Shown here: positions 1-64,000 of the stretch, in pieces
How the letters are laid out: each line of letters begins with the position of its first letter
Numbering within the stretch: position 1 is the first letter of the stretch
From: a bacterium
GTDB taxonomy: Bacteria; Bacillota; Clostridia; Christensenellales; CAG-138
NCBI GenBank assembly: GCA_963643205.1
Contig: CAVIJJ010000002.1
Span: 1,256 to 65,255 of the forward strand
Direction of reading: 5' to 3'
DNA: 64,000 bases
Notes under the pieces: generated by a model
Database searches by the model: none
Seen by the model: the letters and a program-made list of their open reading frames with translations, nothing else
What the model was told of the DNA's origin: nothing
Translations under genes and position numbers: made by a program

Positions 1-305
1 AGCGCGAAAAGCATTATCGTTATGCCCCAGGCCATGTAGCCGAACGCTATAAAAGGCTTTCTTTTGCCGCTGCGGTCGCAAAGGCCGCCCGCTATAACGG
101 TTGTGGCCGTGGCTGTAAGGGCGGAGAGTATTACCATAAGCGTGGTGACAAGATAGGACATATCGGCCCTGCCGGAATTGGCGAATATATCCTGGGCGAG
201 GGTGGCGAAATACATGTTTTCAACTATCCAGGCCACCTGACCCACAAGGCCGAAGAATATCGCGGCGAACCATATCCGCGCGCCCACTTTGCTCTTTTCC
301 TGCAT
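1..305 (-). CDS. MFS-type transporter, N-terminal fragment (gene runs off left edge)
   Basis: Own translation of the minus strand from ATG 305-303 (AAGGAGG 5 nt upstream): MQEKSKVGARIWFAAIFFGLVGQVAWIVENMYF...VIAGGLCDRSGKRKPFIAFGY. It shows hydrophobic helices plus a D-R-x-G-K-R-K loop typical of MFS/GPH symporters. It is truncated, so it is absent from the ORF track. Confidence 0.5.
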   Translation of the reverse strand, partial: MQEKSKVGARIWFAAIFFGLVGQVAWIVENMYFATLAQDIFANSGRADMSYLVTTLMVILSALTATATTVIAGGLCDRSGKRKPFIAFGYMAWGITIMLFA

Positions 306-316
306 ATTATCCTCCT

Positions 317-1324
317 TTAGTGCTTATCGCAGTTCTGCTGCCAGCGCCAGCTGTCGATACACATATCGTTAAGGCTCTTTTCCGCGCGCCAGTTAAGAAT
401 TCTTTCAGCTTTCCGGGTGCCGGCGTAGCACTCGGCAATGTCTCCCGCTCTGCGCCCGGTTATGCGATAGGGAATCTTTACGCCGGTTGATTGCTCAAAG
501 GCGTGAATAAGCTCCAGCACGCTCGTGCCCTTGCCCGTGCCAAGGTTGAATATTTCCAAACCCTTATGCTCAAGCGCGTACTTAAGCGCGGCAACATGCC
601 CGCGCGCAAGGTCAACAATGTGTATATAGTCCCTCACTCCCGTGCCGTCGGGCGTTGGGTAATCGTTCCCGAAAACGCTGAGCATCGGCCGTATTCCCGC
701 GGCGGTCTGGGTAATGTAGGGCATAAGATTATTGGGTATGCCGTTTGGCTTTTCGCCTATAAGGCCGCTTTCGTGCGCGCCGATTGGGTTAAAATATCTT
801 AAAAGAACGGCGCTTAAGCTCTTGTCGGCGTTTGCCGCGTCCTTCAGAATTTCTTCTATGAAATATTTTGTTTTGCCGTATGGGTTTGTGCATTCGCCGG
901 CGCTCATTTCTTCCGTAAAGGGAACCGGGTTGGCGGAACCGTATACCGTTGCTGAGGAGCTGAAAACAATCGTTTCGCAGCCGTGCGCCTTCATCTGCTC
1001 CATAACGGTAAGGGTTGTGTCAATATTGTTTCGGTAATACTTTATGGGCTCGGCTACGGATTCGCCAACGGCCTTAAAGCCCGCGCAGTGTATAACCGCG
1101 TCTATTCTGTTTTCGTCAAACAGGCGCTTCATGGCCGCGGAGTCAGCAACATTGACTTCATAGCAGGGTACGCGCTTGCCGGTTATTTTATAAAGATTTG
1201 TTATAACGCCGGGCGAGCTGTTGCTGAAATCGTCCGCTATCACGGTATCGTATCCCGCGCCTATAAGCTCAACCGCCACATGCGAGCCTATGAAGCCCGC
1301 GCCTCCGGTAAGTAGAACAGACAT
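317..1324 (-). CDS. galE: UDP-glucose 4-epimerase
   Basis: 335 aa. Rossmann motif LLTGGAGFIGSH and catalytic YxxxK (YGKTKYFIEE). The overall sequence is typical of GalE. Confidence 0.9.
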   Translation of the reverse strand: MSVLLTGGAGFIGSHVAVELIGAGYDTVIADDFSNSSPGVITNLYKITGKRVPCYEVNVADSAAMKRLFDENRIDAVIHCAGFKAVGESVAEPIKYYRNNIDTTLTVMEQMKAHGCETIVFSSSATVYGSANPVPFTEEMSAGECTNPYGKTKYFIEEILKDAANADKSLSAVLLRYFNPIGAHESGLIGEKPNGIPNNLMPYITQTAAGIRPMLSVFGNDYPTPDGTGVRDYIHIVDLARGHVAALKYALEHKGLEIFNLGTGKGTSVLELIHAFEQSTGVKIPYRITGRRAGDIAECYAGTRKAERILNWRAEKSLNDMCIDSWRWQQNCDKH

Positions 1325-1473
1325 GCGATTTTCCCCCTTGATATCCGCTTTTTTTGCATTATATCAAAAACCGCATCGCCACGCAACGAGGTTTGACTTA
1401 GATAGAATGTACTGATATAATGTTTAATTAAGTGTATGCTAAGCGTGCATTAAGCATCAGGGAGGGGAAACCA

Positions 1474-3372
1474 GTGCTTAAATCCAAATACCGTGGTGTA
1501 TTGGTGCTGTTGATGGACGTGTGCCTGATATTCGGCTTCAACTTCGCCATGTTCTTCGATCATCTCGCGTCCGACGGGATACAGTTATACAATCTTGTAA
1601 TGCATATCGGCCTTCTTACGGTATGCGTACTCGTGTTCCAGCTTATTTTCAAAACATACAATACTCTTTGGCGATATGCGGAAAGCCAGGAGTATCTTAC
1701 GCTGCTTAAGGGTATGGGCTGCGGTTTTTTGCTGTACACTTTGGTAAACGTAATACTCGGCACGAACAGGGTTTGGATAGTTGAGGCGTTTAACGGCACG
1801 GCTATCGCGCTTCTTGTAATGCTCGCGGTGCGCTTTATTTATCGCGCTTACAGGCGAAGCGTAAACGGGGCGGACAAATCGGCGAAGCGCGTTGTGGCGA
1901 TAGTCGGCGCGGGCACGGCGGGAGCGGCTCTTTTAAGCGATATTAAGGAAAATGTATACGGCGATTATAAGCCGTATTGCTTTGTGGACGATTCAAAAGA
2001 GAAGCAAGGAAAAACAATCCACGGCGTAAACGTTATGGGCCCGGTGGGCAGCATTGTTGAGCTGCTTGCGAATACGCCCGTTACGGATATAATAATAGCT
2101 ATAAACGCGGCTTCTGCCGAAAGGCGGCGCGAAATACTGAATGTATGCACAAATACCCGCTGCCGCGTGCATATATACGGAAACCCCCTAACTCAGATCG
2201 GCGCCGGGACGAAGGACGGCAAAAAGGTGGTAAGAGAGGTTCAGATAGAGGACCTTCTCGGCCGCGAGCCCATAAGGCTTGAAAATAAAAGGGTAAGTGA
2301 GTTTGTCCGCGGCAAGGTGGTGCTTGTAACGGGCGGCGGCGGATCGATAGGATCCGAGCTTTGCCGCCAGATAGCCGCGCAGGGGCCGAAAAGGCTTATT
2401 GTGCTGGACATCGCGGAAAACACAACATACGAGCTTCAGAACGACCTTATGCATACCTACGGCGCGGATTTCCCGCTGAGCGTAGAGATAGCCTCCGTGC
2501 GGGACAGGGCAAGGCTTGACGAGATATTCTCCCGCTACCGCCCGCAGCTTGTGCTGCACGCGGCGGCGCATAAGCACGTGCCGCTTATGGAAAGCTGCCC
2601 CGGCGAGGCAATAAAAAACAACGTGTTCGGAACATATAACACGGCCTGCGCCGCAAGAAAATACGGCGCGGAGAAATTCGTGCTTATATCAACGGATAAG
2701 GCCGTTAACCCCACAAACGTTATGGGTGCCACCAAGTGCCTGTGCGAGCAGGTGCTTCAATCCTTAAACGGCGGCGATACGGAGTTTGCCGCGGTGCGCT
2801 TCGGCAACGTATTGGGCTCAAGCGGCTCCGTTATTCCCCTTTTCAAAAAGCAGATAGAATACGGCGGACCCGTTACCATTACGGACAGGCGCATAATAAG
2901 ATATTTTATGACAATTCCAGAGGCGGCGCAGCTGGTGCTGGAGGCGGGGTATTTTGCCCATAAGGACGAGGTGTTCGTGCTTGATATGGGCGAGCCTGTG
3001 CGCATAGCGGACCTGGCGGACAAGCTTATAAGGCTTTCGGGCTATATTCCGGGCGTGGATATAGAGATAAAAGAGGTTGGCTTAAGGCCCGGGGAGAAGC
3101 TTTATGAGGAGCTTCTTATGTCCAACGAAAACCTGAACAGAACCGAAAACAGGAAAATATTCGTTGAAAAGCGCCCGGAGATGGACGAGGAGCTTATGAA
3201 GAGCAGGCTTGACGAACTTGAAAAAACGGTTGAAGCGGCGGACAATGAGGCCATGATTGCGGCCCTGCACAAGCTTGTGCCCACATTCAGAACCCCTGAC
3301 GAGGTTAATAAAAACGCCGAGCGCGTAAAGGCGGAGTGCGCCAGGTGCGCGGGCAGCGGGGTGGCCGTATGA
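1474..3372 (+). CDS. Membrane-bound polysaccharide biosynthesis protein, CapD/PglF/EpsC-type UDP-sugar 4,6-dehydratase
   Basis: N-terminal TM helices followed by two Rossmann motifs (IVGAGTAGA; VTGGGGSIGSEL). Start moved from the ORF-track 1432 to in-frame GTG 1474, which is preceded by GGAGGGG at 6 nt. Confidence 0.85.
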   Translation: MLKSKYRGVLVLLMDVCLIFGFNFAMFFDHLASDGIQLYNLVMHIGLLTVCVLVFQLIFKTYNTLWRYAESQEYLTLLKGMGCGFLLYTLVNVILGTNRVWIVEAFNGTAIALLVMLAVRFIYRAYRRSVNGADKSAKRVVAIVGAGTAGAALLSDIKENVYGDYKPYCFVDDSKEKQGKTIHGVNVMGPVGSIVELLANTPVTDIIIAINAASAERRREILNVCTNTRCRVHIYGNPLTQIGAGTKDGKKVVREVQIEDLLGREPIRLENKRVSEFVRGKVVLVTGGGGSIGSELCRQIAAQGPKRLIVLDIAENTTYELQNDLMHTYGADFPLSVEIASVRDRARLDEIFSRYRPQLVLHAAAHKHVPLMESCPGEAIKNNVFGTYNTACAARKYGAEKFVLISTDKAVNPTNVMGATKCLCEQVLQSLNGGDTEFAAVRFGNVLGSSGSVIPLFKKQIEYGGPVTITDRRIIRYFMTIPEAAQLVLEAGYFAHKDEVFVLDMGEPVRIADLADKLIRLSGYIPGVDIEIKEVGLRPGEKLYEELLMSNENLNRTENRKIFVEKRPEMDEELMKSRLDELEKTVEAADNEAMIAALHKLVPTFRTPDEVNKNAERVKAECARCAGSGVAV

Positions 3373-4112
3373 TAGATATACACAGCCACATACTCTATGG
3401 CGTGGACGACGGCTCCCGGTCCGCTGAGGACAGCATGATAATGGCCGAAACCGCCACGGAAAACGGCGTGAATGAAATGATAATGACTCCGCATTGCTGC
3501 GAGCCGGACGGATTCAATAACTTCAACACACCGGAGCTGAGGCGCAGGTTTGACCTTATGCGGGCCATGATGAGGGAAAAGGAAGTGCCGCTTAAGCTTC
3601 ATAACGGCATGGAGGTTTTCGCGACAAAAAATCTTGCGGAGCAGCTGGACGCGGGCAGGCTCTTAACCCTTGCGGGGTCAAAGTATCTGCTTATAGAGTT
3701 CGCGTTCGGTGAAATGGGGGATTTTATAGAGCGCAGTCTGCAAGCGGTTTTTGAGCGGGGACTTGTGCCGGTTATAGCGCACCCCGAAAGATATTATTTT
3801 GTTCAGGACGAGCCTCAGTTTTTGGAGCATTGCGCGCTCTGCGGCGCGGTGGTGCAGCTTAATAAGGGCAGCCTTTCGGGAATGTTTGGCCGCCATGCAA
3901 GAAAAACGGCCTTCTGGTGCCTGGAGCACGGATGCGTGCACATAATAGCCAGCGACGCGCACGGCCCTTATCAGCGCACAACAAAGCTTAACAATTGCTT
4001 TGACGCGGTTGCCGAATACTACGGAAAGGATGCCGCAAAGCTTCTTTTTGAGGAAAATCCGGCGGCTATAATAAAGAATGACGAGGTATTTGCCCTCGCG
4101 AGCGAATTTTAA
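3369..4112 (+). CDS. cpsB: PHP-family protein-tyrosine phosphatase (CpsB/YwqE type)
   Basis: Starts MIDIHSHILYGVDDG and has later IASDAHG and HPERY motifs typical of Mn-dependent CpsB phosphatases. ATG 3369 overlaps the upstream stop (ATGA). The ORF-track start 3336 was rejected. Confidence 0.85.
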   Translation: MIDIHSHILYGVDDGSRSAEDSMIMAETATENGVNEMIMTPHCCEPDGFNNFNTPELRRRFDLMRAMMREKEVPLKLHNGMEVFATKNLAEQLDAGRLLTLAGSKYLLIEFAFGEMGDFIERSLQAVFERGLVPVIAHPERYYFVQDEPQFLEHCALCGAVVQLNKGSLSGMFGRHARKTAFWCLEHGCVHIIASDAHGPYQRTTKLNNCFDAVAEYYGKDAAKLLFEENPAAIIKNDEVFALASEF

Positions 4113-4139
4113 CTTACTGCGGAAGGAAACGAACGCACG

Positions 4140-4940
4140 ATGAAACGGCTTCATATCACAATGCTTATATTGTTCATTGCCTCGGCGTTGCTGCTTGGGG
4201 GAGTGCTGTTCTATAAGCATTATACAACCGATACCACCATGCCTGAAATAAGGATAGATGAGGAACCGCTGCAGCTTTCGGTAGCGGACGGTACGGACGC
4301 GCTCATGCAGGGGGTAAGCGCGTACGACGAAAAGGACGGAGACATAACGGACAATCTTATACTGCAAAAGATAGAAATGGTTGAATCGGGCGAGGTTGTG
4401 GCAACCTATGCCGTGGCGGACAACGACAGCCACGTTGTTACCCGCACAAGAACAATAGTGTATACGGACTATGTTTCCCCGCGCTTCAGCCTTTCAAAGG
4501 AGCTTAGATATTCCCCGACCGGCAGCATACAGGTTAGGGACCGCCTGACCGCTACGGACGTTATAGATGGCGACATAAGCGCGTCCATCCGCATAAACAC
4601 AAACAATCTTTCCCCGTATTACGCGGGAATTTACCCCGTTACGTTAGAGGTTACAAACAGCCTGGGCGACCACGTTTCGCTTACGCTTGATGTTGAGATA
4701 AGAACAATTGCCGATAATGAGCCGGTAATAACGCTTGATACATACCTTGTTTACATGACAAAGGAAGAATCAAAATCCTTTAAGCCCAAGGACTACGTTA
4801 AGGATGTTACAGGCGCGGACATAAAGGACGTGTATACCGACAAATCCCGCCTGAGCACGGGCGTGAACAGAGTTACCTATTCCTGCCGGAACGAAATAGG
4901 CGTGCGCGGCAGCGCGGTGCTCTACATAGTTGTGGAATAA
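4140..4940 (+). CDS. Membrane-anchored protein with repeated Ig-like (DUF5011-like) modules
   Basis: N-terminal TM helix (ITMLILFIASALLLGGVLFY). It then carries repeated A-x-D-x-x-DGDI(T/S) motifs (AYDEKDGDIT, ATDVIDGDIS), as in bacterial Ig-like/DUF5011 domains. Function unknown. Confidence 0.55.
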   Translation: MKRLHITMLILFIASALLLGGVLFYKHYTTDTTMPEIRIDEEPLQLSVADGTDALMQGVSAYDEKDGDITDNLILQKIEMVESGEVVATYAVADNDSHVVTRTRTIVYTDYVSPRFSLSKELRYSPTGSIQVRDRLTATDVIDGDISASIRINTNNLSPYYAGIYPVTLEVTNSLGDHVSLTLDVEIRTIADNEPVITLDTYLVYMTKEESKSFKPKDYVKDVTGADIKDVYTDKSRLSTGVNRVTYSCRNEIGVRGSAVLYIVVE

Positions 4941-4953
4941 GGGGGAGGCAGCA

Positions 4954-6444
4954 ATGGATACACACGCGTCAAACCGAATGACGGATATAAGCCTTGTCTG
5001 CGTTATCCGCCGAATAGTAAAGGAAATACCCACGATTATCGCGGCGGGCCTTATAGCGGCCATGCTTACGGTGTCGTACCTTAAGCTTTTTTATAAGCCC
5101 GAGTATACCGCAACGGCTACTGTTGCCGTGGGCATGAAAAACGCGAGCTACACATCCGTTTTTTCAAACCTTTCAAACACGTCCGAAATGGCGGGCACAT
5201 TTATAAAGCTTTTTGACAGCACAATGTTCTCGGTCATTTCAAAGGAAAAGCTGGGTGTTGAAAAGCTAAACGGCACTCTTACGGCAGCCGTTGTGCCTGA
5301 AACAAACCTTATGACAATGAGCGTAACGGCGGACAATCCTACGGACGCGTTCAAAACGCTCAGGTTTTTGCTTGATAACTATTCGGTTGTGTCGGACTAC
5401 GTTTTTCAAAACGTGGTGCTGAGGGAGCTTGACCCGCCGAGCGTGCCCGGTTCCCCGTCAAACCCGCTGCAGCTCACCTCCGCCGTAAAGCGCGCGTTCG
5501 CTATAGGCGCGGCGGCAATGGCACTTGCCATAATAGCATCCATACTGCTTGCCGACAGGGTGCAGACGTCCTCCGCCGCAAGGCATAAAATAGACGCTAA
5601 GCTTTACTGCACCATACATCACGAAACAAAGAACAAAACCCTTAGGACAAAGCTTAAAAAGACCACAAAGGGCCTTCTTATAACCAACACCACCTCAAGC
5701 TTCAGCTTCAGCGAGGAGGTGGCAAAGCTTGCCTCCCGCGTGTCGCACGCGGCAAAGCGGGACAATAAAAACGTTTTACTCGTCACAAGCGTTGCCGAAA
5801 ACGAGGGCAAGTCCACCGTTGCCGCGAACCTTGCAATTTCCCTTGCCCAAAAGGGCGGCACGGTGCTGCTTGTGGACGCGGATATGCATAAGCCCTCTCA
5901 GTTTAAGCTTTTCGGCTGCGAGGTTAAAACCGAGCTTGCGGACATACTGCGCGGAGCGCGCCGGCTTGAATCGGAATACCTTGAAAAATACGGCGTAAAC
6001 GTAATACTCTCATCAAAAACTCAGAGCGACGCGGCGGAGCTTTTGTCCTCAAAGCAGATGAGAAAAATACTGGCGGATATAAGCGCCGCAACGGATTATA
6101 CAATAATAGACTCACCGCCTATGGCAATGTTTTCGGATTCGGAAATACTGGCGGATATAGCGGACTACTCGCTCCTTGTCGTAAGGCAGGACTGCGTAAG
6201 CGCCGGCAGAATTAACGACGCCGTGGATATGCTCAATCAAAGCAAGGCGCACCTGCTGGGAGTGGTGTTTAACGACGTGCGCTCAACGCCCATAGTGGGT
6301 CACAGCAGCTATGGCTACGGCTACGGATATGGCTACGGTTACGGCTACGGCCATCACTACGGCTACAACAAGGCCTATGGCTACGGCGAATCTAAGGGCA
6401 AGCACAGGCATACGGAGGGGACCGATGGAAGAAAAGAAGGTTGA
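4954..6444 (+). CDS. Fused Wzz-type chain-length modulator / BY-tyrosine kinase (paralog 1)
   Basis: Two TM helices flank a Wzz-like ectodomain, followed by a P-loop kinase: Walker A SVAENEGKST, Walker A' LLVDADMHKPS, Walker B YTIIDSPP. The C-terminal Tyr cluster is (YG)7HHYGYNKAYGYG. The start was chosen at ATG 4954 (GGGGGAGG upstream). Confidence 0.85.
   Translation: MDTHASNRMTDISLVCVIRRIVKEIPTIIAAGLIAAMLTVSYLKLFYKPEYTATATVAVGMKNASYTSVFSNLSNTSEMAGTFIKLFDSTMFSVISKEKLGVEKLNGTLTAAVVPETNLMTMSVTADNPTDAFKTLRFLLDNYSVVSDYVFQNVVLRELDPPSVPGSPSNPLQLTSAVKRAFAIGAAAMALAIIASILLADRVQTSSAARHKIDAKLYCTIHHETKNKTLRTKLKKTTKGLLITNTTSSFSFSEEVAKLASRVSHAAKRDNKNVLLVTSVAENEGKSTVAANLAISLAQKGGTVLLVDADMHKPSQFKLFGCEVKTELADILRGARRLESEYLEKYGVNVILSSKTQSDAAELLSSKQMRKILADISAATDYTIIDSPPMAMFSDSEILADIADYSLLVVRQDCVSAGRINDAVDMLNQSKAHLLGVVFNDVRSTPIVGHSSYGYGYGYGYGYGYGHHYGYNKAYGYGESKGKHRHTEGTDGRKEG
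6310..6351 (+). repeat. Hexanucleotide (TAY-GGN)7 tract encoding the (YG)7 phospho-acceptor tail of kinase 1
   Basis: tat ggc tac ggc tac gga tat ggc tac ggt tac ggc tac ggc, read directly from the sequence. Confidence 0.9.
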
Positions 6445-7954
6445 TCGCCGGGACGATGGGGCGATAGATATATCGCGGCTTTTGATGGAGTTTCTTCCGG
6501 TACTGAAGAAGCTTTTCTGGGTACCGCTTGTGTTCGCGTTTATAGCGGGGGCGCTTGTTTTCGTAAGGGCATATTTAAGCTATACGCCCATGTATGAATG
6601 CGAGGTTACGTTTACGGTAGAGGTTGTTACAACCTCAACAACGGGCAGCGAATCAAGCAGCGGCTACAGCTATTACAATAAGGCAACGGCGGAGCAGCTG
6701 GGAAAAACGTTCCCTTATCTTATAAGCTCGGATCTTATGTATTCCCGGCTTAAAAAAGAGCTTGGCGTAACCGGCATAAACGGCACCATAACCGCCGAAA
6801 CGATGGACAACACAAACCTTTTCACCATGCGCGTAACCAGCAGCAGCCCAAAGGACGCGAAAAACATACTTGAGGCGGTGATAAAGCTTTATCCGGAGGT
6901 TGCGGACTACGTTATAGGCAGCACGGCAATGAACCTTTTGACGGATCCGGTTGAGCCCAGTGTACCGTATAACAGCTTTAACGGGGTAAACTCGGCCGTA
7001 AAGGGCGCGATAGTTGGCGCGGTTGTGGGCTTTGGCATACTTATGCTGTGCGCCGCGGTGAGGAACACCGTGCGCGAGCCGGACGACATTCGCGTAAAGC
7101 TGAACCAAACCTGCCTTGCAACGCTTCCTAAGGTCACGTTCAAAAAGCGCAAGCAGAACAAGGTTAATACCCTTTCAATAATGAATAAGCGCGTATCGGG
7201 CTCCTTCCACGAAAGCATACGCAGCCTAAGAATAAAGCTTTTAAGGCGGCTTGAAGGTAAGGGATGCCACGCAATACTTGTTACAAGCACCATGCCGGGC
7301 GAGGGCAAAACAACCGTTTCAACAAACCTGGCGCTGTCGCTCAGCAAAAACGGCGCGCGCGTAATACTTATAGATATGGACTTAAGGCGCCCCAGCGTAA
7401 AGAAGGCGCTTGGCATAACCGAGCCCACAAACGGGCTTGTTGAGCTTAGGGAGCGCAAAGTAAAAAGCGTTGGCGAATGCCTCTGCCAGCTGGAGGGCAC
7501 GTCGCTTAAACTGCTTGCCGGGGACAATGCCCGCAAGAGCACCCGCCCCATAAGCGTAAAATGGCTGAAAAACCTTATAGATACTCTCAGAAGCCAGGCG
7601 GACTTTATAATTGTGGACACTCCGCCGTGCGGTCTGCTTGCGGACAGCGCGAACATAGCAAGCGCCGTGGACTCAGCGCTTTATGTAATAGGCGCGGGCG
7701 GGGTAGAGGTAGCCAATATACTGGACAGCCTTCAGTTCCTTTCCGAATCCGGCACGGAGGTTATAGGCTGCGTGCTCAACGGCGTAGAAACAACCATAGG
7801 CGGAAGCCACGGCTACGGATACGGCTATGGCTACGGTTACGGTTACGGCTATTCCAAATACGGCTACGGCTACCGCAGCCGGGAGGACAGCGACGATAAA
7901 GACGACAGCGACGATAGCGACGCAAACGAAGAATCATTCGGCGAAAGCGAGTAA
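6425..7954 (+). CDS. Fused Wzz-type chain-length modulator / BY-tyrosine kinase (paralog 2)
   Basis: Starts MEEKKVDRR (GGAGGGG upstream) and overlaps paralog 1 by 20 nt. It has two TM helices, Walker A STMPGEGKTT, Walker A' ILIDMDLRRPS and Walker B FIIVDTPP. The tail is H(GY)7SKYGYGY followed by an acidic SREDSDDKDDSDDSD stretch. The ORF-track start 6311 is an out-of-frame read of the upstream YG repeat. Confidence 0.85.
   Translation: MEEKKVDRRDDGAIDISRLLMEFLPVLKKLFWVPLVFAFIAGALVFVRAYLSYTPMYECEVTFTVEVVTTSTTGSESSSGYSYYNKATAEQLGKTFPYLISSDLMYSRLKKELGVTGINGTITAETMDNTNLFTMRVTSSSPKDAKNILEAVIKLYPEVADYVIGSTAMNLLTDPVEPSVPYNSFNGVNSAVKGAIVGAVVGFGILMLCAAVRNTVREPDDIRVKLNQTCLATLPKVTFKKRKQNKVNTLSIMNKRVSGSFHESIRSLRIKLLRRLEGKGCHAILVTSTMPGEGKTTVSTNLALSLSKNGARVILIDMDLRRPSVKKALGITEPTNGLVELRERKVKSVGECLCQLEGTSLKLLAGDNARKSTRPISVKWLKNLIDTLRSQADFIIVDTPPCGLLADSANIASAVDSALYVIGAGGVEVANILDSLQFLSESGTEVIGCVLNGVETTIGGSHGYGYGYGYGYGYGYSKYGYGYRSREDSDDKDDSDDSDANEESFGESE
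7811..7852 (+). repeat. Hexanucleotide (GGN-TAY)7 tract encoding the (GY)7 tail of kinase 2
   Basis: ggc tac gga tac ggc tat ggc tac ggt tac ggt tac ggc tat. It is near-identical in composition to 6310-6351. Confidence 0.9.
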
Positions 7955-7959
7955 TTGCC

Positions 7960-8424
7960 ATGGAACCCGTTAAGCGCACGGTAGACACACAAAGCTACAT
8001 GAGCGTGCTCCGCGAGCTTGCGGAGAGCGGAGAAACCGTGTGCCTTACCATAACGGGCAGCAGCATGGTTCCCTTTCTTGTTCACGGGAGGGACAGCATA
8101 CGCTTTATTAAGCCGAAGGAGCCGCTTAAGCGGGGCGATATGGCCTTTTTTGTGCGAAAAAACGGACAATACGTTATGCACAGAATCATACGCCGGGATA
8201 AATACGGCAGGTATTTCGCCGTTGGGGACGCGCAAACGGAAATAGAAGGCCCGATTGAGGAAAGGGCCGTTTTCGGGCTTGTAACGGACGCGTGCCGCAA
8301 GGGCAAGTGGATTAAAAAAGGCGATTTTTGGTGGGACTTTTTTGCGGGGCCATGGCTTAGACTTATAAAAATAAGACCGGTGCTTATGAAACTCGGCTTT
8401 TTGGTGCCTAAAGGACTGCGATAA
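7960..8424 (+). CDS. S24/S26-type serine peptidase-like protein (signal-peptidase-I/LexA fold)
   Basis: 154 aa. It has an ITGSSMVPFL nucleophile motif and GQYVMHRII at the position where S24/S26A enzymes carry the general-base Lys (a His, as in SipW/ER-type S26B). There is no N-terminal TM helix, but the C-terminus is hydrophobic. Confidence 0.55.
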   Translation: MEPVKRTVDTQSYMSVLRELAESGETVCLTITGSSMVPFLVHGRDSIRFIKPKEPLKRGDMAFFVRKNGQYVMHRIIRRDKYGRYFAVGDAQTEIEGPIEERAVFGLVTDACRKGKWIKKGDFWWDFFAGPWLRLIKIRPVLMKLGFLVPKGLR

Positions 8425-8448
8425 ACTCAGCGGAAAGGCGGCGAGGCA

Positions 8449-10230
8449 ATGGAAAAGAATATGCCCAAGCGGAAGGTGCTTGGATCCGAGGCGCTGGGCG
8501 AATTGCTTGGCCGCGTGAAGGACGGCACTTTTAAGGACATTGTAATCGACTGGAAATGGATAGCGGCATACACCCGCCGTTACCGCGCGGCCGTTGTGAT
8601 ATACACGCTTTTGGGAATACTGAGCGCCTCTTTCGCGCTTGTTTCGGCCATAGCCAGCAAATACACAATTGATATAATTACGGGGCAGGATGAGGCGAAG
8701 CTTTGGTTTGTGATAACGGTAATGCTTTTGTCCGCCGTGCTGAGCGTTGCCCTAAACAGCGCCGTTTCAAGAATATCCGCAAAGGTTTCAATAAAGGTAA
8801 ATAACGATATACAGGCCGAAATATTCGATAATGTTATCCGCGCGGACTGGAGCGCGCTGAACTCCTACCCGGGCGGGGATTTGCTCAACCGCCTGAATAC
8901 GGACGCGTACACCGTTGCCGGCAACGCCATAAGCTGGCTGCCGGACCTTATAATAGCGGTATACACGTTCATAATAACGCTTCTCTCAATTCTTTATTAC
9001 GACGCGATAATGGCTGTTCTCGCTCTTTCAAGCGCGCCGTTCCTTATATTCAGCGCCCGAAGGCTGCTTGCCAAAATGCGTTCCTTCGGCCAAAAGGCGC
9101 GGGAGCTGAACAGCGACCTTATGAGCTTTGAAACGGAAACGTTTAATAACCTTGATTCCATAAAAAGCTTTGGCATAACCGATAGGCAAAGCGAGCGGCT
9201 TAGGGAAAAGCAGGCGAATTACAAAAAGGTTTCGCTTGATTATAATCTTTTCAGCATAAAAACGCAGGCCGCGCTTTCGCTTATAGGCTCCGCCGTGCAG
9301 ATGGCCGCGTTTTGCTACTGCCTGTATCTTCTTTGGAACGGGAAAATACTCTACGGCACCATGACCCTTTTCCTTTCGCAAGGGGCGAAGCTTTCTTCCG
9401 CCTTTAATTCGCTTGTAAAAACCGTGCCCGTGTTCCTTAATGCGTCGGTTTCAGCGTCAAGAATACGCGAACTTATGGCAATACCGCCCGAGCGGATAGG
9501 CGCGGGTGAGGACGCGCTGAACGCGGATCAAGGCTTAAGCGTTAAGCTTGAAAACGTAAGCTTTGCTTATAAAGAAAACGAAATCGTGCTTAAAAACGTT
9601 TGCTTTTCGGCCGAGCCCGGCGAGATAGTCGCGCTTATAGGCCCGTCCGGCGGCGGCAAAACCACAATGGTGCGCATGATACTTTCGCTTATAACCCCTA
9701 AAAACGGCAGCGCAACGCTTTCGGACGCGCACGGTTCAAGGCAGCAGATGAACGCTTCCCTAAGGGGATTCTTCTCCTATGTGCCGCAGGGGAACACGCT
9801 TATTTCCGGCACGATTGCCGATAATTTAAGAATGGTTAAAAGCGACGCAACGGACGCGGAGCTTGAGGCGGCGCTTAAAACGGCGTGCGCGTGGGAATTC
9901 GTTTGCAAAATGGACGGCGGAATAAACGCCTCCGTAGGGGAGCACGGCCACGGCCTGTCCGAAGGGCAGGCGCAGCGCGTGGCAATAGCGAGAGCCGTGC
10001 TCAGAAACGCCCCGGTAATGCTGCTTGACGAGGCCACATCCGCGCTTGACGTGGCAACCGAGCGGCAGGTGCTTAAATCCATAATGCTTGCCCACCCGAA
10101 CAAAACCTGCGTTGTTACAACGCATAGGCCGAGCGTATTGGGCCTGTGCGGCAGGGTATACAGGGTGCATTGCGGCATGGTTGAGGAAATAGACGGCGAC
10201 ACAGCCGAAAAACTGACCATGGATTATTGA
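8449..10230 (+). CDS. ABC exporter half-transporter (MsbA/PglK-like, fused TMD-NBD)
   Basis: 593 aa. A six-helix exporter domain is followed by an NBD with Walker A GPSGGGKTT, signature LSEGQAQR and Walker B VMLLDEATSALD. There is no C39 peptidase domain. Confidence 0.9.
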   Translation: MEKNMPKRKVLGSEALGELLGRVKDGTFKDIVIDWKWIAAYTRRYRAAVVIYTLLGILSASFALVSAIASKYTIDIITGQDEAKLWFVITVMLLSAVLSVALNSAVSRISAKVSIKVNNDIQAEIFDNVIRADWSALNSYPGGDLLNRLNTDAYTVAGNAISWLPDLIIAVYTFIITLLSILYYDAIMAVLALSSAPFLIFSARRLLAKMRSFGQKARELNSDLMSFETETFNNLDSIKSFGITDRQSERLREKQANYKKVSLDYNLFSIKTQAALSLIGSAVQMAAFCYCLYLLWNGKILYGTMTLFLSQGAKLSSAFNSLVKTVPVFLNASVSASRIRELMAIPPERIGAGEDALNADQGLSVKLENVSFAYKENEIVLKNVCFSAEPGEIVALIGPSGGGKTTMVRMILSLITPKNGSATLSDAHGSRQQMNASLRGFFSYVPQGNTLISGTIADNLRMVKSDATDAELEAALKTACAWEFVCKMDGGINASVGEHGHGLSEGQAQRVAIARAVLRNAPVMLLDEATSALDVATERQVLKSIMLAHPNKTCVVTTHRPSVLGLCGRVYRVHCGMVEEIDGDTAEKLTMDY

Positions 10231-10321
10231 GAATTCAGCTGAAAAAGCTTGTTTTTTGAAATTATATGCGGTATACTATGGCTATCCGTAAGGATATAAG
10301 ATTCAGTCGGAGGGGACTAAA

Positions 10322-10549
10322 ATGAAAAAATTCTTTGCACTGGTATTGGCAATGGCCCTTATATGCTGCTTTACCACCGCTGCGCTTGCTGACAGCGACG
10401 TGGTCAGCCCCGAAAATGGCAATACAGACGTTGATTCCAACGAGACTTCTCCGCAGACCGGTTACGATTTCGGTATCGAGAGCGTGGTACTGCTGGCTGT
10501 GCTTTGCGGCGGCGCGGCGCTGTACATTGGCAAAAAGGTTAAGGCCTAA
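10322..10549 (+). CDS. 75-aa secreted mini-protein with sortase sorting signal SPQTG
   Basis: GGAGGGG RBS. It has a Sec signal peptide (MKKFFALVLAMALICCFTTAALA), an acidic 23-aa mature segment (DSDVVSPENGNTDVDSNETSPQT), an SPQTG motif, a hydrophobic helix and a KKVKA tail. A terminator lies immediately downstream. Confidence 0.7.
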   Translation: MKKFFALVLAMALICCFTTAALADSDVVSPENGNTDVDSNETSPQTGYDFGIESVVLLAVLCGGAALYIGKKVKA

Positions 10550-10578
10550 GCCTTATTCAGCATCCTAAACGAACTTTA

Positions 10579-10616
10579 GCTCCATAAATGCGTGGCCGTT
10601 TATGGAGCGTTTTTTT
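10579..10616 (+). terminator. Rho-independent terminator after the mini-protein gene
   Basis: GCTCCATAAA-loop-TTTATGGAGC followed by GTTTTTTT. Confidence 0.8.
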
Positions 10617-10651
10617 GCCCCATATTCTGAAAACGAAAGGGAGAGGGCCGA

Positions 10652-11494
10652 ATGAAAAAATCCGTAAAGATAATACTCAGCCTGCTGTGCGTTGTAATGG
10701 CGGCGGTATGTGTTTGCTGTGTGCTTTATATTGTGCAGTATGTTCGCGGAAACGACCTTAATGAAAGGCTTGTGAGCAACGTTGCGTCCCAAACCGTTGA
10801 AGCCGTGCTGACCGAGGCGGAGGATGAAACGGGCGATGAAACCGACGGCGGCGAAACCGCGGCCGGGGACGAAACAAAGGAAGCGCCGCAAAAAACATTC
10901 AAGAATATTGACTTTGCCGCGCTTAGCGCGATAAACGGGGATATATACGCCTGGATAGATATGCCGGGCACCGTTATAAACTACGCCGTTGTGCAGAGCG
11001 AGGATGAAAACGAGTTTTATTCGGATCATTCCGTGGACGGCAGCTACTATTCCGGCGGCAGCATTTTTTCGCAGCGCTATAATAAGCGGGACTTTACGGA
11101 TCCCGTTACCGTGCTTTACGGGCACAACCGCAAAAACGGCACCATGTTTGCCGCGCTTAACGATTTCGCGGACCCGACATTCTTTGAAAAGCACAAAACA
11201 GTTTATATTTATATTGAGGGCATGGTATATGAATATACCGTGTTCGCCGCATATCCGCACAGCAGTGAGCATCTGCTCCTTAATCACGATTTTACGGACG
11301 AGGAAGAGTTTACCGAGTATTTCGGCTCGCTTAAGGATGGCGTAAACACGAATTACGATAGGGATATGTTCCCGCTGTTCGGGGATAAGGTGCTAACGCT
11401 TTCAACCTGCTATAAGGAAAACCGCATGCAGCGCTATCTTGTGCAGGCAAAGCTTACCGCGCAGTACTCTCTGGTTTACGACAAGGCGGAATAA
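10652..11494 (+). CDS. srtB: Class B sortase
   Basis: N-terminal TM anchor and acidic linker. The segment DIYAWIDMPGTVINYAVVQ is class-B-like. It has catalytic His (VLYGHN), catalytic Cys (LTLSTC) and a downstream Arg (RYLVQAKL). Confidence 0.85.
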   Translation: MKKSVKIILSLLCVVMAAVCVCCVLYIVQYVRGNDLNERLVSNVASQTVEAVLTEAEDETGDETDGGETAAGDETKEAPQKTFKNIDFAALSAINGDIYAWIDMPGTVINYAVVQSEDENEFYSDHSVDGSYYSGGSIFSQRYNKRDFTDPVTVLYGHNRKNGTMFAALNDFADPTFFEKHKTVYIYIEGMVYEYTVFAAYPHSSEHLLLNHDFTDEEEFTEYFGSLKDGVNTNYDRDMFPLFGDKVLTLSTCYKENRMQRYLVQAKLTAQYSLVYDKAE

Positions 11495-11497
11495 CCA

Positions 11498-12595
11498 ATG
11501 GAAAAAACCAAGAAAAAGGGCAAAATAAGCCCGATATTGCTTATATTCATAATACTCGCCTCCCTTACGGCGGCGCTTGTGAGCGCGGCGCTTATAATAT
11601 GGTTCAGCGGGCGCGCCTCGTTAAGCAACAAGGAAACAAAGGCTCCCGCGCTTGTGGAGGTGCCTAAGCCGGAAGAAACGGAGACCGTGGCGGCGGAACC
11701 CACGCCCACACCGAATACAAAAATAGAGTACGATATAACGAGCGGCGGAAGATATTATAAATATAAAGACGGGCTTATAAATCTGCTCCTCATAGGCGTT
11801 GATTCGGACAAAAAGCCATCAAAGCCGCTTGAGTACGGCAACAATAACCAGGCGGACGTTATAATACTGGCCTCGCTTGACACAAAGAACAGCGAAATGT
11901 CCCTTATAGCCGTTAACCGCGATACCATGTGCGACTTGACCGTAACCGACAGCGACGGAAACATTACCGGCATAGGCCGCGGGCAGATTGCCCTTTCGTA
12001 TTCTTACGGCGACGGGTTGGACGCAAGCTGTCAGCTTTGCAGGGATGCCGTTTCAAACCTGTTTTACGGGCTTCAGATAGATGGCTACGCCGCGTTTTAC
12101 ATGGGCGGCGTGGAGGAGCTTAACGACGCGCTTGGCGGAATAACCGTAACTATACTGGGCGATTACCCATTTACCAAGCACTCCGGCTGCAGAAACATGA
12201 AGGAGGGCGAGGAGGTTACGCTTACCGGCAAGCAGGCCGCGGCCTATATAAGATACAGGCTCCATACAGAGGACGGCAATACGGGCCGCATGGCCAGGCA
12301 AAAGCAATATATGCTTGCGATGATTAAAACCGCGCGGCAGAAGATTTACGAAAACCCCACGTGCGTTGTGAACCTTTATACGTCGCTTAACAAATATATA
12401 ATAAGCGATCTTGATGTGGGTGAGCTGAGCTACCTGGCCACTGAGGCCGCGGGTATGTCCTTCTCGGGCGATATATACAAGCTTGAGGGTGAGTCGATTG
12501 TAAGTGACGAGGATCATGTTGAGCTTACTATTGATGATCAATCCCTGTTTGATACAATGATAAGCGTGTTTTATGAGGACGTTACCCCCGAATAA
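11498..12595 (+). CDS. LytR-CpsA-Psr (LCP) family cell-wall glycopolymer ligase
   Basis: TM anchor followed by the LCP core LLLIGVDSD...NQADVIILASLD...LIAVNRDT. There is a 3-nt gap to srtB. Confidence 0.85.
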   Translation: MEKTKKKGKISPILLIFIILASLTAALVSAALIIWFSGRASLSNKETKAPALVEVPKPEETETVAAEPTPTPNTKIEYDITSGGRYYKYKDGLINLLLIGVDSDKKPSKPLEYGNNNQADVIILASLDTKNSEMSLIAVNRDTMCDLTVTDSDGNITGIGRGQIALSYSYGDGLDASCQLCRDAVSNLFYGLQIDGYAAFYMGGVEELNDALGGITVTILGDYPFTKHSGCRNMKEGEEVTLTGKQAAAYIRYRLHTEDGNTGRMARQKQYMLAMIKTARQKIYENPTCVVNLYTSLNKYIISDLDVGELSYLATEAAGMSFSGDIYKLEGESIVSDEDHVELTIDDQSLFDTMISVFYEDVTPE

Positions 12596-12649
12596 GGCGC
12601 GAAAGGGAAACTCAAGGGCTTTTGCGAGCGCCGCGGGAGCCCTTTTTCC

Positions 12650-12678
12650 TTGATAAATGGGCGATATGCATCTATAAT
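12650..12678 (+). promoter_or_regulatory. SigA-type promoter (TTGATA-17-TATAAT) 7 nt upstream of the mrnC ATG
   Basis: TTGATA at 12650-12655, a 17-nt spacer and TATAAT at 12673-12678. No SD lies between the -10 element and ATG 12686. Confidence 0.6.
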
Positions 12679-12685
12679 ATAATCG

Positions 12686-13129
12686 ATGGAAAATGCATTT
12701 GAAAGACAAGGCACTCTTGTTGCCGAAATAAACAGCGCCCTGCCGAGCGGCGAGCGCGAACAGAAGGCGGCCCAGCTGCCGGCGCTTAACCTTGCCTATA
12801 TAGGAGACACGGTTTTTGACCTGTACGTTCGTACAATGCTTGTAACCCGAGCGGATGCCAAGGTGCACGAGCTGCATCTTATGAGCGCCGCGCGCGTATG
12901 CGCCAAGGGGCAGGCGGAGGGCTTCAGAAAGATTGAGCCCATGCTCAGCGAGGAGGAAATGAGCGTATATAAGCGCGGGCGCAATTCGCACCTGGGTACT
13001 GTCGCGAAAAACGCCACCATTTCCGATTACCGCACGGCTACCGGGCTTGAGGCGCTTATAGGCTACCTGTACCTTACCGGGCAGGACGCAAGGCTTAAAG
13101 AGCTTATGCAAATAATACTTGAACACTGA
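12686..13129 (+). CDS. mrnC: Mini-ribonuclease 3
   Basis: 147 aa with an RNase III-like signature LAYIGDTVFDLYVR. Conserved position upstream of rlmB and sigH. Confidence 0.85.
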   Translation: MENAFERQGTLVAEINSALPSGEREQKAAQLPALNLAYIGDTVFDLYVRTMLVTRADAKVHELHLMSAARVCAKGQAEGFRKIEPMLSEEEMSVYKRGRNSHLGTVAKNATISDYRTATGLEALIGYLYLTGQDARLKELMQIILEH

Positions 13130-13146
13130 AAAGGGAGGCTATAACC

Positions 13147-13914
13147 ATGCCACAAAGACAAATGGAAGCCCTGCTTCTTTGCCATACACCCGAGCCTGAA
13201 ACGGCCATAGCCCTGGCAGGCCGGCTTTGCTACAGCGATAGCGACATTCTTTCTCTTAAGGACGCGGTGCAGGGGAAAAGCGAAAGCTTTGTTAAAAAGC
13301 TTATATCGATGGGGCATCTTTCCCCTATAGAGCACGCTTCGTTCACGTTTGCCGCGCAGGGTGTAAGCCGCGCCCTGCTTGCCCAGATTACAAGGCACCG
13401 CATAGCAAGCTTTTCCGTGCAGTCCCAAAGATACGTTAAAAAGGACGCGCTGGACTATATTGTTCCGCCCAGCATAAAGGCATTGGGTGAGGAGGCGGAG
13501 CTTGAGTACATAGCCCAAATTCAGCAGTGCGAGCAATTCTATCAGCATTGGCTTTCATTGGGCATCCCCGCGGAGGACGCGCGCTTTATGCTGCCCAACG
13601 CCGCCGAAACAAGAATGGTATTCACCATGAACGCACGCGAGCTTATGCATTTCTTCTCCCTGCGCTGCTGCAACAGGGCGCAATGGGAAATAAGAACCCT
13701 TGCCTGGGCAATGCTTGGCATGTGCATGCGCGAGGCGCCGTGCCTTTTTGAAAACTGCGGACCGTCCTGCGCCGCCGGTCCCTGCCCGGAGGGCAAAAAG
13801 TGCTGCGGCAAAACAAACGAGGTGCGCGCAAGGCTTGAGGAGCTTAAGTCCCTTGCGGCCAGCGGTGCCGACGATGCGGAACTATCCCGCTTTGCCCGCG
13901 AAAATTGCATATAA
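13147..13914 (+). CDS. thyX: FAD-dependent thymidylate synthase
   Basis: ThyX motif RHRIASFSVQSQRY. It carries a Cys-rich C-terminal extension, CGPSCAAGPCPEGKKCCGK. Confidence 0.9.
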   Translation: MPQRQMEALLLCHTPEPETAIALAGRLCYSDSDILSLKDAVQGKSESFVKKLISMGHLSPIEHASFTFAAQGVSRALLAQITRHRIASFSVQSQRYVKKDALDYIVPPSIKALGEEAELEYIAQIQQCEQFYQHWLSLGIPAEDARFMLPNAAETRMVFTMNARELMHFFSLRCCNRAQWEIRTLAWAMLGMCMREAPCLFENCGPSCAAGPCPEGKKCCGKTNEVRARLEELKSLAASGADDAELSRFARENCI

Positions 13915-13934
13915 AAGTTTAAGGAGAATATAAA

Positions 13935-15065
13935 ATGGCTCAGTACAAGAACAACAGCCGCAACTACCGCCGAAACGACAGGAACGACGAGGGCGAAGTA
14001 GTATTTAAGGACGGCCAGCCCGTTACAACATACAGAAAGAGCAGGAGCGACAGCCGCTCGAACTCCGGCTATTCATCCGGCCGCTCCGGCAGCTATTCCG
14101 GCAAAACCTACGGCCGTCGCGATAACAAAACCGGCGATTCGGAGCAGAAAACATATTATAAGAAGAGGGACAACGCTGAGGGCCGCTTTGACCGCGCCAA
14201 GAAGGACGATAATTATAAGTCCAAGCGCGAGGCTTCCTCATATAAGGAAAACGAGAAGCAGGCGGAGAACGCCAAGCAGTCTAACGCCAACGAGGAGCAG
14301 GACGAGCTGCCCTATATCATAATGGGCCGCAACGCCGTGCGCGAGGCCGTGAAGAGCGGCAGGAGTATAGACAAAATACTTGTTACAAAGGAAATGGACG
14401 GCTCCCTCAGGGAAATCATTAACCTTGCAAGGGACAATAACATAAGGGTGGACAGCGTTGCCCGCGAAAAGCTTGATGAGCTTTGCTTGCCCTTTGGCCA
14501 CGGCCAGAAGACCGGAAACCATCAGGGAATAGTCGCAATGGTTCCGGGCGTTGAGTATTGCGAAATAGCGGATATTCTTAACTACGCCAAGGAAAAGGGA
14601 GAGAAGCCCTTTGTAATAATACTTGACGGAATAGAGGATCCGCATAATCTCGGTTCAATAATAAGGAGCGCCGTATGCGCCGGAGCGCACGGCATTATAA
14701 TCCCCCGCCGCAGGGCCGTAAGCGTTACCGCCGCGGCATGCAAGGCAAGCGCCGGCGCCGTTGAATACGCCCACATTGCCCGCGTTGCCAATGTTGCCAA
14801 CGCTATAGCCAGGCTTAAGGACGAGGGACTCTGGATAGCGGGTGCCGATATGAGCGGCACGGCCATGACATCCGCCCGTATGGAGGGCGCTCTTGCCCTT
14901 GTTATAGGCAGCGAGGGAGACGGCATAGGCAGGCTTGTAAAGGAAAAGTGCGACTTCCTTGTGTCCATCCCCATGTTTGGCCAGATTGATTCGCTTAACG
15001 CCGCAGTTGCCGCGGCCGTGCTTATGTTTGAAAAGCGCAGGCAGGACGGCATAAAGAAAAACTGA
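13935..15065 (+). CDS. rlmB: 23S rRNA (guanosine-2'-O)-methyltransferase RlmB (TrmH/SpoU family) with ~125-aa basic low-complexity N-terminal extension
   Basis: SpoU motifs ILDGIEDPHNLGSIIRSA, VIGSEGDGI and IPMFGQIDSLNAAVAAAV. There is a strong RBS (AAGGAGA) before ATG 13935. Confidence 0.85.
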   Translation: MAQYKNNSRNYRRNDRNDEGEVVFKDGQPVTTYRKSRSDSRSNSGYSSGRSGSYSGKTYGRRDNKTGDSEQKTYYKKRDNAEGRFDRAKKDDNYKSKREASSYKENEKQAENAKQSNANEEQDELPYIIMGRNAVREAVKSGRSIDKILVTKEMDGSLREIINLARDNNIRVDSVAREKLDELCLPFGHGQKTGNHQGIVAMVPGVEYCEIADILNYAKEKGEKPFVIILDGIEDPHNLGSIIRSAVCAGAHGIIIPRRRAVSVTAAACKASAGAVEYAHIARVANVANAIARLKDEGLWIAGADMSGTAMTSARMEGALALVIGSEGDGIGRLVKEKCDFLVSIPMFGQIDSLNAAVAAAVLMFEKRRQDGIKKN

Positions 15066-15079
15066 AAAGGATAAAAGCA

Positions 15080-15724
15080 GTGGAGATTAACGACGAGTGC
15101 GCGGGCACCGGGCGCGTGGAAAAACCGAGCGACGAGGAGCTGATAGCCCTTTCGCGAAGCGGTGAAGCGTGGGCGGAGGAAGCGCTGTGCGAGCGGCACA
15201 AGGACCTGGTACGCATAAAGGCGAGGCCGTACTTTCTGATAGGGGCGGATAGGGAAGACCTGATTCAGGAAGGCATGATAGGGCTTTATAAGGCCGTGCG
15301 CGATTATGAGCCGGGGCACGACATGAGCTTTCGTTCGTTCGCGGAGCTTTGCATAGTGCGCCAGATAATAACGGCCATAAAGCAGGCCACGCGCAAAAAG
15401 CATGCCCCACTGAACACATATATATCCTTTTATAAAACCACGGATGAGGAAAACGAGCGCACGCTTATGGATACCATGCCCGCCGCGCGTACGGACAATC
15501 CGGAGGAGCTTATAATAAGCCGGGAGAGCATGACGGACATGAACAAAATGCTCGATACCATGCTTACCCCGCTTGAAAAGAGCGTGCTTGAGCTTTTTAT
15601 TGAAGGGAAAAGCTATCAGGAGATAGCCGCCGCGCTCGGCAGGGGACGGAAAACGGTTGATAACGCCCTGCAGCGCATAAAGAAAAAGATTGAGGCGTAT
15701 CTTAAAACAAGAACAAAGGAATAA
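15080..15724 (+). CDS. sigH: RNA polymerase sigma factor SigH
   Basis: GTG start. Region 2 reads FLIGADREDLIQEGMIGLYKAVRDYEP and the region 4 HTH reads SYQEIAAALGRGRKTVDNALQRIKKK. It lies downstream of mrnC-rlmB, as in Bacillus. Confidence 0.85.
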   Translation: MEINDECAGTGRVEKPSDEELIALSRSGEAWAEEALCERHKDLVRIKARPYFLIGADREDLIQEGMIGLYKAVRDYEPGHDMSFRSFAELCIVRQIITAIKQATRKKHAPLNTYISFYKTTDEENERTLMDTMPAARTDNPEELIISRESMTDMNKMLDTMLTPLEKSVLELFIEGKSYQEIAAALGRGRKTVDNALQRIKKKIEAYLKTRTKE

Positions 15725-15755
15725 AACAATGGGCGTGCCGATACCGGCGCGCCTT

Positions 15756-16223
15756 TTATTTTACGCTCATTACGTATATCTGGCAGGGGTTATGCTCATC
15801 CCAAAGGGTAGGGAAAACCTCAAATTCCTTAAAACCGAGCGACTGATAGAAAAGATTTGTTTTATCGTAACAATCGTATCGCCCCATCTGAACGGTTTTA
15901 ACCTGAATAAACGAATATCCTTTGTCATGCGCATATTTATACGCGGCGTCAAAAAGCGCCCTTCCTATGCCAAGGCGGTGGTATTGCTTCAAAACGCCCA
16001 TAACGTAAAGCTCCGTTGTCGCGTTTCCCGTTTGATTAAGGCTTAAAAAGCCCGCGGGCACATCACCCATGTACGCGCAGAAAAACGGTCTATTCATTGA
16101 TTCGGCTATGTATTCTTCTCTTGATTCAGGTATTCCGAACCATTCGGGCAGCGCTTCAAGTATGCCTCTCGCTATTTTCGCCTTTTGTTCAGGGCTTTGC
16201 ACGAATATTATTTTGCTGTTCAT
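15756..16223 (-). CDS. GNAT family N-acetyltransferase
   Basis: 155 aa. The acetyl-CoA binding segment is VLKQYHRLGIGRALFDAAYKYA. Confidence 0.8.
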   Translation of the reverse strand: MNSKIIFVQSPEQKAKIARGILEALPEWFGIPESREEYIAESMNRPFFCAYMGDVPAGFLSLNQTGNATTELYVMGVLKQYHRLGIGRALFDAAYKYAHDKGYSFIQVKTVQMGRYDCYDKTNLFYQSLGFKEFEVFPTLWDEHNPCQIYVMSVK

Positions 16224-16738
16224 TGTAGTGCCTTTCGGTAAAGCTTATCCAAAGCGTCCTTCCAGCCGGGCAGCGGCAGTGGAACGGAGTTCAGCGCCGC
16301 GCGGTCAAGAGTTTCGCCATTATAATGAAGCTCCAGATAAAAGTATGGTACGTTCCTTTCCATAAGGTCAAGGAATATAAAATCCCCTTCCCACGCGGGA
16401 AGTTCCCTAAGCTTTTCCTTTTCAAGCCAAACAAGTTCACCCTCGTCGCAGTCCGTAAGCTCACCGGTGAAACCGTTTGCGTAATAAAGGTGCATCATTT
16501 CCTCGGGCCAGGGCGCGCTGTCAAAAAGTATCTCTCCGCACGGGCGCATGCTTGTAAGCGTAAGCCCCGTTTCCTCCTTTGCTTCGCGCAGCATGCATTC
16601 GTCCGCCGTTTCGCCGGGCTCTATATGCCCACCAATGCCGATCCATTTGTCGTGATTAACATCGTGCTTTTTCTTTACGCGGTGAAGCATAAGGTATTTG
16701 CCGTCTTTTTCTATATAACAAAGGGTTGTGTGCTTCAT
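16220..16738 (-). CDS. NUDIX hydrolase (MutT-like)
   Basis: Nudix box GIGGHIEPGETADECMLREAKEETGL. There is a 4-nt overlap with the downstream GNAT gene. Confidence 0.85.
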   Translation of the reverse strand: MKHTTLCYIEKDGKYLMLHRVKKKHDVNHDKWIGIGGHIEPGETADECMLREAKEETGLTLTSMRPCGEILFDSAPWPEEMMHLYYANGFTGELTDCDEGELVWLEKEKLRELPAWEGDFIFLDLMERNVPYFYLELHYNGETLDRAALNSVPLPLPGWKDALDKLYRKALQ

Positions 16739-16755
16739 AAAAACGAAACCTTTCG

Positions 16756-16791
16756 AAAAAATAAGGGAGCCGGCATGGTCTGCCGCTCCCC
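16756..16791 (-). terminator. Rho-independent terminator downstream of tRNA-Arg
   Basis: On the minus strand: GGGAGCGGCA-GACCA-TGCCGGCTCCC followed by TTATTTTTT. Confidence 0.75.
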
Positions 16792-16793
16792 TT

Positions 16794-16870
16794 TGGCGTA
16801 CCCAAAAGGGTTCGAACCTTCGGCCTTCAGAGTCGGAGTCTGACGCTCTATCCAGCTGAGCTATGGGTAC
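16794..16870 (-). tRNA. tRNA-Arg (anticodon CCG)
   Basis: The cloverleaf was folded by hand. The acceptor stem is GTACCCA/TGGGTAC, the D arm GCTC/GAGC and the anticodon stem TCAGA/TCTGA with loop CTCCGAC (CCG). The T arm is GAAGG-TTCGAAC-CCTTT. The CCA end is encoded. Confidence 0.85.
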
Positions 16871-16882
16871 ATGCCGATAATT

Positions 16883-16910
16883 ATTATATCATATCGGCGC
16901 ATTGATGCAA
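16883..16910 (-). promoter_or_regulatory. Promoter for tRNA-Arg (TTGCAT-16-TATAAT on minus strand)
   Basis: The reverse complement reads TTGCAT caatgcgccgatatga TATAAT, 12 nt upstream of the tRNA 5' end. Confidence 0.55.
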
Positions 16911-16929
16911 GCGGGGAATAAAAATTAGC

Positions 16930-16958
16930 TTGCAATGCGGCGCGGAAACAGATACAAT
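16930..16958 (+). promoter_or_regulatory. Promoter for SRP RNA (TTGCAA-17-TACAAT)
   Basis: TTGCAA at 16930-16935, a 17-nt spacer and TACAAT at 16953-16958. Confidence 0.6.
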
Positions 16959-16964
16959 ATCTAT

Positions 16965-17235
16965 GCGCGCCAAGCGGGGAGTTAGCGGTGCCCTGAACCT
17001 GCAATCCGCTATAGCAGGGTGTGATTCCTGCCGTGAGGCAAAGCGACGTAGGGCTGGAATAAGAGCGAAGCGTTGATGGCCGTGTCCTGTGCAATCGAAG
17101 GCCGTGAACCATGTCAGGTCCTGACGGAAGCAGCATTAAGCGGAAAATTCGATGTGCCGCGGGAATGCATGGCCGGAGCTTAGCTTATTGTGTGCCGCCT
17201 ATGGTGCTTTATGTCGAGCGGTGGGTGCGCGCTTT
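16965..17235 (+). ncRNA. ffs: Signal recognition particle RNA, long (Bacillus/Clostridium type with Alu domain)
   Basis: The conserved domain IV reads GUCAGGUCCUGACGGAAGCAGCAUUAAG. The Alu-domain element GUUAGCGGUGCC is present, as are the AUGUGCCGCGGG and GGCCGGAGCUUAGC segments seen in B. subtilis scRNA. The 5' GCGCGCC pairs with the 3' GGUGCGCGC, followed by a T-run. The ends are good to about +/-5 nt. Confidence 0.85.
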
Positions 17236-17284
17236 TTCAAAAAAGCATTGCGCTGCATGTTTTGTGCGGCGCTTTTGTTTTGCC

Positions 17285-17313
17285 TTGACTTATTACCAAA
17301 AGCACAATATAAT
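17285..17313 (+). promoter_or_regulatory. Consensus SigA promoter (TTGACT-17-TATAAT) of the corrinoid operon
   Basis: TTGACT at 17285-17290, a 17-nt spacer and TATAAT at 17308-17313. Confidence 0.65.
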
Positions 17314-17334
17314 ATCGGCGTAAAAATAAACAGC

Positions 17335-17530
17335 GTGCGATAATACGTCGCGTGAAGGCGCGGCGCGGCGGCAAAACAAGCCGCCGGGGAATCGGATGAG
17401 AATTCCGAACTATCCCAGTAACCGTGATGCGGACGAAAAAGCATTTTCAGTCACTGCCGCGTAGAAAGCGGCGGGAAGGCGCTTGAGTAGGGCGAAGCTA
17501 AGTCGGGAAACCTGTTATGGCATGGTAACT
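17335..17530 (+). promoter_or_regulatory. Cobalamin (AdoCbl) riboswitch aptamer
   Basis: The core reads GGGGAAUCGGAUGAGAAUUCCGAAC. It is followed by CACUGCCGCG...GCGGCGGGAAGG and the B12 box AAGUCGGGAAACCUGUUAUGG. The downstream genes are corrinoid uptake and salvage genes. Confidence 0.8.
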
Positions 17531-17575
17531 TCTGGGGTTGAGTGAAACTGTATTGCATAGGCTTGCTTGTGTTAT

Positions 17576-17617
17576 GGTTGCATCTTTTATTCCGGAAGAT
17601 GCGGCCTTTTTATTTTT
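17576..17617 (+). terminator. Intrinsic terminator, expression platform of the riboswitch
   Basis: GGTTGCATCTT-ttattccgg-AAGATGCGGCC followed by TTTTTATTTTT. Confidence 0.7.
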
Positions 17618-17653
17618 ATAAGAAAAAGAACTTTGAAAGGAGTTTTATAAAAC

Positions 17654-18649
17654 ATGAAGAACATGAAAAAACTGCTTGCCGTTCTGCTTGCGGCTGTGAT
17701 GTGCGTGGCTCTCGTGGCCTGCCAGAGCACAACCGAAACCGAAACGACCGAACCTACCGATGCTCCCGTTGAGACCACCGTTCCCGAGGAAACCGCTGCT
17801 CCCGAAGAGACTGCCGCTCCCGAGGAAACCGGCATAACCGTAACGGACATGATGGGCCGCGAGGTTGCGCTTGACGCTCCCGCGAGCAAAATAGTTGTAC
17901 TCAGCGCGGGCGAGTGCGAAATAATATACGCTCTCGGCGCGGGTGAGCTTGTTGTGGGCCGCGGCGAATACTGCGACTATCCCGCCGAGGTTGCCGACGT
18001 TACTTCCGTAAAGTCCGGCTACGAAACCAACGTTGAGGAAATAGTTGCCCTTGAGCCCGATGTGCTTATAACCAGCGCCATGGACCAGGATCAGGAGATA
18101 ATAGCCAAAATAGAAGAGGCCGGCATAAAGGTAGTTGAGTGCTACGCCCAGGATATAGAGGGCGTTTACACCTCCATATCCCTTATCGGTTCCGTTGTAG
18201 GCCGCGACAGCGAGGCTGAGGCCCTTGTTGCTCAGCTGAAGGAAGGCTTTGAGGAGATCGCCGCCAATAAGGTTGAGGGCGAAAAGACCGTTTATTTCGA
18301 GGTTTCTCCGCTTGAGTGGGGTCTTTGGACCGCCGGCAGCGGCACCTTCATGGACGAGATAGCCACCATGATGGGCCTTACCAACTGCTTCAGCGATGTT
18401 GAAGGCTGGGCCGAAATTTCCCAGGAGCAGGTTATAGAGCGCAACCCCGATTACATTGTTACCATAACCATGTATTACGGCGAGGGCGCAACCCCCGTTG
18501 AGGAGATACTTGGCCGCGAGGGCTGGAGCGACATAACCGCCGTTAAGAACAGCGCTATTCTCAACCTTGCCGATAACGAGCTGAGCCGCCCCGCACCCAG
18601 GCTGCTTGACGGTGCCAAGGCGCTTTACGATTTTGTGAGCGCCAACTGA
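17654..18649 (+). CDS. ABC transporter substrate-binding lipoprotein, BtuF/FhuD-like (corrinoid)
   Basis: The lipobox is LVAC and the linker is PEETAAPEETAAPEETG. The protein looks like a class 8 periplasmic binding protein, and the gene is under the B12 riboswitch. Confidence 0.85.
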   Translation: MKNMKKLLAVLLAAVMCVALVACQSTTETETTEPTDAPVETTVPEETAAPEETAAPEETGITVTDMMGREVALDAPASKIVVLSAGECEIIYALGAGELVVGRGEYCDYPAEVADVTSVKSGYETNVEEIVALEPDVLITSAMDQDQEIIAKIEEAGIKVVECYAQDIEGVYTSISLIGSVVGRDSEAEALVAQLKEGFEEIAANKVEGEKTVYFEVSPLEWGLWTAGSGTFMDEIATMMGLTNCFSDVEGWAEISQEQVIERNPDYIVTITMYYGEGATPVEEILGREGWSDITAVKNSAILNLADNELSRPAPRLLDGAKALYDFVSAN

Positions 18650-18672
18650 TAAAATATCGTTAAACCAGCAAT

Positions 18673-18709
18673 GCTCCCGCGGTACAATCTGCCGCGGGAG
18701 CGCTTTTTA
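18673..18709 (+). terminator. Intra-operon hairpin terminator after the binding-protein gene
   Basis: GCTCCCGCGG-tacaatct-(G)CCGCGGGAGC followed by GCTTTTTA. Confidence 0.6.
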
Positions 18710-18738
18710 TCGGGAATAATATATGGTATAATACGCTT

Positions 18739-19779
18739 ATGAACAGAACACGAGAAGGCTTTAGATTATATGAATACATAATATTTGCGGCGGCAACCGT
18801 GCTTACGCTTATTGTTTGCGTTTGCCTCGGCAGCGTTAACGTGCCGCTTAAAAGCACAATAGAAATCTTTCGCCGCGCTCTTCTTGGCCTTGATATGCCA
18901 AGCGAACTGCCATCATCGATTATTCTTACCGTGCGCCTGCCGCGCGTGCTGTGCGTTGCGCTAACGGGCGCGTCCCTTTCGCTTTGCGGCGCGGCCATGC
19001 AGGGCCTTCTGAAAAACCCGCTTGCGGACGGATCAACCCTCGGCGTGTCCTCCGGTGCCAGCCTTGGCGCGGTAATAGCCATAGCGTGCGGAATAACGTT
19101 CCCGTCGCTGCCGTTCGCGGGCACTATGGTTATGGCCGTTATATTCGCGTTCTTATCCCTTATTATAATTCTGGGCCTTGCTTACAGGCTTGATTTTTCC
19201 CTTTCCACAAACACGATAATACTTATAGGCGTTATATATTCAATGTTCGTGTCCAGCGCCATGAGCGTTATAATAACGTTTGCCTCAAATAAGCTTAAGC
19301 AGATTACGTTCTGGACCATGGGCAGCCTTAACGGCTCTACATACGCCAACGCCGCCGCGATAGCTGTTGCCTTCGTTATATTCGGCGGCATGCTTCTCAT
19401 AAAAGCCCGCGAGCTTAACGCGTTCGCAGTCGGAGAGGATAACGCCAGGAGCATAGGTGTGGACGTTAAAAAAACAAAGCTCAGCGTGCTCATCTGCGTT
19501 TCCGTGCTTATAGGCGTTTGCGTATCCATAGGCGGCACAATAGGCTTTGTGGGCCTTGTTACGCCGCATGCCGCGCGCTTTATAGCGGGGCCGAACCACA
19601 AGCGGCTGCTGAGCGCAAGCGCGTTTTCGGGAGCCATATTCCTTATGCTGTGCGATCTTGTCGCCCGCACGCTGCTAAGCCCCATAGAGCTGCCGATAGG
19701 CGTTGTTACAAGCCTCATAGGCGCGGTGGCATTCATAATAATATTCTATCGCTCAAGGGGGAACGGCGGCCGTGCTTGA
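18739..19779 (+). CDS. FecCD/BtuC-family ABC permease
   Basis: 346 aa polytopic membrane protein with the typical BtuC/FecCD sequence (LTGASLSLCGAAMQGLLKNPLADGSTLGVSSGA). Confidence 0.9.
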   Translation: MNRTREGFRLYEYIIFAAATVLTLIVCVCLGSVNVPLKSTIEIFRRALLGLDMPSELPSSIILTVRLPRVLCVALTGASLSLCGAAMQGLLKNPLADGSTLGVSSGASLGAVIAIACGITFPSLPFAGTMVMAVIFAFLSLIIILGLAYRLDFSLSTNTIILIGVIYSMFVSSAMSVIITFASNKLKQITFWTMGSLNGSTYANAAAIAVAFVIFGGMLLIKARELNAFAVGEDNARSIGVDVKKTKLSVLICVSVLIGVCVSIGGTIGFVGLVTPHAARFIAGPNHKRLLSASAFSGAIFLMLCDLVARTLLSPIELPIGVVTSLIGAVAFIIIFYRSRGNGGRA

Positions 19780-20527
19780 GATAAAGAATCTTTGCGTGCG
19801 CTACGGCGCGCTTGATATAGTTAAAGATGTTTCGTTCGCGGTGCGGGATGGCGAATGGCTTATGATAGCGGGCCCCAACGGCGCCGGCAAATCAACCATA
19901 ATAAACGCCGTAACCGGCGGAGTTCCATACACCGGGGAAATACTGCTGAACGGGCAGGACATAAGAAAAAACAAACCTACGGAGCTTGCGAAAAGCGTGG
20001 GCGTGCTTACGCAGAATCATTATGTTGGGTATTCGTTCAGCGTGGAGGAGGTTGTTCGCCTTGGGCGGTACGCCTACTCTCCGGGCGTGCTCGCCAAGCG
20101 CTGCGAGGATGACGAAAAAATGGTTGAGGACGCGCTTGAAAAAACGGGCATGGCGGCGCAGAGAACTCAATCCGTGCTTACACTTTCCGGCGGAGAGCTG
20201 CAAAGAACGTTCCTTGCGCAGGTGTTCGCGCAGAACCCCAAATATCTGCTGCTTGATGAGCCCACAAACCACCTTGACCTTATATACCAGCGGCAGGTGT
20301 TTTCACTTATAAAGGAATGGCTTAAGCAGGGCGACAGGGCGGTTATAAGCGTTGTGCACGATCTATCGCTCGCCAGAAAATACGGCACCCGCGCGCTTCT
20401 TTTGAACCGCGGCCAAACAGCGGCTATAGACAGCGTAGACAAGGCCCTTAGCAGGGAAATGCTTGAACAGGTATACGGCATGGATGTTTACGCGTATATG
20501 AAGGAGATGCTTTCACAATGGCAATAG
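19772..20527 (+). CDS. ABC transporter ATP-binding protein (BtuD/FepC-like)
   Basis: GTG start overlapping the permease gene. Walker A GPNGAGKST, signature LSGGELQR, Walker B LLLDEPTNHLD. Confidence 0.9.
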   Translation: MLEIKNLCVRYGALDIVKDVSFAVRDGEWLMIAGPNGAGKSTIINAVTGGVPYTGEILLNGQDIRKNKPTELAKSVGVLTQNHYVGYSFSVEEVVRLGRYAYSPGVLAKRCEDDEKMVEDALEKTGMAAQRTQSVLTLSGGELQRTFLAQVFAQNPKYLLLDEPTNHLDLIYQRQVFSLIKEWLKQGDRAVISVVHDLSLARKYGTRALLLNRGQTAAIDSVDKALSREMLEQVYGMDVYAYMKEMLSQWQ

Positions 20528-21600
20528 ATTATAAGCAATACATAAGCGAATTAAATAAAGCGATAAGAAAGCCGGACCCCGCCGCGGCGGCGGAGGCCAA
20601 ACGGCGCTGGGACAGCATAGCCAAACCCCTGAACAGCCTGGGCAAGCTTGAAGAGATTATTATAAAGGTTGCGGCGCTTACGGGCAGCGCGGACGTGGAC
20701 ATATCAAAGCGGTGCGTAACAATGTTTTGCTCCGATAACGGAGTGGTTGAGGAAGGCGTTACCCAAACTGGAAGCGACGTTACGGCTAAGGTGGCCGAAA
20801 GCGCGGCTAAGGGCAGAAGCTCCGTTTGCACAATGGCTAAGGTTATAGGCGCGGATGTGTTCCCGATAGATGTTGGCATGCTGACTAGGGTTGACGGCGT
20901 ACGCGACAGGCACGTGGCCAACGGCACAAAGAACTTTACAAAATGCCCCGCGATGACGCATGAGGAAGCCGTGCAGGCCATAAAAGCCGGCATAGATACG
21001 GTTAAAGAGCTGAAGGACAAAGGATATTCGCTTATCGTCACAGGCGAAATGGGAATAGGAAACACAACCACGTCCTCCGCCGTGGCGGTCGCGCTTACGG
21101 GTATGGATATAGAGGACGCTGTCGGCCGCGGCGCGGGACTTAGCGACGCGGGACTCATACGAAAGAAAAACGCGATAGAGCGCGGCATCAAGCTGAATAA
21201 TCCCGATAAAGAGGACGCGCTCGATACTCTTTCTAAGCTTGGCGGCTTTGATATGGCGGCCATGGCGGGCGCCTTCATAGGTGGGGCCATATACGGCGTG
21301 CCCGTGATTATAGATGGGTTCATAAGCAGCGTTGCGGCGCTTATAGCCCAAAGGATTTGCCCGCAAAGCACAATTGCGATGCTTGCCAGCCATTCATCAT
21401 CCGAACCCGCGGCTAAGCGCATGATGAGGGAGCTTTCGCTTGAACCCGTAATTTACGCGGATATGCACCTTGGCGAGGGCACGGGCGGCGTTTGCCTTAT
21501 ACCGCTTATGGACATGGCGCTTAACGTATACAATACGAACAACACGTTTTCGGATATAAACGTCGCCGCATACACTCCTCAAGGGGGAGAGAAAAAGTGA
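20518..21600 (+). CDS. cobT: Nicotinate-nucleotide--dimethylbenzimidazole phosphoribosyltransferase
   Basis: 360 aa with the GEMGIGNTT motif. The sequence is typical of CobT, and the gene overlaps the ATPase gene. Confidence 0.9.
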   Translation: MAIDYKQYISELNKAIRKPDPAAAAEAKRRWDSIAKPLNSLGKLEEIIIKVAALTGSADVDISKRCVTMFCSDNGVVEEGVTQTGSDVTAKVAESAAKGRSSVCTMAKVIGADVFPIDVGMLTRVDGVRDRHVANGTKNFTKCPAMTHEEAVQAIKAGIDTVKELKDKGYSLIVTGEMGIGNTTTSSAVAVALTGMDIEDAVGRGAGLSDAGLIRKKNAIERGIKLNNPDKEDALDTLSKLGGFDMAAMAGAFIGGAIYGVPVIIDGFISSVAALIAQRICPQSTIAMLASHSSSEPAAKRMMRELSLEPVIYADMHLGEGTGGVCLIPLMDMALNVYNTNNTFSDINVAAYTPQGGEKK

Positions 21601-22121
21601 TAACGCTTATGACGGGCGGTTCCGCCTGCGGTAAAAGCTCTTATGCCGAAAGCCTGGCGGTGCGGCTGAGTACCCCGCGCTACTATCTTGCCGCCATGCA
21701 GCCGTTTGGCGAGGGCGGCGCGCAGAAGGTTGAAAAGCACAGGCGCATGCGTGCGGGCAAGGGCTTTGAAACAATAGAAAGATACCGCGATTACGCTTCG
21801 CTTGATTTTGCCGAAAAAGGCGGCACGGCATTGCTTGAATGTATATGCAACCTTACCGCGAACGAAATGTTTTCCGACGACGGCACGATGAGCGACCCAT
21901 ACGAGAAGGTTATAAGCGGGGTTAAGCACATAGCCGGGCAATGTGATAATCTTATTATAATAACAAACGACGTGGGCAGCGATACAGGCGGCTACGGCGA
22001 GGGAACAATGCGCTATGTTCGCGCGCTCGGGCGGATAAACATAGCCCTTGCGGAGATGGCGGATAATGTGTATGAGCTTGTGGCGGGGATACCTATAGTG
22101 CTGAAGGGAGAGCTTTTATGA
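21597..22121 (+). CDS. cobU: Adenosylcobinamide kinase / adenosylcobinamide-phosphate guanylyltransferase
   Basis: P-loop TGGSACGKSS, a His-containing segment VEKHRRMR and a C-terminal AGIPIVLKG. GTG start overlapping the cobT stop. Confidence 0.85.
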   Translation: MITLMTGGSACGKSSYAESLAVRLSTPRYYLAAMQPFGEGGAQKVEKHRRMRAGKGFETIERYRDYASLDFAEKGGTALLECICNLTANEMFSDDGTMSDPYEKVISGVKHIAGQCDNLIIITNDVGSDTGGYGEGTMRYVRALGRINIALAEMADNVYELVAGIPIVLKGELL

Positions 22122-22888
22122 ACGCGCTTAGATCAATAGCAATGGCGTTTTTAATGTTTTCAAGAATTCCCATGCCGCGCGTGGAGTGGAAAAAAGAAAA
22201 TATGCGCTATATGCTCGCGGCGCTTCCGCTTGTGGGCGCGGTTATAGGGGCGGCGCTTTTTATATGGGTGTGGATATGCTTAAAGCTTAAAATAGGTCAA
22301 ATTCTTTTCGCGGCGGGCTTTACGCTTATACCTCTCGCCGTTTCGGGCGGAATACACATGGATGGCTTTTGTGACACGGCGGACGCTTTAAGCAGCCACC
22401 AAACCCCTGAACGCAAAAAGGAAATACTTAAGGATTCCCACGCGGGAGCTTTTGCCGTAATAAGCTTCGGTATGTATCTTATTAGCTATTTCGCGCTTTC
22501 AAACGAGCTTGAGGCGGCGTATAAAACGGCGCTTTATATGGGCATTGTGCATATCGCAAGCCGCGCTGTGGGCGCGCTTATAAGCACGCTTACCGTAAGC
22601 GCGCACGAGGGGCTTTTAAGCTCGTTCACGTCGGCCGGGTCTAAGGCCGCGGTGTGGATTCTTTTGATTGTGTTTATATTATGCGCGGCCGCGCTTATAT
22701 GCATTTCGCCCATTGTCGGCGCGGTTATGGCACTTGCGGCGATTGTAGCGTTTTTCGCGTTAAGGCGCATGGCGATAAAGCAATTCGGCGGCATGAGCGG
22801 CGATATAGCGGGATTCAGCATACAGATGTGTGAGCTTATAATGCTCGCGGCGTTTGTTTTTTGTTCAAAGGCGGTAAATTTATTATGA
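22118..22888 (+). CDS. cobS: Adenosylcobinamide-GDP ribazoletransferase (cobalamin synthase)
   Basis: Polytopic membrane protein with a CobS-type GGIHMDGFCDTADA motif. Confidence 0.9.
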   Translation: MNALRSIAMAFLMFSRIPMPRVEWKKENMRYMLAALPLVGAVIGAALFIWVWICLKLKIGQILFAAGFTLIPLAVSGGIHMDGFCDTADALSSHQTPERKKEILKDSHAGAFAVISFGMYLISYFALSNELEAAYKTALYMGIVHIASRAVGALISTLTVSAHEGLLSSFTSAGSKAAVWILLIVFILCAAALICISPIVGAVMALAAIVAFFALRRMAIKQFGGMSGDIAGFSIQMCELIMLAAFVFCSKAVNLL

Positions 22889-23235
22889 TATTGATAATAG
22901 GCGCGGAAGCAAGCGGAAAAAGAGAATTCGCCAAAGGCCTGGGCTACGGCGAAAATGACTTCACTACCGATCCGTTTTCCGAAAAAAGGGTTGTTTACGG
23001 AATTCAGGATATACTCTTTGAGGATAATACCAGAACGGAAGAAATATACAACGCCGTAAAAAACAAGGATGTTGTTATATGCAACGAGGTTGGCAGCGGC
23101 GTAATACCCGTTGAGCACAGCGTGCGCCTCGGGCGGGAAGCCGCCGGGCGGCTTTGCGTGCTGCTCGCGAAGGATGCCACTGCCGTGGTGCGCATGGTTT
23201 GCGGAATACCAACGGTGATAAAGGGGAAAATATGA
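22885..23235 (+). CDS. Truncated CobU-like P-loop protein (mini-CobU, 116 aa)
   Basis: MILIIGAEASGKREF aligns to the CobU P-loop. VVICNEVGSGVIPV...GRLCVLLAKDATAVVRMVCGIPTVIKG aligns to the CobU C-terminus. The central His-bearing segment is missing. ATG 22885 overlaps the cobS stop (ATGA). Confidence 0.55.
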   Translation: MILIIGAEASGKREFAKGLGYGENDFTTDPFSEKRVVYGIQDILFEDNTRTEEIYNAVKNKDVVICNEVGSGVIPVEHSVRLGREAAGRLCVLLAKDATAVVRMVCGIPTVIKGKI

Positions 23236-23834
23236 GAATATATTTAATAAGGCACGCGCAAACGGAAGGAAACGCCCTTAAAAGATACATAGGCGTTACG
23301 GATTCCCCGTTAAGTAGGGACGGCATAGCAATGGCGCGGGCCGCCGGCGGGGACAGCGGGCTTAAAAGCGTTATAGTAACCCCGCTTTCAAGAACTCAGC
23401 ATACCGCAAGAATACTTTTCCCAAACGCGGAGCAGCGCATAGAGAGCGGCATAACCGAAATGGACTTTGGCGACTTTGAAAACCGGAGCGCGGACGATAT
23501 GGTAAACGATGCCGACTACCGCGCCTGGGTTGACGGAAATTGCCTTGGCCGCTGCCCAAACGGGGAAAGCATAGCGGAATTCAGCGAAAGGGTTACAAAG
23601 GCTTTCTGGCAGTGCGTGCGCCGGGCCGAGAATGAAGGGGAAGAAAGGCTTGTTTTCGTTGTGCACGGCGGGGTTATAATGGCCCTTATGAGCGTACTGG
23701 GCAGGCCTAAAAAGAGCTTTTACGATTGGTATTTGCCAAACTGCGCCTGCGTGCAGGCGGATACCGCCAAGGACGCAAAAACCGGCGAAGAATATTTGGA
23801 CAACGTTATAATAAAGGAGAATGTGTCGCTTTGA
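23232..23834 (+). CDS. cobC: Histidine-phosphatase family protein, probable alpha-ribazole phosphatase
   Basis: Starts MRIYLIRHAQTEGN (RHG-type motif) and has a later VVHGG. It sits in the cob context, with an ATGA overlap to the upstream gene. Confidence 0.75.
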   Translation: MRIYLIRHAQTEGNALKRYIGVTDSPLSRDGIAMARAAGGDSGLKSVIVTPLSRTQHTARILFPNAEQRIESGITEMDFGDFENRSADDMVNDADYRAWVDGNCLGRCPNGESIAEFSERVTKAFWQCVRRAENEGEERLVFVVHGGVIMALMSVLGRPKKSFYDWYLPNCACVQADTAKDAKTGEEYLDNVIIKENVSL

Positions 23835-23869
23835 CGCTGAATCTTGTAAACATAGTATCCAATTTGCCT

Positions 23870-24820
23870 ATGCTTGCCCCGATTGGCGGCAAGGATGGGT
23901 TTTATGACTATATTCATAATGAATGCCATTGCGATGGGGCGGAGGTTATATCCTGCCCGCCGTACGGCACGGAAATCGTGCGCGGCTGCGCTAAGGGCTA
24001 TCATCTTATTTTTTATCCGAATTGGATAGATTTTTATAACGGCAATACGGATTATCTGAAGGAACATTTCGGCAGCGAGCAAAGCTGGCGCGAATATTAT
24101 CTTTGCGCGAACGCGGATGAGTTTGAAAAGCAGATAGGCGCCGATATGGACCGCGCGCAGGATTTGGGGGCGGAGTATGCCGTTTTCCATTGCGCGGATG
24201 TTTCAAACGAGGAGGTCCTCGGCGGCTACACGATTCACTCAAACGAGGAAATTATAAGGAATACGGCAATTCTTCTTAACCGGGTAACGCGCGGCAAACA
24301 ATATAAATTCAAGCTTCTTATAGAAAACCTTTTCGTGCCGGGAATGACGCTTATGAACAGCGACGAAACAGAGCTTATGCTTGGCCTTATCGAATACGAA
24401 AACAAGGGCATAATGCTCGATACCGGCCACCTTATGGGCGCGCTCAGGCTAAGCGGACGATTAACGGCCCAAAACGAGGAGGGGGCCGCGGATGCCATAG
24501 CGGATGTCATCGCGGCCCATAGCAGGGTAAAAAGCAGTATAAGGGGCATACATCTGCATAAGTGCAGCCTTACCATGCCCATTGAGGAATATAAAAAACC
24601 GATTGTGCCCAAGGGCACGTTTGATGAAATGTCGGCCCAATGCTACGCGCGCATAATGGCGCTTGATACTCACGCTCCGCTTGAAACGGGCGCGATGAAT
24701 AGGGTTATAAGCGAGCTTAACCCGGATTTCATCGTGCATGAGCTGAGCGCCCACACACCCAAGGATAAGGCCGAGGCGGTAAAAAAACAGCTTAAATCCC
24801 TTCGCGGCTGCTGCCCATAA
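23870..24820 (+). CDS. Xylose-isomerase-like TIM-barrel protein (sugar phosphate isomerase/epimerase family)
   Basis: Motifs AEYAVFHCADV, LLIENLF, IMLDTGHL and GIHLHK. The start is uncertain: either ATG 23870 or TTG 23831, which lies 10 nt after AAGGAGA. The ORF-track start 23726 overlaps cobC and was rejected. Confidence 0.6.
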   Translation: MLAPIGGKDGFYDYIHNECHCDGAEVISCPPYGTEIVRGCAKGYHLIFYPNWIDFYNGNTDYLKEHFGSEQSWREYYLCANADEFEKQIGADMDRAQDLGAEYAVFHCADVSNEEVLGGYTIHSNEEIIRNTAILLNRVTRGKQYKFKLLIENLFVPGMTLMNSDETELMLGLIEYENKGIMLDTGHLMGALRLSGRLTAQNEEGAADAIADVIAAHSRVKSSIRGIHLHKCSLTMPIEEYKKPIVPKGTFDEMSAQCYARIMALDTHAPLETGAMNRVISELNPDFIVHELSAHTPKDKAEAVKKQLKSLRGCCP

Positions 24821-25673
24821 AGAAAAGAGCAAGCGCCCCGGGACCCACGTGCGCGCCGGTTACCGGCTCGTAACAAACGGTGAGTACGCGCTTTGGCGGA
24901 TTATTCGCGTTCAAAAGCTCTATAAGCGCGGCGGCATCGCCCGGGCAATCCGCCTGCGCTATGCCTATTGTCTGCTCACCCGCGTTTTCAACAAGCTCAT
25001 CGTATTTCGCGGCTATGGCTTTTATAGAGGCCTTGCGCCCGCGCACCTTTTGAAAGCATACTATCTTGCCCTCGTTATTGCCCTTAAGAAGGGGCTTTAT
25101 GTTCAATACGCTTCCTATCATGGCGGCTATGTTTGAAAGCCTGCCGGTGCGCCTTAGGTGCATAATATCGTCAACCGTGAACACCTGGCACATTTTTTGC
25201 CGCTCTTCTTTTATTGTGGCCGCTATCTCTTCTATATCAGCGCCGCTCTTTCTCATCTCGCCCGCGCGTATAACAAAAAGACCCTCGCCCAATGAGGCGC
25301 CAAGAGTATCTATTGTTATAATCTTTCTTTCGGGATATTCTTCCTTAAGCTCGCGCGCCGCGGTTTCGGCGGAGGAAAACGATCCGCTTATGCCGGAGGA
25401 CATGCCTACAAAAAGTATATCAAGCCCCTGCTTCAAAAAGGGCTCCATGTATTCAATATATCTGTGAGGGGTGACCTGAGAGGTGGTGGCATTGGCGCCC
25501 GCGCGTATTGCGCCATAGTAAGCCGCGCCGTCAAAGGCGGCTATATCCATGCAGGTGTGCTCCTCGCCGTTAAGGTAATAATTAAAGGGTATAACGCCTA
25601 TATCGTAAGATGAAATTACGTCCGGCTCCAGGTTTGCCGAGGTATCGGTCATGAGCTTGAACAAAATATGCAC
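24792..25673 (-). CDS. DegV family fatty-acid-binding protein
   Basis: 293 aa with a typical DegV sequence (TDTSANL...SSGISGSF...). It is paired divergently with a DUF1836 gene, as is common in Firmicutes. Confidence 0.9.
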   Translation of the reverse strand: MHILFKLMTDTSANLEPDVISSYDIGVIPFNYYLNGEEHTCMDIAAFDGAAYYGAIRAGANATTSQVTPHRYIEYMEPFLKQGLDILFVGMSSGISGSFSSAETAARELKEEYPERKIITIDTLGASLGEGLFVIRAGEMRKSGADIEEIAATIKEERQKMCQVFTVDDIMHLRRTGRLSNIAAMIGSVLNIKPLLKGNNEGKIVCFQKVRGRKASIKAIAAKYDELVENAGEQTIGIAQADCPGDAAALIELLNANNPPKRVLTVCYEPVTGAHVGPGALALFFMGSSREGI

Positions 25674-25814
25674 CTCCGTTTAATCTTGTGTACCATATTA
25701 GATTAGCACGAGTACTACGATATGTCAAGTGCGCCGGAACAACAGATAGATTGCAATTTCGCGGAATATATGATATATTCTATTACACTGAATTTTAGCG
25801 CGGAGGTTGGGGAA

Positions 25815-26420
25815 ATGGCGTACGATAAGGAACTTATCGCAGGTAAGCTCAGGCGATGGGAAAAATATCTTAATCGCTTCAGGCTGCCGCAGTGGGAGGA
25901 TATCCCGGACTTTGGCCTGTATATGGAGCAGGTAATAGTCCTGCTTAAGGAATATCTGGATTATCTGCCGCCGGAGCTTAAGGAGGAGCAGATAATTACC
26001 GCCGCCGCCATAAATAATTATGTTCGCACAAAGGTTATGCCCGGCCCGAACAAAAAGAAGTATTACCGAATTCATATAGCGTACCTTATAATAATCTGCT
26101 CGCTTAAGCAAAACCTAAGCCTTGCGATGCTGCAAAGGATTATCCCCATGGGCATAGAGGAGGACGAGGTAAAGGAAATATATGTTTCGTTCGCCAAGCG
26201 CCATAACCTTGCCGCGCAATATTTTGTTGAGCAGGTGCGTTTGGCCGCTGGAAGCATACTGGGGCACGATGAAAAGAGCGAGCTGGACGCTAAGGATACG
26301 AACGACATGATAACATTCGCCGCGGTTATAAGCGCCTTTTCAAGGCTGCTTGCGGAAAAGCTGCTGCTCCTTGACGGCAAAACGCTTGAGAACGGCGGAA
26401 GCGTGGAAATAGAGGAATAG
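25815..26420 (+). CDS. DUF1836 domain protein
   Basis: MAYDKELIAGKLRRWEKYL...WEDIPDFGLYMEQV...INNYVRTKVMPGPNKKKY matches the DUF1836 pattern. The start is at ATG 25815, after GGAGG. Confidence 0.7.
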   Translation: MAYDKELIAGKLRRWEKYLNRFRLPQWEDIPDFGLYMEQVIVLLKEYLDYLPPELKEEQIITAAAINNYVRTKVMPGPNKKKYYRIHIAYLIIICSLKQNLSLAMLQRIIPMGIEEDEVKEIYVSFAKRHNLAAQYFVEQVRLAAGSILGHDEKSELDAKDTNDMITFAAVISAFSRLLAEKLLLLDGKTLENGGSVEIEE

Positions 26421-26430
26421 GAATCAAATC

Positions 26431-26460
26431 AAAAAAAGGCAGCCGAGGCTGCCTTTTAGT
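26431..26460. terminator. Bidirectional terminator
   Basis: AAAAAAAGGCAGCC-gag-GCTGCCTTTT between convergent genes. Confidence 0.8.
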
Positions 26461-26470
26461 ATACCCTTAA

Positions 26471-27118
26471 TTACTCTTCAAAGAACGCTACAGCCCTTAT
26501 CGGCGCGCCGTCCGCCTTTTCCCATTTAAGGGGCAGGGCGAAGAACCAGAAGGGAGCCTTGCCGCACTTGTCAAGATTGGTGAGATTTTCTATGTTTACA
26601 ATCTCGTGCTCCTTAAAAAGCTTTTTGTGGCGCGGCAGATCCGCGTCGGGTATGGGATCAACGCCTATTACGTCGAATCCTATGCCCTTTTTGTTTGTGG
26701 CAAGTATAAAATCAACCACATCGTCATCTATGCAGGGGTAGTCGCCGTAGTAAGCGGGCGTTCCCCAGCGCTTGTCCCAGCCAAGGTTAAAAAGGAGATA
26801 GTCCGCTTTTTCGGCATCCTCTCGCTGAGAAGCAAGCTCCTTCATGGTTATGGCCTCGCCCTCGTTAAGGTGGCGGCAGTCTATAACAACCGCCTTGCCT
26901 ACAAACTGGCTTACGGGGAAAGCGTCAAGCGTGGTGCGGTCCGCGAAAAGGTGCGCCGGGGGATCAACGTGCGTTCCCGTGTGGGAATACATGCTTATAA
27001 GGGTTTCCTTAAAGCCGTCCTTTTCGTAGCTGTTAGCGGGATCAAGCCTCGGCGGCTCGGTTCCGGGGTAAACGGGCATAGTTTCGGATATGGTGTGGGT
27101 CAGGTCTATTACCTTCAT
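26471..27118 (-). CDS. Cyclase-family protein (kynurenine formamidase-like)
   Basis: 215 aa with the HTGTHVDPPAH metal-binding motif of the putative cyclase family. Confidence 0.8.
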   Translation of the reverse strand: MKVIDLTHTISETMPVYPGTEPPRLDPANSYEKDGFKETLISMYSHTGTHVDPPAHLFADRTTLDAFPVSQFVGKAVVIDCRHLNEGEAITMKELASQREDAEKADYLLFNLGWDKRWGTPAYYGDYPCIDDDVVDFILATNKKGIGFDVIGVDPIPDADLPRHKKLFKEHEIVNIENLTNLDKCGKAPFWFFALPLKWEKADGAPIRAVAFFEE

Positions 27119-27133
27119 TTCATTGCCTGAGGC

Positions 27134-28936
27134 TTACGCCATCAGCTCCTCCATTTCGTCCAAAAGTTCGTTGAAAAGCTTCAGCGCGTCGTTTACGGGC
27201 GCGGCGGTTGTCATATCAACACCCGCAAGCTTAAGTATGCTTATCGGATCCATGCTGCATCCGGCGGAAAGGAACTTCTTGTAATCGCTTACGGCGGTTT
27301 CGCCTTCCGTAAGTATGCGATTCGCTATGGCGCAGGCCGCGGAGAAGCCGGTCGCGTACTGGAACACATAGAAATTATAAAAGAAGTGCGGTATGCGCGC
27401 CCATTCCTCGGCAATTTCCTTATCAACGGTTATGCCGTCGCCAAAGTAGAACTTGTTCAGCTCGTAATACTTCTCGCAAAGCGCGTCCGCGGTAAGCGCG
27501 GCGCCGGATTCCGCAAGCTGGCTCATATAAAGCTCAAACTCCGCAAACATTGTCTGGCGGTAAAGCGTGCCGCGGAAGCTTTCAAGGAAGTGATTTATAA
27601 GGTACGCGCGCTCACGCTTGTCGGTGGTGTTGTTAAGAAGGTACTTCATAAGCAGCACCTCGTTGCAGGTGGAAGCAACCTCGGCCACGAATATAACGTA
27701 GTTCGCGTTGCAGGGCGGCTGATTCTTTATGGAATAATAGGTGTGCAGGGAGTGGCCCATCTCGTGCGCTATGGTGAACATGCTGTCCAGCGTGTCCTGA
27801 TGATTAAGCAGCACATAAGGATGCGGATCTCCGCCGGAGGAATAAGCGCCGCCGCGCTTGCCCTCGTTTTCATAAACGTCTATCCAGCGGTTGTTGAAGC
27901 CCTCTTTAAGTATGCTTATATAGTCCTCGCCAAGCGGCGCAAGGGCCTTTATAACAATCTCCTTGGCCTCCTCGTAGGGGAATTTCTTGTTGGCGTCGTT
28001 CACTATGGGCGTATAGAGATCATACATGTGAAGCTCGTCAACCTTCATCAGCTTCTTGCGCAGGTTAACGTATTTGTGCATGTATTCTATGTTGTTGTGC
28101 ACGGCCTCTATAAGGTTGTGATAAACCTGCACGGGAACCTCGGTATTGTCAAGCGCGGCCTCAAGGGTTGAGTTATAGTGCCTTGCGCGGGCGTTGAATA
28201 TAAGCGCCTTCATCTGCCCGTCAAGGAAAGCGGCGGTGGTGTTCTTAAAGCTTGCGTATGTGTGATAAAGCGATTCAAACGCGGCCTTTCTAACGTTAAC
28301 GTCCGGGCTTTCAAGAAGCGGCACGTATGAGCCTTGGGTTACCTGAAGCGTGTTGCCCTCGGAATCCTGAATATCGGGGAAGCGCAGGTCCGCGTTGCGG
28401 AAAGCGGAGCCTATTTCACCCGGCGCTTCGCATATCTGCCCGGCAAGAGCCAAAATGCGCTCCTCAGCGTCGCTTAATGTATGCGCTTTGCGGCGGCGCA
28501 TTCTCTCAAGCAGCCTTTTATATTCGTTAAGCTCGGGCTTTTCCTTCATAAAGCTTTCAAGCTTGGCGTCGTCAATGGCTATGATTTCGGGCGTTACGAA
28601 TGAAAACGCGCTTTCAAGAGCTACGGCGTAGCTCATAAGCTTGCCCTTCATGGCGTTATAAAAGCTGTTTGACGTATCCTCGTCGGATTTGCGCATTGCG
28701 TAGGTGGCGAGAAGATTGGTTTTGCGGTCGAATTCATCCTGCGCTTTAAGGTAGGCATAGAGGGTGTCCGCGCTTTCGCCGAGCTTACCCTTAAAGTTGT
28801 CCGATAGTGATATAGCCTGCTTTGCTTCCTCAAGCGCCTTTTCCCAAAGCTCGTCGGAGGCGAAAATATCCTCGGTCGCCCAGGTGTATTTCTTTTCTAC
28901 TTCGCTGCGCTTGGGTATCTTTTTCTGTGCTGCCAT
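27134..28936 (-). CDS. pepF: Oligoendopeptidase F (M3B)
   Basis: 600 aa with the zinc motif HEMGH, and PepF-like throughout. Confidence 0.9.
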   Translation of the reverse strand: MAAQKKIPKRSEVEKKYTWATEDIFASDELWEKALEEAKQAISLSDNFKGKLGESADTLYAYLKAQDEFDRKTNLLATYAMRKSDEDTSNSFYNAMKGKLMSYAVALESAFSFVTPEIIAIDDAKLESFMKEKPELNEYKRLLERMRRRKAHTLSDAEERILALAGQICEAPGEIGSAFRNADLRFPDIQDSEGNTLQVTQGSYVPLLESPDVNVRKAAFESLYHTYASFKNTTAAFLDGQMKALIFNARARHYNSTLEAALDNTEVPVQVYHNLIEAVHNNIEYMHKYVNLRKKLMKVDELHMYDLYTPIVNDANKKFPYEEAKEIVIKALAPLGEDYISILKEGFNNRWIDVYENEGKRGGAYSSGGDPHPYVLLNHQDTLDSMFTIAHEMGHSLHTYYSIKNQPPCNANYVIFVAEVASTCNEVLLMKYLLNNTTDKRERAYLINHFLESFRGTLYRQTMFAEFELYMSQLAESGAALTADALCEKYYELNKFYFGDGITVDKEIAEEWARIPHFFYNFYVFQYATGFSAACAIANRILTEGETAVSDYKKFLSAGCSMDPISILKLAGVDMTTAAPVNDALKLFNELLDEMEELMA

Positions 28937-29206
28937 AGTGTGCGTATATCTCCTTTGTTATATTTAACTGAGGTGTTAAAGTTATTGTACCATGTTTTCG
29001 CCCATGGGGCATCAATTTTTAATTATTAAGCCGTTAAATAAGTTTGCTTTGCTTAAACGGGCTTTTGAGGGTTCACAAAACCGATTCCAAATGATATGCT
29101 GATACAGTCGACATGCCGAAATTAAGGCATGTTCGCAGAAAATAAAAATTTATCCGCGCGCAACTTTTTAACCGCTTGCCGCGTTATATGAACAGGAGGG
29201 ATGATA

Positions 29207-29710
29207 ATGGCGCGAATGGAATTCGAAGCCATCTATAAGGCCTTTTCCCGCATGGTATATTGGGCTGCTTACGGCGTTACCAAAAGCGAAAGTGACGCCT
29301 GCGACATTACGCAGGAAACGTTTATACGTGCCCTTAAGTACCTGGATAAGCTTAATGAAATGGAAGAGGCGCAGATTAAAGCCTGGCTTTACAGGGTGTG
29401 CGTGAACCTGTGCATGGATTCCAAAAGAAAACTTAAGCACGAGCAGCCAAGCGATGAACTGCCCGAAACCGCCGTTGAAAACGAATACGAGCTGCCGGAG
29501 GCGGCCGCGCTTAACGCGGAGGGGCGGCGGGAGATAAGGCAGGCTGTTGACGATCTGCCGGATATTTACCGCGAAACGGTAACGCTCCATTATTTTTCGG
29601 GGCTTCAATACAGCGAAATAGCTTCCCTGCATGGCGTTAGCGAGGGAACGGTAAAATCCAGAATATCCAGAGCCAAATCAAGGCTCGCTGAACTGTTGAA
29701 AAGGAGGTGA
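29207..29710 (+). CDS. ECF-type sigma-70 family sigma factor
   Basis: Region 2 reads DITQETFIRALKY and the region 4 HTH reads YSEIASLHGVSEGTVKSRISRAKSRL. ATG 29207 was preferred over 29201 because of the spacing to AGGAGGG. Confidence 0.85.
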   Translation: MARMEFEAIYKAFSRMVYWAAYGVTKSESDACDITQETFIRALKYLDKLNEMEEAQIKAWLYRVCVNLCMDSKRKLKHEQPSDELPETAVENEYELPEAAALNAEGRREIRQAVDDLPDIYRETVTLHYFSGLQYSEIASLHGVSEGTVKSRISRAKSRLAELLKRR

Positions 29711-29715
29711 CGGGC

Positions 29716-30423
29716 ATGGAAAACAATAATGATGCGATTAAGCGCGACGCGCTGGACGAGCTGCTTTTCGGCATTGCGGACGAGGCCGACAGGGGCGTTG
29801 ATTACGATGCCATGCTCGAAACCATAAAGAAAAAGGCATCCGCACGCAAAAAACGCGCCGGATTCGTGAAATACGGCACCATGGCGGCCGTGGCGGTTAT
29901 AATGCTTGCCGTTGGTGGAATGTGGATAAGAGAGAACGCGCTTGTTTCGTACGATACGGCGGCGGCAGCGGACAAGGCCGTAATGCAGAGCGAATCCGCT
30001 GAATGCGTTGAAAGCGTATATGATGGCTATGACACGAACGTGGATTACGCCTCCGGTGATACCGCGCCGGCCGTAGGCTATTCATATTCCGATTCGGACG
30101 GATACGAAAGCAGCGCCGTAACAAGCGCGACCACGTCCGCTGCGGCGGAAGCGGAAGAATACATACAGTGCTTCTATCAGGATATGGTATTGCCGGCGAT
30201 TGACTTCGGCACATATTACGAGTTCACGCTTGATGACGAAACGGGACTTGAGCTGAAAATATACGGCTGCGCCGAGGAAGACGCCGAATATTACCTTAAA
30301 GAGACAGCCGCTATTTACGGAGTGAACGCGGACATGAACGCCATGAATATGGTAAGCGATAACGGCATTACCGTTGCGCTTTCGCTTGATGGGGACACGC
30401 TTACCGTATCGGCGCAAAAATAA
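29716..30423 (+). CDS. Putative anti-sigma factor (single-pass membrane protein)
   Basis: It is translationally coupled to the sigma gene (AAGGAGG 8 nt upstream of ATG 29716). It has a cytoplasmic N-terminus, one TM helix (TMAAVAVIMLAVGGMWI) and an extracytoplasmic domain. The assignment is by context only. Confidence 0.5.
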   Translation: MENNNDAIKRDALDELLFGIADEADRGVDYDAMLETIKKKASARKKRAGFVKYGTMAAVAVIMLAVGGMWIRENALVSYDTAAAADKAVMQSESAECVESVYDGYDTNVDYASGDTAPAVGYSYSDSDGYESSAVTSATTSAAAEAEEYIQCFYQDMVLPAIDFGTYYEFTLDDETGLELKIYGCAEEDAEYYLKETAAIYGVNADMNAMNMVSDNGITVALSLDGDTLTVSAQK

Positions 30424-30437
30424 GCACAAAACCGAAT

Positions 30438-30468
30438 GAAGAGGCTTCTTGGCAAGCCTCTTTTTTTA
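30438..30468 (+). terminator. Rho-independent terminator
   Basis: GAGGCTT-cttggc-AAGCCTC followed by TTTTTTT. Confidence 0.8.
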
Positions 30469-30553
30469 TTGACAAAAGCAGGGCAAAAGCTTAGACTTTT
30501 CATATATTATAGAATGGCTTGCCGTGGGCCTGTACCCAAGGAGGAGAAATACC

Positions 30554-32572
30554 GTGGAAGCAAATAAAAAGTTTTATATTACAACCCCTATCTATTACCC
30601 CAGCGCTAAGCTGCACATAGGCCACGCTTACTGTACTGTGGCTACGGACGTTATAGCCAGGTATAAGCGCATGCAGGGCTATGATGTGATGTTCCTTACC
30701 GGAACCGATGAGCATGGCCAGAAAATAGAGGAAAAGGCAAAGGCGGCGGGCGTTACCCCGCAGCAGTTTGTTGACAATATAGTTTTGGGCAAGGGCGGCG
30801 TAAAGGATCTTTGGAACCTTATGAACATTTCAAACGATCGCTTTATCCGCACAACCGACGATTATCATGTTGCCGCGATACAGAAGATATTCAAAAAGAT
30901 GTATGAAAACGGCGATATTTACAAGGGAAAGTACGTTGGCAAATACTGCACCCCCTGCGAGAGCTTCTGGACGGAAAGCCAGCTTGTTGACGGCAAGTGC
31001 CCGGACTGCGGCAGGGAAGTGAAGGACGCGGAGGAGGAAGCGTATTTCTTCCGCCTTTCAAAGTATGCCGAGCCTGTAAGGAAGCTGCTGCTTGAGGGCA
31101 ATTTCCTTGAGCCTGCCAGCCGCGTAAACGAGATGGTAAAGAATTTTATAGATCCCGGCCTTGAGGACCTGTGCGTAAGCCGCACAAGCTTCACCTGGGG
31201 CGTTCCCGTGGATTTTGACCCCGGCCATGTTGTATACGTTTGGGTTGACGCGCTGTTTAATTACTGCACCGCGCTCGGCTTTATGAACGACAAGTATCCC
31301 GAATCGGACTTTGAAAAGTTCTGGCCCGCGGATGTGCACATGGTCGGCAAGGAAATAGTCCGTTTCCATTCCATTATATGGCCCGCAATGCTCATGAGCA
31401 TGGGTATGCCCCTGCCCAAAAAGATTTTCGGCCACGGCTGGCTTCTGCTTGGCGGCGGCAAGATGAGCAAATCCAAGGGCAACGTGGTTGATCCTTATAT
31501 ACTTTCCGAGCGTTTCGGCGTGGATGCCCTGCGCTTCTACCTTATGCGCGAGTTCCCGCTCGGTTCGGACGGCAACTTCTCAAACGAGCTGCTTATTTCC
31601 CGCATAAATTCAGAGCTTGCCAACGACCTTGGCAACCTGCTCAGCCGCTCCGTCGCAATGGTTGAAAAATACTTTGGCGGCACTATTCCCGAAGAGCGCA
31701 AGGCCGATGCCGCGGATGATGAGCTTATAGGCATGGTTAAGGAGCTTAGGGGCAAATACGAGCAGCTTATGGACAAATTCGGCACGCAGGACGCCATTAT
31801 CGAGGTGTTCCGCGTAATATCAAGGGCCAATAAATACATTGACGAAACAGCTCCCTGGGTGCTTGCGAAGGATATGGAAGCGAACGGCGCAAGGCTTGCC
31901 GCGGTTATGTATAACCTTATCGAAACCCTGCGCGTATGCCTTACCCTGCTTACTCCCTTTATACCGCAAAGCGTGGAGAAGGGCTTCATGCAGATAGGCG
32001 CCGCAAAGGAAGACACAACCTGGGAAGCGGCCGCCGAGTGGGGCAGGATGAAGAACGTTACCGTGCACAAGGGCGAGGCTCTTTTCCCGAGAATTGACAT
32101 GAAGAAAGAGCTTGAGGCGCTTGAGAAGCTGGAGCATAGCGAGGAGCAGAAGCAGGAGAAAAAGGAAGCCAAGCCCGAGCAGAAGCAGGAAAAGAAGGAA
32201 GTTAAGGCCGAGGAAAAGACCGACGACGGCTACATTTCATTTGATGATTTTGAAAAGGTAAAGCTGCGCGTTGCGGTTGTTAAAAACTGCGAATTTGTAC
32301 CCAAAAGCGAAAAGCTGCTTAAGTTCACGCTGGACATGGGCAACAACGAGGAGCGCACAATACTTTCCGGCATCCGCAAGTGGTATCAGCAGCCCGAGGA
32401 GCTTATAGGCAGGCGCGTTATAGCCTGCGTAAACCTTAAACCCCGCAAGATGGTTGGCATTATGAGCGAGGGCATGCTGCTTAGCGCCTTTACGCCCACG
32501 GCGGACGGAGGGGAGGAGCTTAGGCTTCTTTCAACCGAGGATATTATGCCCGGCGGCAGCGAGGTAGGTTAA
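30554..32572 (+). CDS. metG: Methionine--tRNA ligase with C-terminal tRNA-binding domain
   Basis: GTG 30554 lies after AAGGAGGAG. HIGH motif (KLHIGHAY), KMSKS motif, a Cys knuckle (CTPCESF...CPDCG) and a duplicated KE-rich linker EQKQEKKE(A/V)K precede the Trbp111/EMAP-like domain. Confidence 0.9.
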   Translation: MEANKKFYITTPIYYPSAKLHIGHAYCTVATDVIARYKRMQGYDVMFLTGTDEHGQKIEEKAKAAGVTPQQFVDNIVLGKGGVKDLWNLMNISNDRFIRTTDDYHVAAIQKIFKKMYENGDIYKGKYVGKYCTPCESFWTESQLVDGKCPDCGREVKDAEEEAYFFRLSKYAEPVRKLLLEGNFLEPASRVNEMVKNFIDPGLEDLCVSRTSFTWGVPVDFDPGHVVYVWVDALFNYCTALGFMNDKYPESDFEKFWPADVHMVGKEIVRFHSIIWPAMLMSMGMPLPKKIFGHGWLLLGGGKMSKSKGNVVDPYILSERFGVDALRFYLMREFPLGSDGNFSNELLISRINSELANDLGNLLSRSVAMVEKYFGGTIPEERKADAADDELIGMVKELRGKYEQLMDKFGTQDAIIEVFRVISRANKYIDETAPWVLAKDMEANGARLAAVMYNLIETLRVCLTLLTPFIPQSVEKGFMQIGAAKEDTTWEAAAEWGRMKNVTVHKGEALFPRIDMKKELEALEKLEHSEEQKQEKKEAKPEQKQEKKEVKAEEKTDDGYISFDDFEKVKLRVAVVKNCEFVPKSEKLLKFTLDMGNNEERTILSGIRKWYQQPEELIGRRVIACVNLKPRKMVGIMSEGMLLSAFTPTADGGEELRLLSTEDIMPGGSEVG

Positions 32573-33102
32573 TGGAGCTTGTTCCGCTGAAAAACGGAAA
32601 ATGGCTTACCGTACGCCCGGCGGAGCCAAGTGACGCGGCGGATTACATGGCGTTTTCGCGCGTGGTAGGCGGCGAAACCGATTACCTTATGATTGATTGC
32701 CACGGCTTTGCGGGCTCGGTTGAGGACAAGGCGAAGTATCTCAGTGCCGCCCTCGCGGACAGACGGTATTGCGTAATGCTTGCCCTTATAGAGGGCGAGA
32801 TTGTGGGCGTTTGCACCGTTTCCCCTATGGGGCGCGGCAGGGCGAGCGGCAACGCCATGTTTGGCATAGCCGTAGTGAAAAGCTGCTGGAAGCTTGGCAT
32901 AGGCGCGATACTTACGGTTATCGCCAAGGACTATGCCGAGCAGGCCGGCTACCATAAAATTTGCCTTGACGTGCGCGCGGATAACGAGCGGGCGATAAGG
33001 CTTTACAAGCGCTTTGGTTTTGAGCAGTGCGGCCTTAAAAAGGAACAGCTGCTTGTAAACGGCGTGTATTATGACGAAATAATGATGGAACTGATGCTAT
33101 GA
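32572..33102 (+). CDS. GNAT family N-acetyltransferase
   Basis: 176 aa with a VVKSCWKLGIGAIL acetyl-CoA site. There is a TAATG overlap with metG. Confidence 0.8.
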   Translation: MELVPLKNGKWLTVRPAEPSDAADYMAFSRVVGGETDYLMIDCHGFAGSVEDKAKYLSAALADRRYCVMLALIEGEIVGVCTVSPMGRGRASGNAMFGIAVVKSCWKLGIGAILTVIAKDYAEQAGYHKICLDVRADNERAIRLYKRFGFEQCGLKKEQLLVNGVYYDEIMMELML

Positions 33103-33866
33103 GATTTTTTGATACTCACGCGCATTTGAACGACGAAAGCTTTGACGGGGACAGGGAAGAGATTATACCATATCTTCATTCCGCGGGAGCCGAGCTTATA
33201 CTGGATATCGCCTGCGCGATGGGGGATTTTGAAAAAACGCTCGGCATAACGGCGAAATATCCCTTTATATACGGCGCCTACGGCATACATCCGCATTACG
33301 CTTCGGACCCCGGCGCGGACTGGGAGAAGAATCTCAGGCTTGCACTAAAGGACAAAAAGGCCGTGTGCCTGGGCGAGATAGGCCTTGATTATCACTATGA
33401 TCTTTCCGAAAAGGAGGATCAGAAAAGACTGTTTGATTATCAGCTGAAAATGGCGAAGGAGCTTGATCTGCCCGTGTCGCTGCACATAAGGGAAGCCTTT
33501 GGCGACGCTATGAGCATACTAAACGCGAACAGGGAGGGACTTAAGGGCGTTATGCATTGCTTCAGCGGCAGCGTTGAAACCGCGCGTGAATGCCTGGACA
33601 TGGGGCTTTATATCGCGCTCGGCGGGGCGGTAACGTTCAAAAACGCCGTAAAACCGATAGAGGTTGCCAAATACGTGCCGCAGGATAGGCTTCTTCTTGA
33701 AACGGATTGTCCGTATATGGCGCCGGTACCCTATCGCGGCAAGCGGAACGACCCTTCGCTGGTTCCGGTAATAGCGCGGTGCATAGCCGATGCCCGCGGC
33801 GAGGACGCGGAGGAGCTTATGCAAAAATGCCTTGAAAACGGCAAAAGATTATTCGGCATATCGTAA
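33099..33866 (+). CDS. TatD family metal-dependent hydrolase
   Basis: FDTHAHL N-terminal motif, GEIGLDYHY and LETDCPYM. It lies downstream of metG, as in many Firmicutes. Confidence 0.9.
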   Translation: MRFFDTHAHLNDESFDGDREEIIPYLHSAGAELILDIACAMGDFEKTLGITAKYPFIYGAYGIHPHYASDPGADWEKNLRLALKDKKAVCLGEIGLDYHYDLSEKEDQKRLFDYQLKMAKELDLPVSLHIREAFGDAMSILNANREGLKGVMHCFSGSVETARECLDMGLYIALGGAVTFKNAVKPIEVAKYVPQDRLLLETDCPYMAPVPYRGKRNDPSLVPVIARCIADARGEDAEELMQKCLENGKRLFGIS

Positions 33867-33906
33867 CTGACCGGCATGAAACGCCGGCAAAAATATAAAA
33901 CGGGAG

Positions 33907-34488
33907 ATGAATTCCAATATGGCACAGGTAACCATGGAGCAGGCCGAAAGGCTTATTAAGGCAAATGTTACGGAGCAGCATCTTTTTACCCACGCTCGTG
34001 CCGTAAGCGCGGCTATGGGCGCGATGGCGGAACATTTCGGCGAGGATAAGGCGCACTGGGAAGCGGTTGGCTATCTTCACGATGTGGATTACGAAAAGTT
34101 CCCAACCGAGCACCTTGCGCATACAAGGGAACTGCTCGCGGGCGAGGATATAGACGAAAGCGATATCCGCGCGATTCTCTCGCACGGCTATGGGCTTTGC
34201 AGCGACGTTAAGCCCGAAACCAACATGGAAAAGAGCCTTTTCACGGTTGATGAGCTTACGGGCATTGTGCAGGCGGCATCGCTTATGCGCCCAACGGGCA
34301 TAACCGATTTGGAAGTGAAGAGCCTTAAAAAGAAATATAAGGACAAGAAATTTGCCGCCAAGTGCAGCCGAGAGGTTATAGACAGCGGCTGCGCCATGCT
34401 GGGCATGCCTATAGAGGACGTTATGGCCATAGTGATAAAGGGTATGCAGGCTTACGCGGATGAGCTTGGAATAGGGGCAAAAGAGTAA
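33907..34488 (+). CDS. HD domain phosphohydrolase
   Basis: H...HD signature (THARAV ... GYLHDVDY). The start is either 33907 or 33919. Confidence 0.7.
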   Translation: MNSNMAQVTMEQAERLIKANVTEQHLFTHARAVSAAMGAMAEHFGEDKAHWEAVGYLHDVDYEKFPTEHLAHTRELLAGEDIDESDIRAILSHGYGLCSDVKPETNMEKSLFTVDELTGIVQAASLMRPTGITDLEVKSLKKKYKDKKFAAKCSREVIDSGCAMLGMPIEDVMAIVIKGMQAYADELGIGAKE

Positions 34489-34498
34489 ATAACAGCGT

Positions 34499-34535
34499 GC
34501 GGCACCGGGGCTTCGGCAGGGTGCCGCTTTTTTTA
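34499..34535 (+). terminator. Rho-independent terminator
   Basis: GCGGCACC-loop-GGTGCCGC followed by TTTTTTT. Confidence 0.8.
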
Positions 34536-34772
34536 GGGCAACTTACTTTATCAAGCTTGGAATATCTCCAAAAAGTCGGATTTCAAGTACTGTACAACCA
34601 AATTATCTCAGTCCCGTACCCCTCGCGGAGCGATCGTTTCAAATGGGGTAGGGGGTCGCCAGGGGACCTAGGGGAAGAAATCGAAATCTTCCCCGGCCCC
34701 TTGGCATAAATAAAGCCGGGCTTGCGGTAAAGTAAGCTTTATAATTCCAAAGCTGGGATATTACTATATTTA

Positions 34773-34818
34773 GCAAAAGAGCAGACGAAGGAGATTATAA
34801 CTCACCTCGTCTGCTCTT
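34773..34818 (-). terminator. Hairpin terminator downstream of trpS
   Basis: AAGAGCAGACGA ... TCGTCTGCTCTT (12-bp stem) with a short T-run on the minus strand. Confidence 0.6.
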
Positions 34819-34837
34819 AAATTCAATTAAATTTGCC

Positions 34838-35839
34838 TTACGCGTTAAAGCCCATTGCTTCGTATACCTTCTTAACGGTCTTGGAAGCGGCCTCACCGGC
34901 GCGAACGGCACCGGCCTTGATTACGCTGTGCAGATAATCCTTGTTGTCCATAAGGCGCGCGTACTCGGCCTGTATGGGGGCAAGGCCCTCTATTATGGCG
35001 TCGGCGGTTTCGTTCTTAAGCGCGCCGTAGTTCTGTCCCGCGAAATGCTCCTCCGCTTCCTGTATGGACTTGCCGGTAAAACTTGTGTATATCGCAAGCA
35101 GGTTTGAAACACCGGCCTTGTTCTCAACATCGTATTTGACTATGCCGTCGCAGTCCGTGACCGCCTTGCGCAGCTTTTTGCGTATAACGTCCGGCGTGTC
35201 TATTATGGACACAAAGCCGTTGGGGTTCGCGTCGGACTTGCTCATCTTCTGCGCGGGGTTCTGCAGGCTCATTACGCGGGAGCCGATCTTGGGCGTGTAT
35301 CCTTCGGGAATTGTGAATATGTCGCCATGGTTGCGGTTGAAGCGAATGGCTATGTCGCGGCAAATTTCAATATGCTGCCTCTGATCCTCGCCAACGGGCA
35401 CTATGTCGCTTTGATAAAGCAGTATGTCCGCCGCCATAAGCACGGGGTATGTGAAAAGGCCGGCGTTTATATTGTCCGCGTGCTTGGCGCTCTTGTCCTT
35501 AAACTGGGTCATGCGGTTAAGCTCGCCCATATAGGTTGCGCAGTTGAGCACCCAGCTAAGTTCGCAATGCTCCTTAACATCGGACTGAACGAATACAACG
35601 CTCTTTTCGGGATCAACGCCGCAGGCCAGAAGAAGGGCCGCGAGGGAAAGCGTGTTTTCCCGGAGCACGTCGGGATCCTGCTTAACGGTAATCGCGTGAA
35701 GATTGGCTACGCAGTAATAGCAGAGCCTGCCCTCTCCCTGAAGCAGCGGCCAGTTGCGCAGCGCCCCCACATAATTGCCTATCGTGGGTATGCCGGAAGG
35801 CTGAATACCGCTCAATACTATTTTCTTTCCGTTTTCCAT
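34838..35839 (-). CDS. trpS: Tryptophan--tRNA ligase
   Basis: MENGKKIVLSGIQPSG... with a KMSKS motif. The start is at ATG 35839 (AAAGGAGA 9 nt upstream) rather than the ORF-track 35866. Confidence 0.9.
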   Translation of the reverse strand: MENGKKIVLSGIQPSGIPTIGNYVGALRNWPLLQGEGRLCYYCVANLHAITVKQDPDVLRENTLSLAALLLACGVDPEKSVVFVQSDVKEHCELSWVLNCATYMGELNRMTQFKDKSAKHADNINAGLFTYPVLMAADILLYQSDIVPVGEDQRQHIEICRDIAIRFNRNHGDIFTIPEGYTPKIGSRVMSLQNPAQKMSKSDANPNGFVSIIDTPDVIRKKLRKAVTDCDGIVKYDVENKAGVSNLLAIYTSFTGKSIQEAEEHFAGQNYGALKNETADAIIEGLAPIQAEYARLMDNKDYLHSVIKAGAVRAGEAASKTVKKVYEAMGFNA

Positions 35840-35964
35840 AGCCAAAAGTTCTCCTTTGATAACCATAAAATCAACAAACTACATTATATCAGCTTGTTTT
35901 GCCTGTGGCAATGCCGGCTTCAAAATGGTACAATTATAAAGGCATAAAATCACGGAGGCACATT

Positions 35965-37572
35965 ATGGCTTATCAGGCATTATACAGAAAATATCGTCCC
36001 CAGCAGTTTTGCGACGTGCTTGGGCAGGAACATATAACAACAACGCTTAAAAATCAGGTTGAAAGCGGAAGGGTAAGCCATGCGTATGTGTTTTCGGGCA
36101 GCAGAGGTACCGGCAAAACCACAACGGCTAAAATACTCGCCCGCGCCGTAAACTGCGCCCATCCCGTAAGCGGCGAACCCTGCGGGGAATGCGAATACTG
36201 CCTTGCCGCGGCGGACAGCGCGGACATAATAGAGCTTGACGCCGCCAGCAACACAAGCGTTGACGATATGCGCGCCATAATAGACAAGGCCCGTTTTACC
36301 CCGCTTAAGCTTAAAAAGAAGGTTTATATAATAGACGAGGCGCACATGCTTTCCCGCGCGGCGTTCAATGCCCTTCTTAAAACGCTTGAAGAGCCGCCGG
36401 AGCACGTTCTTTTCATATTGGCTACAACCGAGCCTCAGAGCATACCCGCGACGATTATTTCAAGATGCCAGCGCTTTGATTTTCACAGAATAGGCGTGGA
36501 GGACATAATAAATTGCGTGAGGAGCGCCGTTAATAAGGCGGGCGCGAATATAGACGACGAAGGCCTGCTTGTTATAGCCCGCGCGGCGGACGGCGGCATG
36601 AGAGATGCGCTCAGCATTGCCGACCAGTGCATAGCCTTCTGCGGAAACAATGTGACCGCGCGCGATATATACGGCGTGCTTGGCGGAATGGACTCATCCT
36701 TCCTTTTCAGCACGGCGGACGCGCTTATAAACGGCGATGCCGCGCTTGCGATAAGAAGTCTGGACAGCGTGATAGAGCAGGGCAGGGACATGAGCGTTTT
36801 CGCCAACGATATGGCAAAGCATTTCAGGTCGCTGCTTATAGCTAAGCTTTGCGGCAAGAGCGAGGATATATTAAGCTGCACGCCGGATACAATGGCAAGG
36901 TATATCGAGCAGGCGTCACGCTGCGGCGAAACCAGGCTGAGAGCAGCGCTTGATGTGCTTATGGACGCAGTTTCCGGAATAAGATATATTTCATTGCCGA
37001 GAGTAAAGCTTGAAAGCGCGTTTATACGCATAGCCTCGCCCGAAAAGACTGCCGCTGAGGACACAAGCGGCCTTATGGAAAGGCTTGAGGCAATGGAAAC
37101 AAAACTCAGCGAAATGGCGAAGGGCGGATACGTCCCCGTTCAGACCGCGCAGCAGACGATTGCCGCGGTGCCTGCGCAAACGCAGAGCGTTCCGGCTCAG
37201 GCCGCGAATACGGAGAAGCAAAATACGCAGCAAACACCAATGCCCGCCGCCGCGCCGGCGCAGGGCGGTATGGACGCGAAGACGCTTTGGAATTATATCT
37301 GCAGTGAATTGGATAAGAAGAACCCAACGCTTCCGCCGCTTGGCAGAAAGAGCGAATGCAGAATAGAAGGGAATATACTTTATATTTATCTGCCGAGGCA
37401 GAGCATTGTTAACCTGTTTATTATGCCGAATAATCTTAAGATGGCGCAGGATGCACTTGACGCGAGAGCGACAGGCTTAACAATACGCTACGCAACCAAG
37501 GAAATGAGCGGCGAATCCCTGGCGGAGACGGCGAAAAAGGCATTCGGCTCCATAATCGAGATAGTTGAGTGA
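35965..37572 (+). CDS. dnaX: DNA polymerase III subunit gamma/tau
   Basis: MAYQALYRKYRPQQF, Walker A GSRGTGKTT, a zinc module CGECEYC and DEAHML. The start is at 35965, after GGAGG. Confidence 0.9.
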   Translation: MAYQALYRKYRPQQFCDVLGQEHITTTLKNQVESGRVSHAYVFSGSRGTGKTTTAKILARAVNCAHPVSGEPCGECEYCLAAADSADIIELDAASNTSVDDMRAIIDKARFTPLKLKKKVYIIDEAHMLSRAAFNALLKTLEEPPEHVLFILATTEPQSIPATIISRCQRFDFHRIGVEDIINCVRSAVNKAGANIDDEGLLVIARAADGGMRDALSIADQCIAFCGNNVTARDIYGVLGGMDSSFLFSTADALINGDAALAIRSLDSVIEQGRDMSVFANDMAKHFRSLLIAKLCGKSEDILSCTPDTMARYIEQASRCGETRLRAALDVLMDAVSGIRYISLPRVKLESAFIRIASPEKTAAEDTSGLMERLEAMETKLSEMAKGGYVPVQTAQQTIAAVPAQTQSVPAQAANTEKQNTQQTPMPAAAPAQGGMDAKTLWNYICSELDKKNPTLPPLGRKSECRIEGNILYIYLPRQSIVNLFIMPNNLKMAQDALDARATGLTIRYATKEMSGESLAETAKKAFGSIIEIVE

Positions 37573-37641
37573 AAATCGGATATATGATATAATCATTATT
37601 CGGCAAATAATAAAATAACACGATATAAACGGAGGATAATT

Positions 37642-37980
37642 ATGGCAAGAAACGGTTTTCCCGGAGCAATGGGCGGCGGAAATATGCAGCAGCTTATGCG
37701 CCAGGCGCAGAAAATGCAGCAGGACATGACCCGTATACAGCAGGAAATAGGCGAGCGTGAGTTCACGGCAAGCGTGGGCGGCGGCGTTGTAAGCGCTACG
37801 GTGCTCGGCACGAAGGAACTTAAGAGCGTTACCATAGATCCCTCCTGCGTGGATCCGGACGATGTGGAAATGCTGCAGGATCTTATAATAAGCGCGGTGA
37901 ACGAGGCTATGCGAAACGCCGAGGAAACCATGAATACCGAAATGAACAAGGTTACCGGGGGCATGAAGCTGGGCTTCTGA
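37642..37980 (+). CDS. ybaB: YbaB/EbfC nucleoid-associated protein
   Basis: 112 aa ([16 protein letters not shown]...) in the canonical dnaX-ybaB-recR order. Confidence 0.9.
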
Positions 37981-38002
37981 TGCCCGAACGAAGGGGCTAA
38001 GA

Positions 38003-38593
38003 ATGATAGAACCCATTAACACGCTGTGTGCGCAGCTTGCCAAGCTGCCGGGAGTGGGCGCGAAGAGCGCGCAAAGGCTCGCCTATTATATTCTTGATAT
38101 GAGCGACGCCTCGGCAAAGGAGCTTGCGGACAGCATTATAAACGCGAAGGAAAAGGTGCGCTATTGCCCTATCTGCGGCAACTATACGGATACTGAGCCC
38201 TGCGCTATATGCGCCGATGAAAAGCGCAGCGGAGAGGTTATTTGCGTGGTGGAGGACCCAAGAGAGGTCTTTGCCATGGAAAAGCTTAGGGAGTATCGCG
38301 GCCGCTACCATGTGCTGCACGGCGCCATATCGCCTACCGACGGCATAGGCCCGGGAGATATTCGCATAAAGGAGCTTATAGAGCGCGTTGATGCCGGCGG
38401 GGTGAAGGAGGTTATACTCGCCACCAATCCGGACGTTAAGGGCGAGGCTACGGCAAGCTACATTGCCCGCGTGCTCAAGCCCAAGGGCGTACGCGTAACA
38501 AGGATTGCCCGCGGAGTACCGATAGGCGGAAGCCTTGAATATGTTGATGAAATGACGCTGCTGAAGGCCGTTGAGGGCAGACGAGAGCTTTAA
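38003..38593 (+). CDS. recR: Recombination protein RecR
   Basis: HhH ([13 protein letters not shown]), a C4 zinc finger [16 protein letters not shown] and a Toprim domain. Confidence 0.9.
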
Positions 38594-38718
38594 GAAGGCA
38601 AAAATTTATATAAATTTATATAAATTTTACTTTCTGTGCAACCTTTTGACGGCAAAGCGGGTTTATATTATAGAAAAGAAAGTCCGATGACAAAAACACT
38701 TGGGGAAGGAGGCACCGC

Positions 38719-39729
38719 ATGAACGCGAAAAAGAAACTTTTCACCGCGGCAAGGCGCATGCTTGCGCTGTACATGCTCGTTATTACGGCGGTGCTTTGCG
38801 CGTGCTCCGCTGAGCCGGAAGCCGTACCCGAGGCAAACGAGGCGGACATAACCGAAATGCAGCGGCTTTACAGGAACTCCTCCCTTGTGGTTATAGCGGA
38901 TTGCTTCCGCACCCATATGGACGCGGCGGGAAGAACCTGCTGCGATGTAACGGTTGAGAGCACCGTTGCGGGAACAGTCACCACCGGGAACGATGTGCTT
39001 CATTGCCCTAACGGCGGCATGAAGGAGGGCGAAACATACCTGCTTTATCTTGCCGAAGGTGAGGACGTGTACCAGAGCGAGGATATGGACAGCTACGCGA
39101 TAGTTGGCGATACAGCGTTCAGAATCAAAAACGATGTTGTGTATACGGAAGCATCCGTTATGGACATAGCCGATGTTGAATCGGCCATTAGTGAAGCGAA
39201 CAGGGTTATATCCGTGCAGGGTGAAAGCCTGTATTACCGCACACTGTCAACCCTTTCAAAGGGCAGCGATTATATCTTCATAGGCAAAATAAAGGAAATG
39301 CCCGAATTGAGCGAAATGTCATTTCGCTCAAACGAGAACGGGGCCATAATAGAAAACGAGCTGCCCGCCTCACTTATAAAGGTTGAGGTATACGGCTCTG
39401 TTAAGGGCGAGCTTAATTACGGCGACGAGATAGAGGTTGTTTACTGCCCCTCAATGGCGGACGACATTGTGGACGCGGCAACCCTTAAACCACTCACCTT
39501 TAGCGAAAGCAAGCTGCCCACGCCCGAGGAGGGCGGAACCTATCTGTTCTTCCTTGAGGAAGGGCCGGACGAAAAGCAGGATTATTACTTCGGCGTTAAT
39601 CCGCTGCAGTTTATAGCGAAGCTTAGCGACGGTGATTGTCTTAGCGTAAGCGGAGCGAACCGCGCGCTGAGCGGATATCGATCACTTGACGCGGTTGTAA
39701 GAAATATCAGGAAAGCAATAGACGGTTAA
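38719..39729 (+). CDS. Hypothetical lipoprotein
   Basis: Signal peptide with lipobox LCAC (AVLCACSAEPE). No recognisable domain. Confidence 0.55.
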   Translation: MNAKKKLFTAARRMLALYMLVITAVLCACSAEPEAVPEANEADITEMQRLYRNSSLVVIADCFRTHMDAAGRTCCDVTVESTVAGTVTTGNDVLHCPNGGMKEGETYLLYLAEGEDVYQSEDMDSYAIVGDTAFRIKNDVVYTEASVMDIADVESAISEANRVISVQGESLYYRTLSTLSKGSDYIFIGKIKEMPELSEMSFRSNENGAIIENELPASLIKVEVYGSVKGELNYGDEIEVVYCPSMADDIVDAATLKPLTFSESKLPTPEEGGTYLFFLEEGPDEKQDYYFGVNPLQFIAKLSDGDCLSVSGANRALSGYRSLDAVVRNIRKAIDG

Positions 39730-39738
39730 ATAACAAAA

Positions 39739-40365
39739 ATGAATAATATAGTGGCGTATGCGGCGGTAGCGTTGGCGGGCTATGTTATAGGCTCCGTTAA
39801 CGCGGCTGTTATTATCACCAAATATATATTGAAGCGCGATGTAAGGGAGCACGGCAGCAAAAACGCCGGCGCCGCTAATGTTACGCGCGTGTTCGGCCCC
39901 GTTGCCGGCGCGGGAACGCTTTTGCTTGATATGGCAAAGGTTATGCTGTCCATGTGGCTCGGCAGCGTTATAGCGGGGCAGACCGGCACAGCCGTGGCGG
40001 CGATAGCGTGCCTTACGGGGCATTGCTTCCCGGTATTCTTCCGCTTTAAGGGCGGCAAAGCCGTTGCGGTCACTGCGGGCATAGGCCTTTATATGGATTG
40101 GCGCGTGTTTTTAGTATGCGTAGCCATATACGCGCTTGCCTTCCTAATCAAAAAAACGGCGTCTATCGCCTCACTTTCGGGCGTTTCGTTTATGCCCATA
40201 ATGATGCTTATATTCGGCGGATACACTATAAGCCAATATGTTGTGGCTATAGTGGCCGTGACGTTCGTCTGGGTTATGCATTGGCAGAACATAGTGCGCA
40301 TTGCGCATCACGAGGAAAAGACATTCACCATGAATAAAAAGGCGGACAAGGAAGGCAAAAAGTAA
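39739..40365 (+). CDS. plsY: Glycerol-3-phosphate acyltransferase (acyl-phosphate dependent)
   Basis: PlsY motifs GSVNAAV, HGSKNAGAANV and GHCFPVFFRFKGGKAVA. Confidence 0.9.
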   Translation: MNNIVAYAAVALAGYVIGSVNAAVIITKYILKRDVREHGSKNAGAANVTRVFGPVAGAGTLLLDMAKVMLSMWLGSVIAGQTGTAVAAIACLTGHCFPVFFRFKGGKAVAVTAGIGLYMDWRVFLVCVAIYALAFLIKKTASIASLSGVSFMPIMMLIFGGYTISQYVVAIVAVTFVWVMHWQNIVRIAHHEEKTFTMNKKADKEGKK

Positions 40366-40379
40366 GCAGGTAAATTTGT

Positions 40380-40408
40380 GGAACGGCACCCGGCCGTTCC
40401 TTTTTTTA
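40380..40408 (+). terminator. Rho-independent terminator
   Basis: GGAACGGC-acccg-GCCGTTCC followed by TTTTTTT. Confidence 0.85.
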
Positions 40409-40476
40409 TTGCAAAAAAAGTTTGTATGATATATCATTTGAAAACATAAATAAAGCAAAGCGCAAGGAGATGAATT

Positions 40477-41193
40477 ATGGATTCTCATTTGAAGCCTCGC
40501 ATAGGCATACTTATAAGGATAAAGCTTGGGGATTACCATTATGTTATAGGCCAAAGAGATGTGGACAGCATCAGGGCCGCGGGCGGATTACCTGTTTTAA
40601 TACCCGTAACGGAATCGCTTGAGGATATATGCACGTATACGGACAGAATAGACGGCCTGTATATTCCCGGAGGGCCTGATATAAACGCCCTGCTGTTTGG
40701 GGAGGAACCCATACCCGGCATGGGCAGAAGCCGCCGCAGCGATGATTTGTTTGAAATGGAAATGATCAGAAACGCGGCATCAAAAAAGCTGCCTATGCTT
40801 GGCGTGTGCCGCGGGGAGCAGGTTATAAACACGGCCTTTGGCGGAACGCTTTATCAGGATATACCCTCGCAGTGCCCAAACGCAATAAGGCATTATCAGC
40901 CCGATTCCGGCACGGAGCTTACCCACAGCGTAAAAATCGCCAAGGATTCCGTGCTTTGCAATGTGATATGCAATAGCGAAAAAATAGAGGTAAACTCGTA
41001 TCATCATCAGGCTGTGAAAGACCTGGGACGGGGGCTGATAGCCTCGGGCTTTTCGGCGGATGGCTTAATAGAGGCCATAGAGAGCGAGGACGGGCTTATA
41101 ATCGGCGTGCAGTGGCACCCGGAAATGCTTAGGGATAAGCACGAGGTTCACGCGGCGCTGTTCAATTACCTTATAGAGTGCGCAAAAATTTAA
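40477..41193 (+). CDS. Class I glutamine amidotransferase-like gamma-glutamyl hydrolase (peptidase C26, PuuD-like)
   Basis: Nucleophile elbow LGVCRGEQVIN and NSYHHQAV. Confidence 0.8.
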   Translation: MDSHLKPRIGILIRIKLGDYHYVIGQRDVDSIRAAGGLPVLIPVTESLEDICTYTDRIDGLYIPGGPDINALLFGEEPIPGMGRSRRSDDLFEMEMIRNAASKKLPMLGVCRGEQVINTAFGGTLYQDIPSQCPNAIRHYQPDSGTELTHSVKIAKDSVLCNVICNSEKIEVNSYHHQAVKDLGRGLIASGFSADGLIEAIESEDGLIIGVQWHPEMLRDKHEVHAALFNYLIECAKI

Positions 41194-41202
41194 GGCTAAT
41201 AT

Positions 41203-41232
41203 AAAAGCCGCGGCATTATTGCCGCGGCTTTG
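41203..41232. terminator. Bidirectional terminator
   Basis: AAAGCCGCGGCA-ttatt-GCCGCGGCTTT between convergent genes. Confidence 0.8.
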
Positions 41233-41245
41233 CCGTGCGCTTTTC

Positions 41246-42406
41246 TTATATCAGTTCTTTTGCCATCTGCTCTATTTGGGCCGCGGAAGCGTCCTTCAGG
41301 GCGGATTTAATCGTAACGGTGGTATCAAGATAGGTTATGTTCTTGCTCTTTTCAAACATTGCGCGCATAACCTTTGCCGCCATGGGAGCCCACGCGCCGT
41401 TTTCTATAAAGCCTATGGTGCGGTTCTGGTAGCTGCGCTCGGTAAGGTGCTCGATAAACGTGCGCATAAACGGGAAAATATCGCCGTTATACGTTGTGGT
41501 GGCCAGAACAAGCTTACCGTAGCGGAACGCGTCTTCAACGGCTTCCGCCATATCCTCGCGGGCCAGGTCGCAAACAACAACCTTTTTGCAGCCAAGCTCC
41601 TTAAGCTTGTCGCTAAGCAGCTCAACCGCCGCTTTGGTGTGGCCGTAAACGGAAGTGTAGGCGATCATAACGCCTTCGCTTTCAACGCGGTAGCTTGACC
41701 AAATGTCATAAAGGTTTATGTAGTGCGCAAGGTTCTCCTTAAGCACGGGGCCGTGCAGAGGGCATATTATGGAAATATCAAGCGCGGCGGCCTTCTTCAG
41801 CAGCGCCTGCACCTGCGCGCCGTATTTGCCCACTATGCCTATGTAGTATCGCCTTGCCTCGCAGTCCCATTCCTCGTCCGCATCAAGCGCGCCGAACTTG
41901 CCGAAACCGTCCGCGGAGAAAAGCACCTTGTCCTTGGCATCGTATGTTACCATAACCTCGGGCCAGTGTACCATGGGCGCGAACACAAACGTAAGCGTGT
42001 GCTCGCCAAGGCTTATGCTTTCGCCGTTTGCCACAGTGACCTTTTTATCCTCGCTTACAACGCTTCCGAAAAAGTCCTCTATCATGCCGAATGTTTTGGC
42101 GTTGCCAACTATTTTAGCCTCAGGATAAACGGATATGAAGTTAGCGATGTTCGCCGAGTGGTCCGGCTCCATGTGCTGAACGACAAGGTAATCGGGGGTT
42201 CTGCCGCCGAGAGCTTCTTTAACATTGCTCAGCCATTCCTCGCCGAAGCGCGCGTCAACCGTGTCCATAACGGCTGTTTTCTCGTCCAGTATAACATAGG
42301 AATTGTACGCCATGCCGTTCGGCACAACGTATTGCCCCTCAAACAGGTCCACATCGTGGTCGTTTACGCCAACGTATAAAATGTCCTTTGTAACGTTAGT
42401 TATCAT
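41246..42406 (-). CDS. FprA-family flavodiiron protein (metallo-beta-lactamase + flavodoxin domains)
   Basis: Di-iron motif HMEPDH and a C-terminal flavodoxin-like domain (MIAYTSVYGHTK). Confidence 0.85.
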   Translation of the reverse strand: MITNVTKDILYVGVNDHDVDLFEGQYVVPNGMAYNSYVILDEKTAVMDTVDARFGEEWLSNVKEALGGRTPDYLVVQHMEPDHSANIANFISVYPEAKIVGNAKTFGMIEDFFGSVVSEDKKVTVANGESISLGEHTLTFVFAPMVHWPEVMVTYDAKDKVLFSADGFGKFGALDADEEWDCEARRYYIGIVGKYGAQVQALLKKAAALDISIICPLHGPVLKENLAHYINLYDIWSSYRVESEGVMIAYTSVYGHTKAAVELLSDKLKELGCKKVVVCDLAREDMAEAVEDAFRYGKLVLATTTYNGDIFPFMRTFIEHLTERSYQNRTIGFIENGAWAPMAAKVMRAMFEKSKNITYLDTTVTIKSALKDASAAQIEQMAKELI

Positions 42407-42438
42407 GATTTAATCCTCCTTTTCGGAATTAATAAAGC

Positions 42439-44079
42439 TTATTTTGCAAAAATATCGTCTATTATGCGAAGATACAGCTTCGGCACAACATCAAAGCTGT
42501 ACGGCACGTTCAGCCTTTCCGTGCTTTGGTGAAAGTCCTTGCCGCAGCCGCCCAGAACTATGCCGGGGACGCGCAGCTTTTTAAGCTCACCTATCGGAAA
42601 ACTGTAGCAAAGACTCGCTCCCGCAAGGTTGTTGAATAGCGCCTCGTAGTTTCCGCCCTCGCCAAGGCCGGTATAGCTCATGTCCGAAAGACCCATATAG
42701 TAGTCCTTAAGGGCAAGCTTCGCTCCGCATTCCTTTTCGGCGTAGGCTATAACGTCATTCACGGAATCAAGCAGCTTTTTCGCGTCCGGATCGCCTGTAT
42801 CCATATATACGTCCGGATAATACGGCGGAATGAACGCTATTATTATCATGGGCTGCTTTGCGCTGTAAAGCTCGTATACGCGGCGCACTATCTCTATGCC
42901 TATGTCCTGAAGCTCTGTCCCTTTAGCCGAAAGCGAATCAACAAGCCGCTTAAGTTCCTTATCAATGTCGCCGTGTTCAGCCTTAACCGCCGCGTAAAGC
43001 TCTGAATACGTCATAACCTTCGGGGTAAAATCCCGCGTTGTGAATGGGTGCGGCATTATCTTTTTGTATTTTTCAAGGTTCTCTCTGCGCTTTTTAAGCA
43101 CGTCCTCAAACGCGTCCGTCGCGATAGCCTTGAGGCGGCTTATTATGTCGTCCGGGTCAAGATCAAGCGTAAGCAGGCTGTAATAAGAAACGGCGTACAT
43201 CGGAACGGATACGGAGTAATTCGCCTTAAGGTCCTTCATTTTAAGGCATACGGCGGGCGGGGTACACTCGCCGCGGGCGGATTCGCAGTAGTCCGTATTA
43301 AGCGCAAGGCGCGAATAAAGCGCGGCGTTCAGCGCGTTTGCGTCAAGCCCTACAAATGGCTCGTCGGCGTGGCTGCCCTTGCCGGCCATGAAGAAAAGCG
43401 GCATAACCTTTCCCGTGGCGCCGTAGTGAATATAGTGCGTGGGGTCGTGCTCCATGTCGTCATTAAGATAGCATTCGGCAAGCAGCAGCGCCCGGTATTT
43501 AAGCGAGCGTTCCTCGGCGAATTTATTGAAAAACGGCGCGGCGGCAAGCATACCCTCGGAGTTTGTTTCCTCCCCGCATACGGCAACATAAAGCAGGTTT
43601 CCGTTAAGCTCAGCCGGATTTTCACCATAATGCCTTAAAAGCTCTATTATAAGCGCGTGACCGAATTTCATATCCGCGCACCCGCGGCCGAAAAGCCATT
43701 CCCCGCTTTCAAGATCGCGCCTGCAATCATCGCTCATGGGGAGCTCGTTCATGCGCCCTGTTATCGCGTTAAGGTCAAACGCTATGTCCTTAAGCTGAGC
43801 GTATTCGTCAACGTCAACCACGTCGTAATGCCCGGTAAGTATAACGGTATCTTCGGTTTGGCGGGGCGATTGCATAAACGCCGCGACTATGCTCCTGTTA
43901 AGCGAGTCCCCCTCAACGGGCACGGTGAAAACGTTTTCCGGGTGCGCCTTGAAATAATCAAGCTCCCTAAGCATATTGAGAATCACTTCCGCGCCCTTCG
44001 TTTCGTCCGGTGTGCCGGATATGCTCGGCGCCGCCATAAGACGGGCAAGGTTGTTGTAAAGATTTTGTTTATTTATCAT
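42439..44079 (-). CDS. M20/M25/M40 family metallohydrolase (RocB-like)
   Basis: HYDVVDV and GRGCADMK motifs of M20 peptidases. The start was chosen at ATG 44079 (GGAG 10 nt upstream); the ORF track extends to 44109. Confidence 0.7.
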   Translation of the reverse strand: MINKQNLYNNLARLMAAPSISGTPDETKGAEVILNMLRELDYFKAHPENVFTVPVEGDSLNRSIVAAFMQSPRQTEDTVILTGHYDVVDVDEYAQLKDIAFDLNAITGRMNELPMSDDCRRDLESGEWLFGRGCADMKFGHALIIELLRHYGENPAELNGNLLYVAVCGEETNSEGMLAAAPFFNKFAEERSLKYRALLLAECYLNDDMEHDPTHYIHYGATGKVMPLFFMAGKGSHADEPFVGLDANALNAALYSRLALNTDYCESARGECTPPAVCLKMKDLKANYSVSVPMYAVSYYSLLTLDLDPDDIISRLKAIATDAFEDVLKKRRENLEKYKKIMPHPFTTRDFTPKVMTYSELYAAVKAEHGDIDKELKRLVDSLSAKGTELQDIGIEIVRRVYELYSAKQPMIIIAFIPPYYPDVYMDTGDPDAKKLLDSVNDVIAYAEKECGAKLALKDYYMGLSDMSYTGLGEGGNYEALFNNLAGASLCYSFPIGELKKLRVPGIVLGGCGKDFHQSTERLNVPYSFDVVPKLYLRIIDDIFAK

Positions 44080-44360
44080 TGCGCTCTGCTCCGTTCGGAT
44101 ATTATGCATATATTATAATACAATACCTCGGGCGATAAAAGCTACATAAAACAGAGGCGAAACCGTGAAATTTCAATAAAGCTTAGAGCATATGGCAAAT
44201 GGCCTTTACAATAAATCGGCGGCATAATATAATCCGATTAAGAGGGCGGGTAAGATACGCCCGACCGCTTGCGGCAGCTTTGATTTTTATTGTGAATATC
44301 GCAACTTTTTACGCGCGACAAACGTGTATATTATATAAAATACCGGGAGGAAATTTTGCC

Positions 44361-44963
44361 ATGAAAAGATTTGCATTGATTCTGCTGGCGGTAACTGCGC
44401 TTTGCTCTATGGCCGTAACTGGCTGCACGGCAAAAGAAACCGCTTCGGAACCGCTTACGAACGATACAGAGGCGGCAAGTGAACAGTACGTGCGGCTTTT
44501 GGATAATTTGGAAAACGCGGGAAATGAACTGAGTGATTGCTATGGCGGGGCGTACATTAACGGCGACGGTAATTTGGTTGTTTGCGTAACGGATGATTAC
44601 GATACGGACAGCAATCTGGTTCAGGAATATACGGGCAACGACGATATAATTATTAAAACCGTTGAATATACGTATGATGAGCTTGAACTGGAGCAGGAGA
44701 AAATGGTTGAGAAGTATGAATCAATGAGGGAAAAGTATTCCGACGAAGCGGATGAGTCAACCCTATCCGATGCGGAGCTTGCGATAAAGGAATTGTATTC
44801 ATCAATCGGCAGTATGTATGTTGATGAAGAAAAGAATACACTTGTCGTTGAAATCAGAGATTTGAATGATGATAAAAAGGCGGCGTTTAAGGAAACGTTC
44901 TCCGATAAGTCGTTTATCACGTTTGCCGAAGGATATAACAACGCCGCGACAAGCGCGGACTGA
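44361..44963 (+). CDS. Hypothetical lipoprotein
   Basis: MKRFALILLAVTALCSMAVTGC lipobox with a GGGAGG RBS. The ORF-track N-terminal extension from 44199 was rejected. Confidence 0.55.
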   Translation: MKRFALILLAVTALCSMAVTGCTAKETASEPLTNDTEAASEQYVRLLDNLENAGNELSDCYGGAYINGDGNLVVCVTDDYDTDSNLVQEYTGNDDIIIKTVEYTYDELELEQEKMVEKYESMREKYSDEADESTLSDAELAIKELYSSIGSMYVDEEKNTLVVEIRDLNDDKKAAFKETFSDKSFITFAEGYNNAATSAD

Positions 44964-44987
44964 TAATACAAAGAAGAAAACAATATT

Positions 44988-45023
44988 AATCCCGCACAGG
45001 ATAACCCCTACGCGGGATTTTTT
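44988..45023 (+). terminator. Rho-independent terminator
   Basis: AATCCCGC-loop-GCGGGATT followed by TTTT. Confidence 0.75.
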
Positions 45024-45109
45024 ATGCTGTTTTACGGTGCGCTCAGATACTTTTATTATTTGAAAAAATGCATTATAATTATACTGGATAGAAGTTTTGG
45101 AGGATTATC

Positions 45110-46423
45110 ATGGAAAACATAAAAGATCCTGTAATGAATAAGCTTAGCTGCGCGGAACCCGTGCTGTGGCTCAATCCCGGACTTTGCGAAACAAAGACCG
45201 CGCTCAGCAAGCTTGACATAAGCGAAAAGGATACCCAGGACGCTGAGGCGAGGCTTAAGCGTTTCGCGCCTTACATAATGCGCGCGTTCCCGGAAACGGA
45301 GGGCGCGAAGGGCCTTATAGAATCCCCGCTTACGGAAATACCCGAAATGCTTAATAGACTTAAAAACGAATACGGCGCACCCGTTGAAGGAAGGCTTTAT
45401 CTTAAAAGGGATTGCGATCTGCCCATATCCGGCTCCATAAAGGCGCGCGGCGGCATATACGAGGTGCTTAAGCACGCGGAAACGCTTGCCATGCAGGCGG
45501 GTCTTCTTAAGGAAAGCGACGATTACTCAAAACTTGCCGATGAAAGCTTCAAAAAGTTTTTCTCTCAGTATTCTCTGCAGGTGGCGTCAACGGGCAATCT
45601 TGGCCTGTCGATAGGCGTTATGAGCGCGGCGCTCGGTTTCCGCACAACCGTGCACATGAGCGCGGACGCGCGTGAGTGGAAAAAGGCTCTTCTGCGCCAG
45701 AAGGGCGTTACCGTTATAGAATACCCCAGCGATTACTCGGCCGCCGTTGAACAGGGGCGCAAGGCGAGCGAGGCGGACCCGATGAGCTACTTTGTGGATG
45801 ATGAAAACTCAAAGGATCTTTTTATGGGTTATAGTGTCGCGGCGGGCAGGCTGAAAGCCCAGCTTGACGCGCAGGGCATAGCCGTTGATGCGGAGCATCC
45901 GTTGTTTGTGTATTTGCCCTGCGGTGTTGGCGGAGGACCCGGCGGCGTAACATTCGGGCTTAAGAACATATTCGGCGACAACGCGCATGTGTTCTTCGTC
46001 GAGCCTACTCAGGCACCCTGCATGCTGCTCGGCATGGCTAGCGGGCTGGATAATAAAATTTGTGTGCAGGATATAGGCCTCACCGGCAAAACCGAGGCGG
46101 ATGGTCTTGCCGTGGGTCGCGCGAGCGGCTTTGTGGGCAAGGTTATGCGCGGCATTTTAAGCGGCGAAGCAACCGTTGAGGACGGCAAGCTTTTTGACTA
46201 TATGCGTTCCCTTATCCAAAGCGAAAACCTTTTCGCGGAGCCTTCGGCCTGCGCCGCTTTTGCCGGCCCTGTCGCCCTTTACAAGTTTAAGGAAGGCCGT
46301 GAGTACATCCATGCTCATGGGCTTGAAAGCCGCATGAAAAACGCCGTTCATATCGCCTGGGCCACCGGCGGCAGCCTTGTGCCCGAATATGAGCGCGAAA
46401 AATACAAAGCAAAGCATATATGA
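45110..46423 (+). CDS. dsdA: D-serine ammonia-lyase
   Basis: 437 aa with PLP-lysine motif SGSIKARGG. It is DsdA-like throughout. Confidence 0.85.
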   Translation: MENIKDPVMNKLSCAEPVLWLNPGLCETKTALSKLDISEKDTQDAEARLKRFAPYIMRAFPETEGAKGLIESPLTEIPEMLNRLKNEYGAPVEGRLYLKRDCDLPISGSIKARGGIYEVLKHAETLAMQAGLLKESDDYSKLADESFKKFFSQYSLQVASTGNLGLSIGVMSAALGFRTTVHMSADAREWKKALLRQKGVTVIEYPSDYSAAVEQGRKASEADPMSYFVDDENSKDLFMGYSVAAGRLKAQLDAQGIAVDAEHPLFVYLPCGVGGGPGGVTFGLKNIFGDNAHVFFVEPTQAPCMLLGMASGLDNKICVQDIGLTGKTEADGLAVGRASGFVGKVMRGILSGEATVEDGKLFDYMRSLIQSENLFAEPSACAAFAGPVALYKFKEGREYIHAHGLESRMKNAVHIAWATGGSLVPEYEREKYKAKHI

Positions 46424-47208
46424 TAGGCTTTAATAGCGAAAGCATACTTTGCCGCTGCCCGGATGATATAGCTGAAAGGCTTGATATAAGGATATTCGCT
46501 GAGCTTGACTCAACCAATACCTATCTTAAAAAGCTTGCCCGCGAAGGGGCCGAAGAAGGCACGGTTATAATAGCCGAGCGCCAGACGGCGGGCCGCGGCA
46601 GGCTTGGCAGAAGCTTTTATTCCGATGCTAACGGGCTTTATATGAGCGCGCTCTTAAGGCCTCGCGTTGCCGCGGAAAACGCCGTGCATATCACGGCTAT
46701 GGCGGCAGTTGCCATGGCAAAAGCCGTTGAACGCGTGGCGAACAAGCAAGCCCAAATAAAGTGGGTTAACGATATTTTTGTAAACGACAAAAAGGTTTGC
46801 GGCATACTGTGCGAAAGCGCTTTTGATGAAAACGCTGTAACCGAATATGTTGTAATAGGCGCGGGCGTGAACATAACGGAACCCAAGGGAGGATTCCCGG
46901 AGGATATACGCGGCGTTGCCGGCGCGCTTTTCCCGCAAGGCGAAACGAGGGAATACAGATCCGCCATGGCGGCGGCCTTTTTGGAAGAGCTTTTCAAAGG
47001 ATACGAAGGACTTAATGAAAGGCGTTTCCTTGCCGAATACAGGCGGCGCAGCCTGGTTACGGGCAGGCGCGTTGCCGTAATCGCTCCGAGCGGCACCCGA
47101 GAGGGTACAGCGGTTGCGATAGACGATGATTGCCGCCTTGTGGTCAGCTTTGACGGCGGCGAAACCGAGCATATATCAACCGGAGAGGTAAGCGTAAGGC
47201 TCAGATAG
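46420..47208 (+). CDS. birA: Biotin--[acetyl-CoA-carboxylase] ligase (no N-terminal HTH)
   Basis: QTAGRGRLGRSFYS biotin-binding motif and KWVNDI. The 262-aa length indicates a class I BPL. Confidence 0.8.
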   Translation: MIGFNSESILCRCPDDIAERLDIRIFAELDSTNTYLKKLAREGAEEGTVIIAERQTAGRGRLGRSFYSDANGLYMSALLRPRVAAENAVHITAMAAVAMAKAVERVANKQAQIKWVNDIFVNDKKVCGILCESAFDENAVTEYVVIGAGVNITEPKGGFPEDIRGVAGALFPQGETREYRSAMAAAFLEELFKGYEGLNERRFLAEYRRRSLVTGRRVAVIAPSGTREGTAVAIDDDCRLVVSFDGGETEHISTGEVSVRLR

Positions 47209-47229
47209 AGTACGAAAGGAAGAAGAAAC

Positions 47230-47994
47230 ATGCGCGTATCCGAATTTGTGGAAAAGATGCAGGCGATAGCTCCAAACGAGCTTAAGATGGATTATGACAA
47301 TGTGGGCCTGCTCATAGGGCCTGAAAAGCAGGAAATAAAGCGTGTGCTTGTGGCGCTCGATTGCTCTACCATAACTGCCCGCGAGGCGATAGAGTGGGGC
47401 GCCGACCTTATGCTTACGCATCATCCCGTGTTCTTTAGGGGAACGAAGCGCATATCACCGGACGATCCGGCGACTGCCGGCGCTTATATGCTTATACGGC
47501 ACGGGATAGGCCTTTTTGCAGCCCATACAAATCTTGACGCGGCAAACGGCGGCGTAAACGACGCGCTTGCGGAAACCCTTGGCGTGAAAAACGCCGTACC
47601 TATGGGAGAAGACGGTTTAGGCAGAATAGGCACGCTTGAAAATCCGGTGAAGTTCGGTGATTTCGCCAAAATGGTTGGGGAAAGGCTTAATACCGCCGTT
47701 CGCGTAACCGGGGACGGGGAGAAAATTATATCAAAGGTTGCTCTTATAGGCGGCGCTGCGGGTGAATACGCGGACGTGGCGCGCGATGCCGGGGCGGATG
47801 TTTTCGTAACAGGCGAATGCAGGCATCATGAGGCTCTTTATGCGCGGGAAATGGGGCTTTGCCTTATAGATGCCGGGCATTACGAAACGGAGAAAACCGT
47901 ATTGGGCGCGCTTATAAATCGTTTACATTGCGCCGGGGATGATGTACAATATAAAGTGAGTGAGTGTGAATACGGCCCACTCAGAAAAATTTGA
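47230..47994 (+). CDS. Nif3-like dinuclear metal centre protein
   Basis: DNVGLLIG, THHP, HTNLD and GHYETE motifs. Confidence 0.85.
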   Translation: MRVSEFVEKMQAIAPNELKMDYDNVGLLIGPEKQEIKRVLVALDCSTITAREAIEWGADLMLTHHPVFFRGTKRISPDDPATAGAYMLIRHGIGLFAAHTNLDAANGGVNDALAETLGVKNAVPMGEDGLGRIGTLENPVKFGDFAKMVGERLNTAVRVTGDGEKIISKVALIGGAAGEYADVARDAGADVFVTGECRHHEALYAREMGLCLIDAGHYETEKTVLGALINRLHCAGDDVQYKVSECEYGPLRKI

Positions 47995-48055
47995 TTTGCA
48001 CGGAGGATGTTTATAAGACCTTTTGCGTGAATTATAGATTTTGGAGGTACGAAGC

Positions 48056-48769
48056 ATGAACAAACTGGATGCTCTTTGGCAGTACCAGCAGGCGGAGCTG
48101 GAAGCCGGAAAAATCGAGAACAGGCTTAAATCAACGCCCGCAAGGCAAAAGCTGAATAAGCTGTTCGCGTTCCTTAAGGAGCAGCAGAACGCAATAGCCG
48201 GAATACAGAAGATGTTGGAAGGCCGTCAGCAGACCATTGATAAGCTTCAGGCACAGGTTGATGAGCTGGAGCATAAGTATGAGCTTGAGGTTGGCGAGTT
48301 CAAAATAATGCTGGAAGACGATGAATGCACGGCAGAGGAAATGACCGAATCCCGCAGAAACGTTGAGGGCATAATGAAAAAGGCCGAGAACGCGCGGAAA
48401 GAGCTTTTCGATGCCATAACCCAAATAGAAAAGTCCGCTGCCGAATATAAAGATACTTATGCCAAAGCGGCAAAGGCAAAGAAGGAATACGACGCGGCAA
48501 AGGCTGAATGCGAACAGGAAGCCGCGGACGCGAAGCCGGAGCTTGACAAGGCAAAGGCCGCCGCTGATGAGGCGGCGAAGGCGGTTGACGCGGAACTTCT
48601 CAGCAGGTATAAGCGCATAAAGGGGCGCTACGCAATGCCCATGGCAAAGGTTGAAAACAACCAGTGCTCCGGCTGCAATATGTCCCTTCCCACAAGCACC
48701 GTTAAGCGGGTGGCCTCGGGCGAGGGCATTGTGGAATGCGAAAACTGCGGCAGAATACTTTACGCGTAG
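48056..48769 (+). CDS. Coiled-coil zinc-ribbon protein (DUF164/COG1579)
   Basis: A long coiled coil ends in CSGCNMSLP...CENCGRILY. It is the usual partner downstream of Nif3. The start is at ATG 48056, after GGAGG. Confidence 0.75.
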   Translation: MNKLDALWQYQQAELEAGKIENRLKSTPARQKLNKLFAFLKEQQNAIAGIQKMLEGRQQTIDKLQAQVDELEHKYELEVGEFKIMLEDDECTAEEMTESRRNVEGIMKKAENARKELFDAITQIEKSAAEYKDTYAKAAKAKKEYDAAKAECEQEAADAKPELDKAKAAADEAAKAVDAELLSRYKRIKGRYAMPMAKVENNQCSGCNMSLPTSTVKRVASGEGIVECENCGRILYA

Positions 48770-48787
48770 AAAAGATAATAAAGTTTT

Positions 48788-49157
48788 GAGTAAGCCATGC
48801 GGTCGCGTGCGGAATCCAATGGATCATCCGCATGAGGAAAGTCCGGGCTCCGCAGGGCAGGGTGCCGGATAACGTCCGGCGGGGGCGACCCCAGGGATAG
48901 TGCAACAGAGATATACCGCCGCTTTAAGCGGTAAGGATGGAAAGGCGAGGTAAGAGCTCACCGGCGGGGCGGGTAACCGTTTCGTCCTGTAAACCCCACC
49001 CGGTGCAAGATTGGAATGGGAGCGCGTGCGCTTTTGCGCAGAAATGGCTGCCCGTCATGCTCCTGATAATCGCGCGAGTGCGGCGGCAACGCCGTGCCAA
49101 GATAGATGGCCGCACGCCGGTTTTACCGGCCGACAGAACCCGGCTTATTGCTTGCTC
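48788..49157 (+). ncRNA. rnpB: RNase P RNA, class A
   Basis: The P4 halves are GAGGAAAGUCCGGGCUCC and ACAGAACCCGGCUUA. GGGCAGGGUGCCGGAUAACGUCCGG is class-A-like. P1 pairs GAGUAAGC with GCUUGCUC. ORF-track entries inside the RNA are spurious. Confidence 0.85.
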
Positions 49158-49169
49158 ATATTTATTTAC

Positions 49170-49198
49170 GGGAATCGCTTCGGCGGTTCCCTTTTTTG
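49170..49198 (+). terminator. Rho-independent terminator of rnpB
   Basis: GGGAATCGC-ttcg-GCGGTTCCC followed by TTTTTT. Confidence 0.8.
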
Positions 49199-49327
49199 TG
49201 CTGCTTTATGGCGGCGGTTATATCGGGATAAACAAAATGTATTTTACTTGCCTTGAATGTGTGATATTATATTACGCGGAGCGCGAAAAACGCTCGCAAT
49301 TAACTGAGGAAAAGGGCTGCATCTGAA

Positions 49328-49864
49328 ATGAAGAATGAAAAGCTTTATAAAATAATCGTTTCGGCGATGATGGCCGCGCTTGCCTGCGTTGCCACCATGA
49401 TAATACGTATCCCTTCGCCTATGCAGGGGTATGTCAATCTGGGGGATGCGGTTGTGCTTATGTGCGGCTGGATACTTGGCCCGGTTTACGGAGTTGCCGC
49501 GGCCGGCATAGGCAGCATGCTGGCGGATATATTGGCCGCGTATCCGCAATACGCCCCGGGAACGCTTATAATAAAGGCTGTTGTCGCGCTTATAGCGTAT
49601 GCGCTGTTTAAGCTTTTAAGGCGCAAAAAGCGGCAAGGCACGGGCCGGCTTATACTGGCGCTTGCGATAAGCGGCGTGGCCGCGGAAATTGTTATGACAC
49701 TGCTTTATTTTGTATACGCCGCGCTGCTTCTGGGCAGCGGCTGGGGCGCCGCGGCAAGCATACCGGGCAACCTTGCGCAGGGCCTTGTGGGCATAATTGT
49801 GGGCTCGGCGCTCTATGTGCTTATAAGCAAAAGCAAGGCGCTGCCGCATCTGTTTGACGAGTGA
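49328..49864 (+). CDS. ECF transporter S component (substrate unknown)
   Basis: 178 aa with about 6 TM helices and the sequence style of ECF S units (YVNLGDAVVLMCGWILGPVYGVAAAGIGSMLADIL). Confidence 0.65.
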   Translation: MKNEKLYKIIVSAMMAALACVATMIIRIPSPMQGYVNLGDAVVLMCGWILGPVYGVAAAGIGSMLADILAAYPQYAPGTLIIKAVVALIAYALFKLLRRKKRQGTGRLILALAISGVAAEIVMTLLYFVYAALLLGSGWGAAASIPGNLAQGLVGIIVGSALYVLISKSKALPHLFDE

Positions 49865-49916
49865 AAAAGAGTAATCAAAAGGAGCCTGCGAGAGGCTCCT
49901 TTTTTAGTGCTGTTTA

Positions 49917-51018
49917 TCAGGATTTTGCGAGGTAGGAATTTATAAAGTTCTCTATATCTCCGTCCATAACGGCCTGAATGTTGCCGTTTTCCTCGCCGGT
50001 GCGGTGGTCCTTAACAAGCGTGTAGGGCTGGAATACGTAGGAACGGATCTGGCTGCCCCATTCTATGCGCTTCATTTCGCCCTTTATTTCGCTCATCTGT
50101 GCCATGCGCTCCTGCTCGGCCAGTTCCATCAGCTTGCCCTTCAGTATGCGCATTGCCATTTCCTTATTCTGCAGCTGGCTGCGCTCGTTCTGGCACTGAA
50201 CGACTATTCCCGTGGGAATATGGGTTATGCGGATAGCGGAGCTGACCTTGTTAACGTTCTGTCCGCCAGCGCCGCCGGAACGGTATGTATCTATGCGCAG
50301 GTCGTCCATATCTATTTCAACGTCGTTCGTATCGTCGTCAAATATAGGCGTAACGTCAAGGGAAGCAAAGCTTGTGTGCCTTCTGCCAGAGGAATCAAAC
50401 GGGGAAATTCTTACCAGGCGGTGAACGCCCTTTTCGGCCTTAAGATAGCCGTAGGCATTGTCGCCGTCCACTTCGAAAGTAACGCTCTTTATGCCGGCTT
50501 CTTCGCCGTCAAGATAGTCTATTACCTTAACGCTGTAGCCCTTCTTTTCGCAGTAGCGGGTATACATGCGGTAAAGCAGGCTTACCCAGTCCTGCGCCTC
50601 GGTTCCGCCGGCACCCGCGTGCAGGCTCAATACGGCATTGTAGCTGTCGTACGGTCCCTTAAGCAGGGCTTCAAGCTTAAGAGCCTCTATGTCTTTTTCA
50701 AGCGATGCAAACTCGCTTTGCACCTCCGGCACAAGGCTTTCGTCGTTTTCCTCGTCCGCCATGTCCATCAGCACCTCAAGGTCCTCGCAGCGGCTCATAA
50801 GACGATTATACTTATCAAGCTTAGCGCTTATGCCCTTCATGCGGCGGTTTACCTTGTTAGCGTTTTCAACGTCGTTCCAGAAGCCTTCTTTGCCCATTTC
50901 GGCCTCCAGCTCGGCTTTTTCCTTGCTTAATGAAGCAAGGTCAAAGAGAGCCACCTGCCTCTTTCAGCGTTTCAACCGCCGCGGCAAGCTGCTGCCGGGT
51001 TTCATCCAGTTGGATCAC
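49917..51018 (-). CDS. prfB: Peptide chain release factor 2, requires programmed +1 frameshift
   Basis: ORF0 runs from GTG 51018 and reads VIQLDETRQQLAAAVETLKEAGGSL, followed by an in-frame TGA. The +1 frame continues DLASLSKEKAELE... into the 345-aa ORF. That ORF contains SPF and GGQ (RSGGAGGQNVNK). Confidence 0.85.
50940..50959 (-). other. RF2 +1 frameshift site CTT TGA C with upstream SD-like AGGTGG
   Basis: The minus strand reads gag gca GGT GGc tct CTT TGA Cct. This is the same architecture as the E. coli prfB recoding site. Confidence 0.8.
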
Positions 51019-51065
51019 TGCTAATCACATCCTTCTTTTTGTGTTTTTATATTTACCGCGAAAAA

Positions 51066-53795
51066 TCAGTTTCTTCCGCAGCAATTTTTGTATTTCAGTC
51101 CGCTGCCGCAGGGGCAGGGATCGTTGCGGCCGGGCTTTTTGTCCGTGCGCTTGGGCTGGGGCTTGCTGTCGCCGGAAACCTCAACGGGTTTGGCAAGCTG
51201 CTCGCGCTGCTGCGGGGCAAGGCGAACCGTAACGTGGAACAGGTTCCTTACGGTTTGCTCGCGTATGCCAAGCACCATTTCGTCAAACATATCAAAGCCC
51301 ATGTTGCGGTAGGCAACAACCGGGTCCTTCTGGCCCAATGCCTGCAGGCCTATGCCCTGCCTAAGCTGATCCATAGCGTCTATATGGTCCATCCAGTGCG
51401 AATCAACGGCCTTAAGCAGTACCACGCGCTCAACCTCGCGCATGTCTATGCCGGCGCCGGATATTTCGGCTTCCTTCTTGGCGTAAAGCGCGTCCACAAG
51501 CCCGGTTGTTTTCTCCTCAAGCTCTTTGCGCGATGTTATGCCGTGCAGCTGGCCGGTAAAGTCCGCCCCAAGCAGCTGACTGAGCTCGCTGTAAAGCGCC
51601 ATCATGTCCCAATCGCCGCTTGAAACGCTCGCGCTTGCGCACTGGTCAAGCTTTGCGGTAATGCTTTCGTTCACCATTTCCATTATGGAATCGTGAATAT
51701 CCTCGCCCATAAGCACGCGGCGGCGCTGAGAATAGATTATCTCGCGCATCTTGTTCATAACGTCGTCGTACTGAAGAACGTTCTTCCTTATTTCAAAGTT
51801 ATGCGTCTCAACGCGTTTCTGCGCGCTTTCAATCTGCTTTGAAAGCAGCTTCATATCCAGGGGCATATCATCCTCGGGGGATATGCGCTGCATCATAAGC
51901 TTTATACGCTCGCCGCCGAAGCGCTGCATAAGCTCATCCTCAAGCGAAACATAGAAGCGCGTGGAGCCGGGGTCTCCCTGGCGGCCGGCGCGTCCGCGAA
52001 GCTGATTGTCTATGCGGCGGGACTCATGCCTTTCCGTACCTATAATGTGAAGACCGCCAACGGCCACAACGGCATCGTGCTGCTTGTCGGTATCCTTCTT
52101 AATCCTGTTGTAAGCCTCGTTATACTCGGCGCGGGCTTCGATTATGCTGTCGTCGTCCGTTTCCTCGTGCCCGGTCGCGGCCTCGATAAGCAGTTCGTCC
52201 ATGCCGTTTTGCCTAAGCTCACGCTTGGCCAAAAATTCCGGGTTGCCGCCAAGCAGTATGTCCGTGCCTCGGCCGGCCATGTTGGTGGCTATCGTAACGC
52301 AGCCGAGACTGCCCGCCTGGGCGACTATCTCCGCTTCTTTGGCGTGCAGCTTGGCGTTCAGCACCTGGTGCTTTATGCCGCGGCGGGTAAGCATGTCGCT
52401 TAGCATTTCGCTCTTCTCAACCGATATGGTGCCCACAAGTATGGGCTGACCCGTGGCGTGAACCTTAACTATTTCGTCAACAACCGCGTTGAACTTGCCG
52501 CGCTCGGTGCCGTATATAACGTCGTTATTGTCAACGCGCATAAGCGGCTTGTTCGTGGGTATTTCCATAACGTCCAATGAATATATGGACTGGAATTCCG
52601 CCTCTTCGGTTTTGGCCGTACCGGTCATACCGGCAAGCTTATGATACATTCTGAAGTAGTTCTGGAACGTAATGGTCGCAAGCGTTTTGTTTTCCCGCTC
52701 TACCTTAACGTGCTCCTTTGCCTCGAGCGCCTGATGCAGGCCGTCGCTGTATCGCCTGCCTATCATAAGGCGGCCGGTAAACTCGTCAACTATAAGCACC
52801 TGGCCGTTCTGCACAACATAGTCCTTATCCCTTGTGAAGAGGGCGTGCGCTTTAAGGGCCTGTATAATATGGTGGTTTATTTCGGTATTTGCGGCATCGG
52901 ATATATCGTCTATGCCGAAGAACGCTTCCGCCTTGCGCTGACCCTGCTGGGTAAGGGCAACGGTGCGCGCCTTTATGTCGCACATATAGTCGCCGCTTTC
53001 CTGCTGAGTTTCGCCCAGTATGGTATCCGCCTTGGAAAGCTTTTCAACGTTTTCGCCGCGAACAAGCCTGGTTACAAAGCGATCCGCCTTGGCGTACATA
53101 TCGGTGGACTTTTCGCCGGTGCCGGATATGATAAGCGGTGTACGCGCCTCGTCGATAAGTATTGAGTCAACCTCGTCAACTATGGCGTAGTTAAGCTCGC
53201 GCTGCACCATCTGCTCGCGGTAAACCACCATGTTGTCCCTAAGGTAGTCAAAGCCGAACTCGTTATTCGTGCCGTATGTAATATCACAATTATAGGCCTT
53301 GCGGCGCTCGTCGTTTGAAAGCTCGTGCACAACGCAGCCAACGCTCAGCCCAAGGAAACGGTAAATTTTGCCCATCCATGCGGCGTCGCGCTTGGCAAGG
53401 TAATCGTTTACGGTAACTATATGCACGCCGTGCCCGCTTAACGCGTTAAGGTATGCCGGCAGGGTTTCCGTAATGGTTTTGCCTTCGCCCGTTTTCATTT
53501 CGGCAATGTTGCCGCGGTGCAGCACTATGCCGCCGTACAGCTGAACATCGAAATGGCGCTGGCCTATCGTGCGCGTGGCCGCTTCCCTTACAACGGCAAA
53601 AGCCTCGGGCAGTATATCGTCTTCCTTTTCGCCGTTTGCCAGGCGGGATTTGAATTCGTCCGTTTTCGCGCGCAGCTCCGCATCGCTCAGCGCGTGCATA
53701 TCACTCTCAAGGTCGTTTATTCTTTTTACCAATGGCGCAAGCTTTTTCAGCTTGGCCTCGCTGGTGTTGCCCAGCAGTTTATCCATAAAACCCAT
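51066..53795 (-). CDS. secA: Preprotein translocase ATPase SecA
   Basis: MGFMDKLLG..., DEAD-like motor motifs ([28 protein letters not shown]) and a C-terminal zinc motif [14 protein letters not shown]. The start is at ATG 53795, after AGAAAGG. Confidence 0.95.
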
Positions 53796-53936
53796 GGTTG
53801 TCGCCTTTCTTGCGTAATCCATATTATTGTAGCATGAAACAAGGCCTTTTGGCAATCAACCGGCCCTATATTGACAAATTTAACAACATTTACACAAATG
53901 CGGTAAACACGCCCTTTTTTATGCTATACTGTAATC

Positions 53937-54878
53937 ATGAAGAAGATTGCATCAAAAAATGAAATGCTCGGCATGCTTTCAACGCTTGCCGCCAGCCTGC
54001 TTTTCGGTTTCAGCTTCCTTTTCACCAAGGGAGCGGTGGACCGTGTTTCCGCGTTTACGCTTTTAAGCTGGCGCTTTGTTACGGCGCTTGCTGTTATGAG
54101 TGTATTGGCCCTTTGCGGCGTGATGAAGCTTAATTTTAAGGGCAAGCGGTTCGGCGCCGTGCTTGCCATGGCCGTGTTTCAGCCCATTGTTTATTTTATA
54201 GGCGAAAGCGTGGGCATGAAGCTTACAACCGCAAGCGAAAGCGGCACAATAATCGCCGTAATTCCCATATTCGTGCTTATATTCAGCGCCGTTGTGCTAA
54301 AGGAAAAACCTACCAGGCTGCAGGTAATAGGCATTGTGCTGAGCATAGCGGGCGTAATATGCATAGCCCTCGTAAAGGGCTTTACCGCCTCCCTTAATCC
54401 GCTTGGATATGCCATGCTTTTCGTTGCCGTTATAGGAGACGTTGGCTACGCGATAGCCGCGCGTAAGGCGGAGGAATTCTCAAGCTTTGAGAAAACCTAC
54501 ATAATGGCCGTTGTCGGCGCGGTTGTGTTTACGCTGTGCGCCCTAATTGAGCATATAAAAAGCGGCACGCTTACTGAATACATAACGCTGCCATTTAACG
54601 ATTCTCAGTTCCTTATAGCCGTATTGTATCTGGCGCTCGGCTGCCAGGTGGCCGCGTTTATGATGCATACATACGGCATTTCGCAAATAGGCGCTAACCG
54701 CTCAAGCTCATTTTCCGGCATTACAACGCTTACAAGCGTAATTTCCGGTGTGCTTATACTGGGCGATCCTTTCAGCCTGCTTCAGGGCATAGCCACGGCG
54801 CTTATATTGATAGGCACTACCATGGCAAATACAACCTCAAATGAGGCGGAATTGCCAAAGGCGGAGGATACGAAATGA
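53937..54878 (+). CDS. DMT superfamily (EamA) transporter
   Basis: 313 aa with 10 predicted TM helices in two EamA-like halves. Confidence 0.8.
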   Translation: MKKIASKNEMLGMLSTLAASLLFGFSFLFTKGAVDRVSAFTLLSWRFVTALAVMSVLALCGVMKLNFKGKRFGAVLAMAVFQPIVYFIGESVGMKLTTASESGTIIAVIPIFVLIFSAVVLKEKPTRLQVIGIVLSIAGVICIALVKGFTASLNPLGYAMLFVAVIGDVGYAIAARKAEEFSSFEKTYIMAVVGAVVFTLCALIEHIKSGTLTEYITLPFNDSQFLIAVLYLALGCQVAAFMMHTYGISQIGANRSSSFSGITTLTSVISGVLILGDPFSLLQGIATALILIGTTMANTTSNEAELPKAEDTK

Positions 54879-55630
54879 AGGCACTCAGAATTGCCATGAT
54901 CGTAGTAGGCATACTCGGCATAGCCGATACGGCCGTTTTCTCAATATGGTCAAACCTTAATTTGGGCATAATGCTGCCAATGATACTCGGAGCGCCTCTT
55001 CTTATAGCGGGCATATTCTTTGAGCGCTTGAAAGTGCTGACGGAAAATATACATTGGCTAAGATATGCTTTTTTCGGGGCTTACGCGGCGGCTTTCCTTT
55101 TTATGATAATTATCGGCGGCATGATATACACCTCAGCGCATGAGGAGCCGGAGGACGGGGCGGATGTGCTTATAGTCCTGGGCTGCGCGGTGCACGGAAA
55201 CAGGGTTTCGCTTACATTGAGCTACAGGCTGGACAGAGCCATAGAATATCTTAACGAAAACCCGAACACAATAGCCATAGTGTCCGGCGGCAAGGGGCAG
55301 GGCGAAAGCGTAAGCGAGGCCGAGGCCATGCGCAAATACATGGTGCAAAAGGGCATCGCGGCCGAGCGCGTAATAGAGGAGGATAAATCCGAAAGCACGG
55401 AGGAGAACTTTAAGTTTTCAAACGATATAATAAATTCCCTTTTTCCAAACGGCGCGAAAATAGCCTTTGTCACAACCAACTTCCATGTTCTTAGGGCAGA
55501 GCTTGTGGCGAAAAAGCAGGGCATAGAGGCGGATGGCTTCGGCGCGAAGGACGTTTGGTATACGGCCATGAATAATTATATGCGCGAATCAATCGCACTC
55601 GCGTATTATAAGCTGACGGGTAAAATATAA
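54875..55630 (+). CDS. YdcF/DUF218 family membrane protein (ElyC/SanA-like)
   Basis: N-terminal TM helices followed by the DUF218 core VLIVLGCAV...VSGGKGQGESVSEAEAM. Confidence 0.75.
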   Translation: MKALRIAMIVVGILGIADTAVFSIWSNLNLGIMLPMILGAPLLIAGIFFERLKVLTENIHWLRYAFFGAYAAAFLFMIIIGGMIYTSAHEEPEDGADVLIVLGCAVHGNRVSLTLSYRLDRAIEYLNENPNTIAIVSGGKGQGESVSEAEAMRKYMVQKGIAAERVIEEDKSESTEENFKFSNDIINSLFPNGAKIAFVTTNFHVLRAELVAKKQGIEADGFGAKDVWYTAMNNYMRESIALAYYKLTGKI

Positions 55631-55676
55631 AAATAAGGCGCGGGAAAAGTTCCTGCGCCTAAATCATTTTTGGATG

Positions 55677-56918
55677 TTATTGCTTCAGGCCGAAGTAAGA
55701 GGCAAGTTTTTCTCTTCGTTCCTGAAGCTTTTCTTTTATCCGCGCGTGGCGTTCGATCATTTCAGCTTCTCCGCTGCGGGCGGCAAGCGCGGCGTAGCGG
55801 TCGTGAGCGCTGGCTATAACCTTGTCCCAGTCGTGGGGAATGGTGTCGTGCGCGGCCTGCCCCATGCGTGTGAGGGCATCGGTATCGTGCATATATTTAA
55901 GCAGCAGCTCGCCCAGCTTTTCGCCGTCGTCCGGGCATACAAGTCCGTTTTGTCCATTCACTATCGGCTCCGCCGGCGCTGAACCCTCTATTGCCACACC
56001 GGGGGTATACATTGCGGCCGCCTCGCGTATAACAAGCGAAAATGTATCATACTGCGATGGGAACGTGAAAAGCGTGGCCGCCTGATAAAGCCCGTCAAGC
56101 AAATGGGTATTCATGATATGCCCTGTGAAAACAAGCGTGTCAAATACGTTCATTTCTTTCGCCTTCGCTTTAATGGCGTCCTCGTCCGGGCCTTGACCCG
56201 CAAGCACCACGCTGAAGCGTTCTCCACGCGCCTTAAGATACGCCGCCGCCTCAAGCAGGCGTAGTATTCCTTTTTTCCAGTTTATCTGGCCTACAAACAG
56301 AAATACCGGGTTGCTTTCGTCAATGTGAAAATGCTCTATCGCGGCCTGCCTGTCCTCAGCCTTTACCGGGCGCATTTCAGTGCCGTTTTCCATTATTATG
56401 ATTTTTCCCGTGTAGCCGTAATCGCGCAGCACATCGGCGGAGGACTTGCTTACCGTCCAAACCTCGTCACAGCGATCGTAAAAATCAACAACGAATTTAA
56501 CGCCTATGTTCGCCAGCAGCTCCGCATGGGTTGCCTTGTAAAAATCGTCATAATATTTTGAATGGAATGTGCCCACAAGCGGCAGATTGTACTTGGAGCA
56601 GATTCTAAGCGCTTCCTGACCCGCGAAAAACGGGGTGTGCGCGTGGCAAACATCAAGCTGAATCATATCCATGCGGTCCATGTAGTGCTTATCGAGTACG
56701 GCAAGGCCCACCTTGTACTGCGGGGTGCCTATAACGGGATTTGCCGTGTAATCAATAAGCTCAAAGGGGTAGCCTCCACGGTATCCGGTATCGTTCTGCG
56801 GCGCTATAACATAGCACTCGTCACCGGTTTTCGCAAGGCCGTTGGCATAGCTGTAAACCACGCGGCCAACGCCGTCAACTATCGGAAGAAAGCTTTCGCT
56901 GAATTGTCCTATTCGCAT
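55677..56918 (-). CDS. Family 4 glycosyltransferase
   Basis: MRIGQFSESFLPIVDGVGRVV N-terminus and an E-x7-E-like FTFPSQYDTFSLVIREAAA segment. Confidence 0.8.
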   Translation of the reverse strand: MRIGQFSESFLPIVDGVGRVVYSYANGLAKTGDECYVIAPQNDTGYRGGYPFELIDYTANPVIGTPQYKVGLAVLDKHYMDRMDMIQLDVCHAHTPFFAGQEALRICSKYNLPLVGTFHSKYYDDFYKATHAELLANIGVKFVVDFYDRCDEVWTVSKSSADVLRDYGYTGKIIIMENGTEMRPVKAEDRQAAIEHFHIDESNPVFLFVGQINWKKGILRLLEAAAYLKARGERFSVVLAGQGPDEDAIKAKAKEMNVFDTLVFTGHIMNTHLLDGLYQAATLFTFPSQYDTFSLVIREAAAMYTPGVAIEGSAPAEPIVNGQNGLVCPDDGEKLGELLLKYMHDTDALTRMGQAAHDTIPHDWDKVIASAHDRYAALAARSGEAEMIERHARIKEKLQERREKLASYFGLKQ

Positions 56919-57042
56919 AGCATATACTCCTATTAAAGTATGTTATGACTAATTATAGCCAAACGCGCGGCTCCTATCAAGCAAGGCCGCGCTGTTTCAA
57001 GCTTTATTTACAGTTTATACAAAATCTGAATCGGCCACACAT

Positions 57043-57076
57043 AAAAAACGGGGCCGCCGTGATCTGCGGCAGCCCC
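57043..57076 (-). terminator. Rho-independent terminator downstream of the aminopeptidase gene
   Basis: On the minus strand: GGGGCTGCCGCA-gatca-CGGCGGCCCC followed by GTTTTTT. Confidence 0.8.
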
Positions 57077-57093
57077 ATCATAAAATCGGTAAA

Positions 57094-58494
57094 TTATCTG
57101 TAATTCTTAAAGAATTCGCCGTATGCGCGGCTGGTCATGTACACGTCCGCCTTGGATACTATTTCCCAGGGAGCGTGCATGCTCTGCATCGCAACGCCCG
57201 CGTCCAGCACATCCATATCGTAGTTGGCCATTATGTAGGCTATGGTTCCGCCGCCGCCCTGGTCAACCTTGCCAAGCTCGCTGGTCTGGTAAACCACGCC
57301 GTGCTCGTTGAAAAGCTTGCGAACCTTGCCCACAAGCTCGGCGGAGGCGTCGTTAGCGCCGCTCTTGCCGCGGGAGCCGGTGTATTTAACAATGGCTATG
57401 CCCTGGCCGAGATTGGCAAAGTTAGCGTCGTCACCAACGCTGGGATAGTTGGGGTCAAACGCCGCCGCAACGTCCGCGCTCAGCATGGTGCTGTGAGCAA
57501 GGGCGCGCCTTATTGAAAGATCGGAGCAGTTTCCGCCGTTCATAAGGGCTATCATCTCGCCGACCATATTGTTGAAAAAGCTTGAGCACATGCCGGATGC
57601 GCCAACGCTGCCGATTTCTTCCTTATCAACATAAAGGCCAACGGTGGTGCGCTCGGGGTTCTCAACCTTAAGCAGGGCCGCAAGGGAAGCGTATGAGCAA
57701 ACGCGGTCATCATGGCCGTGCGCCACTATAAGGCCGCGGTCAAAACCAACATCGCGCGCGGAACCGGCGGGAACGGCCTCAAGCTCGGCGGAAACAAAGT
57801 CCTCCTCCGTAATGCCGTAGCGCTCGTTGAGCACGCCAAGCAGGGCCTTCTTGAACCTGTCCGAAGCCTCGGTATCGTCAAGCGGCAGGCTGCCTATAAG
57901 TATGTTCAGGTTTTCGCCCTCAATGCCTTCGCTAAGCGTCTTGGTTACCTGGTCCTTGGCAAGGTGCGGCAGCAGGTCCGAAATATAGAATACGGGGTCT
58001 CCGCACTTGTCACCAACGGCAATCTCAACCTTTTCGCCGTTCGCCTTCACTATCACTCCGTAAAGGGCAAGGGGCAGAGCCACCCAGTGATATTTCTTTA
58101 TTCCGCCGTAGTAATGCGTTTTAAGCAGCGTTGTTCCGCCGGCCTCGTAAACGGGATTCTGCTTTATGTCAAGGCGCGGGGAATCCATGTGGCTGCCCAC
58201 TATGTTCATGCCGTTTTCAAGGGACTCTTTACCTATAACGGCAAGCATAACGGCCTTGCCGCGGTTGTTGTAATAAACCTTGTCGCCGGCCTTAAGCTCC
58301 TTCTTTTCGCATACGCATACAAATCCGGCTTCCTTGGCGCGGCGGATTATTTCCGCGGCGCAGCGGCGCTCGGTCTTGCTTTCGTTAAGAAACGCCTTAT
58401 AGTCCTCGCCCATATCCATGCAGGCCTTGCGCTCATCGGCGCTCAGCTTGTCCCAAACATAAGCGCGCTTGTATGTAAGATCCTTGGTTTCCAT
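57094..58494 (-). CDS. M18 family aminopeptidase
   Basis: 466 aa with VGSHMDSPRLDIK, HGHDDR and EEIGS motifs typical of M18 aminopeptidases. Confidence 0.85.
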   Translation of the reverse strand: METKDLTYKRAYVWDKLSADERKACMDMGEDYKAFLNESKTERRCAAEIIRRAKEAGFVCVCEKKELKAGDKVYYNNRGKAVMLAVIGKESLENGMNIVGSHMDSPRLDIKQNPVYEAGGTTLLKTHYYGGIKKYHWVALPLALYGVIVKANGEKVEIAVGDKCGDPVFYISDLLPHLAKDQVTKTLSEGIEGENLNILIGSLPLDDTEASDRFKKALLGVLNERYGITEEDFVSAELEAVPAGSARDVGFDRGLIVAHGHDDRVCSYASLAALLKVENPERTTVGLYVDKEEIGSVGASGMCSSFFNNMVGEMIALMNGGNCSDLSIRRALAHSTMLSADVAAAFDPNYPSVGDDANFANLGQGIAIVKYTGSRGKSGANDASAELVGKVRKLFNEHGVVYQTSELGKVDQGGGGTIAYIMANYDMDVLDAGVAMQSMHAPWEIVSKADVYMTSRAYGEFFKNYR

Positions 58495-58690
58495 AAGCTC
58501 TCCTTTATAAAAATAAATATTATAATGTAAGCATACAACCTTGCCGCTTTTGCGTCAAGAGCGCGCGGCAAAGATATAATATATACAGGATATATGTAAG
58601 TGGGGGTTGTGTTATTGGTCTGCTTGATGTAAAATAAGCGATTGAAAGCGGAGCTTTTCCGCAGAAAAGATCATATATACCAAATAATCC

Positions 58691-58820
58691 GCTTGGGCTG
58701 ATACCCAAGGACGGAATGGGGTGAGATTCCCCGCGAGTCGGTCACTGTGAAGCCTGCCGGGACAGGATAAGTCAGATACGTTTAAGGATTGCTAAGGTTC
58801 CTGCCGTCACCGGGAAGCTG
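58691..58820 (+). promoter_or_regulatory. Cobalamin-riboswitch-like aptamer (divergent 3' half)
   Basis: 58709-58754 reads GGACGGAAUGGGGUGAGAUUCCCCGCGAGUCGGUCACUGUGAAGCC, which matches the conserved core. A B12-box-like AAGUCAGAUAC (58769-58779) and CCUGCCGUC (58800-58808) are split by about 20 nt. GACGG pairs with CCGUC. Not verified with a covariance model. Confidence 0.55.
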
Positions 58821-58854
58821 TTTTGTTTTTTGAGTAAATAGTTAAAAACAAATT

Positions 58855-58885
58855 GGACCCGCACGGCATGTGCGGGTCTTTTTTA
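58855..58885 (+). terminator. Intrinsic terminator (probable expression platform) upstream of the yezD-like ORF
   Basis: GACCCGCA-cggcat-TGCGGGTC followed by TTTTTT. Confidence 0.75.
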
Positions 58886-58919
58886 ATTCGCAAAGCATAA
58901 GGAAGGAGACACGAAGAAT

Positions 58920-59099
58920 ATGGAAAACAGCCGGATGGGGAGCGAGTACTGCGAACAGAGCATATTTGGCGATATAAGTTCGCAGGATTACCAGGTATTA
59001 AAGCTGATGCGGGAGATGGATTACGGCCATCTGGTAATTACGGTGAAGGGCGGCCAGCCTGTTCACGCAGAGGTTCAGAAGAGCGTTCTGATAAAATAG
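58920..59099 (+). CDS. YezD/DUF2292-like small protein (59 aa)
   Basis: Own translation: MENSRMGSEYCEQSIFGDISSQDYQVLKLMREMDYGHLVITVKGGQPVHAEVQKSVLIK. The RBS is GGAAGGAGA. The pattern L..M..M.YG.L.I.V..G..V..E..K matches DUF2292. It is below the ORF-track size cutoff. Confidence 0.6.
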   Translation: MENSRMGSEYCEQSIFGDISSQDYQVLKLMREMDYGHLVITVKGGQPVHAEVQKSVLIK

Positions 59100-59155
59100 T
59101 ACCCAAAATAAAAATAATATAAGCGGCTGTGAGGCCGGACCTACGGAAGAACCGA

Positions 59156-59216
59156 AGTCCAACAGAATTCGCATGCGGCGTGAAATGCCCGTGTGAATCT
59201 TGTTGGACTTTTTTAT
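59156..59216 (+). terminator. Long hairpin plus T-run between yezD-like ORF and the giant gene (terminator/attenuator)
   Basis: AGTCCAACA ... TGTTGGACT encloses a structured ~36-nt insert and is followed by TTTTTT. It lies 50 nt upstream of ATG 59266. Confidence 0.6.
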
Positions 59217-59265
59217 TCTGCCGGCCTTGCGGAGCGAATATCGTAAAAGGAGGAAAACTACGATA

Positions 59266-62200
59266 ATGAACAAAAAAACGATTTCCCTGCTGCTTGCGCT
59301 GCTGATGCTTTTAAGCATTTTGCCGGCATCCGTGCTTGCGGCAACCAAAACATTTGATGACTTTTTCAGCGGACTTCCGCTTATTGCGGAAACCGAGCCC
59401 GGATCATCAACAAGCACCAAAAAGTGGAAGGTGACCACGCTTAGCGGCGAAGATGTTTTGATGAGCGGCAACAAGGGGAAAAGCAGCAGCTCAAGCACGC
59501 TGCAGCTTACCATGACCGCCGATACTCAGCTGAGCTTTGATTATAAAGTCTCATCAGAGACAAGATATGATAAGCTGACCATTAAAAACGGCGATAATAC
59601 GCTTGTAAACGGCGTAAGCGGCGAAATTGACTGGACAACCCTTGCGATTGACGCTAAGAGCGGCGATGTTATAACGATTGTTTATAAAAAGGATTCAAGC
59701 GGCGACAAAAATGATGACTGCGTATATGTGCGCAACTTCAGCGCAGGCGAACCGACTGTAATAACCCTGCATGCCAATAACGGAACCGATGAAACCGCTA
59801 CTCAGAATATATACGGCGGGAAGGGAGCCCTTAAGGCAAATACGTTTACCTGTGAGGGCAAGGTATTCGCGGGCTGGGCAACCGAGGCTAACGGCAGCGT
59901 TGCCTATGCCGACTGCGCCGCGGTAGAAACCGAAACCGCGATGGACCTTTATGCCGTATGGAGCGACGCGTATACCGTAACGCTTGACTACGCGGACGGA
60001 AAGACCGCTGAAAAGCAGATATTGGTTGCGCAGAACGCGGCGTTCGGCAGCGCGAATATGCCTGCCAATCCTACTAAAAAAGGATATCTGTTCGCGGGCT
60101 GGTTTGATGGCGAAGCTCAGCTTACGGCCGAAACCGTTATAAGCGGCAGCACAACCTATACCGCCAAGTGGACCGCAATAAAATATACCATAGCCTTCAG
60201 CGCAAATGAGGGCACAGGCACTATGGTCAGCATTAGCGCTACCTATGATCAGGAGGCGGAACTGCCGGAAAATACATTCACCCGCGCGGGTTATGACTTT
60301 GCCGGTTGGAGCACGTACAGCGGCGGTTCTTCCGTATCCTATACCGACAAGGCAACCGTAAAGAACCTTACCGATACCGATTCCAAAACCGTTACGCTCT
60401 ATGCTGTCTGGCATGGTCGTGCCGTTAATGTTACCGTCAATCCCAACTACGAGGGCGCTGAGATAACCGGCCGCGTGGGTCTGGTTGGCAGCAATTATAA
60501 TTACATAAGGCAGGATAACGGCGGCTCAACGTATTCTCCCATTTCGGATCCCTCCCGTACTGGCTATATATTCAATGGCTGGTACACTGCGGCCGAGGGC
60601 GGCAGCGTGATTACTTATTCCTATAAATTCACCGCGCAGGATGCTGAAAACGGCGTTACCATGTACGCGCAGTGGACCAAGGGCATAACCGTTCACTTTG
60701 ACGGCAACGGATATAAATCCACTATTGCCGATAAAACCGTTACCGTGGACAAGGTTTATTCAAGCCTGCCTTCCTATCTTTCCAAATCATATATGCCCGA
60801 CGGAAAGGCACTTGACGGTTGGTATATAAAGAATGAAGACGGTTCATTCGGCGAGGCCGTTACAAAGGATACCGATTTCAGCACCAAAGGTGACGAGGTA
60901 ACTCTTATCGCCAAGTGGCGCGACTATCAATACATAATCAAGTACAACTTAAAGTATTCCGATAAATCCTCGGTTACCGGAACAATGGCGGATCAGGCGG
61001 CGTTCTTCGGCGTTGATACCGTGCTTAATAAGTGTGCGTACACTCGCCCGGGCTATGCGTTCGCCGGCTGGTCAACTAGTAGCTACGGTACAACCGTTAC
61101 CTATACGGATGGCGCTACCATAAACCGTGCGTTTGAAGAAGGCGATTATTGGGACGATGGCAGCGAGGACGGCGAAGCGTTCAATCTTTATGCCGTATGG
61201 ACCGAGGCTAAGAGCGAAGAGGAAAAGGCAGCCGATACCAAGCTTGCCGCGGCGGAGACCGCTATAAGCGGCACATATTTGCCCACCTATGGCAAGGACA
61301 CAAATGCCCTTACAATGATTCAGGCTAAGCTGAGCGCTGCAAATATTACCGACGTTACCGTTACCGTAAAGGCAGACGATTCCGCTAACTACTCAAGCTA
61401 TAACTATGTTGGCGTTGCCAATGACGGCACTATTAAGTATAAGTGGAACGAAAGCGGCACCACCAGCAGCAGCACGGGCTATGTGCGCCCCAAGTTCGTA
61501 CTTACCTATAAGGTAGGCGAAAATACCTACACCAAGGAAACCACATCCTGCAACTTCGGCATGGGCCTTGATGAGGGAAAGGCTATTGCCGCGCTGAACG
61601 CCGTTGCGGACAGAATAACCATACCCGAAACCATAGAAAAGGCAGAAGACCTTACTTCCTTGCCGCATTACCCCTTAAAGGCCGGCGTGGATTCGAGCAC
61701 GGTTGATTACAATTATTCCACCAATCTCGAGCTTTGGGCTGAAGGCACCTGGCAGAGCAGCGTTACCAATATAGGCATAACGGCTGACGAAACCGCTTTC
61801 TTCTCTCCCTATAAGGCAACGGTTACCATGCCCGCGAGCGATACCGCCGCCGCGCTTACTCTTAAGCTGACATACAGCGGCAGAGATGATTTGTACATAA
61901 CGCGGGTTTATAACACAACCCTCAAGGGAACCGTAGAAGAAAAGGAAATCGATTACCAAGCGCTGCTTAATACTATGCTGGGCAAGGCGGACGCTCTTAC
62001 CGATCCTACCGACAAGAGTAATATCGATAAATCTGCCGTAACGAGCGATATCCAGTTCTTTACCACAAAGGACCTGAACCGTCTCTGCCAGGAACTTTAC
62101 AACAAGAACTTTGACGGCAAGTATACTCCCATAACAATCACCAGCAGCAACGAGAACGTTATAAGCTCAACTGATATTTATAACGCCGCCCGCGTGCAGA

Positions 62201-63723
62201 CCTATCGCCCGCTGCCCGGCAAGAATGCCGAAGAGGTAACACTTACCGTAAAGATTCTTAATCGTCCTACCGGCGAGGGCGTAGCAACCGAGGTTCTTGC
62301 CACTGCCGATATAAAGCTTACCGTGACTCCGCTTGTGCAGAGCGATATAGATGCCGCCGCGGCATTCATGAAGAAAGTCTGCACCGAGAGCGTTTATTGG
62401 GAAGGCATAAAGAAGGCAAACACAGCCAAGGACAATGTTACCGGCGATATGTGGAGCTTTATAGAGGTTGTCCCCGACGGAACAGGCTATAAGTTCATTC
62501 GCAACGCGGATAACGTAACCGGAACCGGCATCAAGGTGGATAACATTGACGGCTGGTATGAAAGTCAGTCATATCGCTGCTTCCGCACCACCAATACAAA
62601 CGTGGTTAAGAACGAGAACCTGCTTGTAACTCAGCCCACCTACAATACCGAAGTAACCATAGACAGCGTGCTTTCCTATAATGAGTACGCCAAGTACTAT
62701 GAAAAGTTCAAGGACAGCGCCGATTATGCTCAGTTCGCGCAGTTCTATAAGCAGCCCGTCAGCGTAACGGTAAAGGTAATAGGTACCGCGGGAACCGACG
62801 ATCCGAGTATTAAGGATATAAACGTTACACTGAAGGTGGATGGCAAAGCTATAGAAGGCAATTTCGCGGATATTGAAAAATATAGCTACACCTGCAAGAG
62901 CAACGCCAATAAAACCGCATGGGATGTGATAGTAAAGGCTCTTACCGACAATGGCTATGCCTACACCGGAACCTCGAACTACCTTACTTCCATAACCTCT
63001 CCCGATAGCGTAACGCTTGCTGGCGGCGATGAGAACTACGGCTCATGGTCCGGTTGGATGTTTACCGTAAACGATTCCGCGCCGATGCTTGACAGCACGA
63101 ATTATGCGACGCTTGGCCAGTACACGGTGAAGGATGGCGATGTGATAAGGCTTTATTATGTGGCTTGCCCCACCGAAACCCGCAACCACGTTGCCGGTAC
63201 CGAGGATCCCACAAAGTGCGGCATGTGCGGAGACAAGCTTAAAACCGTAGAGCCTACGCCTACAGTAGCGCCCACCGTAGCGCCTACGCAGCAGCCTACT
63301 CCTGCGCCGACTGTAGCGCCCACCGTAGCACCGACCGTGGCACCCACTGTAGAGCCTACTCCGACCGTAGCACCGACCGTAGCGCCGACTGTGGCACCCA
63401 CTGTGGCACCCACCGTAGCACCCACTGTAGAGCCTACTCCGACAGTAGCACCGACCGTAGCGCCCACCGTGGCACCCACTGTGGCACCCACTGTGGCACC
63501 CACCGTAGCACCGACCGTAGTGCCAACCGTAGCACCCACTGTGGCACCCACGCAGCGGCCTACTCCGACAGTAGCGCCTACCACTCGCCCCGTAATAGTA
63601 GCTCCTGAGAATCCCCTGCCCCCGCAGACAGGTGACTCAAGTGCCGTTTATATAGCGGGCGCGGCAGTTTGCGTACTTGCCGCCGCGGCGTTTGTCGTGA
63701 TAGCGAAGCGCAAGCGTGGCTGA
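59266..63723 (+). CDS. 1485-aa cell-wall-anchored surface protein: signal peptide, beta-sandwich-like N-domain, 6 Listeria-Bacteroides repeats, unassigned region, DUF4430 domain, (PTVA)n stalk, LPPQTG sorting signal
   Basis: AAAGGAGG RBS. The signal peptide is MNKKTISLLLALLMLLSILPASVLA. The domain evidence is listed in the sub-features below. The ORF-track start 59200 was rejected. Confidence 0.85.
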   Translation: MNKKTISLLLALLMLLSILPASVLAATKTFDDFFSGLPLIAETEPGSSTSTKKWKVTTLSGEDVLMSGNKGKSSSSSTLQLTMTADTQLSFDYKVSSETRYDKLTIKNGDNTLVNGVSGEIDWTTLAIDAKSGDVITIVYKKDSSGDKNDDCVYVRNFSAGEPTVITLHANNGTDETATQNIYGGKGALKANTFTCEGKVFAGWATEANGSVAYADCAAVETETAMDLYAVWSDAYTVTLDYADGKTAEKQILVAQNAAFGSANMPANPTKKGYLFAGWFDGEAQLTAETVISGSTTYTAKWTAIKYTIAFSANEGTGTMVSISATYDQEAELPENTFTRAGYDFAGWSTYSGGSSVSYTDKATVKNLTDTDSKTVTLYAVWHGRAVNVTVNPNYEGAEITGRVGLVGSNYNYIRQDNGGSTYSPISDPSRTGYIFNGWYTAAEGGSVITYSYKFTAQDAENGVTMYAQWTKGITVHFDGNGYKSTIADKTVTVDKVYSSLPSYLSKSYMPDGKALDGWYIKNEDGSFGEAVTKDTDFSTKGDEVTLIAKWRDYQYIIKYNLKYSDKSSVTGTMADQAAFFGVDTVLNKCAYTRPGYAFAGWSTSSYGTTVTYTDGATINRAFEEGDYWDDGSEDGEAFNLYAVWTEAKSEEEKAADTKLAAAETAISGTYLPTYGKDTNALTMIQAKLSAANITDVTVTVKADDSANYSSYNYVGVANDGTIKYKWNESGTTSSSTGYVRPKFVLTYKVGENTYTKETTSCNFGMGLDEGKAIAALNAVADRITIPETIEKAEDLTSLPHYPLKAGVDSSTVDYNYSTNLELWAEGTWQSSVTNIGITADETAFFSPYKATVTMPASDTAAALTLKLTYSGRDDLYITRVYNTTLKGTVEEKEIDYQALLNTMLGKADALTDPTDKSNIDKSAVTSDIQFFTTKDLNRLCQELYNKNFDGKYTPITITSSNENVISSTDIYNAARVQTYRPLPGKNAEEVTLTVKILNRPTGEGVATEVLATADIKLTVTPLVQSDIDAAAAFMKKVCTESVYWEGIKKANTAKDNVTGDMWSFIEVVPDGTGYKFIRNADNVTGTGIKVDNIDGWYESQSYRCFRTTNTNVVKNENLLVTQPTYNTEVTIDSVLSYNEYAKYYEKFKDSADYAQFAQFYKQPVSVTVKVIGTAGTDDPSIKDINVTLKVDGKAIEGNFADIEKYSYTCKSNANKTAWDVIVKALTDNGYAYTGTSNYLTSITSPDSVTLAGGDENYGSWSGWMFTVNDSAPMLDSTNYATLGQYTVKDGDVIRLYYVACPTETRNHVAGTEDPTKCGMCGDKLKTVEPTPTVAPTVAPTQQPTPAPTVAPTVAPTVAPTVEPTPTVAPTVAPTVAPTVAPTVAPTVEPTPTVAPTVAPTVAPTVAPTVAPTVAPTVVPTVAPTVAPTQRPTPTVAPTTRPVIVAPENPLPPQTGDSSAVYIAGAAVCVLAAAAFVVIAKRKRG
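59755..61200 (+). other. Six Listeria-Bacteroides (Flg_new-type) repeat modules
   Basis: Each module ends in a G(Y/K)xFxGW...(T/D)LYA(V/K/Q)W pattern. Examples are GYLFAGWFDG...TYTAKW, GYDFAGWSTY...LYAVW, GYIFNGWYTA...MYAQW and GYAFAGWSTS...LYAVW. Confidence 0.8.
62755..63165 (+). other. DUF4430 (transcobalamin-like C-terminal) domain
   Basis: VSVTVKVIG...TAWDVIVKALTDNGYAYTG...YLTSI...NYGSWSGWMFTVNDSAPML...LGQYTVKDGDVIRLYY reproduces the DUF4430 hallmark SGWMY.VNG......Y.LKDGD.I.W.Y. Confidence 0.75.
63247..63590 (+). repeat. In-frame tandem 12-nt repeat encoding a (P-T-V-A)n / VEPTPTVAPT stalk
   Basis: Units of ccc acc gta gca with synonymous variation, roughly 25-30 in number (not counted exactly). 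A higher-order VEPTPT(VAPT)n unit is seen three times. Confidence 0.9.
63616..63720 (+). other. Cell-wall sorting signal LPPQTG + hydrophobic helix + KRKRG
   Basis: LPPQTGDSSAVYIAGAAVCVLAAAAFVVIAKRKRG. Confidence 0.85.
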
Positions 63724-63749
63724 TAGGAAAAATAGTCTAAACGCATAAT

Positions 63750-63783
63750 AAAGGAGCGAGCCTGATAGGTTCGCTCCTTTTAT
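63750..63783 (+). terminator. Rho-independent terminator
   Basis: AAGGAGCGA-gcctgatagg-TTCGCTCCTT followed by TTTA. Confidence 0.75.
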
Positions 63784-63851
63784 ACCGAAAAATGGCCGTA
63801 TTGTTCCGAATTTCCGGCTTTTCCTTTGCCGGTCGGATGATTTTACAGCGC

Positions 63852-63883
63852 AAAAAACGGCACAGCTGTTAAGCTGTGCCGTT
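63852..63883 (-). terminator. Rho-independent terminator for the gene entering from the right edge
   Basis: On the minus strand: ACGGCACAGC-ttaaca-GCTGTGCCGT followed by TTTTT. Confidence 0.7.
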
Positions 63884-63906
63884 CAAGCTTGTTCTTTTAG
63901 GGTTTA

Positions 63907-64000
63907 TTACTCTTTGTCCTGCAGATCTTCCGCCGCGGGAATAACGGTTTCGTTGCAGTTGGGGCAGATCAGGGCGCCATCCTCGGTGAGCATATCCTCA
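63907..64000 (-). CDS. C-terminal fragment of an unidentified protein (zinc-ribbon-like CPNC)
   Basis: Own translation of the minus strand: ...EDMLTEDGALICPNCNETVIPAAEDLQDKE stop. The gene continues beyond the window. Confidence 0.35.
   Translation of the reverse strand, partial: EDMLTEDGALICPNCNETVIPAAEDLQDKE

Follow-up and report, generated by a model that had tools for sequence, protein, structure and literature searches.

Candidate capsule-anchoring role for a mini sortase substrate, sortase B and LCP enzyme in a two-unit locus of a gut Clostridia bacterium

The 64-kb stretch of DNA analysed here (the window) carries five co-directional genes for an S24/S26-fold peptidase (S24pep), an ABC exporter, a 75-aa mini-protein (mini), a sortase B (SrtB) and an LCP enzyme. 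Their arrangement raises the question of whether they act together and what they would contribute to the cell surface. An earlier note on this DNA had proposed a single module displaying a small peptide stub for a neighbouring polysaccharide, with the peptidase and exporter dedicated to the mini-protein. The layout that it described was confirmed: all five genes lie on the plus strand at the positions given in the table, with gaps of 24 (S24pep–ABC), 91 (ABC–mini), 102 (mini–srtB) and 3 nt (srtB–LCP), a terminator-like hairpin is present in the mini–srtB gap, and the first gene begins 5 nt past the end of the second of two BY-kinase genes. We interpret the region as the distal portion of a locus for capsule regulation and anchoring in a gut Clostridia bacterium, and as composed of two units, S24pep–ABC (Unit 1) and mini/SrtB/LCP (Unit 2). 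Taken as a whole, this explanation is tentative, with a probability a little short of even.

Table. Features of the locus in window coordinates
Feature	Position	Strand	Basis or remark
CpsB-type PHP phosphotyrosine phosphatase	3336..4112	+	opens capsule-regulation cassette
Ig266, 266-aa membrane protein with Ig-like domain	4140..4940	+	PF16403, E=1e-6
BY-kinase 1, Wzz chain-length domain fused to tyrosine autokinase, (YG)n tail	4930..6444	+	
BY-kinase 2, paralogue of BY-kinase 1	6425..7954	+	TIGR01007, 116.4 bits
S24pep, S24/S26-fold Ser/His peptidase, predicted cytoplasmic, 154 aa	7960..8424	+	PF00717
ABC exporter, MsbA-type half-transporter (TMD-NBD), 593 aa	8449..10230	+	PF00664 + PF00005
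Promoter-like site 5' of mini gene, TTGTTT-17 nt-TATACT	10249..10277	+	hexamer conservation
Mini sortase substrate, 75 aa	10322..10549	+	sequence, family, dN/dS
Intrinsic-terminator-like hairpin and T-run, mini–srtB gap	10579..10616	+	12-bp stem 10579-10608
Class B sortase, N-terminal membrane anchor, 280 aa	10652..11494	+	PF04203
LCP glycopolymer phosphotransferase, SrtB-linked subfamily, 365 aa	11498..12595	+	PF03816, TIGR00350
Terminator closing mini–srtB–LCP unit	12614..12644	+	13-bp stem then T-run

The product of the phosphatase gene matched NF041488 Cps4B (E=3.7e-43, under the equivalog cut-off), and its orthologue in L001 matched PF19567 CpsB_CapC. Ig266 always lies after CpsB and ahead of the first BY-kinase gene, a position kept in relatives. 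BY-kinase 1 matched PF02706 Wzz and TIGR01007 (122.4 bits vs a cut-off of 108), and the start of BY-kinase 2 is probably Met39 of an ORF opening at 6311, because the corresponding L001 gene is called at 6440-7969. No glycosyltransferase, Wzx or Wzy genes were found adjoining the locus in the 64-kb window, an absence that counts against the capsule-anchoring explanation.

The mini-protein reads MKKFFALVLAMALICCFTTAALA, DSDVVSPENGNTDVDSNETSPQT and GYDFGIESVVLLAVLCGGAALYIGKKVKA in succession. An ordinary Sec signal peptide (aa 1-23, ALA/D cleavage site) is followed by a 23-residue mature peptide (aa 24-46; SPE box, aa 29-31), by SPQTG at aa 43-47 and by a hydrophobic or TM stretch ending in a KKVKA tail; the gene has a ribosome-binding site, GGAGGGGA, at 10309-10316. 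No Pfam or NCBIfam family was found for this protein. The gene is judged to be real and under selection, because dN/dS relative to its relatives was 0.16-0.32 and a profile search yielded a family of 87 cluster representatives. Family members share one plan: behind the Sec signal peptide come a (V/I)xSPE box and a short linker rich in acidic residues and Pro, and the SPQTG motif then leads into a TM segment and K/R tail. The box is near-universal and occurs in up to seven copies (xxSPE seven times in tandem in P0311), its frequency among the 87 matches being partly circular because the search profile was itself defined partly by this box. It lies 1-10 residues past the signal peptide in 53/71 full-length members, and in most of the remaining full-length members the residue after SP is K, T, D or Q. 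Among five Lachnospiraceae mini-proteins, which were identified via position and not homology, an SP motif begins four (the exception is L078). Mature parts throughout the family are acidic, rich in Pro/Thr/Ser and, with a median Ser-to-Thr distance of 18 residues, too short for folding, and the pattern of the (V/I)xSPE box fits a modification or acceptor site.

That the mini-protein is a sortase substrate, as previously proposed, was supported: its SPQTG is a motif that C. difficile SrtB cuts between T and G in vitro (PMC4155245), and judged from its sequence it is a class-B sortase substrate. The sortase scored 144.5 bits against TIGR03064 (class B), slightly under the 153.75 cut-off; His158, Cys253 (TLSTC) and Arg261 were invariant in 42 homologues, and the closest solved relatives were SrtB from B. 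anthracis, Listeria, C. difficile and S. aureus. For the LCP enzyme, PF03816 LytR_cpsA_psr (85.8 bits) and TIGR00350 both exceeded their cut-offs, with the Arg-bearing stretches VNRDT, IRYR and GRMARQ in the aligned region. SrtB-linked LCPs formed a clade apart from CpsA-type LCPs, those of Lachnospiraceae scoring 170 bits against window-type LCPs and only 63 bits against Lachnospiraceae LCPs without an adjoining sortase. The slot after BY-kinase 2 in Lachnospiraceae holds either a CpsA-type LCP alone or mini–SrtB–LCP. These comparisons indicate that the SrtB-linked LCPs are a distinct subfamily that substitutes for the CpsA-type LCP in Lachnospiraceae.

Conservation was assessed across 13 SrtB lineages, defined at <90% identity. 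The mini gene was directly 5' of srtB in 11 of these, and the remaining two carry, just past the LCP gene, a small ORF encoding a cell-wall sorting signal. Eleven lineages had enough downstream sequence to place the LCP gene; it lay directly 3' of srtB in 10, with gaps from -28 to +11 nt, the exception being L058, where the LCP ORF overlaps srtB more deeply. The trio was usually found beside the CpsB / Ig-like / two BY-kinase cassette in varying orders: BYK2-S24pep-ABC-mini-SrtB-LCP in the window type, BYK2-mini-SrtB-LCP in Lachnospiraceae, a divergent arrangement in L056/L131, and S24pep(-), mini-SrtB-LCP-CapD, ABC(-)-BYK2(-)-BYK1(-) in L169. The trio is probably a capsule-anchoring cassette. 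Synteny in relatives, proposed as a check on the module, was also found; the five-gene order recurs where the proteins are 65-72% identical, which argues that the arrangement is not due to chance.

The expression signals would be consistent with a separate Unit 2. The window and the L001/L010 clade share both hexamers of the promoter-like site but differ in its spacer, and TTGCxx-17-TATAxT is found at the same place in other lineages; the site was not listed by a consensus scan because its -35 hexamer matches only 3/6. The hairpin stem CCATAAATG...CGTTTATGG is conserved across lineages, one per locus, and probably terminates transcription only in part or attenuates it. Unit 2 would have its own promoter, with the hairpin probably passing only some transcripts onward into srtB and LCP, whose spacing is near zero. 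Transcription of Unit 1 would continue from the two BY-kinase genes across the 5- and 24-nt gaps.

S24pep matched PF00717 Peptidase_S24 at 25.5 bits (cut-off 23.3), with Ser35, His74 and Asp90 invariant in 38 homologues; Ser35/His74 align with Ser56/His96 of SEC11A in a weak match (E=0.11). Its AF2 model had a pLDDT of 84, and the best fold matches were LexA, lambda CI, UmuD', SipA and SpsB. Neither a signal peptide nor an N-terminal TM segment was found in S24pep, so a cytoplasmic location is predicted. The ABC exporter is without a peptidase domain and its top NCBIfam matches were all far under their cut-offs; the suggested likeness to PglK was not borne out (166 bits vs a curated cut-off of 1000). 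Orthologues of the exporter, 50-64% identical, adjoin S24pep in ~50 loci, marking it on gene neighbourhood as a conserved partner of the peptidase.

The company kept by this pair was determined in 38 well-flanked S24pep loci. SrtB was present in only six and absent in 32, BY-kinases were present in 26, radical-SAM/PqqD/ScmC genes in 24, and either BY-kinases or this maturation set in 35, the two being interleaved in L033, L063, L067, L071 and L073. Co-variation of the pair with another locus, which had been named as grounds for doubting a single module, was seen with BY-kinase and maturation genes more than with SrtB. In relatives the pair partners a radical-SAM/PqqD/HprK-like/NTP_transf_5 (nucleotidyltransferase) set together with precursors of ~80 aa that are Cys-rich; within the 64 kb of the window, neither a maturase nor a precursor peptide for the pair was found. 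From these neighbourhoods, the pair appears to belong with the capsule kinase genes and to be separate from mini–SrtB–LCP, so that of the proposed five-gene module the conserved trio stands and the S24pep–ABC portion does not. Unit 1 would most likely trim and export a small leader-bearing peptide other than the mini-protein; that it handles a peptide at all, with a substrate that we infer, is a guarded suggestion and rather doubtful. The close relative L171 keeps ABC-mini-SrtB-LCP and is without S24pep, and the exporter may therefore act independently of the peptidase, for example by flipping a lipid-linked glycan.

For Unit 2, the 75-aa preprotein would exit via Sec and be cleaved by signal peptidase after ALA23, while staying in the membrane through its TM segment at the C terminus and its KKVKA tail. 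The LCP enzyme would take the capsular glycan 1-phosphate off undecaprenyl pyrophosphate, its carrier, and pass it to the mini-peptide, not to MurNAc, most likely at the Ser conserved in the SPE box. SrtB would cleave between T and G of SPQTG and link the 23-residue DSDVVSPENGNTDVDSNETSPQT to a peptidoglycan stem peptide; a short peptide both anchored by SrtB and bearing glycan would therefore leave the capsule wall-linked via a peptide stalk. The mini-protein, its own sortase and the specialised LCP probably tie the capsule to the cell wall. A glycan-acceptor role for the mini-peptide, for which we infer the role, the site and the order of steps, is possible but somewhat less probable than not. 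The idea of a peptide stub for the neighbouring polysaccharide thus survives in part, favoured by the conserved trio near BY-kinases, the SPE box and genetics in Mediterraneibacter gnavus, and loses its dedicated peptidase and exporter.

Alternatively, the LCP enzyme could join capsule to peptidoglycan MurNAc like CpsA/Cps2A, with SrtB and a glycan-free mini-peptide acting indirectly, for instance by creating, spacing or protecting stem-peptide attachment sites or organising the ligase. Characterised Firmicutes LCPs all ligate to peptidoglycan (as reviewed; the role is also cited in PMC13121745), the window LCP has the usual domain and Arg motifs with ordinary LCPs as its best matches, and the M. 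gnavus phenotypes, which demonstrate no more than a need for both genes, are explained equally well. However, a separate SrtB-linked LCP clade replacing the CpsA type at the same slot is left unexplained, as is the invariant Ser-Pro box, multiplied in some members; this alternative is considered unlikely, though deserving of weight. A smaller role for the adjacency, in which SrtB is a general sortase, the mini-protein a minor substrate and the LCP/capsule link mechanistically meaningless, is improbable. The window does encode a second sortase substrate elsewhere, a 1507-aa protein with a PPQTG end, so SrtB may be general and not dedicated, and one C. difficile SrtB serves several (S/P)PxTG proteins (PMC4155245). 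Against this, mini-SrtB-LCP is kept over the 13 lineages and in either of two gene orders, with almost no gap between srtB and LCP, the LCP co-diverges with SrtB, and only the cluster-encoded sortase B among several in M. gnavus affects capsule.

The two remaining alternatives give Unit 1 a task in the life of the mini-protein. The original proposal, with S24pep and ABC as its dedicated processing enzyme and exporter, draws on the adjacency of all five genes in the window and its 65-72% identical relatives and on their co-occurrence, rearranged, in the distant locus L169. It is nonetheless the least credible account: the signal peptide of the mini-protein is of the canonical Sec type, S24pep faces the cytoplasm with no export signal or TM anchor, most loci with the pair have no SrtB, the L124 lineage has the trio without the pair within 8 kb, and L171 lost S24pep while keeping mini, SrtB and LCP. 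Only slightly less remote is a role in degrading or exporting the membrane fragment left after sortase cleavage (GYDFGIESVVLLAVLCGG...KKVKA), as a functional or waste product that possibly signals anchoring to the BY-kinases. Streptococci reportedly sense cleaved sorting-signal peptides, conservation within the close family is highest in the sorting-signal tail (dN 0.11 vs 0.25 for the mature part), and the ABC gene is directly 5' of the mini gene in the window clade and L171. That conservation weakens across the wider family, however, and the pair mostly occurs without any sortase.

The favoured reading, a sortase-anchored mini-peptide tying capsule to the wall, has close precedents, contrary to the view that no such system had been described. 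In M. gnavus, a sortase B whose gene neighbours those for an LCP, a BY-kinase and a phosphatase was reported in 2026 to be needed for capsule display: capsule is lost when srtB4 is deleted and also when either the adjoining LCP gene or that of the phosphatase is disrupted, only this cluster-encoded member of several sortase B genes has an effect, and RGna_12030, immediately 5' of srtB4, supplies its promoter (PMC13121745). Orthology of RGna_12030/srtB4 to the window genes is suggested by synteny and one primer-encoded motif (QNPDIYAW vs INGDIYAW here). In Actinomyces, LcpA glycosylates the sortase substrate GspA, which SrtA then anchors (PMC6381275), a precedent for an LCP glycosylating a sortase substrate; the window LCP does not resemble LcpA more closely than it resembles ordinary LCPs, and no Actinomyces chains were among its 14 PDB matches. 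The M. gnavus capsule requirement was reported without a mechanism (PMC13121745), and a mini-protein acting as glycan acceptor would provide one.

Five co-directional genes were found behind two tandem Wzz/BY-kinase fusion genes (BYK1 and BYK2): an S24/S26-like peptidase (S24pep), an ABC exporter, a mini-protein with an SPQTG motif, a sortase (SrtB) and an LCP protein. The ORF list placed S24pep 5 nt behind the end of BYK2 and gave gaps of 24, 91, 102 and 3 nt between the successive genes of the set; together with the terminator scan, it bore out the gene order, spacing and terminator described in the earlier note. Families were confirmed with Pfam and NCBIfam, except for the mini-protein, which was assigned by sequence features. 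The upstream neighbours are an epimerase, a CapD-like 4,6-dehydratase, the PHP phosphotyrosine phosphatase CpsB and a 266-aa Ig-like membrane protein (Ig266), followed by the two BY-kinases. Downstream come housekeeping genes, namely one with a Ribonuclease_3 domain (PF00636) and those for ThyX, a SpoU methylase and a sigma factor, with cobalamin salvage genes, MetRS, DnaX and SecA still further downstream. Because of this upstream and downstream gene content, the five genes were interpreted as the tail of a CpsABCD-kind capsule regulation-and-ligation cassette rather than as a free-standing module. No capsule glycosyltransferase/Wzx/Wzy block was found beside the locus, and a search of the window for capsule glycosyltransferase, Wzx and Wzy genes returned only one GT4 gene, the other sampled ORFs being housekeeping.

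Features of the capsule locus and other elements located in the window
Feature	Position	Strand	Length	Source
BYK1, Wzz/BY-kinase fusion	4930-6444	+		ORF list
BYK2, Wzz/BY-kinase fusion	~6425-7954	+		ORF list
S24-like peptidase (S24pep)	7960-8424	+	154 aa	ORF list
ABC exporter	8449-10230	+	593 aa	ORF list
Promoter hexamers of the mini-protein gene (TTGTTT-17-TATACT)	10249-10277			
Mini-protein	10322-10549	+	75 aa	ORF list
Hairpin behind the mini-protein gene	10579-10608, T-run to 10616	+		terminator scan
Sortase (SrtB)	10652-11494	+	280 aa	ORF list
LCP	11498-12595	+	365 aa	ORF list
Terminator (hairpin) closing the LCP end	12614-12644	+		terminator scan
tRNA	16797-16870	-		Rfam
SRP RNA	16965-17232			Rfam
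Cobalamin riboswitch	17328-17533			Rfam
RNase P RNA	48787-49162			Rfam
GT4 gene	55677-56918			
Surface protein with PPQTG	59200-63723	+	1507 aa	

The tandem paralogues BYK1 and BYK2 (within 4140-7954) have unusually regular (YG)n C-terminal tails. The TM and Ig-like protein was always ahead of the two kinases, and this triple is kept across Clostridia. The cobalamin riboswitch precedes Peripla_BP_2/FecCD/ABC transporter and CobT/CobU/CobS genes. For the peptidase, the nearest genome record was an uncultured Clostridium sp. MAG (96 %), followed by a Christensenellaceae MAG (72 %), and human-gut metagenomes were the source of most relatives.

To assess conservation, two locus sets were annotated with purpose-built HMMs, one of 80 loci from species-representative genomes, built around peptidase homologues, and one of 80 metagenome loci built around sortase homologues. 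The window order CpsB, Ig266, BYK1, BYK2, S24pep, ABC, mini-protein, SrtB, LCP was repeated in relatives with 65–72 % identity, which is the synteny that the earlier note had named as a check, and all five genes were seen again, in rearranged order, in one distant locus (L169). Outside the 65–72 % relatives, the five genes are two blocks of differing behaviour, mini-protein–SrtB–LCP and S24pep–ABC. Of the proposal that the five genes form one module, the synteny therefore stood, while the module itself resolved into two units inside a larger capsule neighbourhood. In one relative with equal gene order (L171; GCA_964612925.1, CAZTFU010000003.1, 2399-12332), both the S24-like peptidase and CpsB are absent and Ig266-BYK1-BYK2-ABC-mini-SrtB-LCP is retained, which makes this locus a natural test of which parts can be dispensed with.

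The mini-protein–SrtB–LCP block was examined across 13 SrtB lineages, counted at <90 % identity. In 11 lineages the gene directly upstream of srtB encodes a small protein with a cell-wall sorting signal; in the remaining two such a gene lies just after the LCP gene. In 10 of the 11 lineages with enough downstream sequence, the LCP gene comes next after srtB, at a distance of -28 to +11 nt; the exception is L058, where the LCP ORF overlaps srtB more deeply. The block adjoins the BY-kinase cassette in several different arrangements. The small gene, srtB and LCP gene next to BY-kinase/phosphatase genes were found in both the window and its relatives.

The SrtB domain (PF04203) scored 49.3 bits against a cut-off of 26.6, and the sortase catalytic set is present, with H158, C253 (TLSTC) and R261 invariant among 42 homologues. 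Against the class B equivalog TIGR03064 the score was 144.5 bits, short of the cut-off of 153.75, and the best solved relatives were all SrtB enzymes. The LCP protein belongs to the LCP transferases by curated cut-offs (PF03816, 85.8 against 24.6; TIGR00350, 65.9 against 62.3), and its aligned region includes the Arg-bearing stretches VNRDT, IRYR and GRMARQ. Identity as a CpsA/Cps2A-type capsule ligase was not borne out, with a score of 35 bits against the equivalog NF051849 (cut-off 650) and a clade separate from the BYK2-adjacent Lachnospiraceae LCPs. Across orders, the LCPs linked to SrtB group in a clade of their own: those of Lachnospiraceae scored 170 bits against window-type LCPs, compared with 63 bits against LCPs of the same family that have no sortase beside them. 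In Lachnospiraceae, the place after BYK2 is taken by a CpsA-type LCP alone in some loci and by mini(SPKTG)-SrtB-LCP in others.

Ahead of the mini-protein gene lies a strong ribosome-binding site. The protein opens with a signal peptide whose end is ALA|D; its acidic mature part has 23 residues and is succeeded by SPQTG, a hydrophobic stretch and KKVKA. This is a cell-wall sorting signal, and the architecture was matched in 71 full-length family members. By analogy with C. difficile SrtB, which cuts SPQTG between T and G in vitro (PMC4155245), the mini-protein is a predicted sortase substrate that would be cleaved at T|G and linked to peptidoglycan. A word-indexed homologue search with the mini-protein returned only nine matches, and a full profile scan over 1.84 billion representatives was needed to recover 87, most of them 70–118 aa with the common architecture. 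The motif (V/I)xSPE (the SPE box) was located 1–10 residues past the signal peptide in 53 of the 71 full-length members, a frequency that is partly circular given that the search profile included the box; in most of the other full-length members, SP precedes K, T, D or Q. Among five Lachnospiraceae mini-proteins found by position only, the SP motif opens the mature part in all except that of L078. Tandem xxSPE repeats occur seven times in family member P0311, encoded directly upstream of SrtB-LCP and beside CapD, ABC and two BY-kinase genes, and three times in P0297. The mature parts across the family are short, acidic and Pro/Thr/Ser-rich, and are under purifying selection (dN/dS 0.16–0.32). 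A peptide of this length cannot be an enzyme or adhesin domain, and judged by sequence the conserved, sometimes multiplied Ser-Pro box would look like a modification site.

The promoter hexamers of the mini-protein gene are conserved, and together with the hairpin behind the gene they suggest that the peptide is highly expressed and that transcription continues only in part into srtB-LCP. The hairpin stem (~GYCCCATAAATG-N3-8-CGTTTATGGGRC and a T-run; palindrome arms CCATAAATG/CGTTTATGG) is kept across lineages in which SrtB is only 52–72 % identical, and occurs once per locus, with equivalents in L001 (10628-10660), L056 (~3085-3106, minus strand), L125, L131 and L138. As this conservation goes beyond what a terminator needs, the hairpin may serve as a palindrome for protein binding or act as an attenuator. 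Hairpins in the Lachnospiraceae loci are unrelated to it, and an Rfam scan of 4–13 kb showed neither a riboswitch nor any other known RNA around the mini-protein gene.

For the trio, a peptide-stalk model is best supported. The mini-protein would be exported by Sec, the specialised LCP would move capsular glycan-phosphate onto the Ser of the SPE box, with DSDVVSPENGNTDVDSNETSPQT as the candidate acceptor peptide, and SrtB would then join the 23-residue peptide to peptidoglycan. The gene identities, the synteny, the LCP subfamily split and the selection on the mini-protein were observed directly, and the acceptor role, the glycosylation site and the order of steps are what we infer. The main rival is classical ligation by the LCP enzyme to MurNAc, with the peptide in an indirect role. 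The separation of the sortase-coupled LCP subfamily and the SPE box both favour the proposed glycan transfer onto the sortase substrate before anchoring, as in the peptide-stalk model. A further (S/P)PQTG sortase substrate is encoded in the window. This surface protein of 1507 aa carries Listeria-Bacteroides repeats and a PT-rich stalk, and ends in PPQTG, a TM segment and a KRKRG tail; SrtB may therefore act on more than the mini-protein.

The S24pep–ABC block differs in its associations. The peptidase scored 25.5 bits against PF00717 (cut-off 23.3), with Ser35 (GSSM), His74 (MHR) and Asp90 invariant, and its AF2 model (pLDDT 84) best matched LexA, lambda CI, UmuD', SipA and SpsB; the top Foldseek matches were all S24/S26, with probability 1.0 and E about 1e-3. 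It belongs to S24/S26 (clan SF), with His74 rather than Lys as general base, and in a PDB-sequence profile search Ser35/His74 aligned weakly with the catalytic Ser56/His96 of SEC11A. On the invariant Ser/His, the fold matches and the lack of an N-terminal hydrophobic segment in 38 homologues, S24pep was interpreted as a cytoplasm-retained S24/S26-fold Ser/His peptidase, probably held at the membrane by Trp/Phe-rich C-terminal helices. A SipW-type assignment, the class named in the earlier note, did not survive: none of the 38 homologues has the N-terminal segment, TIGR02228 (SipW/Sec11-type signal peptidase) scored 23.4 bits against 51.85, and the Ser/His chemistry is Sec11-like while the topology is not. 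The Ruminococcin C peptidase RumPc was considered as a relative and rejected, being an M16 metallopeptidase. Peptidase homologues of 51–56 % identity were also present in MAGs labelled Bacteroidales, Bacteroidaceae, Prevotellaceae or Phocaeicola (L038, L046, L059, L064, L068, L087), and these contigs may reflect mis-binning or transfer from Clostridia.

The exporter is an MsbA-type half-transporter in which only ABC_membrane and ABC_tran were found; its TMD begins at about residue 50, and the C39 peptidase domain that marks PCATs is absent. Clear orthologues, 50–64 % identical, adjoin the peptidase in about 50 loci. In the 38 peptidase loci flanked by 6 kb or more on each side, BY-kinases were nearby in 26, radical-SAM, PqqD or ScmC-like genes in 24 and one or other of these groups in 35, and SrtB was nearby in six. 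A service of the peptidase and exporter to the mini-protein, as the earlier note had envisaged, is unsupported because the mini-protein has a Sec signal peptide, the peptidase is cytoplasmic, the pair co-varies with other genes and L171 has lost the peptidase. A role of S24pep as a SipA/LepA-like sortase chaperone was ruled out by the invariant Ser/His, the missing export signal and the mostly sortase-free loci. For the exporter, a PglK-type flippase assignment found no backing in the models (NF050066, 166 bits against 1000, with about 18 other exporter models scoring better). Since L171 retains the exporter without the peptidase, the exporter may have a peptidase-independent role such as glycolipid flipping. 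The most likely reading of the pair, weakly grounded in this locus, is that it trims and exports a leader-bearing peptide tied to BY-kinase control or polysaccharide priming.

In many Clostridia (L005 5739-12928, L027, L049, L055, L075 and others), the S24pep–ABC pair is accompanied by a peptide-maturation set comprising a PqqD-type peptide chaperone, a radical-SAM/SPASM enzyme, an HprK-related protein and an NTP_transf_5 nucleotidyltransferase. The HprK-related protein matched the ScmC and HprK_rel models weakly, ScmC being a name from the NCBIfam SynChlorMet cassette. The set is directly fused to or interleaved with the CpsB/Ig-like/BY-kinase cassette, with the BY-kinase genes interleaved with maturation genes in L033, L063, L067, L071 and L073. 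A precursor family of about 80 aa (L005 12623-12862, minus strand; L013; L036; L062; L124 4201-4440) is Cys-rich, with N-terminal MKKxYxKPxhxFExFEL, C-terminal CYxxP...(I/L)F(T/N/S)S and an invariant terminal Ser. HMMs built from the relatives found no radical-SAM, PqqD, ScmC, NTP_transf_5 or precursor homologues in the 64-kb window. The C-terminal Ser of pseudomycoidin is phosphorylated by an HprK kinase, and hexose addition to it depends on the nucleotidyltransferase-like PsmN (PMC6993621), and by analogy similar chemistry may act on the C-terminal Ser of the precursors in the relatives.

It is possible, and on balance we think it unlikely, that gut Clostridia tether capsules to peptides by two routes jointly. 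In a wall-linked route, the dedicated LCP subfamily would phosphoglycosylate the SPE-box Ser on a substrate of about 20 residues and SrtB would fix the glycopeptide to peptidoglycan. In an exported route, S24pep/ABC with the HprK-like kinase, NTP_transf_5, radical-SAM and PqqD proteins would make and export a second peptide, Cys-rich and phospho-glycosylated at its invariant terminal Ser, as a primer, carrier or signal for the polysaccharide machinery.

The component families are ordinary, and both the need of a capsule for a sortase and the idea of an LCP acting on a sortase substrate are already published (PMC13121745, PMC6381275). In the searchable literature, no description appears to exist of the SPE-box mini-substrate family, of its constant linkage with a dedicated SrtB/LCP pair in capsule loci of gut Clostridia, or of the peptidase/exporter and maturation set inside BY-kinase cassettes across many Clostridia. 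Literature searches on ScmC with radical SAM found no papers, and those on radical SAM/PqqD/S24/nucleotidyltransferase found only general RiPP surveys. If true, the wall-linked route would add a way of attaching capsule that has so far gone unrecognised in Firmicutes, in which some Gram-positive capsules are joined via a sortase-anchored peptide stalk and not directly by LCP to MurNAc, and it would extend LCP glycosylation of sortase substrates from Actinobacteria to abundant human-gut Clostridia. Because the capsule in these organisms affects inflammation and colonisation, the sortase and peptide would be possible intervention points.

Several known systems share parts of this arrangement. 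PEP-CTERM/exosortase systems, which by Haft's description occur in exopolysaccharide loci of Gram-negative bacteria, likewise pair small low-complexity sorting-signal proteins with a dedicated transpeptidase in polysaccharide/BY-kinase loci, and a related NCBIfam model matches the window BY-kinases; the enzyme family is unrelated and the signal and envelope differ, making this an analogy only. S. pyogenes SipA is extracellular, membrane-anchored and without catalytic residues. SipA/LepA (PDB 4n31), a pilus chaperone of signal-peptidase-like type, resembles S24pep in its S26 fold (fold-match rank 7) and lies near a class B-type sortase, whereas S24pep keeps Ser and His, has no export signal and is mostly found without a sortase.

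The pairing of a cytoplasmic leader peptidase with an ABC exporter recalls PCATs, and the PqqD, radical-SAM/SPASM, ScmC-like and NTP_transf_5 genes of the relatives, with Cys-rich precursors ending in an invariant Ser, recall HprK/nucleotidyltransferase/PqqD tailoring cassettes (paeninodin, pseudomycoidin, PMC6993621; Haft SynChlorMet, HPr-rel). Unlike these, the cassette has a separate S24/S26-fold Ser/His peptidase rather than a fused C39 domain, has no lasso cyclase and sits inside capsule BY-kinase loci, and its maturation genes are not in the window. C. difficile SrtB, a class B enzyme, uses the same sorting motif and was among the best solved-structure matches, but its substrates are ordinary surface enzymes/adhesins encoded elsewhere, with no LCP/capsule link described. 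C. difficile sortase substrates are c-di-GMP regulated.

The S. pneumoniae CpsA-CpsB-CpsC-CpsD cassette, which heads a Wzy-type capsule locus, consists of an LCP ligase, a PHP phosphatase, a Wzz-like modulator and a BY-kinase, and the window has homologues of all four. However, CpsC/CpsD are fused and duplicated here as BYK1 and BYK2, the Ig-like membrane protein is inserted, and the LCP belongs to another clade and lies at the far end, behind the peptidase, exporter, mini-protein and sortase. In Actinomyces oris, LcpA glycosylates the sortase substrate GspA, which SrtA then anchors (PMC6381275). This parallels the peptide-stalk model, with LCP glycosylation of a Sec-exported sortase substrate before peptidoglycan fixation, but the system is actinobacterial and uses a housekeeping class E/A-type sortase, and the window LCP has no special similarity to LcpA. 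GspA is larger than the mini-protein, and lcpA is not known to be encoded beside srtA and gspA.

A close comparison is Mediterraneibacter gnavus, in which deletion of srtB4, or disruption of the adjoining LCP gene or the cluster tyrosine phosphatase gene, abolished capsule display, and the tested srtB4 and LCP mutants were less fit in gut colonisation (PMC13121745). RGna_12030 lies immediately upstream of srtB4 and, according to the primers, supplies the promoter (PMC13121745, Nat Commun 2026). In RGna_12030-12060 as in the window, the gene of a class B-type sortase adjoins an LCP gene, and BY-kinase and tyrosine phosphatase genes belong to the cluster too. A further parallel is the promoter-bearing gene just upstream of srtB4, and the Lachnospiraceae loci examined show the order BYK2-mini(SPKTG)-SrtB-LCP. 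They differ in that the small upstream gene is not described as a substrate in that paper, and the window organism is from another order, with SPQTG and with S24pep and ABC between the kinases and the cassette. The published primers had no match among the fetched loci; one of them encodes QNPDIYAW, where the window has INGDIYAW. Orthology to RGna_12030, RGna_12035 and RGna_12040 is suggested by synteny. The M. gnavus authors considered the sortase unlikely to make capsule directly and offered no mechanism (PMC13121745); the conserved SPE box of the mini-protein and the sortase-coupled LCP subfamily provide a concrete candidate mechanism for this sortase-capsule phenotype.

Follow-up and report, generated by a model that had tools for sequence, protein, structure and literature searches.

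Can a peptide of which only some 23 residues would remain on the cell wall be a genuine sortase substrate and, if so, what would it be for? The question is raised by a small gene lying just ahead of a sortase gene in the 64,000 nucleotides of clostridial DNA analysed here (the window). Sortase substrates are usually pictured as folded surface proteins, and the anchoring of about 20-30 disordered residues would broaden the uses to which sortases are put. The preliminary description of this DNA took the gene for a real but unusually small SrtB substrate, and offered for its role a glycosylation scaffold, a charge-modifying decoration of the wall, a decoy or regulatory substrate, or a released signal. 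We think that the first of these fits best, for the reasons given below.

A short gene ahead of a probable class B sortase

The features of the locus are collected in Table 1. All those named in the preliminary description (the GGAGGGG ribosome-binding site, the signal peptide ending in ALA, the 23-residue segment, SPQTG, KKVKA and the terminator) are present and conserved.

Table 1. Features of the mini-gene locus in the window
Feature	Positions	Strand	Remarks
Capsule-type module, overall	1432..7954	+	Pfam
CapD-like dehydratase	1432..3372	+	Pfam
CpsB phosphatase	3336..4112	+	Pfam
Ig-like secreted protein	4140..4940	+	Part of the capsule-type module
Two Wzz/BY-kinase fusions	4930..6444 and 6311..7954	+	Pfam
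S24-like serine peptidase	7960..8424	+	Low-scoring match to signal peptidase I of archaeal/SipW type
MsbA/PglK-like ABC exporter	8449..10230	+	Half-transporter fusion without peptidase domain; directly upstream of the mini-gene
Own promoter of the mini-gene	10249..10277	+	-35-like TTGTTT (10249..10254), 17-nt spacer, -10 TATACT (10272..10277)
Inverted repeat TATCC-GTAA-GGATA	10283..10296	+	Near where the 5' UTR begins; candidate mRNA 5' hairpin or operator
Ribosome-binding site GGAGGGG	10307..10313	+	8 nt before the ATG
Mini sortase-substrate gene	10322..10549	+	75-aa precursor; ATG at 10322, stop codon included
Sec-type signal peptide MKKFFALVLAMALICCFTTAALA	10322..10390	+	aa 1-23, by the -3/-1 rule
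Predicted mature anchored peptide DSDVVSPENGNTDVDSNETSPQT	10391..10459	+	aa 24-46 (23 aa), modelled disordered
N-terminal motif V-V-S-P-E-N-G-N-T	10400..10426	+	Consensus V-[IV]-S-P-E-[HK]-[GPD]-N-T; may be an acceptor site or serve for recognition
Motif-bearing stretch DSDVVSPENGNTDV of the mini-gene peptide			Includes S29 and T35
Sortase pentapeptide S-P-Q-T-G	10448..10462	+	aa 43-47; predicted cut T46/G47
Remaining sorting signal: YDFGIE, hydrophobic SVVLLAVLCGGAALYIG, basic tail KKVKA-stop	10463..10546	+	
Intrinsic terminator/attenuator between mini-gene and srtB	10579..10616	+	12-bp stem, T7 run
Probable class B sortase, 280 aa	10652..11494	+	Catalytic His158 (YGHN), Cys253 (TLSTC), Arg261
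LCP (LytR-CpsA-Psr) glycopolymer phosphotransferase	11498..12595	+	Begins 4 nt past the stop codon of srtB

Read heuristically, the signal peptide consists of an MKK n-region, a hydrophobic core of 18 residues and A-L-A at positions -3 to -1, and by the same reading it is kept in all 41 orthologues. What follows the predicted cleavage point is G-YDFGIESVVLLAVLCGGAALYIG-KKVKA, so that the tripartite sorting signal is complete, with the Sec signal, SPQTG, and a hydrophobic segment plus basic tail at the extreme C-terminus. An AF2 model of the precursor has helices at residues 2-25 and 52-74, with no secondary structure over the stretch from 26 to 51, and in the mature part its pLDDT is under 50 at residues 27-36 and 43-45. 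Cleavage between T and G and amide linkage to peptidoglycan are what such a sequence predicts.

Searched against Pfam and NCBIfam (E <= 0.01 for each), the mini-ORF matched no Pfam family, Gram_pos_anchor and LPXTG-anchor models included, and no relevant NCBIfam model. The lack of an LPXTG-anchor match was to be expected because the motif is not of the LPXTG type; the sole matches in the two collections, ExtJ and WGxxGxxG, lie at the level of the signal peptide and far below the cutoffs. The whole family is likewise absent from both collections and has no name in the sources searched, where the genes have consequently been left unnamed.

The neighbouring enzyme is read as a class B sortase from its PDB matches, all 15 of which are named sortase B or uncharacterized protein (B. 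anthracis, Listeria, C. difficile, S. aureus and others), and from a match to TIGR03064 that, at 144.5 bits, falls slightly under the curated cutoff of 153.75. The Pfam Sortase model is matched above its cutoff, at 49 bits, and the three catalytic residues, aligned with those of B. anthracis SrtB, are invariant in 16 homologues. There are 41 species-level genomes with a sortase about 40% or more identical to that of the window; in each of them a mini-ORF in the orientation of srtB precedes that gene by 58-265 nt, and nearly all of these loci have GGAGG ahead of the start codon. The 31 loci with more distant sortases have no mini-ORF upstream of srtB.

This adjacency, together with the conservation of the reading frame and of its signals and with purifying selection (dN/dS of 0.07-0.31), argues that the mini-ORF is a real, conserved gene, and lends support to the earlier view of it as an SrtB substrate of unusually small size. 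Had the frame or its sorting signal been lost in relatives, or had a translation signal been wanting, that view would have been in difficulty; all three are there, and homologous mini-ORFs do sit beside srtB throughout the related genomes. It is true that the frame is short, matches neither family collection and is unnamed in the sources, as one would expect of a chance ORF in the leader of an srtB operon; such an origin is nevertheless hardly credible for a sequence under that degree of constraint, present in 41 of 41 related genomes, whose 104 family members retain frame, start, ribosome-binding site and the parts of the sorting signal.

The sortase next door therefore probably fixes the peptide of about 23 residues to the cell wall, as far as the paired sequences allow one to judge. 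SrtB of C. difficile, a class B enzyme, cleaves SPQTG peptides in vitro between T and G, and SPQTG is among its best-cleaved motifs (PMC4155245); the sole native SPQTG protein of that species, CD2768, is not anchored in vivo (PMC5569036). A diaminopimelate cross-bridge would be expected on the wall side in both cases. The C. difficile substrates (PMC4155245, PMC5569036) are, however, large folded adhesins, hydrolases and a nucleotidase, not a peptide of some 23 residues, and there, unlike here, the substrate gene is not coupled to srtB and an LCP gene.

Is the pair a dedicated one? A regular expression (signal peptide, xPxT[GSAN], hydrophobic stretch and basic tail) picks out two ORFs over the 64 kb of the window, the mini-ORF and a genuine PPQTG protein of 1507 aa. 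In control loci surrounding distant sortases, about 370 kb in all, it picks out one ORF, and in 41 of 41 related genomes it picks out one immediately ahead of srtB, which speaks against a match by chance. Since at least one large PPQTG protein is encoded in the same genome, SrtB may work as a general housekeeping sortase that has the mini-gene product as one client among others. Dedicated pairs do occur, as in the 'processed acidic surface protein' family. Those represented in NCBIfam, for example by the LPKTxAVK-specific SrtB (NF040525), resemble the present arrangement in placing a small low-complexity surface protein beside a specialised sortase; their motif and taxa differ from those of the SPQTG system, and the window sortase scores 74 bits against the NF040525 cutoff of 200.

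Motifs and variation in the peptide family

The mini-ORF has nine close homologues at 60-78% identity, with start and signal kept; a profile search gave 87 matches, and the family comprises 104 distinct full-length members, mostly of 65-95 aa. It is widespread in abundant, mostly uncultured Oscillospiraceae of the human and animal gut; candidate carriers in culture are Brotocaccenecus cirricatena CLA-AA-H272 (L018) and isolates of Dysosmobacter, Lawsonibacter or Vescimonas. Three weaker matches, all with SPKTG, deserve mention: P0212 (165 aa) is probably not a member and has no adjoining sortase, while P0210 and P0200 lie on contigs of under 1 kb, so that their gene context is uninformative.

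The family consensus has two fixed points, SPQTG and, near the mature N-terminus, V-x-S-P-E-x-x-N-T, the latter a second conserved motif that was overlooked in the preliminary description. SPQTG is exact in 85 of the 104 members, its T being invariant and its G present in 101. In the N-terminal motif S-P is found in 101 members, followed by E in 80, with N-T in 61; the position after SPE is occupied by H, K, N or A. The longer members carry Pro/Glu-rich spacers inserted between the two motifs, the Pro-rich variants reaching 90-130 aa; the N-terminal motif stays terminal all the same, and in P0191 it is repeated. Long spacers of this kind make sense only if the motif is displayed away from the anchor. 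Compared by eye with known bacterial glycosylation sequons, V-x-S-P-E-x-x-N-T fits none of them, whether the PglB-type D/E-x-N-x-S/T, the plain N-x-S/T or the Bacteroidetes D-S/T-A.

The peptide had been described as acidic, which is correct for the window, where its net charge is -6, and does not hold for the family, in which net charge runs from -6 to +2. The idea of a charge-modifying wall decoration fails for this reason.

Nor does the variation agree with a miniature pilin, in which SrtB would polymerise the peptides into a fibre, head to tail or through a lysine. Some class B/C-like sortases do polymerise pilins, and many members of the family have a lysine in SPEK; no lysine is conserved, however, and the window's mature peptide has none, on which ground we reject the pilin hypothesis. 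The mature N-terminus is, moreover, variable and there is neither a pilin fold nor a pilin motif, which leaves this suggestion with very little probability indeed.

Another way of looking at the conservation is to regard the gene product as a small regulatory or organising membrane protein, in which the uncleaved precursor or the acyl-enzyme would tune or scaffold SrtB, the LCP enzyme or both (as decoy, primer or organiser of a complex), the transmembrane helix being the functional part. Among close relatives the stretch S43-L67, which takes in the pentapeptide and most of the hydrophobic segment, is indeed almost entirely invariant, and better conserved than the mature part, when the hydrophobic regions of sorting signals are usually poorly conserved. 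In the wider family, however, the hydrophobic segment diverges freely and it is VxSPExxNT and SPQTG that persist; the long spacers fit only the display of a motif at a distance from the anchor. For these reasons, and for a further one arising from expression, we consider a regulator quite unlikely.

Expression signals of the locus

The -10 element that had been called plausible, TATACT, is conserved in six species, although a generic promoter scan gave the mini-gene promoter no score, the -35 element being too weak for it. In these six aligned species, whose synonymous sites are near saturation, neither CTTG nor TATACTAT varies, nor does the spacer of about 17 nt, while the flanking bases diverge. 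The inverted repeat just downstream retains TATCC..A.GGA in six of six. Between the mini-gene and srtB the terminator stem takes up 10579..10608, followed by GTTTTTTT (dG -15.6); its arms, CCCATAAATG and CGTTTATGGG, are conserved, with compensatory changes in 5 of 11 pairs, and an equivalent hairpin with T-run occurs in 36 of 42 loci. An Rfam scan of 10150..10700 returned just one match, to a snoRNA and by chance (E = 0.92).

From this layout the mini-gene would be predicted to be highly expressed, a strong promoter of its own and an attenuating terminator being what one usually finds where an abundant structural precursor is encoded in front of the enzymes that act on it. It implies a large molar excess of peptide over the enzymes, which is more in keeping with a structural product than with a regulator. 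The same layout (a short precursor gene with its own promoter, a leaky terminator, then genes for processing enzymes) is familiar from RiPP and lantibiotic loci; this likeness is architectural only, export being Sec-dependent here and the processing enzyme a sortase.

The small size of the product, its promoter and terminator, and the ABC exporter upstream are also reminiscent of peptide-pheromone loci, and one might suppose that SrtB, or attack by water on the acyl-enzyme, sets some 23 residues free as a diffusible cue. We think that this is very unlikely. Of the conserved neighbours examined, none was recognised as a sensor kinase or a response regulator; the exporter has only ABC_membrane and ABC_tran domains, without a C39 peptidase domain; and the peptide has a Sec signal in place of a double-glycine leader. 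On this leader type and exporter content we reject a bacteriocin or pheromone. The complete tripartite sorting signal is conserved, and the Pro-rich variants of up to 130 aa do not look like pheromones.

The LCP partner, the capsule setting and a possible role

The gene that follows srtB encodes an LCP catalytic domain (PF03816, 85.8 bits against a cutoff of 24.6; TIGR00350, 65.9 bits against 62.3), with BrpA, TagV/TagU and Cps2A as relatives in the PDB. In 40 of 41 genomes an LCP gene accompanies the mini-gene and srtB, and three different gene orders occur (mini-srtB-LCP, LCP-mini-srtB and LCP-murI-mini-srtB); in the remaining locus, L020, the DNA examined contains no LCP gene, and the 31 control loci with distant sortases have none. 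The wider setting is that of a capsule locus. In the window a capsule-type module precedes the mini-gene, with an identical gene order in L001 and L003; among relatives a Wzz/BY-kinase/CpsB locus is the usual surrounding, and capsule kinase genes are often near the mini-gene. The ABC exporter, possibly a flippase for a lipid-linked glycan, is likewise adjacent in the closest relatives, as it is in L023, L028, L030 and L082. The S24-like peptidase (PF00717, 25.5 bits; TIGR02228, 23.4 bits, below cutoff) might have been taken for a dedicated signal peptidase; we have kept it out of the core system because it is found near the module in only 6 of the 41 loci.

The constancy of the LCP pairing in capsule loci of gut Clostridia suggests that the peptide is a stalk by which a surface polysaccharide is tethered. 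More precisely, we propose, from the gene content and by analogy with a system discussed below, that the peptide carries a glycopolymer which is loaded by the LCP enzyme and then joined to peptidoglycan by SrtB, a proposal that we hold to be evenly poised between right and wrong. After export the precursor would stay in the membrane, retained by its C-terminal helix; the LCP enzyme would then move a polysaccharide linked to lipid pyrophosphate onto a hydroxyl of the N-terminal motif (the Ser of SPE or the Thr of NT, which is a guess), forming a phosphodiester; and SrtB would cut between T46 and G47 and ligate the glycopeptide to the stem peptide of peptidoglycan. The peptide would end as the covalent stalk of a capsule or wall glycopolymer. 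It is in this sense that the glycosylation scaffold, one of the roles suggested at the outset, is now the favoured one, with the LCP linkage in three gene orders, the capsule setting and precedents in Actinomyces oris and Mediterraneibacter gnavus to recommend it.

The most serious competitor is a bare peptide, anchored but unmodified and independent of the LCP enzyme, which would alter some property of the wall, cap stem peptides or act as a recognition element, the LCP gene being nearby simply because both products act on the wall. The sorting signal and the sortase pairing, which are solid, would serve this reading just as well, and so would the acidity of the window peptide. The usual role of LCP enzymes is moreover to attach glycopolymers directly to MurNAc (PMC7831098); the locus may therefore have in its LCP enzyme no more than the ligase that joins capsule to wall, and the linkage to srtB may have other causes. 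Against a bare peptide we would set, first, that charge cannot be the function in a family of such varied charge and that what is conserved is a specific motif, not a composition; second, that the LCP linkage survives three rearrangements; third, that 23 extended residues measure by our estimate about 8 nm, not enough to reach through a Gram-positive wall, so that the peptide would stay buried and by itself is unlikely to be a surface ligand; and finally, that genetics in M. gnavus ties a homologous sortase to the capsule. On balance we regard an unmodified peptide as unlikely.

The analogy for the stalk that we prefer is the GspA-LcpA-SrtA system of A. oris, in which LcpA glycosylates the sortase substrate GspA, encoded beside it (PMC6381275). 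There, too, the gene of a sortase substrate adjoins an LCP gene, and the LCP enzyme transfers the glycan by phosphotransfer to a membrane-held substrate that the sortase then anchors, the same order as would apply here. The differences are considerable: GspA has a size of about 25 kDa, as against some 23 residues without a fold, and because of this difference in size no homology to GspA in sequence is expected; the A. oris sortase is the actinobacterial housekeeping SrtA, whereas ours is probably of class B, with an SPQTG motif, in Clostridia. The peptide would be, as it were, a miniature analogue of GspA.

Closer in both setting and taxonomy is M. gnavus, where capsule display depends on srtB4 as well as on RGna_12040, the LCP gene beside it; the authors name neither the substrate of SrtB4 nor a mechanism (PMC13121745). 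To recover the locus, metagenomes were scanned with a 26-mer internal to srtB4, which gave 60 loci, and with a primer-derived 27-mer, which gave none. Its order is Wzz-SrtB4-LCP-VanZ-199-aa SPQTG protein-CpsB-CpsD, and its SrtB4 and LCP are 34% and 32% identical to the window proteins. The cluster (RGna_12030-12060) thus shares with ours an srtB followed by an LCP gene within a Wzz/CpsB/BY-kinase capsule locus, and a secreted protein whose sorting signal contains SPQTG. This protein is, however, of 199 aa (about 170 when mature), lies two genes downstream of the LCP gene and lacks VxSPExxNT; the published account of the cluster gives no mutant phenotype for it. RGna_12030, directly upstream of srtB4, could be thought the counterpart of the mini-gene by position, and is in fact a Wzz/CpsC protein of 243 aa. 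M. gnavus belongs, furthermore, to the Lachnospiraceae and the carriers of the mini-gene to the Oscillospiraceae.

A stalk of the kind proposed would account for the need for SrtB4 in capsule display, and the family offers a testable mechanism for this sortase dependence (PMC13121745). We would extend it with some reserve, our confidence falling a little short of even, to the statement that in many gut Clostridia (the Oscillospiraceae, and M. gnavus too if the argument is extended to it) the capsule is tethered not to MurNAc directly but through an LCP-phosphoglycosylated carrier of about 23 residues and a dedicated SrtB. To our knowledge, LCP-mediated glycosylation of a protein has so far been found only in A. 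oris; if the proposal is true, LCP-mediated glycosylation of proteins or peptides extends beyond the Actinobacteria. A minimal natural SrtB substrate could also serve as a tag for wall display or for sortase ligation in Clostridia. For the bacteria themselves, the proposal would mean a previously unrecognised way of anchoring a capsule, on a peptide stalk, by the smallest natural family of sortase substrates; the capsule of M. gnavus, for one, governs both its colonisation of the gut and its inflammatory potential.

A conserved gene with sortase-substrate architecture

A preliminary description took a 75-codon ORF (the mini-gene) for a tiny sortase substrate, and its account of the ribosome-binding site, signal peptide, sorting signal and terminator matches the sequence exactly. 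The precursor begins with MKKFFALVLAMALICCFTTAALA (n-region, h-region and A-L-A); after the signal peptide come DSDVVSPENGNTDVDSNETSPQT, then G-YDFGIE-SVVLLAVLCGGAALYIG-KKVKA and the stop codon. A search of 5.8 billion proteins yielded nine of 65-96 aa with 60-78% identity to the product, all of them alignable over signal peptide, SPQTG and hydrophobic segment. Among 1.84 billion cluster representatives a profile gave 87 matches, most of them 65-95 aa long and built in the same way. Pooled with genome-derived copies, these matches form a set of 104 distinct full-length members. Pairwise dN/dS is 0.07-0.31, even with synonymous sites near saturation. We consider these comparisons to show a real, conserved gene with the architecture of a sortase substrate; that the ORF is not a gene is scarcely credible.

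The family has no Pfam or NCBIfam model and, in the sources searched, no name; full-text literature searches found no paper on it. Sortase substrates, class B (S/P)PXTG sortases and sortase substrates glycosylated by LCP (LytR-CpsA-Psr) enzymes are already known; what is new is that substrates of about 23 residues form a conserved family associated with srtB and LCP genes in capsule loci.

The predicted mature part measures 20-34 residues across the family (93 in one member). AlphaFold gives two terminal helices only, the signal peptide and the membrane anchor, joined by a segment without secondary structure (pLDDT about 50). The sorting pentapeptide is SPQTG in 85 of the 104 members, its T being invariant and its G present in 101. 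A second conserved motif, V-[IV]-S-P-E-[HK]-[GPD]-N-T, overlooked in the preliminary description, lies 0-12 residues past the signal-peptide cleavage site, and its S-P occurs in 101/104. The acidity stressed earlier is not the selected property, since net charge runs from -6 to +2 across the family. In longer members the motif stays N-terminal and Pro/Glu/Asp-rich spacers precede SPQTG, the pattern that would be expected of a functional head on a C-terminally attached stalk of variable length. Long variants (113-144 aa) include P0191, P0144, P0163, P0170, P0177 and the one at L020; in one long member the motif forms five tandem VVSPE repeats. A regulatory or scaffolding membrane micro-protein, hinted at by a C-terminal segment nearly invariant among close relatives, appears improbable, because that segment diverges across the wider family and long-spacer variants exist. 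A mini-pilin is very hard to defend, no lysine being conserved.

Nearly all loci carry a GGAGG ribosome-binding site 5' of the start codon. Further upstream, six species with diverged surrounding sequence share, without any change, CTTG, a spacer of about 17 nt and TATACTAT, which supports the earlier assignment of TATACT as the -10 element; a generic promoter scan gave this region no score because the -35 element is weak. Between the -10 and the ribosome-binding site, an inverted repeat (TATCC-GTAA-GGATA), also conserved in six species, may act as an operator or as a hairpin that stabilises the 5' end of the mRNA. In 36 of 42 loci the mini-gene and srtB are separated by a terminator-like hairpin with a T-run. 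The stem is conserved and carries compensatory changes in 5 of 11 base pairs; no Rfam family matches the hairpin. In the window and the L007-L031 intergenic regions the stem CCCATAAATG...CGTTTATGGG is unusually well kept, though the sortases are only about 50% identical. A conserved promoter of its own and a conserved hairpin before srtB give a layout that resembles that of an abundant precursor transcript whose read-through into the enzyme genes is attenuated.

Coordinates of the features discussed (window, unless a related locus is named)
Feature	Position	Strand	Remark
Tandem Wzz/BY-kinase fusions	4930..6444; 6311..7954	+	
S24-like serine peptidase, 154 aa	7960..8424	+	
Inverted repeat	10283..10296	+	
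Ribosome-binding site GGAGGGG	8 nt 5' of ATG	+	read from sequence
Mini-gene, 75 codons	10322..10549	+	ORF listing
12-bp hairpin and T7 run	10579..10616	+	3' of mini-gene; dG -15.6 kcal/mol
Probable class B sortase (srtB)	10652..11494	+	next gene after mini-gene
LCP-family glycopolymer transferase	11498..12595	+	starts 4 nt after srtB stop codon
Housekeeping block	12686..15724	+	
PPQTG secreted protein, 1507 aa	59200..63723	+	
Long variant P0191	L082 2834..3181		
Long variant	L020 4269..4703		
murI	L034 4655..5443; L041 4722..5531		
SPQTG secreted protein, 199 aa	L127 7634..8233		M. gnavus-type metagenome contig; RGna_12050 by position

Linkage to the sortase and LCP genes

The sortase alignment was scanned against one genome per species (GTDB representatives), giving 72 loci: 41 related ones, with a sortase at least about 40% identical to that of the window (record titles Oscillospiraceae, 'Christensenellaceae Phil1', Lawsonibacter, Dysosmobacter, Vescimonas, Brotocaccenecus, Oscillibacter and similar), and 31 controls below 35% (Bacilli and others). 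The preliminary description had proposed looking for homologous mini-ORFs beside srtB, and one is present in 41/41 related loci, 58-265 nt upstream on the same strand (74-93 aa, plus one of 144 aa). Applied to the 31 controls, the pattern search used for this detected no mini-ORF in front of srtB; its single match was an unrelated protein of 209 aa. An LCP gene is linked in 40/41 related loci (L020 has none within the locus DNA examined) and in 0/31 controls. The order is mini-srtB-LCP in L007-L031, LCP-mini-srtB in L039 and L045-L047, among others, and LCP-murI-mini-srtB in L032-L038 and L040-L044, a clade in which murI (glutamate racemase, peptidoglycan precursor synthesis) is inserted. Because the linkage survives these rearrangements, there is good evidence from gene order that the three genes are a functional unit. 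All 41 genomes belong to one order and are hence not independent, a limitation eased by the occurrence of three gene orders and by the M. gnavus parallel described below.

About two-thirds of the 41 loci have Wzz/BY-kinase genes no more than 6 kb away, and the longer members P0191 and P0144 have the same neighbours. In the window, the upstream genes form a capsule-type module: CapD-like dehydratase, CpsB phosphatase, Ig-like secreted protein, two Wzz/BY-kinase fusions, S24-like peptidase and MsbA/PglK-like ABC exporter. Gene neighbourhoods show that the mini-gene has a probable class B sortase as its partner, that an LCP gene is linked to it, and that the surroundings are of capsule type. A released signalling peptide seems quite unlikely here: the leader is Sec-type, the ABC exporter has no peptidase domain, and no sensor or regulator was identified among the neighbours examined.

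The Wzz/BY-kinase fusions end in (GY)n repeats, GYGYGYGYGYGY, one tail being followed by an acidic DSDD-rich end; the listed ORFs overlap by about 130 nt, so the second probably starts further downstream. The S24-like peptidase lacks an N-terminal membrane anchor, shows a GSSM motif and a weak SipW/archaeal signal-peptidase match, sits between BY-kinase and exporter, and occurs near the module in only 6/41 related loci. A housekeeping block downstream of the LCP gene encodes Mini-III RNase, ThyX, a SigH-like sigma factor and a SpoU-type RNA methyltransferase whose N-terminus bears a long Ser/Arg/Lys-rich extension; only in the closest relatives is this block syntenic. A 1507-aa wall protein (Listeria-Bacteroides repeats, DUF4430, long PT(V)A stalk, C-terminal PPQTG signal), likewise encoded in the window, is a conventional large client for the same sortase type, so SrtB may serve other clients and not be dedicated to the mini-peptide.

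A parallel in Mediterraneibacter gnavus and a possible role

In vitro, C. difficile SrtB cuts (S/P)PXTG motifs between T and G, SPQTG being among the most efficiently cleaved (PMC4155245); in vivo, the only SPQTG protein native to C. difficile is not anchored (PMC5569036). In Actinomyces oris the LCP enzyme LcpA, whose gene adjoins gspA, phosphotransfers glycan onto GspA, a sortase substrate, which SrtA then anchors (PMC6381275). In M. gnavus, SrtB4, a class B sortase in the capsule cluster, is needed for capsule display, gut colonisation and dampening of inflammation, and the adjoining LCP gene RGna_12040 is likewise required (PMC13121745; 2026); the authors judged the sortase unlikely to make capsule and offered no mechanism.

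With primer sequences from that paper we recovered the srtB4 locus from human-gut metagenome contigs. Its order is Wzz (RGna_12030)-SrtB4-LCP-VanZ-199-aa secreted protein-CpsB-CpsD, the LCP start overlapping the srtB4 stop codon, and SrtB4 and LCP are 34% and 32% identical to the window proteins over nearly full length. The 199-aa protein ends in ...TTSPQTG, a hydrophobic stretch and RKKRA, and its identity across 32 metagenome loci is at least 93%; RGna_12050, the gene at this position, has its own active promoter in the supplement and a disruptant in the strain table, with no phenotype reported (PMC13121745). As judged by gene content, two clostridial families have the same srtB-LCP-SPQTG-substrate module within capsule loci, and in the family of M. 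gnavus both enzymes are experimentally needed for capsule display. A bare anchored peptide unrelated to LCP is, we think, rather unlikely: charge is not conserved, the LCP linkage persists, and the M. gnavus genetics speak against it.

We give about even chances to an LCP-loaded, SrtB-anchored glycopeptide. The precursor would be exported by Sec and held in the membrane by its C-terminal helix; the LCP enzyme would move a polyprenyl-pyrophosphate-linked polysaccharide onto a hydroxyl in the VxSPExxNT head (the choice of acceptor residue being a guess), and SrtB, cutting after T46, would join the glycopeptide to the stem peptide, either of lipid II or of nascent peptidoglycan. An extended 23-mer would, we estimate, reach about 8 nm and so fall short of the thickness of a Gram-positive wall; the peptide alone is thus unlikely to act at the surface, while an attached polymer would. 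Such a glycopeptide would provide a mechanistic hypothesis for a published, unexplained phenotype, the sortase-dependent capsule display of M. gnavus.

Follow-up and report, generated by a model that had tools for sequence, protein, structure and literature searches.

The window, meaning the whole stretch of 64,000 nucleotides that was analysed, comes from a member of the gut Clostridia known from metagenome-assembled genomes (MAGs) only. Towards its 3' end lie a structured leader RNA, a short YezD-like gene, a second RNA element with its own terminator, and a gene for a secreted protein of 1485 residues, all on the plus strand (Table 1). A near-identical version of this protein (99.6% identity) is encoded in NCBI MAGs GCA_963643155.1 and others. 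Elsewhere in the window a standard cobalamin riboswitch precedes the BtuFCD-CobTUSC operon that the first-pass annotation had described there, with Pfam matches to Peripla_BP_2, FecCD, ABC_tran, DBI_PRT, CobU, CobS and His_Phos_1.

Table 1. Features of the leader, the two downstream genes and the presumed partner operon (positions counted from the first nucleotide of the window)
Feature	Position	Strand	Evidence or remarks
Standard cobalamin riboswitch, then btuF-btuC-btuD-cobT-cobU-cobS-cobC	17328-23834	+	RF00174, 73.4 bits; presumed partner
Candidate promoter	58550-58580	+	TTGCGT 58550-58555, 19-nt spacer, TATAAT 58575-58580; weak, by eye only
Aptamer, probable compact cobalamin-riboswitch variant	58686-58790	+	RF00174 sub-threshold; R1 score; covariation; conservation upstream of orthologues
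Aptamer P1	58686-90 / 58786-90	+	AAUCC/GGAUU
Aptamer P2 hairpin	58692-58709	+	
Aptamer P3	58711-13 / 58779-81	+	ACG/CGU
Aptamer P4	58718-32	+	GGGG/CCCC
Aptamer L5	58737-41	+	GUCGG
Aptamer P6, short hairpin	58752-58768	+	
B12-box equivalent	58769-79	+	AAGUCAGAUAC
P13 hairpin	58798-58816	+	UUCCUG-CCGUCAC-CGGGAA; U-rich tract after, to 58832; terminator-like site in scan
Strong intrinsic leader terminator	58855-58885	+	GGACCCGCAC-GGCAU-GUGCGGGUC + U6; 11 pairs, 7 G-C
YezD-like (DUF2292-related) small protein, 59 aa	58920-59099	+	Shine-Dalgarno AGGAAGGAGA at 58900-58909
RNA2, conserved element	59125-59160	+	Near-invariant in aligned copies
RNA2 hairpin	59125-36	+	GGC-UGUGAG-GCC
RNA2 outer stem	59137-40 / 59157-60	+	GGAC/GUCC
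RNA2 inner hairpin	59144-54	+	CGG-AAGAA-CCG
Long intrinsic terminator between YezD-like and large genes	59156-59215	+	AGUCCAACAGAAUUC...GAAUCUUGUUGGACU + U6
Gene for 1485-aa surface protein	59266-63723	+	ATG 59266, stop 63721-63723; Shine-Dalgarno AAAGGAGG at 59246-59253
Signal peptide	59266-59340	+	MNKKTISLLLALLMLLSILPASVLA; MNKK...VLA, likely cleavage after VLA; read from translation by eye
Listeria-Bacteroides (Flg_new) repeats, ~6	59830-61185	+	PF09479 6.4e-38, 6 stretches; TIGR02543 1.2e-19
Transcobalamin-beta-like DUF4430 / SLBB domain (predicted)	62809-63171	+	aa ~1182-1302; Pfam match aa 1220-1299
Pro/Thr/Val/Ala stalk, 124 aa	63244-63615	+	(PTVA)n, EPTPTVA punctuation; Pfam PT repeat 8.3e-10
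Cell-wall sorting signal	63616-63720	+	L-PPQTG, hydrophobic segment, KRKRG tail

The first-pass annotation read the leader as a cobalamin riboswitch from bases that are found exactly where it placed them: GGACGGAATGGGGTGAGATTCCCCGCGAGTCGGTCACTGTGAAGCC at 58709-58754, AAGTCAGATAC at 58769-58779 and CCTGCCGTC at 58800-58808. Against Rfam, however, the leader falls short of the threshold. A scan of the whole 64-kb window at the RF00174 gathering threshold (31.5 bits) returned a sole match, the standard riboswitch at 17328-17533, and did not find the leader, which reached 16.2 bits (E=0.024, over 58679-58796) in a permissive scan of 58640-58835 (196 nt); RF01482 gave 18.6 bits against a threshold of 50. 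The RF00174 alignment places every core element of the leader (GGAA-P4/L4 GGUG..A..CC, the CACUGU strand, the closing P3 and the B12 box), with the P6 extension shrunk from 62 to 11 nt and a B12 box, AAGUCAGAUAC, that diverges from the consensus AGCCAGGAGAC. A covariance model of our own, R1, built from 49 relatives with the window excluded, gives 111.2 bits (E=4e-30) over 58708-58825, well outside anything expected by chance. One further label has been rejected: CCUGCCGUC, taken originally as the 3' half of the B12 box, belongs to the separate P13 hairpin, of which it forms the loop and 5' arm. The loop of P13 is presumed to pair with L5 in a kissing interaction, and hairpin and U-rich tract together may act as a ligand-stabilised terminator. 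The strong intrinsic terminator reported for the leader is present 3' of this, and equivalent terminators sit 3' of the aptamer at orthologous loci. A consensus promoter scan of the + strand over 58400-59400 (16-18 nt spacer), itself insensitive, found no promoter.

Compact riboswitches of this class occur at no fewer than 120 loci in Clostridia, and it is their comparison that carries the assignment. Core positions are invariant or nearly so across 119 relatives, 27 core positions being invariant, and the pairs of P3, P4 and P6 are formed in 79-99% of cases with 3-5 pair types, exceeding all 1000 shuffles: over 126 instances, P3 pairs in 96/87/79% (shuffle maxima 82/76/56%), position 1 of P4 in 89% (65%) and P6 in 98/89% (62/60%). 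Potential for a P1 of at least 6 bp is present in 98%, as against 67% in mismatched controls. Loops L5 and L13 are associated across the class (GUCGG with CCGGAAC or CCGAAAC; GUGGG with CCNNCAC) in an exact register that is ambiguous, the N2:pos6 pair being U:A 73 times and A:U four times. The core is kept upstream of orthologues of the large gene at six loci (L001, L002, L003, L005, L006 and L010), and is absent from orthologues L007 and L008. A sub-threshold Rfam score and an unremarkable folding energy (z=-1.67) might suggest that the leader is what is left of a cobalamin riboswitch that has decayed and lost its function, a reading that helices covarying over 126 instances, the 27 invariant positions and a family score of 111 bits against 49 relatives effectively refute.

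The genes that follow the class point the same way. Of 118 downstream gene products 22 have DUF4430, more than any other Pfam family. Smaller products comprise DUF4430 proteins (8), CbiD (5), corrin methylases (5), BtuF-type proteins (4), CbiK (3), CobT, HemC and CbiX (2 each) and BtuC (1), with cbiQ also among the downstream genes; the 31 large proteins, one of them the protein described here, carry DUF4430 (14), SLH (9) and DUF4465 (3), the last being the B12-binding domain of BtuJ, for which B12 binding is proven. The expected link between riboswitch and DUF4430 surface protein is, in short, present at many loci. Support for the leader as a cobalamin-type riboswitch comes from comparative sequence evidence (conservation, covariation and the downstream regulon), not from its Rfam score. 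Its ligand is something we infer, because RF00174 stays below threshold here and at the motif position of all 26 related loci scanned.

It is conceivable, with a minor but appreciable probability, that the compact variant senses another corrinoid form (examples being cobinamide, incomplete corrinoids and cobamides whose lower ligand differs) and so reports corrinoid quality instead of AdoCbl level. The whole P6 extension is missing, AAGUCAGAUAC stands in place of the B12-box consensus, the compact and standard classes score poorly against each other (16.2 bits in one direction, 12.3 in the reverse), and class II switches without the extension are described in a review as differing in selectivity; the regulon, however, is the ordinary B12 regulon. 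At L046 btuC is preceded by a tandem of the compact variant and a standard riboswitch, which could mean a selectivity unlike that of the standard switch, although tandem switches for a single ligand are known.

The 59-aa reading frame had been called YezD/DUF2292-like, a label borne out by its relatives but not by its own score. Its match to Pfam DUF2292 (PF10055) is 15.1 bits (E=0.017), short of the cut-off of 22, and an NCBIfam search gave no match; a profile of seven locus-encoded relatives retrieves 152 proteins, many with PF10055 and some named 'DUF2292 domain-containing protein'. The AF2 model consists of a helix and a beta-hairpin (pLDDT >90 for residues 21-54), in which no known RNA-binding fold was found. 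The frame recurs behind cobalamin riboswitches, including three that pass the RF00174 threshold: L166 (68.5 bits), L142 (37.4 bits) and L163 (51.5 bits), the last followed by YezD, RNA2 and a Big_2/DUF4430/SLH protein.

Between the YezD-like and large genes lies a hairpin with a U-run (59123-59215) that the first-pass annotation had not mentioned. RNA2, the element at its 5' side, hardly varies across an alignment of 17 copies selected from 19 distinct ones, and pair 3 of its outer stem is A-U in 12 and G-C in five, with zero exceptions; an Rfam search with RNA2 found no family match. Its GUCC strand doubles as part of the 5' arm of the terminator that follows and, because these four bases are common to both structures, the arrangement is antiterminator-like as judged from sequence. 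Folding of 59097-59270 gives a minimum free energy of -67.1 kcal/mol (z=-7.29; 0 of 200 shuffles as stable), and RNA2 and terminator recur together at approximately 20 loci, at three of which the cobalamin riboswitch in front passes the Rfam threshold. With a second conserved RNA and terminator before the large gene, its control is therefore not a simple read-out of a single riboswitch.

Such stability (z=-7.3), together with a 50-nt interval before the large gene that contains a good Shine-Dalgarno sequence, could also mean that the riboswitch governs the YezD-like gene only, that 59156-59215 ends the transcript and that the large gene is transcribed separately, independently of B12. This is distinctly improbable. 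In L003, L002 and L006 the riboswitch stands directly before the orthologous large gene with no YezD frame between, and at some 20 loci a riboswitch is followed by YezD, RNA2 and a large surface protein, in that order. The terminator's 5' arm overlaps the conserved element, whose sole variable stem pair co-varies, a combination typical of conditional termination, and an insensitive scan found no sigma-70-like promoter between the genes.

The large protein is, as proposed, secreted and equipped with a sortase-type sorting signal. Besides its N-terminal signal peptide it has a C-terminus of LPPQTG, 23 mostly hydrophobic residues and KRKRG that scores 19.4 bits against TIGR01167 LPXTG_anchor (cut-off 15.9). 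Pfam Gram_pos_anchor gave 13.2 bits, below its cut-off of 20, the motif being PPQTG and not the canonical LPXTG; PPQTG is presumably an instance of the (S/P)PXTG sortase motif of clostridia. Because orthologues carry C-terminal SLH or dockerin modules in place of the sortase anchor, surface display is, on comparison of the sequences, a conserved trait. The stalk (P34 T32 V26 A21) varies in length among strains. The Flg_new repeats anticipated from PF09479 were recovered and, with the central 550 residues, make up most of the protein; neither has a known ligand.

The last globular domain had been assigned to the transcobalamin-like DUF4430 family, and Pfam and the predicted fold support that assignment. 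PF14478 scores 28.1 bits against a cut-off of 23.8, which is modest, and is also carried by homologues P0001-P0006. The AF2 model has a pLDDT of 81.5, exceeding 90 within the DUF4430 domain, and the top 16 Foldseek matches in the PDB consist of transcobalamin, haptocorrin and intrinsic factor structures and the bacterial DUF4430 entry 3u7z; the match to 5np4 has E=1.2e-4 and a TM score of 0.70, normalised to the target. Identity to transcobalamin-type beta domains is about 23%. An alpha/alpha-toroid partner domain, which provides half of transcobalamin's binding site, is not detectable in the 1485-aa protein.

The idea of a sortase-anchored B12 receptor fits this architecture but is not new, since Burroughs et al. 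2007 had put forward B12 scavenging as the role of bacterial transcobalamin-like domains that come with signal peptides and Gram-positive anchors (PMC1796856). We found no measured corrinoid binding for a bacterial DUF4430 member in the literature. One of that paper's reviewers cautioned that ligands of the clade may be diverse (PMC1796856), an L. sakei preprint modelled and docked DUF4430-type, transcobalamin-like proteins with haem, and 3u7z is annotated only as 'putative metal binding'. Together with the missing toroid and the repeats and central region of no known ligand, these points raise the prospect that the protein has a non-corrinoid ligand, such as haem or a different tetrapyrrole, a metal or a glycan, or that it serves chiefly in adhesion or wall architecture and its SLBB domain is incidental. 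We regard this as unlikely: DUF4430 is the commonest family downstream of the riboswitch class, beside cbi, cob and btu genes and DUF4465, the same module lies behind a threshold-passing RF00174 switch in L163, and the transcobalamin beta domain binds CNCbl and Cbi on its own, the isolated domain having yielded crystals with CNCbl and cobinamide (PMC5599065).

The reading we favour, and hold to be somewhat more probable than its negation, is a four-part module centred on a B12-repressed, wall-anchored corrinoid receptor that would pass corrinoids to BtuFCD. The compact riboswitch (58686-58816), with a class-I-like core, no P6 extension and a putative L5-L13 loop-loop expression platform, would most likely terminate leader transcription when intracellular corrinoid is plentiful. 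With the switch open, the 59-aa YezD-like protein would be produced; RNA2 and the very strong terminator would then compete for four bases, settling whether the polymerase reads on, with the YezD-like protein as the most likely antiterminator tipping the balance. Read-through would yield the 1485-aa protein, to be exported and linked by sortase to peptidoglycan via PPQTG, whereupon the stalk and some 1100 residues of repeat and Ig-like modules would lift the domain with the predicted transcobalamin-beta-like fold to or past the wall surface. There it may capture cobalamin, cobinamide or other corrinoids, which would pass to the membrane lipoprotein BtuF for import by BtuCD and remodelling by CobTUSC (17.6-23.8 kb). 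Points against this reading are the sub-threshold RF00174 score, the tandem at L046, the modest DUF4430 score, the absence of the toroid, the haem modelling for L. sakei and the metal-binding label of 3u7z, the strong terminator before the large gene and the lack of the motif at L007 and L008.

Among known systems, the leader resembles riboswitches of RF00174 and clan CL00101 in its J3/4-P4-L4 core (GGAAU-GGGGUGAGAUUCCCC), its CACUGUGA strand and its B12-box-like AAGUCAGAUAC, and its class shares with them, and especially with classes lacking the P6 extension, the closing P3 and P1, a putative L5-L13 platform and cbi/cob/btu targets. It differs from RF00174 in a P6 extension cut to a hairpin of 5-15 bp, a B12 box off consensus and a preference for giant surface protein targets. 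Protein-dependent antitermination leaders include the RAT sites of BglG/LicT and the two-hairpin ANTAR sites. Like these, RNA2 is small, structured and conserved, and its 3' strand forms the first bases of a terminator stem, with a candidate small regulator adjoining; unlike them, it has no sequence or Rfam match, and its loops, UGUGAG and AAGAA, are off consensus.

The surface domain is alike in predicted beta-grasp fold to the beta domain of transcobalamin, intrinsic factor and haptocorrin, whereas the protein lacks the toroid and embeds the domain within a stalked, multidomain whole. With the SLBB 'transcobalamin-like clade' of Burroughs et al. 2007 (PMC1796856) it shares Pfam membership, secretion and a Gram-positive anchor. 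Bacteroides BtuG, BtuH and BtuJ1/J2 (PMC6143338, PMC8941943, PMC13398666) are likewise riboswitch-regulated surface accessories that capture corrinoids before a core transporter, and DUF4465 links BtuJ to three large proteins behind the leader's riboswitch class. Their beta-propeller and jelly-roll folds are unrelated to DUF4430, and the likeness is functional only, as the window protein has no Pfam match to the BtuG propeller, the BtuH C-terminal domain or DUF4465. The Bacteroides binders are outer-membrane lipoproteins feeding the TonB-dependent BtuB, whereas a peptidoglycan-anchored protein would feed the lipoprotein BtuF. In the Isd system of S. aureus, sortase-anchored NEAT proteins pass haem to IsdE/IsdF: wall receptors catch a scarce tetrapyrrole and hand it to the lipoprotein of a FecCD-type ABC importer, under repression when the nutrient is plentiful. 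The window system differs in being riboswitch- and not Fur-controlled and in presenting a single large protein instead of a receptor series, and the analogy lies in logic only, the protein having no Pfam match to a NEAT domain. It is this same logic that is proposed here, by which a putative transfer from wall to membrane would form a relay akin to that of Isd and to the surface binders of Bacteroides.

The region from 58686 onwards probably encodes a B12-repressed, wall-anchored corrinoid receptor, its parts arranged in a four-part order of structured leader, small YezD-like gene, conserved RNA element (RNA2) and large surface-protein gene. The bases quoted for this region by the first-pass annotation were all found in place on reading the sequence, as was the strong intrinsic terminator that it had described behind the leader. 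A consensus promoter scan of the locus region returned no promoter on the forward strand; on the opposite strand, upstream of the locus, lie an M18 aminopeptidase gene and a glycosyltransferase gene. The G+C content of the window is 51.6%. The locus recurs in several NCBI metagenome-assembled genomes (e.g. GCA_963643155.1; protein identity 99.6%), and the closest relative with a name to the large gene comes from a Christensenellaceae metagenome-assembled genome, the remainder being Oscillospiraceae or unclassified Clostridia. The same window carries a BtuFCD-CobTUSC operon behind a standard riboswitch.

Features of the surface-protein locus, with the housekeeping RNAs of the window (positions are those of the window unless given as residues)
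Feature	Position	Strand	Description or basis
tRNA	16797-16870	-	Housekeeping RNA
SRP RNA	16965-17232		Housekeeping RNA
RNase P RNA, class A	48787-49162		Housekeeping RNA
Structured leader	58686-58832	+	First element of the locus
Intrinsic terminator	58855-58885	+	11 pairs and U-run; terminator scan
YezD-like ORF	58920-59099	+	59 codons; good Shine-Dalgarno sequence
Spacer between YezD-like and large ORFs		+	165 nt; exceptionally stable hairpin, then U6
RNA2 with terminator	59125-59215		Directly after the YezD-like stop codon; hairpin GGC-UGUGAG-GCC, outer stem GGAC/GUCC, inner hairpin CGG-AAGAA-CCG
Large ORF	ATG at 59266	+	1485 codons; translation
Signal peptide	N-terminus of large protein		MNKKTISLLLALLMLLSILPASVLA; read by eye
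N-terminal domain	After signal peptide		No assignment
Listeria-Bacteroides repeats	Large protein		About six; PF09479, 6e-38
Region without Pfam matches	Between repeats and DUF4430		About 550 aa
DUF4430 domain	aa 1220-1299		PF14478, 28.1 bits (cut-off 23.8)
Short Cys-containing linker	63166-63237		CPTETRNHVAGTEDPTKCGMCGDK; between DUF4430 and stalk
Pro/Thr/Val/Ala stalk	63244-63615		124 aa; PT repeat, 8e-10
Sorting signal	C-terminus of large protein		L-PPQTG, hydrophobic stretch, KRKRG

The first-pass annotation had called the leader a cobalamin riboswitch and named the Rfam family RF00174 as the means of checking it. At the gathering threshold, a scan of the whole window returned this family only at 17328-17533 (73.4 bits), and a permissive scan of 58640-58835 yielded 16.2 bits (threshold 31.5; E=0.024), which by that measure is no significant match. 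Within that alignment the GGAA junction, P4/L4, CACUGU strand, B12-box region and closing helices are nonetheless all placed, and 51 nt are deleted from the 62-nt P6 extension. Gathering-threshold scans of the window and 35 related loci from other assemblies (designated by L numbers, each with its own coordinates) gave no Rfam match at the positions of this variant, and RF00174 was found at the motif position in none of 26 related loci scanned. As Rfam membership was therefore unusable as a test, a dedicated covariance model (R1) was built from 49 relatives, with the window left out. R1 scores 111.2 bits on 58708-58825 (E=4e-30) and only 12.3 bits on the standard riboswitch at 17.3 kb. Given these scores and the missing RF00174 matches, the leader is, on sequence criteria, a member of a coherent subclass, related to RF00174 yet invisible to it at threshold. 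The original assignment thus holds for the type of riboswitch, through the R1 score, covariation and regulon, but not for the Rfam threshold. The folding energy of the leader by itself was uninformative (z=-1.67). Elsewhere in the window, R1 weakly matches 14586-14664 (+ strand; 15.1 bits, E=0.02), by chance or as a possible diverged switch.

The 70-nt core upstream of the orthologous large gene is 78-88% identical in six other loci, with diverged flanks. Scanning one genome per species for the exact pattern (GGTCACTGTGA, 8-38 nt, AGTCAGATAC) gave at least 120 loci, the matches listed carrying mostly Oscillospiraceae, Clostridia or Clostridiales titles together with a few Coriobacteriia and one Cloacibacillus. 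Pairing was measured with alignment-free anchors in 126 instances, using 1000 shuffles as controls. P3 positions were paired in 96, 87 and 79% of instances (shuffle maxima 82, 76 and 56%), through C-G, U-A, A-U, G-C and G-U pairs; position 1 of P4 was paired in 89% (maximum 65%), the P6 hairpin in 98% and 89% (maxima 62% and 60%), and the pairing potential of P1 exceeded that of mismatched controls. Across the family, loop L5 (behind P4) varies in step with loop L13 (of the post-aptamer hairpin): GUCGG is partnered by CCGGAAC or CCGAAAC, GUGGG by CCNNCAC and GAAGG by CCAUUYC. Such an association is what a cobalamin-type kissing-loop expression platform would predict, whilst leaving the pairing register unfixed. 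An antiterminator pairing of L13 (UGCCGU) with ACGGCA of the leader terminator, noticed by eye, was given no weight, as it covers the terminator loop only. The second pair of the P6 hairpin (58751-58769 in the window) is a conserved G-A mismatch in 90 of 126 instances and otherwise G-C or A-U, and the U-G at the base of P4 (58717-58733) gives way to C-A, an isosteric wobble, in 11 of 126; both features suggest tertiary contacts. L007 and L008 were considered as carriers of the variant and set aside, being orthologues that lack its core, so the link between riboswitch and large gene is frequent rather than universal. The one R1 match in L008, at 3505-3625 (+ strand; 17.4 bits, E=0.004), is separated by about 430 nt from the orthologous large gene downstream of it and may be due to chance or to a diverged switch.

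To see what the variant regulates, the longest ORF to start in the 900 nt behind each of the matches listed was taken. Pfam searches of 87 products of up to 620 aa found DUF4430 (8), CbiD (5), corrin methylases (5), SLH (5), BtuF-type binding protein (4), CbiK (3), CobT (2), HemC (2), CbiX (2) and BtuC (1); 31 larger products, the window protein included, contained DUF4430 (14), Flg_new (11), SLH (9), GLUG (5), CbiK (3), DUF4465 (3) and dockerin (2), DUF4465 being the B12-binding domain of Bacteroides BtuJ1/J2. Riboswitch and DUF4430 surface protein thus occur together at many loci, and the genes behind the variant class make up a cobalamin regulon in which very large surface proteins are unusually prominent. 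No other line of evidence argues as strongly for a corrinoid ligand as this regulon, which would be compatible with any corrinoid. In L046 (3684-4058, - strand) the variant is followed in tandem by a standard RF00174 switch ahead of btuC, which makes a distinct selectivity of the variant possible, and L144 (232-520) has two variant cores in series ahead of a YezD-like gene; these tandems could reflect different ligand selectivity or a sharper response. Two variant riboswitches are likewise found in L030 (2796-7110), the first upstream of a YezD-like gene and a 704-aa DUF4430/cadherin-like protein with a C-terminus resembling a sorting signal, the second upstream of a CbiQ-like ECF component, echoing the CbiO/CbiQ association published in 2007 (PMC1796856). 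In L165 (3316-5173) a variant riboswitch (77.8 bits), YezD-like gene and hairpin-terminator lie upstream of polysaccharide-synthesis genes (epimerases), which take the place of a DUF4430 protein and may or may not be on the same transcript.

The YezD/DUF2292 identity of the 59-aa product falls short of the Pfam cut-off (15.1 bits; cut-off 22) but is upheld by its relatives: a profile of the locus-encoded proteins retrieves 152 proteins, many with PF10055. An AlphaFold2 model comprises a helix and a beta-hairpin, with pLDDT above 90 for residues 21-54; Foldseek could not place so small a fold (no match at E<3), and a PDB sequence search yielded nothing useful. One relative's YezD-like protein, indexed in 4123 blocks of a public assembly collection, precedes a large gene in all six places examined, and where the downstream product was searched it was a Flg_new/DUF4430/SLH protein of about 1900-2040 aa; the leader of this relative shows the four-part order described above. 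RF00174 itself passes threshold directly upstream of YezD-like genes in L166 (3213-3368; 68.5 bits) and L142 (1103-1302; 37.4 bits), and in L163 (3148-3394; 51.5 bits) it is followed by a YezD-like gene, RNA2 and a 2311-aa Big_2/DUF4430/SLH protein. Because they lie behind threshold-passing switches, the YezD-like gene and RNA2 can be assigned by position to the B12 regulon, whatever the variant binds.

The first-pass annotation had placed the large gene under a single B12 riboswitch, overlooking a checkpoint between the YezD-like gene and the large gene that consists of RNA2 and a second terminator. The intervening spacer folds with a minimum free energy of -67.1 kcal/mol (z=-7.29), a stability equalled by none of 200 shuffles, and the long terminator stem (59156-59215) opens with the four bases of the GUCC strand of RNA2. 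The consensus of RNA2, GGCUGUGAGGCC-GGRC-N-CGGAAGAACCG-N-GYCC, likewise ends in four bases that start a strong terminator, and no Rfam family matches it. A pattern scan found it in 18 loci, making 19 distinct copies with earlier ones; beside the window, it occurs in L001, L005, L010, L027, L080, L111, L138-L150, L152 and L163. Both hairpins are invariant in the 17 copies aligned, and in the outer stem the third pair alternates without exception between A-U (12 copies) and G-C (5 copies), so that the covariation, confined to one pair, is consistent but thin evidence for the stem. In 13 of 14 newly found loci RNA2 follows closely on a YezD-like ORF, at 8 to 24 nt where coordinates were compared, and over all loci it almost always stands 8-25 nt behind such an ORF and ahead of a very large surface-protein gene; L080 has RNA2 with no YezD-like ORF. 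Low-GC relatives (L023, L164, L165) and L030 have a reduced form in which a hairpin with an A-rich loop directly adjoins a terminator. Ribosome-coupled attenuation was set aside as the stop codon-RNA2 distance varies (from about 9 to 25 nt).

For the large protein, both Pfam predictions of the first-pass annotation (PF09479 and PF14478) hold. So does the transcobalamin-beta fold it expected of the DUF4430 region: an AlphaFold2 model of residues 1113-1310 (mean pLDDT 81.5, above 90 across the domain) aligns with 5np4 (the beta domain of human transcobalamin on its own, with cyanocobalamin) at a target-normalised TM of 0.70 (23% identity, E=1.2e-4), and the best 16 PDB matches of the structure search consist of transcobalamin, haptocorrin and intrinsic factor structures together with 3u7z, a bacterial DUF4430 structure. 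A PDB sequence search with a profile of this region gave nothing useful. No alpha/alpha toroid was detected in the window's protein, and L144 has a weak prenyltransferase-toroid match beside its DUF4430; a lone beta-type domain can hold a corrinoid, since the isolated transcobalamin beta domain has been crystallised with cyanocobalamin and with cobinamide (PMC5599065). The linker to the stalk is longer in homologues and bears C..C and C-x2-C pairs, and may form a small metal- or disulfide-stabilised module. Amongst strains of one species (the window and L158-L160) stalk length varies, giving proteins of 1485, 1497 and 1575 aa, the longer versions with assembly gaps (runs of X) that leave their true lengths uncertain. 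The sorting signal exceeds the cut-off of the LPXTG-anchor model TIGR01167 (19.4 bits; cut-off 15.9) but not that of Pfam Gram_pos_anchor (13.2 bits; cut-off 20), and its PPQTG fits the clostridial (S/P)PXTG sortase motif. Orthologues keep the body of the protein and differ at the C-terminus, which consists of dockerin repeats (L001), of SLH domains (L005, L006, L010, L050, L085, L115) or of a hydrophobic stretch with a basic tail that by eye looks like a sorting signal (L030, L096, L135, L137), a motif search finding no LPXTG-type motif in these last four. As the DUF4430 body is kept whilst sortase signal, dockerin and SLH modules are exchanged, the conserved trait predicted from these architectures is cell-surface display and not the mode of attachment.

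In the mechanism proposed, a corrinoid-bound aptamer would stabilise the L5-L13 contact and cause termination at 58832 and/or 58885, whereas low corrinoid would allow the YezD-like protein to be made. Read-through of the terminator at 59215 would then require stabilisation of RNA2, most plausibly by that protein: made only with the B12 riboswitch open, it would bind RNA2 (GGCUGUGAGGCC ... CGGAAGAACCG) and favour the GGAC/GUCC stem over the overlapping terminator, letting transcription into the giant corrinoid-capture gene. The outcome would be a two-stage, riboswitch-plus-protein gate on an expensive surface protein, whose DUF4430 domain would bind corrinoids and hand them to BtuF. The YezD-RNA2 antitermination step is offered tentatively and may well prove wrong, and it is similarly doubtful whether DUF2292/YezD-like proteins constitute a hitherto unnoticed family of RNA-binding antiterminators of very small size.

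The central idea is a known prediction, as Burroughs, Balaji, Iyer and Aravind (2007; PMC1796856) defined a transcobalamin-like SLBB clade with signal peptides, Gram-positive anchors and a link to CbiO/CbiQ genes and B12 auxotrophy, and proposed that it scavenges B12 or its precursors. One preprint models haem in a transcobalamin-like (DUF4430-type) protein. The searchable literature yielded no experimental study of DUF4430 or DUF2292/YezD in bacteria, none showing a bacterial DUF4430 protein to bind B12, and no characterised wall-anchored B12 receptor. As far as can be told, the new points are the Rfam-escaping riboswitch subclass, its strong preference for giant surface proteins and the YezD-RNA2 checkpoint. 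If the reading holds, annotation at the Rfam threshold overlooks a common riboswitch subclass and B12 regulons in Clostridia are consequently under-called, and the uncharacterised DUF2292 small-protein family and a new RNA element find a place in the B12 regulon. Stalk-borne, wall-anchored domains of transcobalamin type would in that case be the Gram-positive answer to BtuG, with implications for the suggestion that animal B12 carriers arose in bacteria. Competition for corrinoids by Gram-positive gut bacteria is largely unexplored, the surface-capture proteins characterised so far (BtuG, BtuH, BtuJ) being those of Bacteroides, and this locus and its relatives supply Oscillospiraceae and Christensenellaceae candidates that are concrete and open to testing. 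The Bacteroides BtuG/H/J lipoproteins are functionally closest to the window's protein, and the Isd haem relay is close in logic to its system, although neither is homologous.
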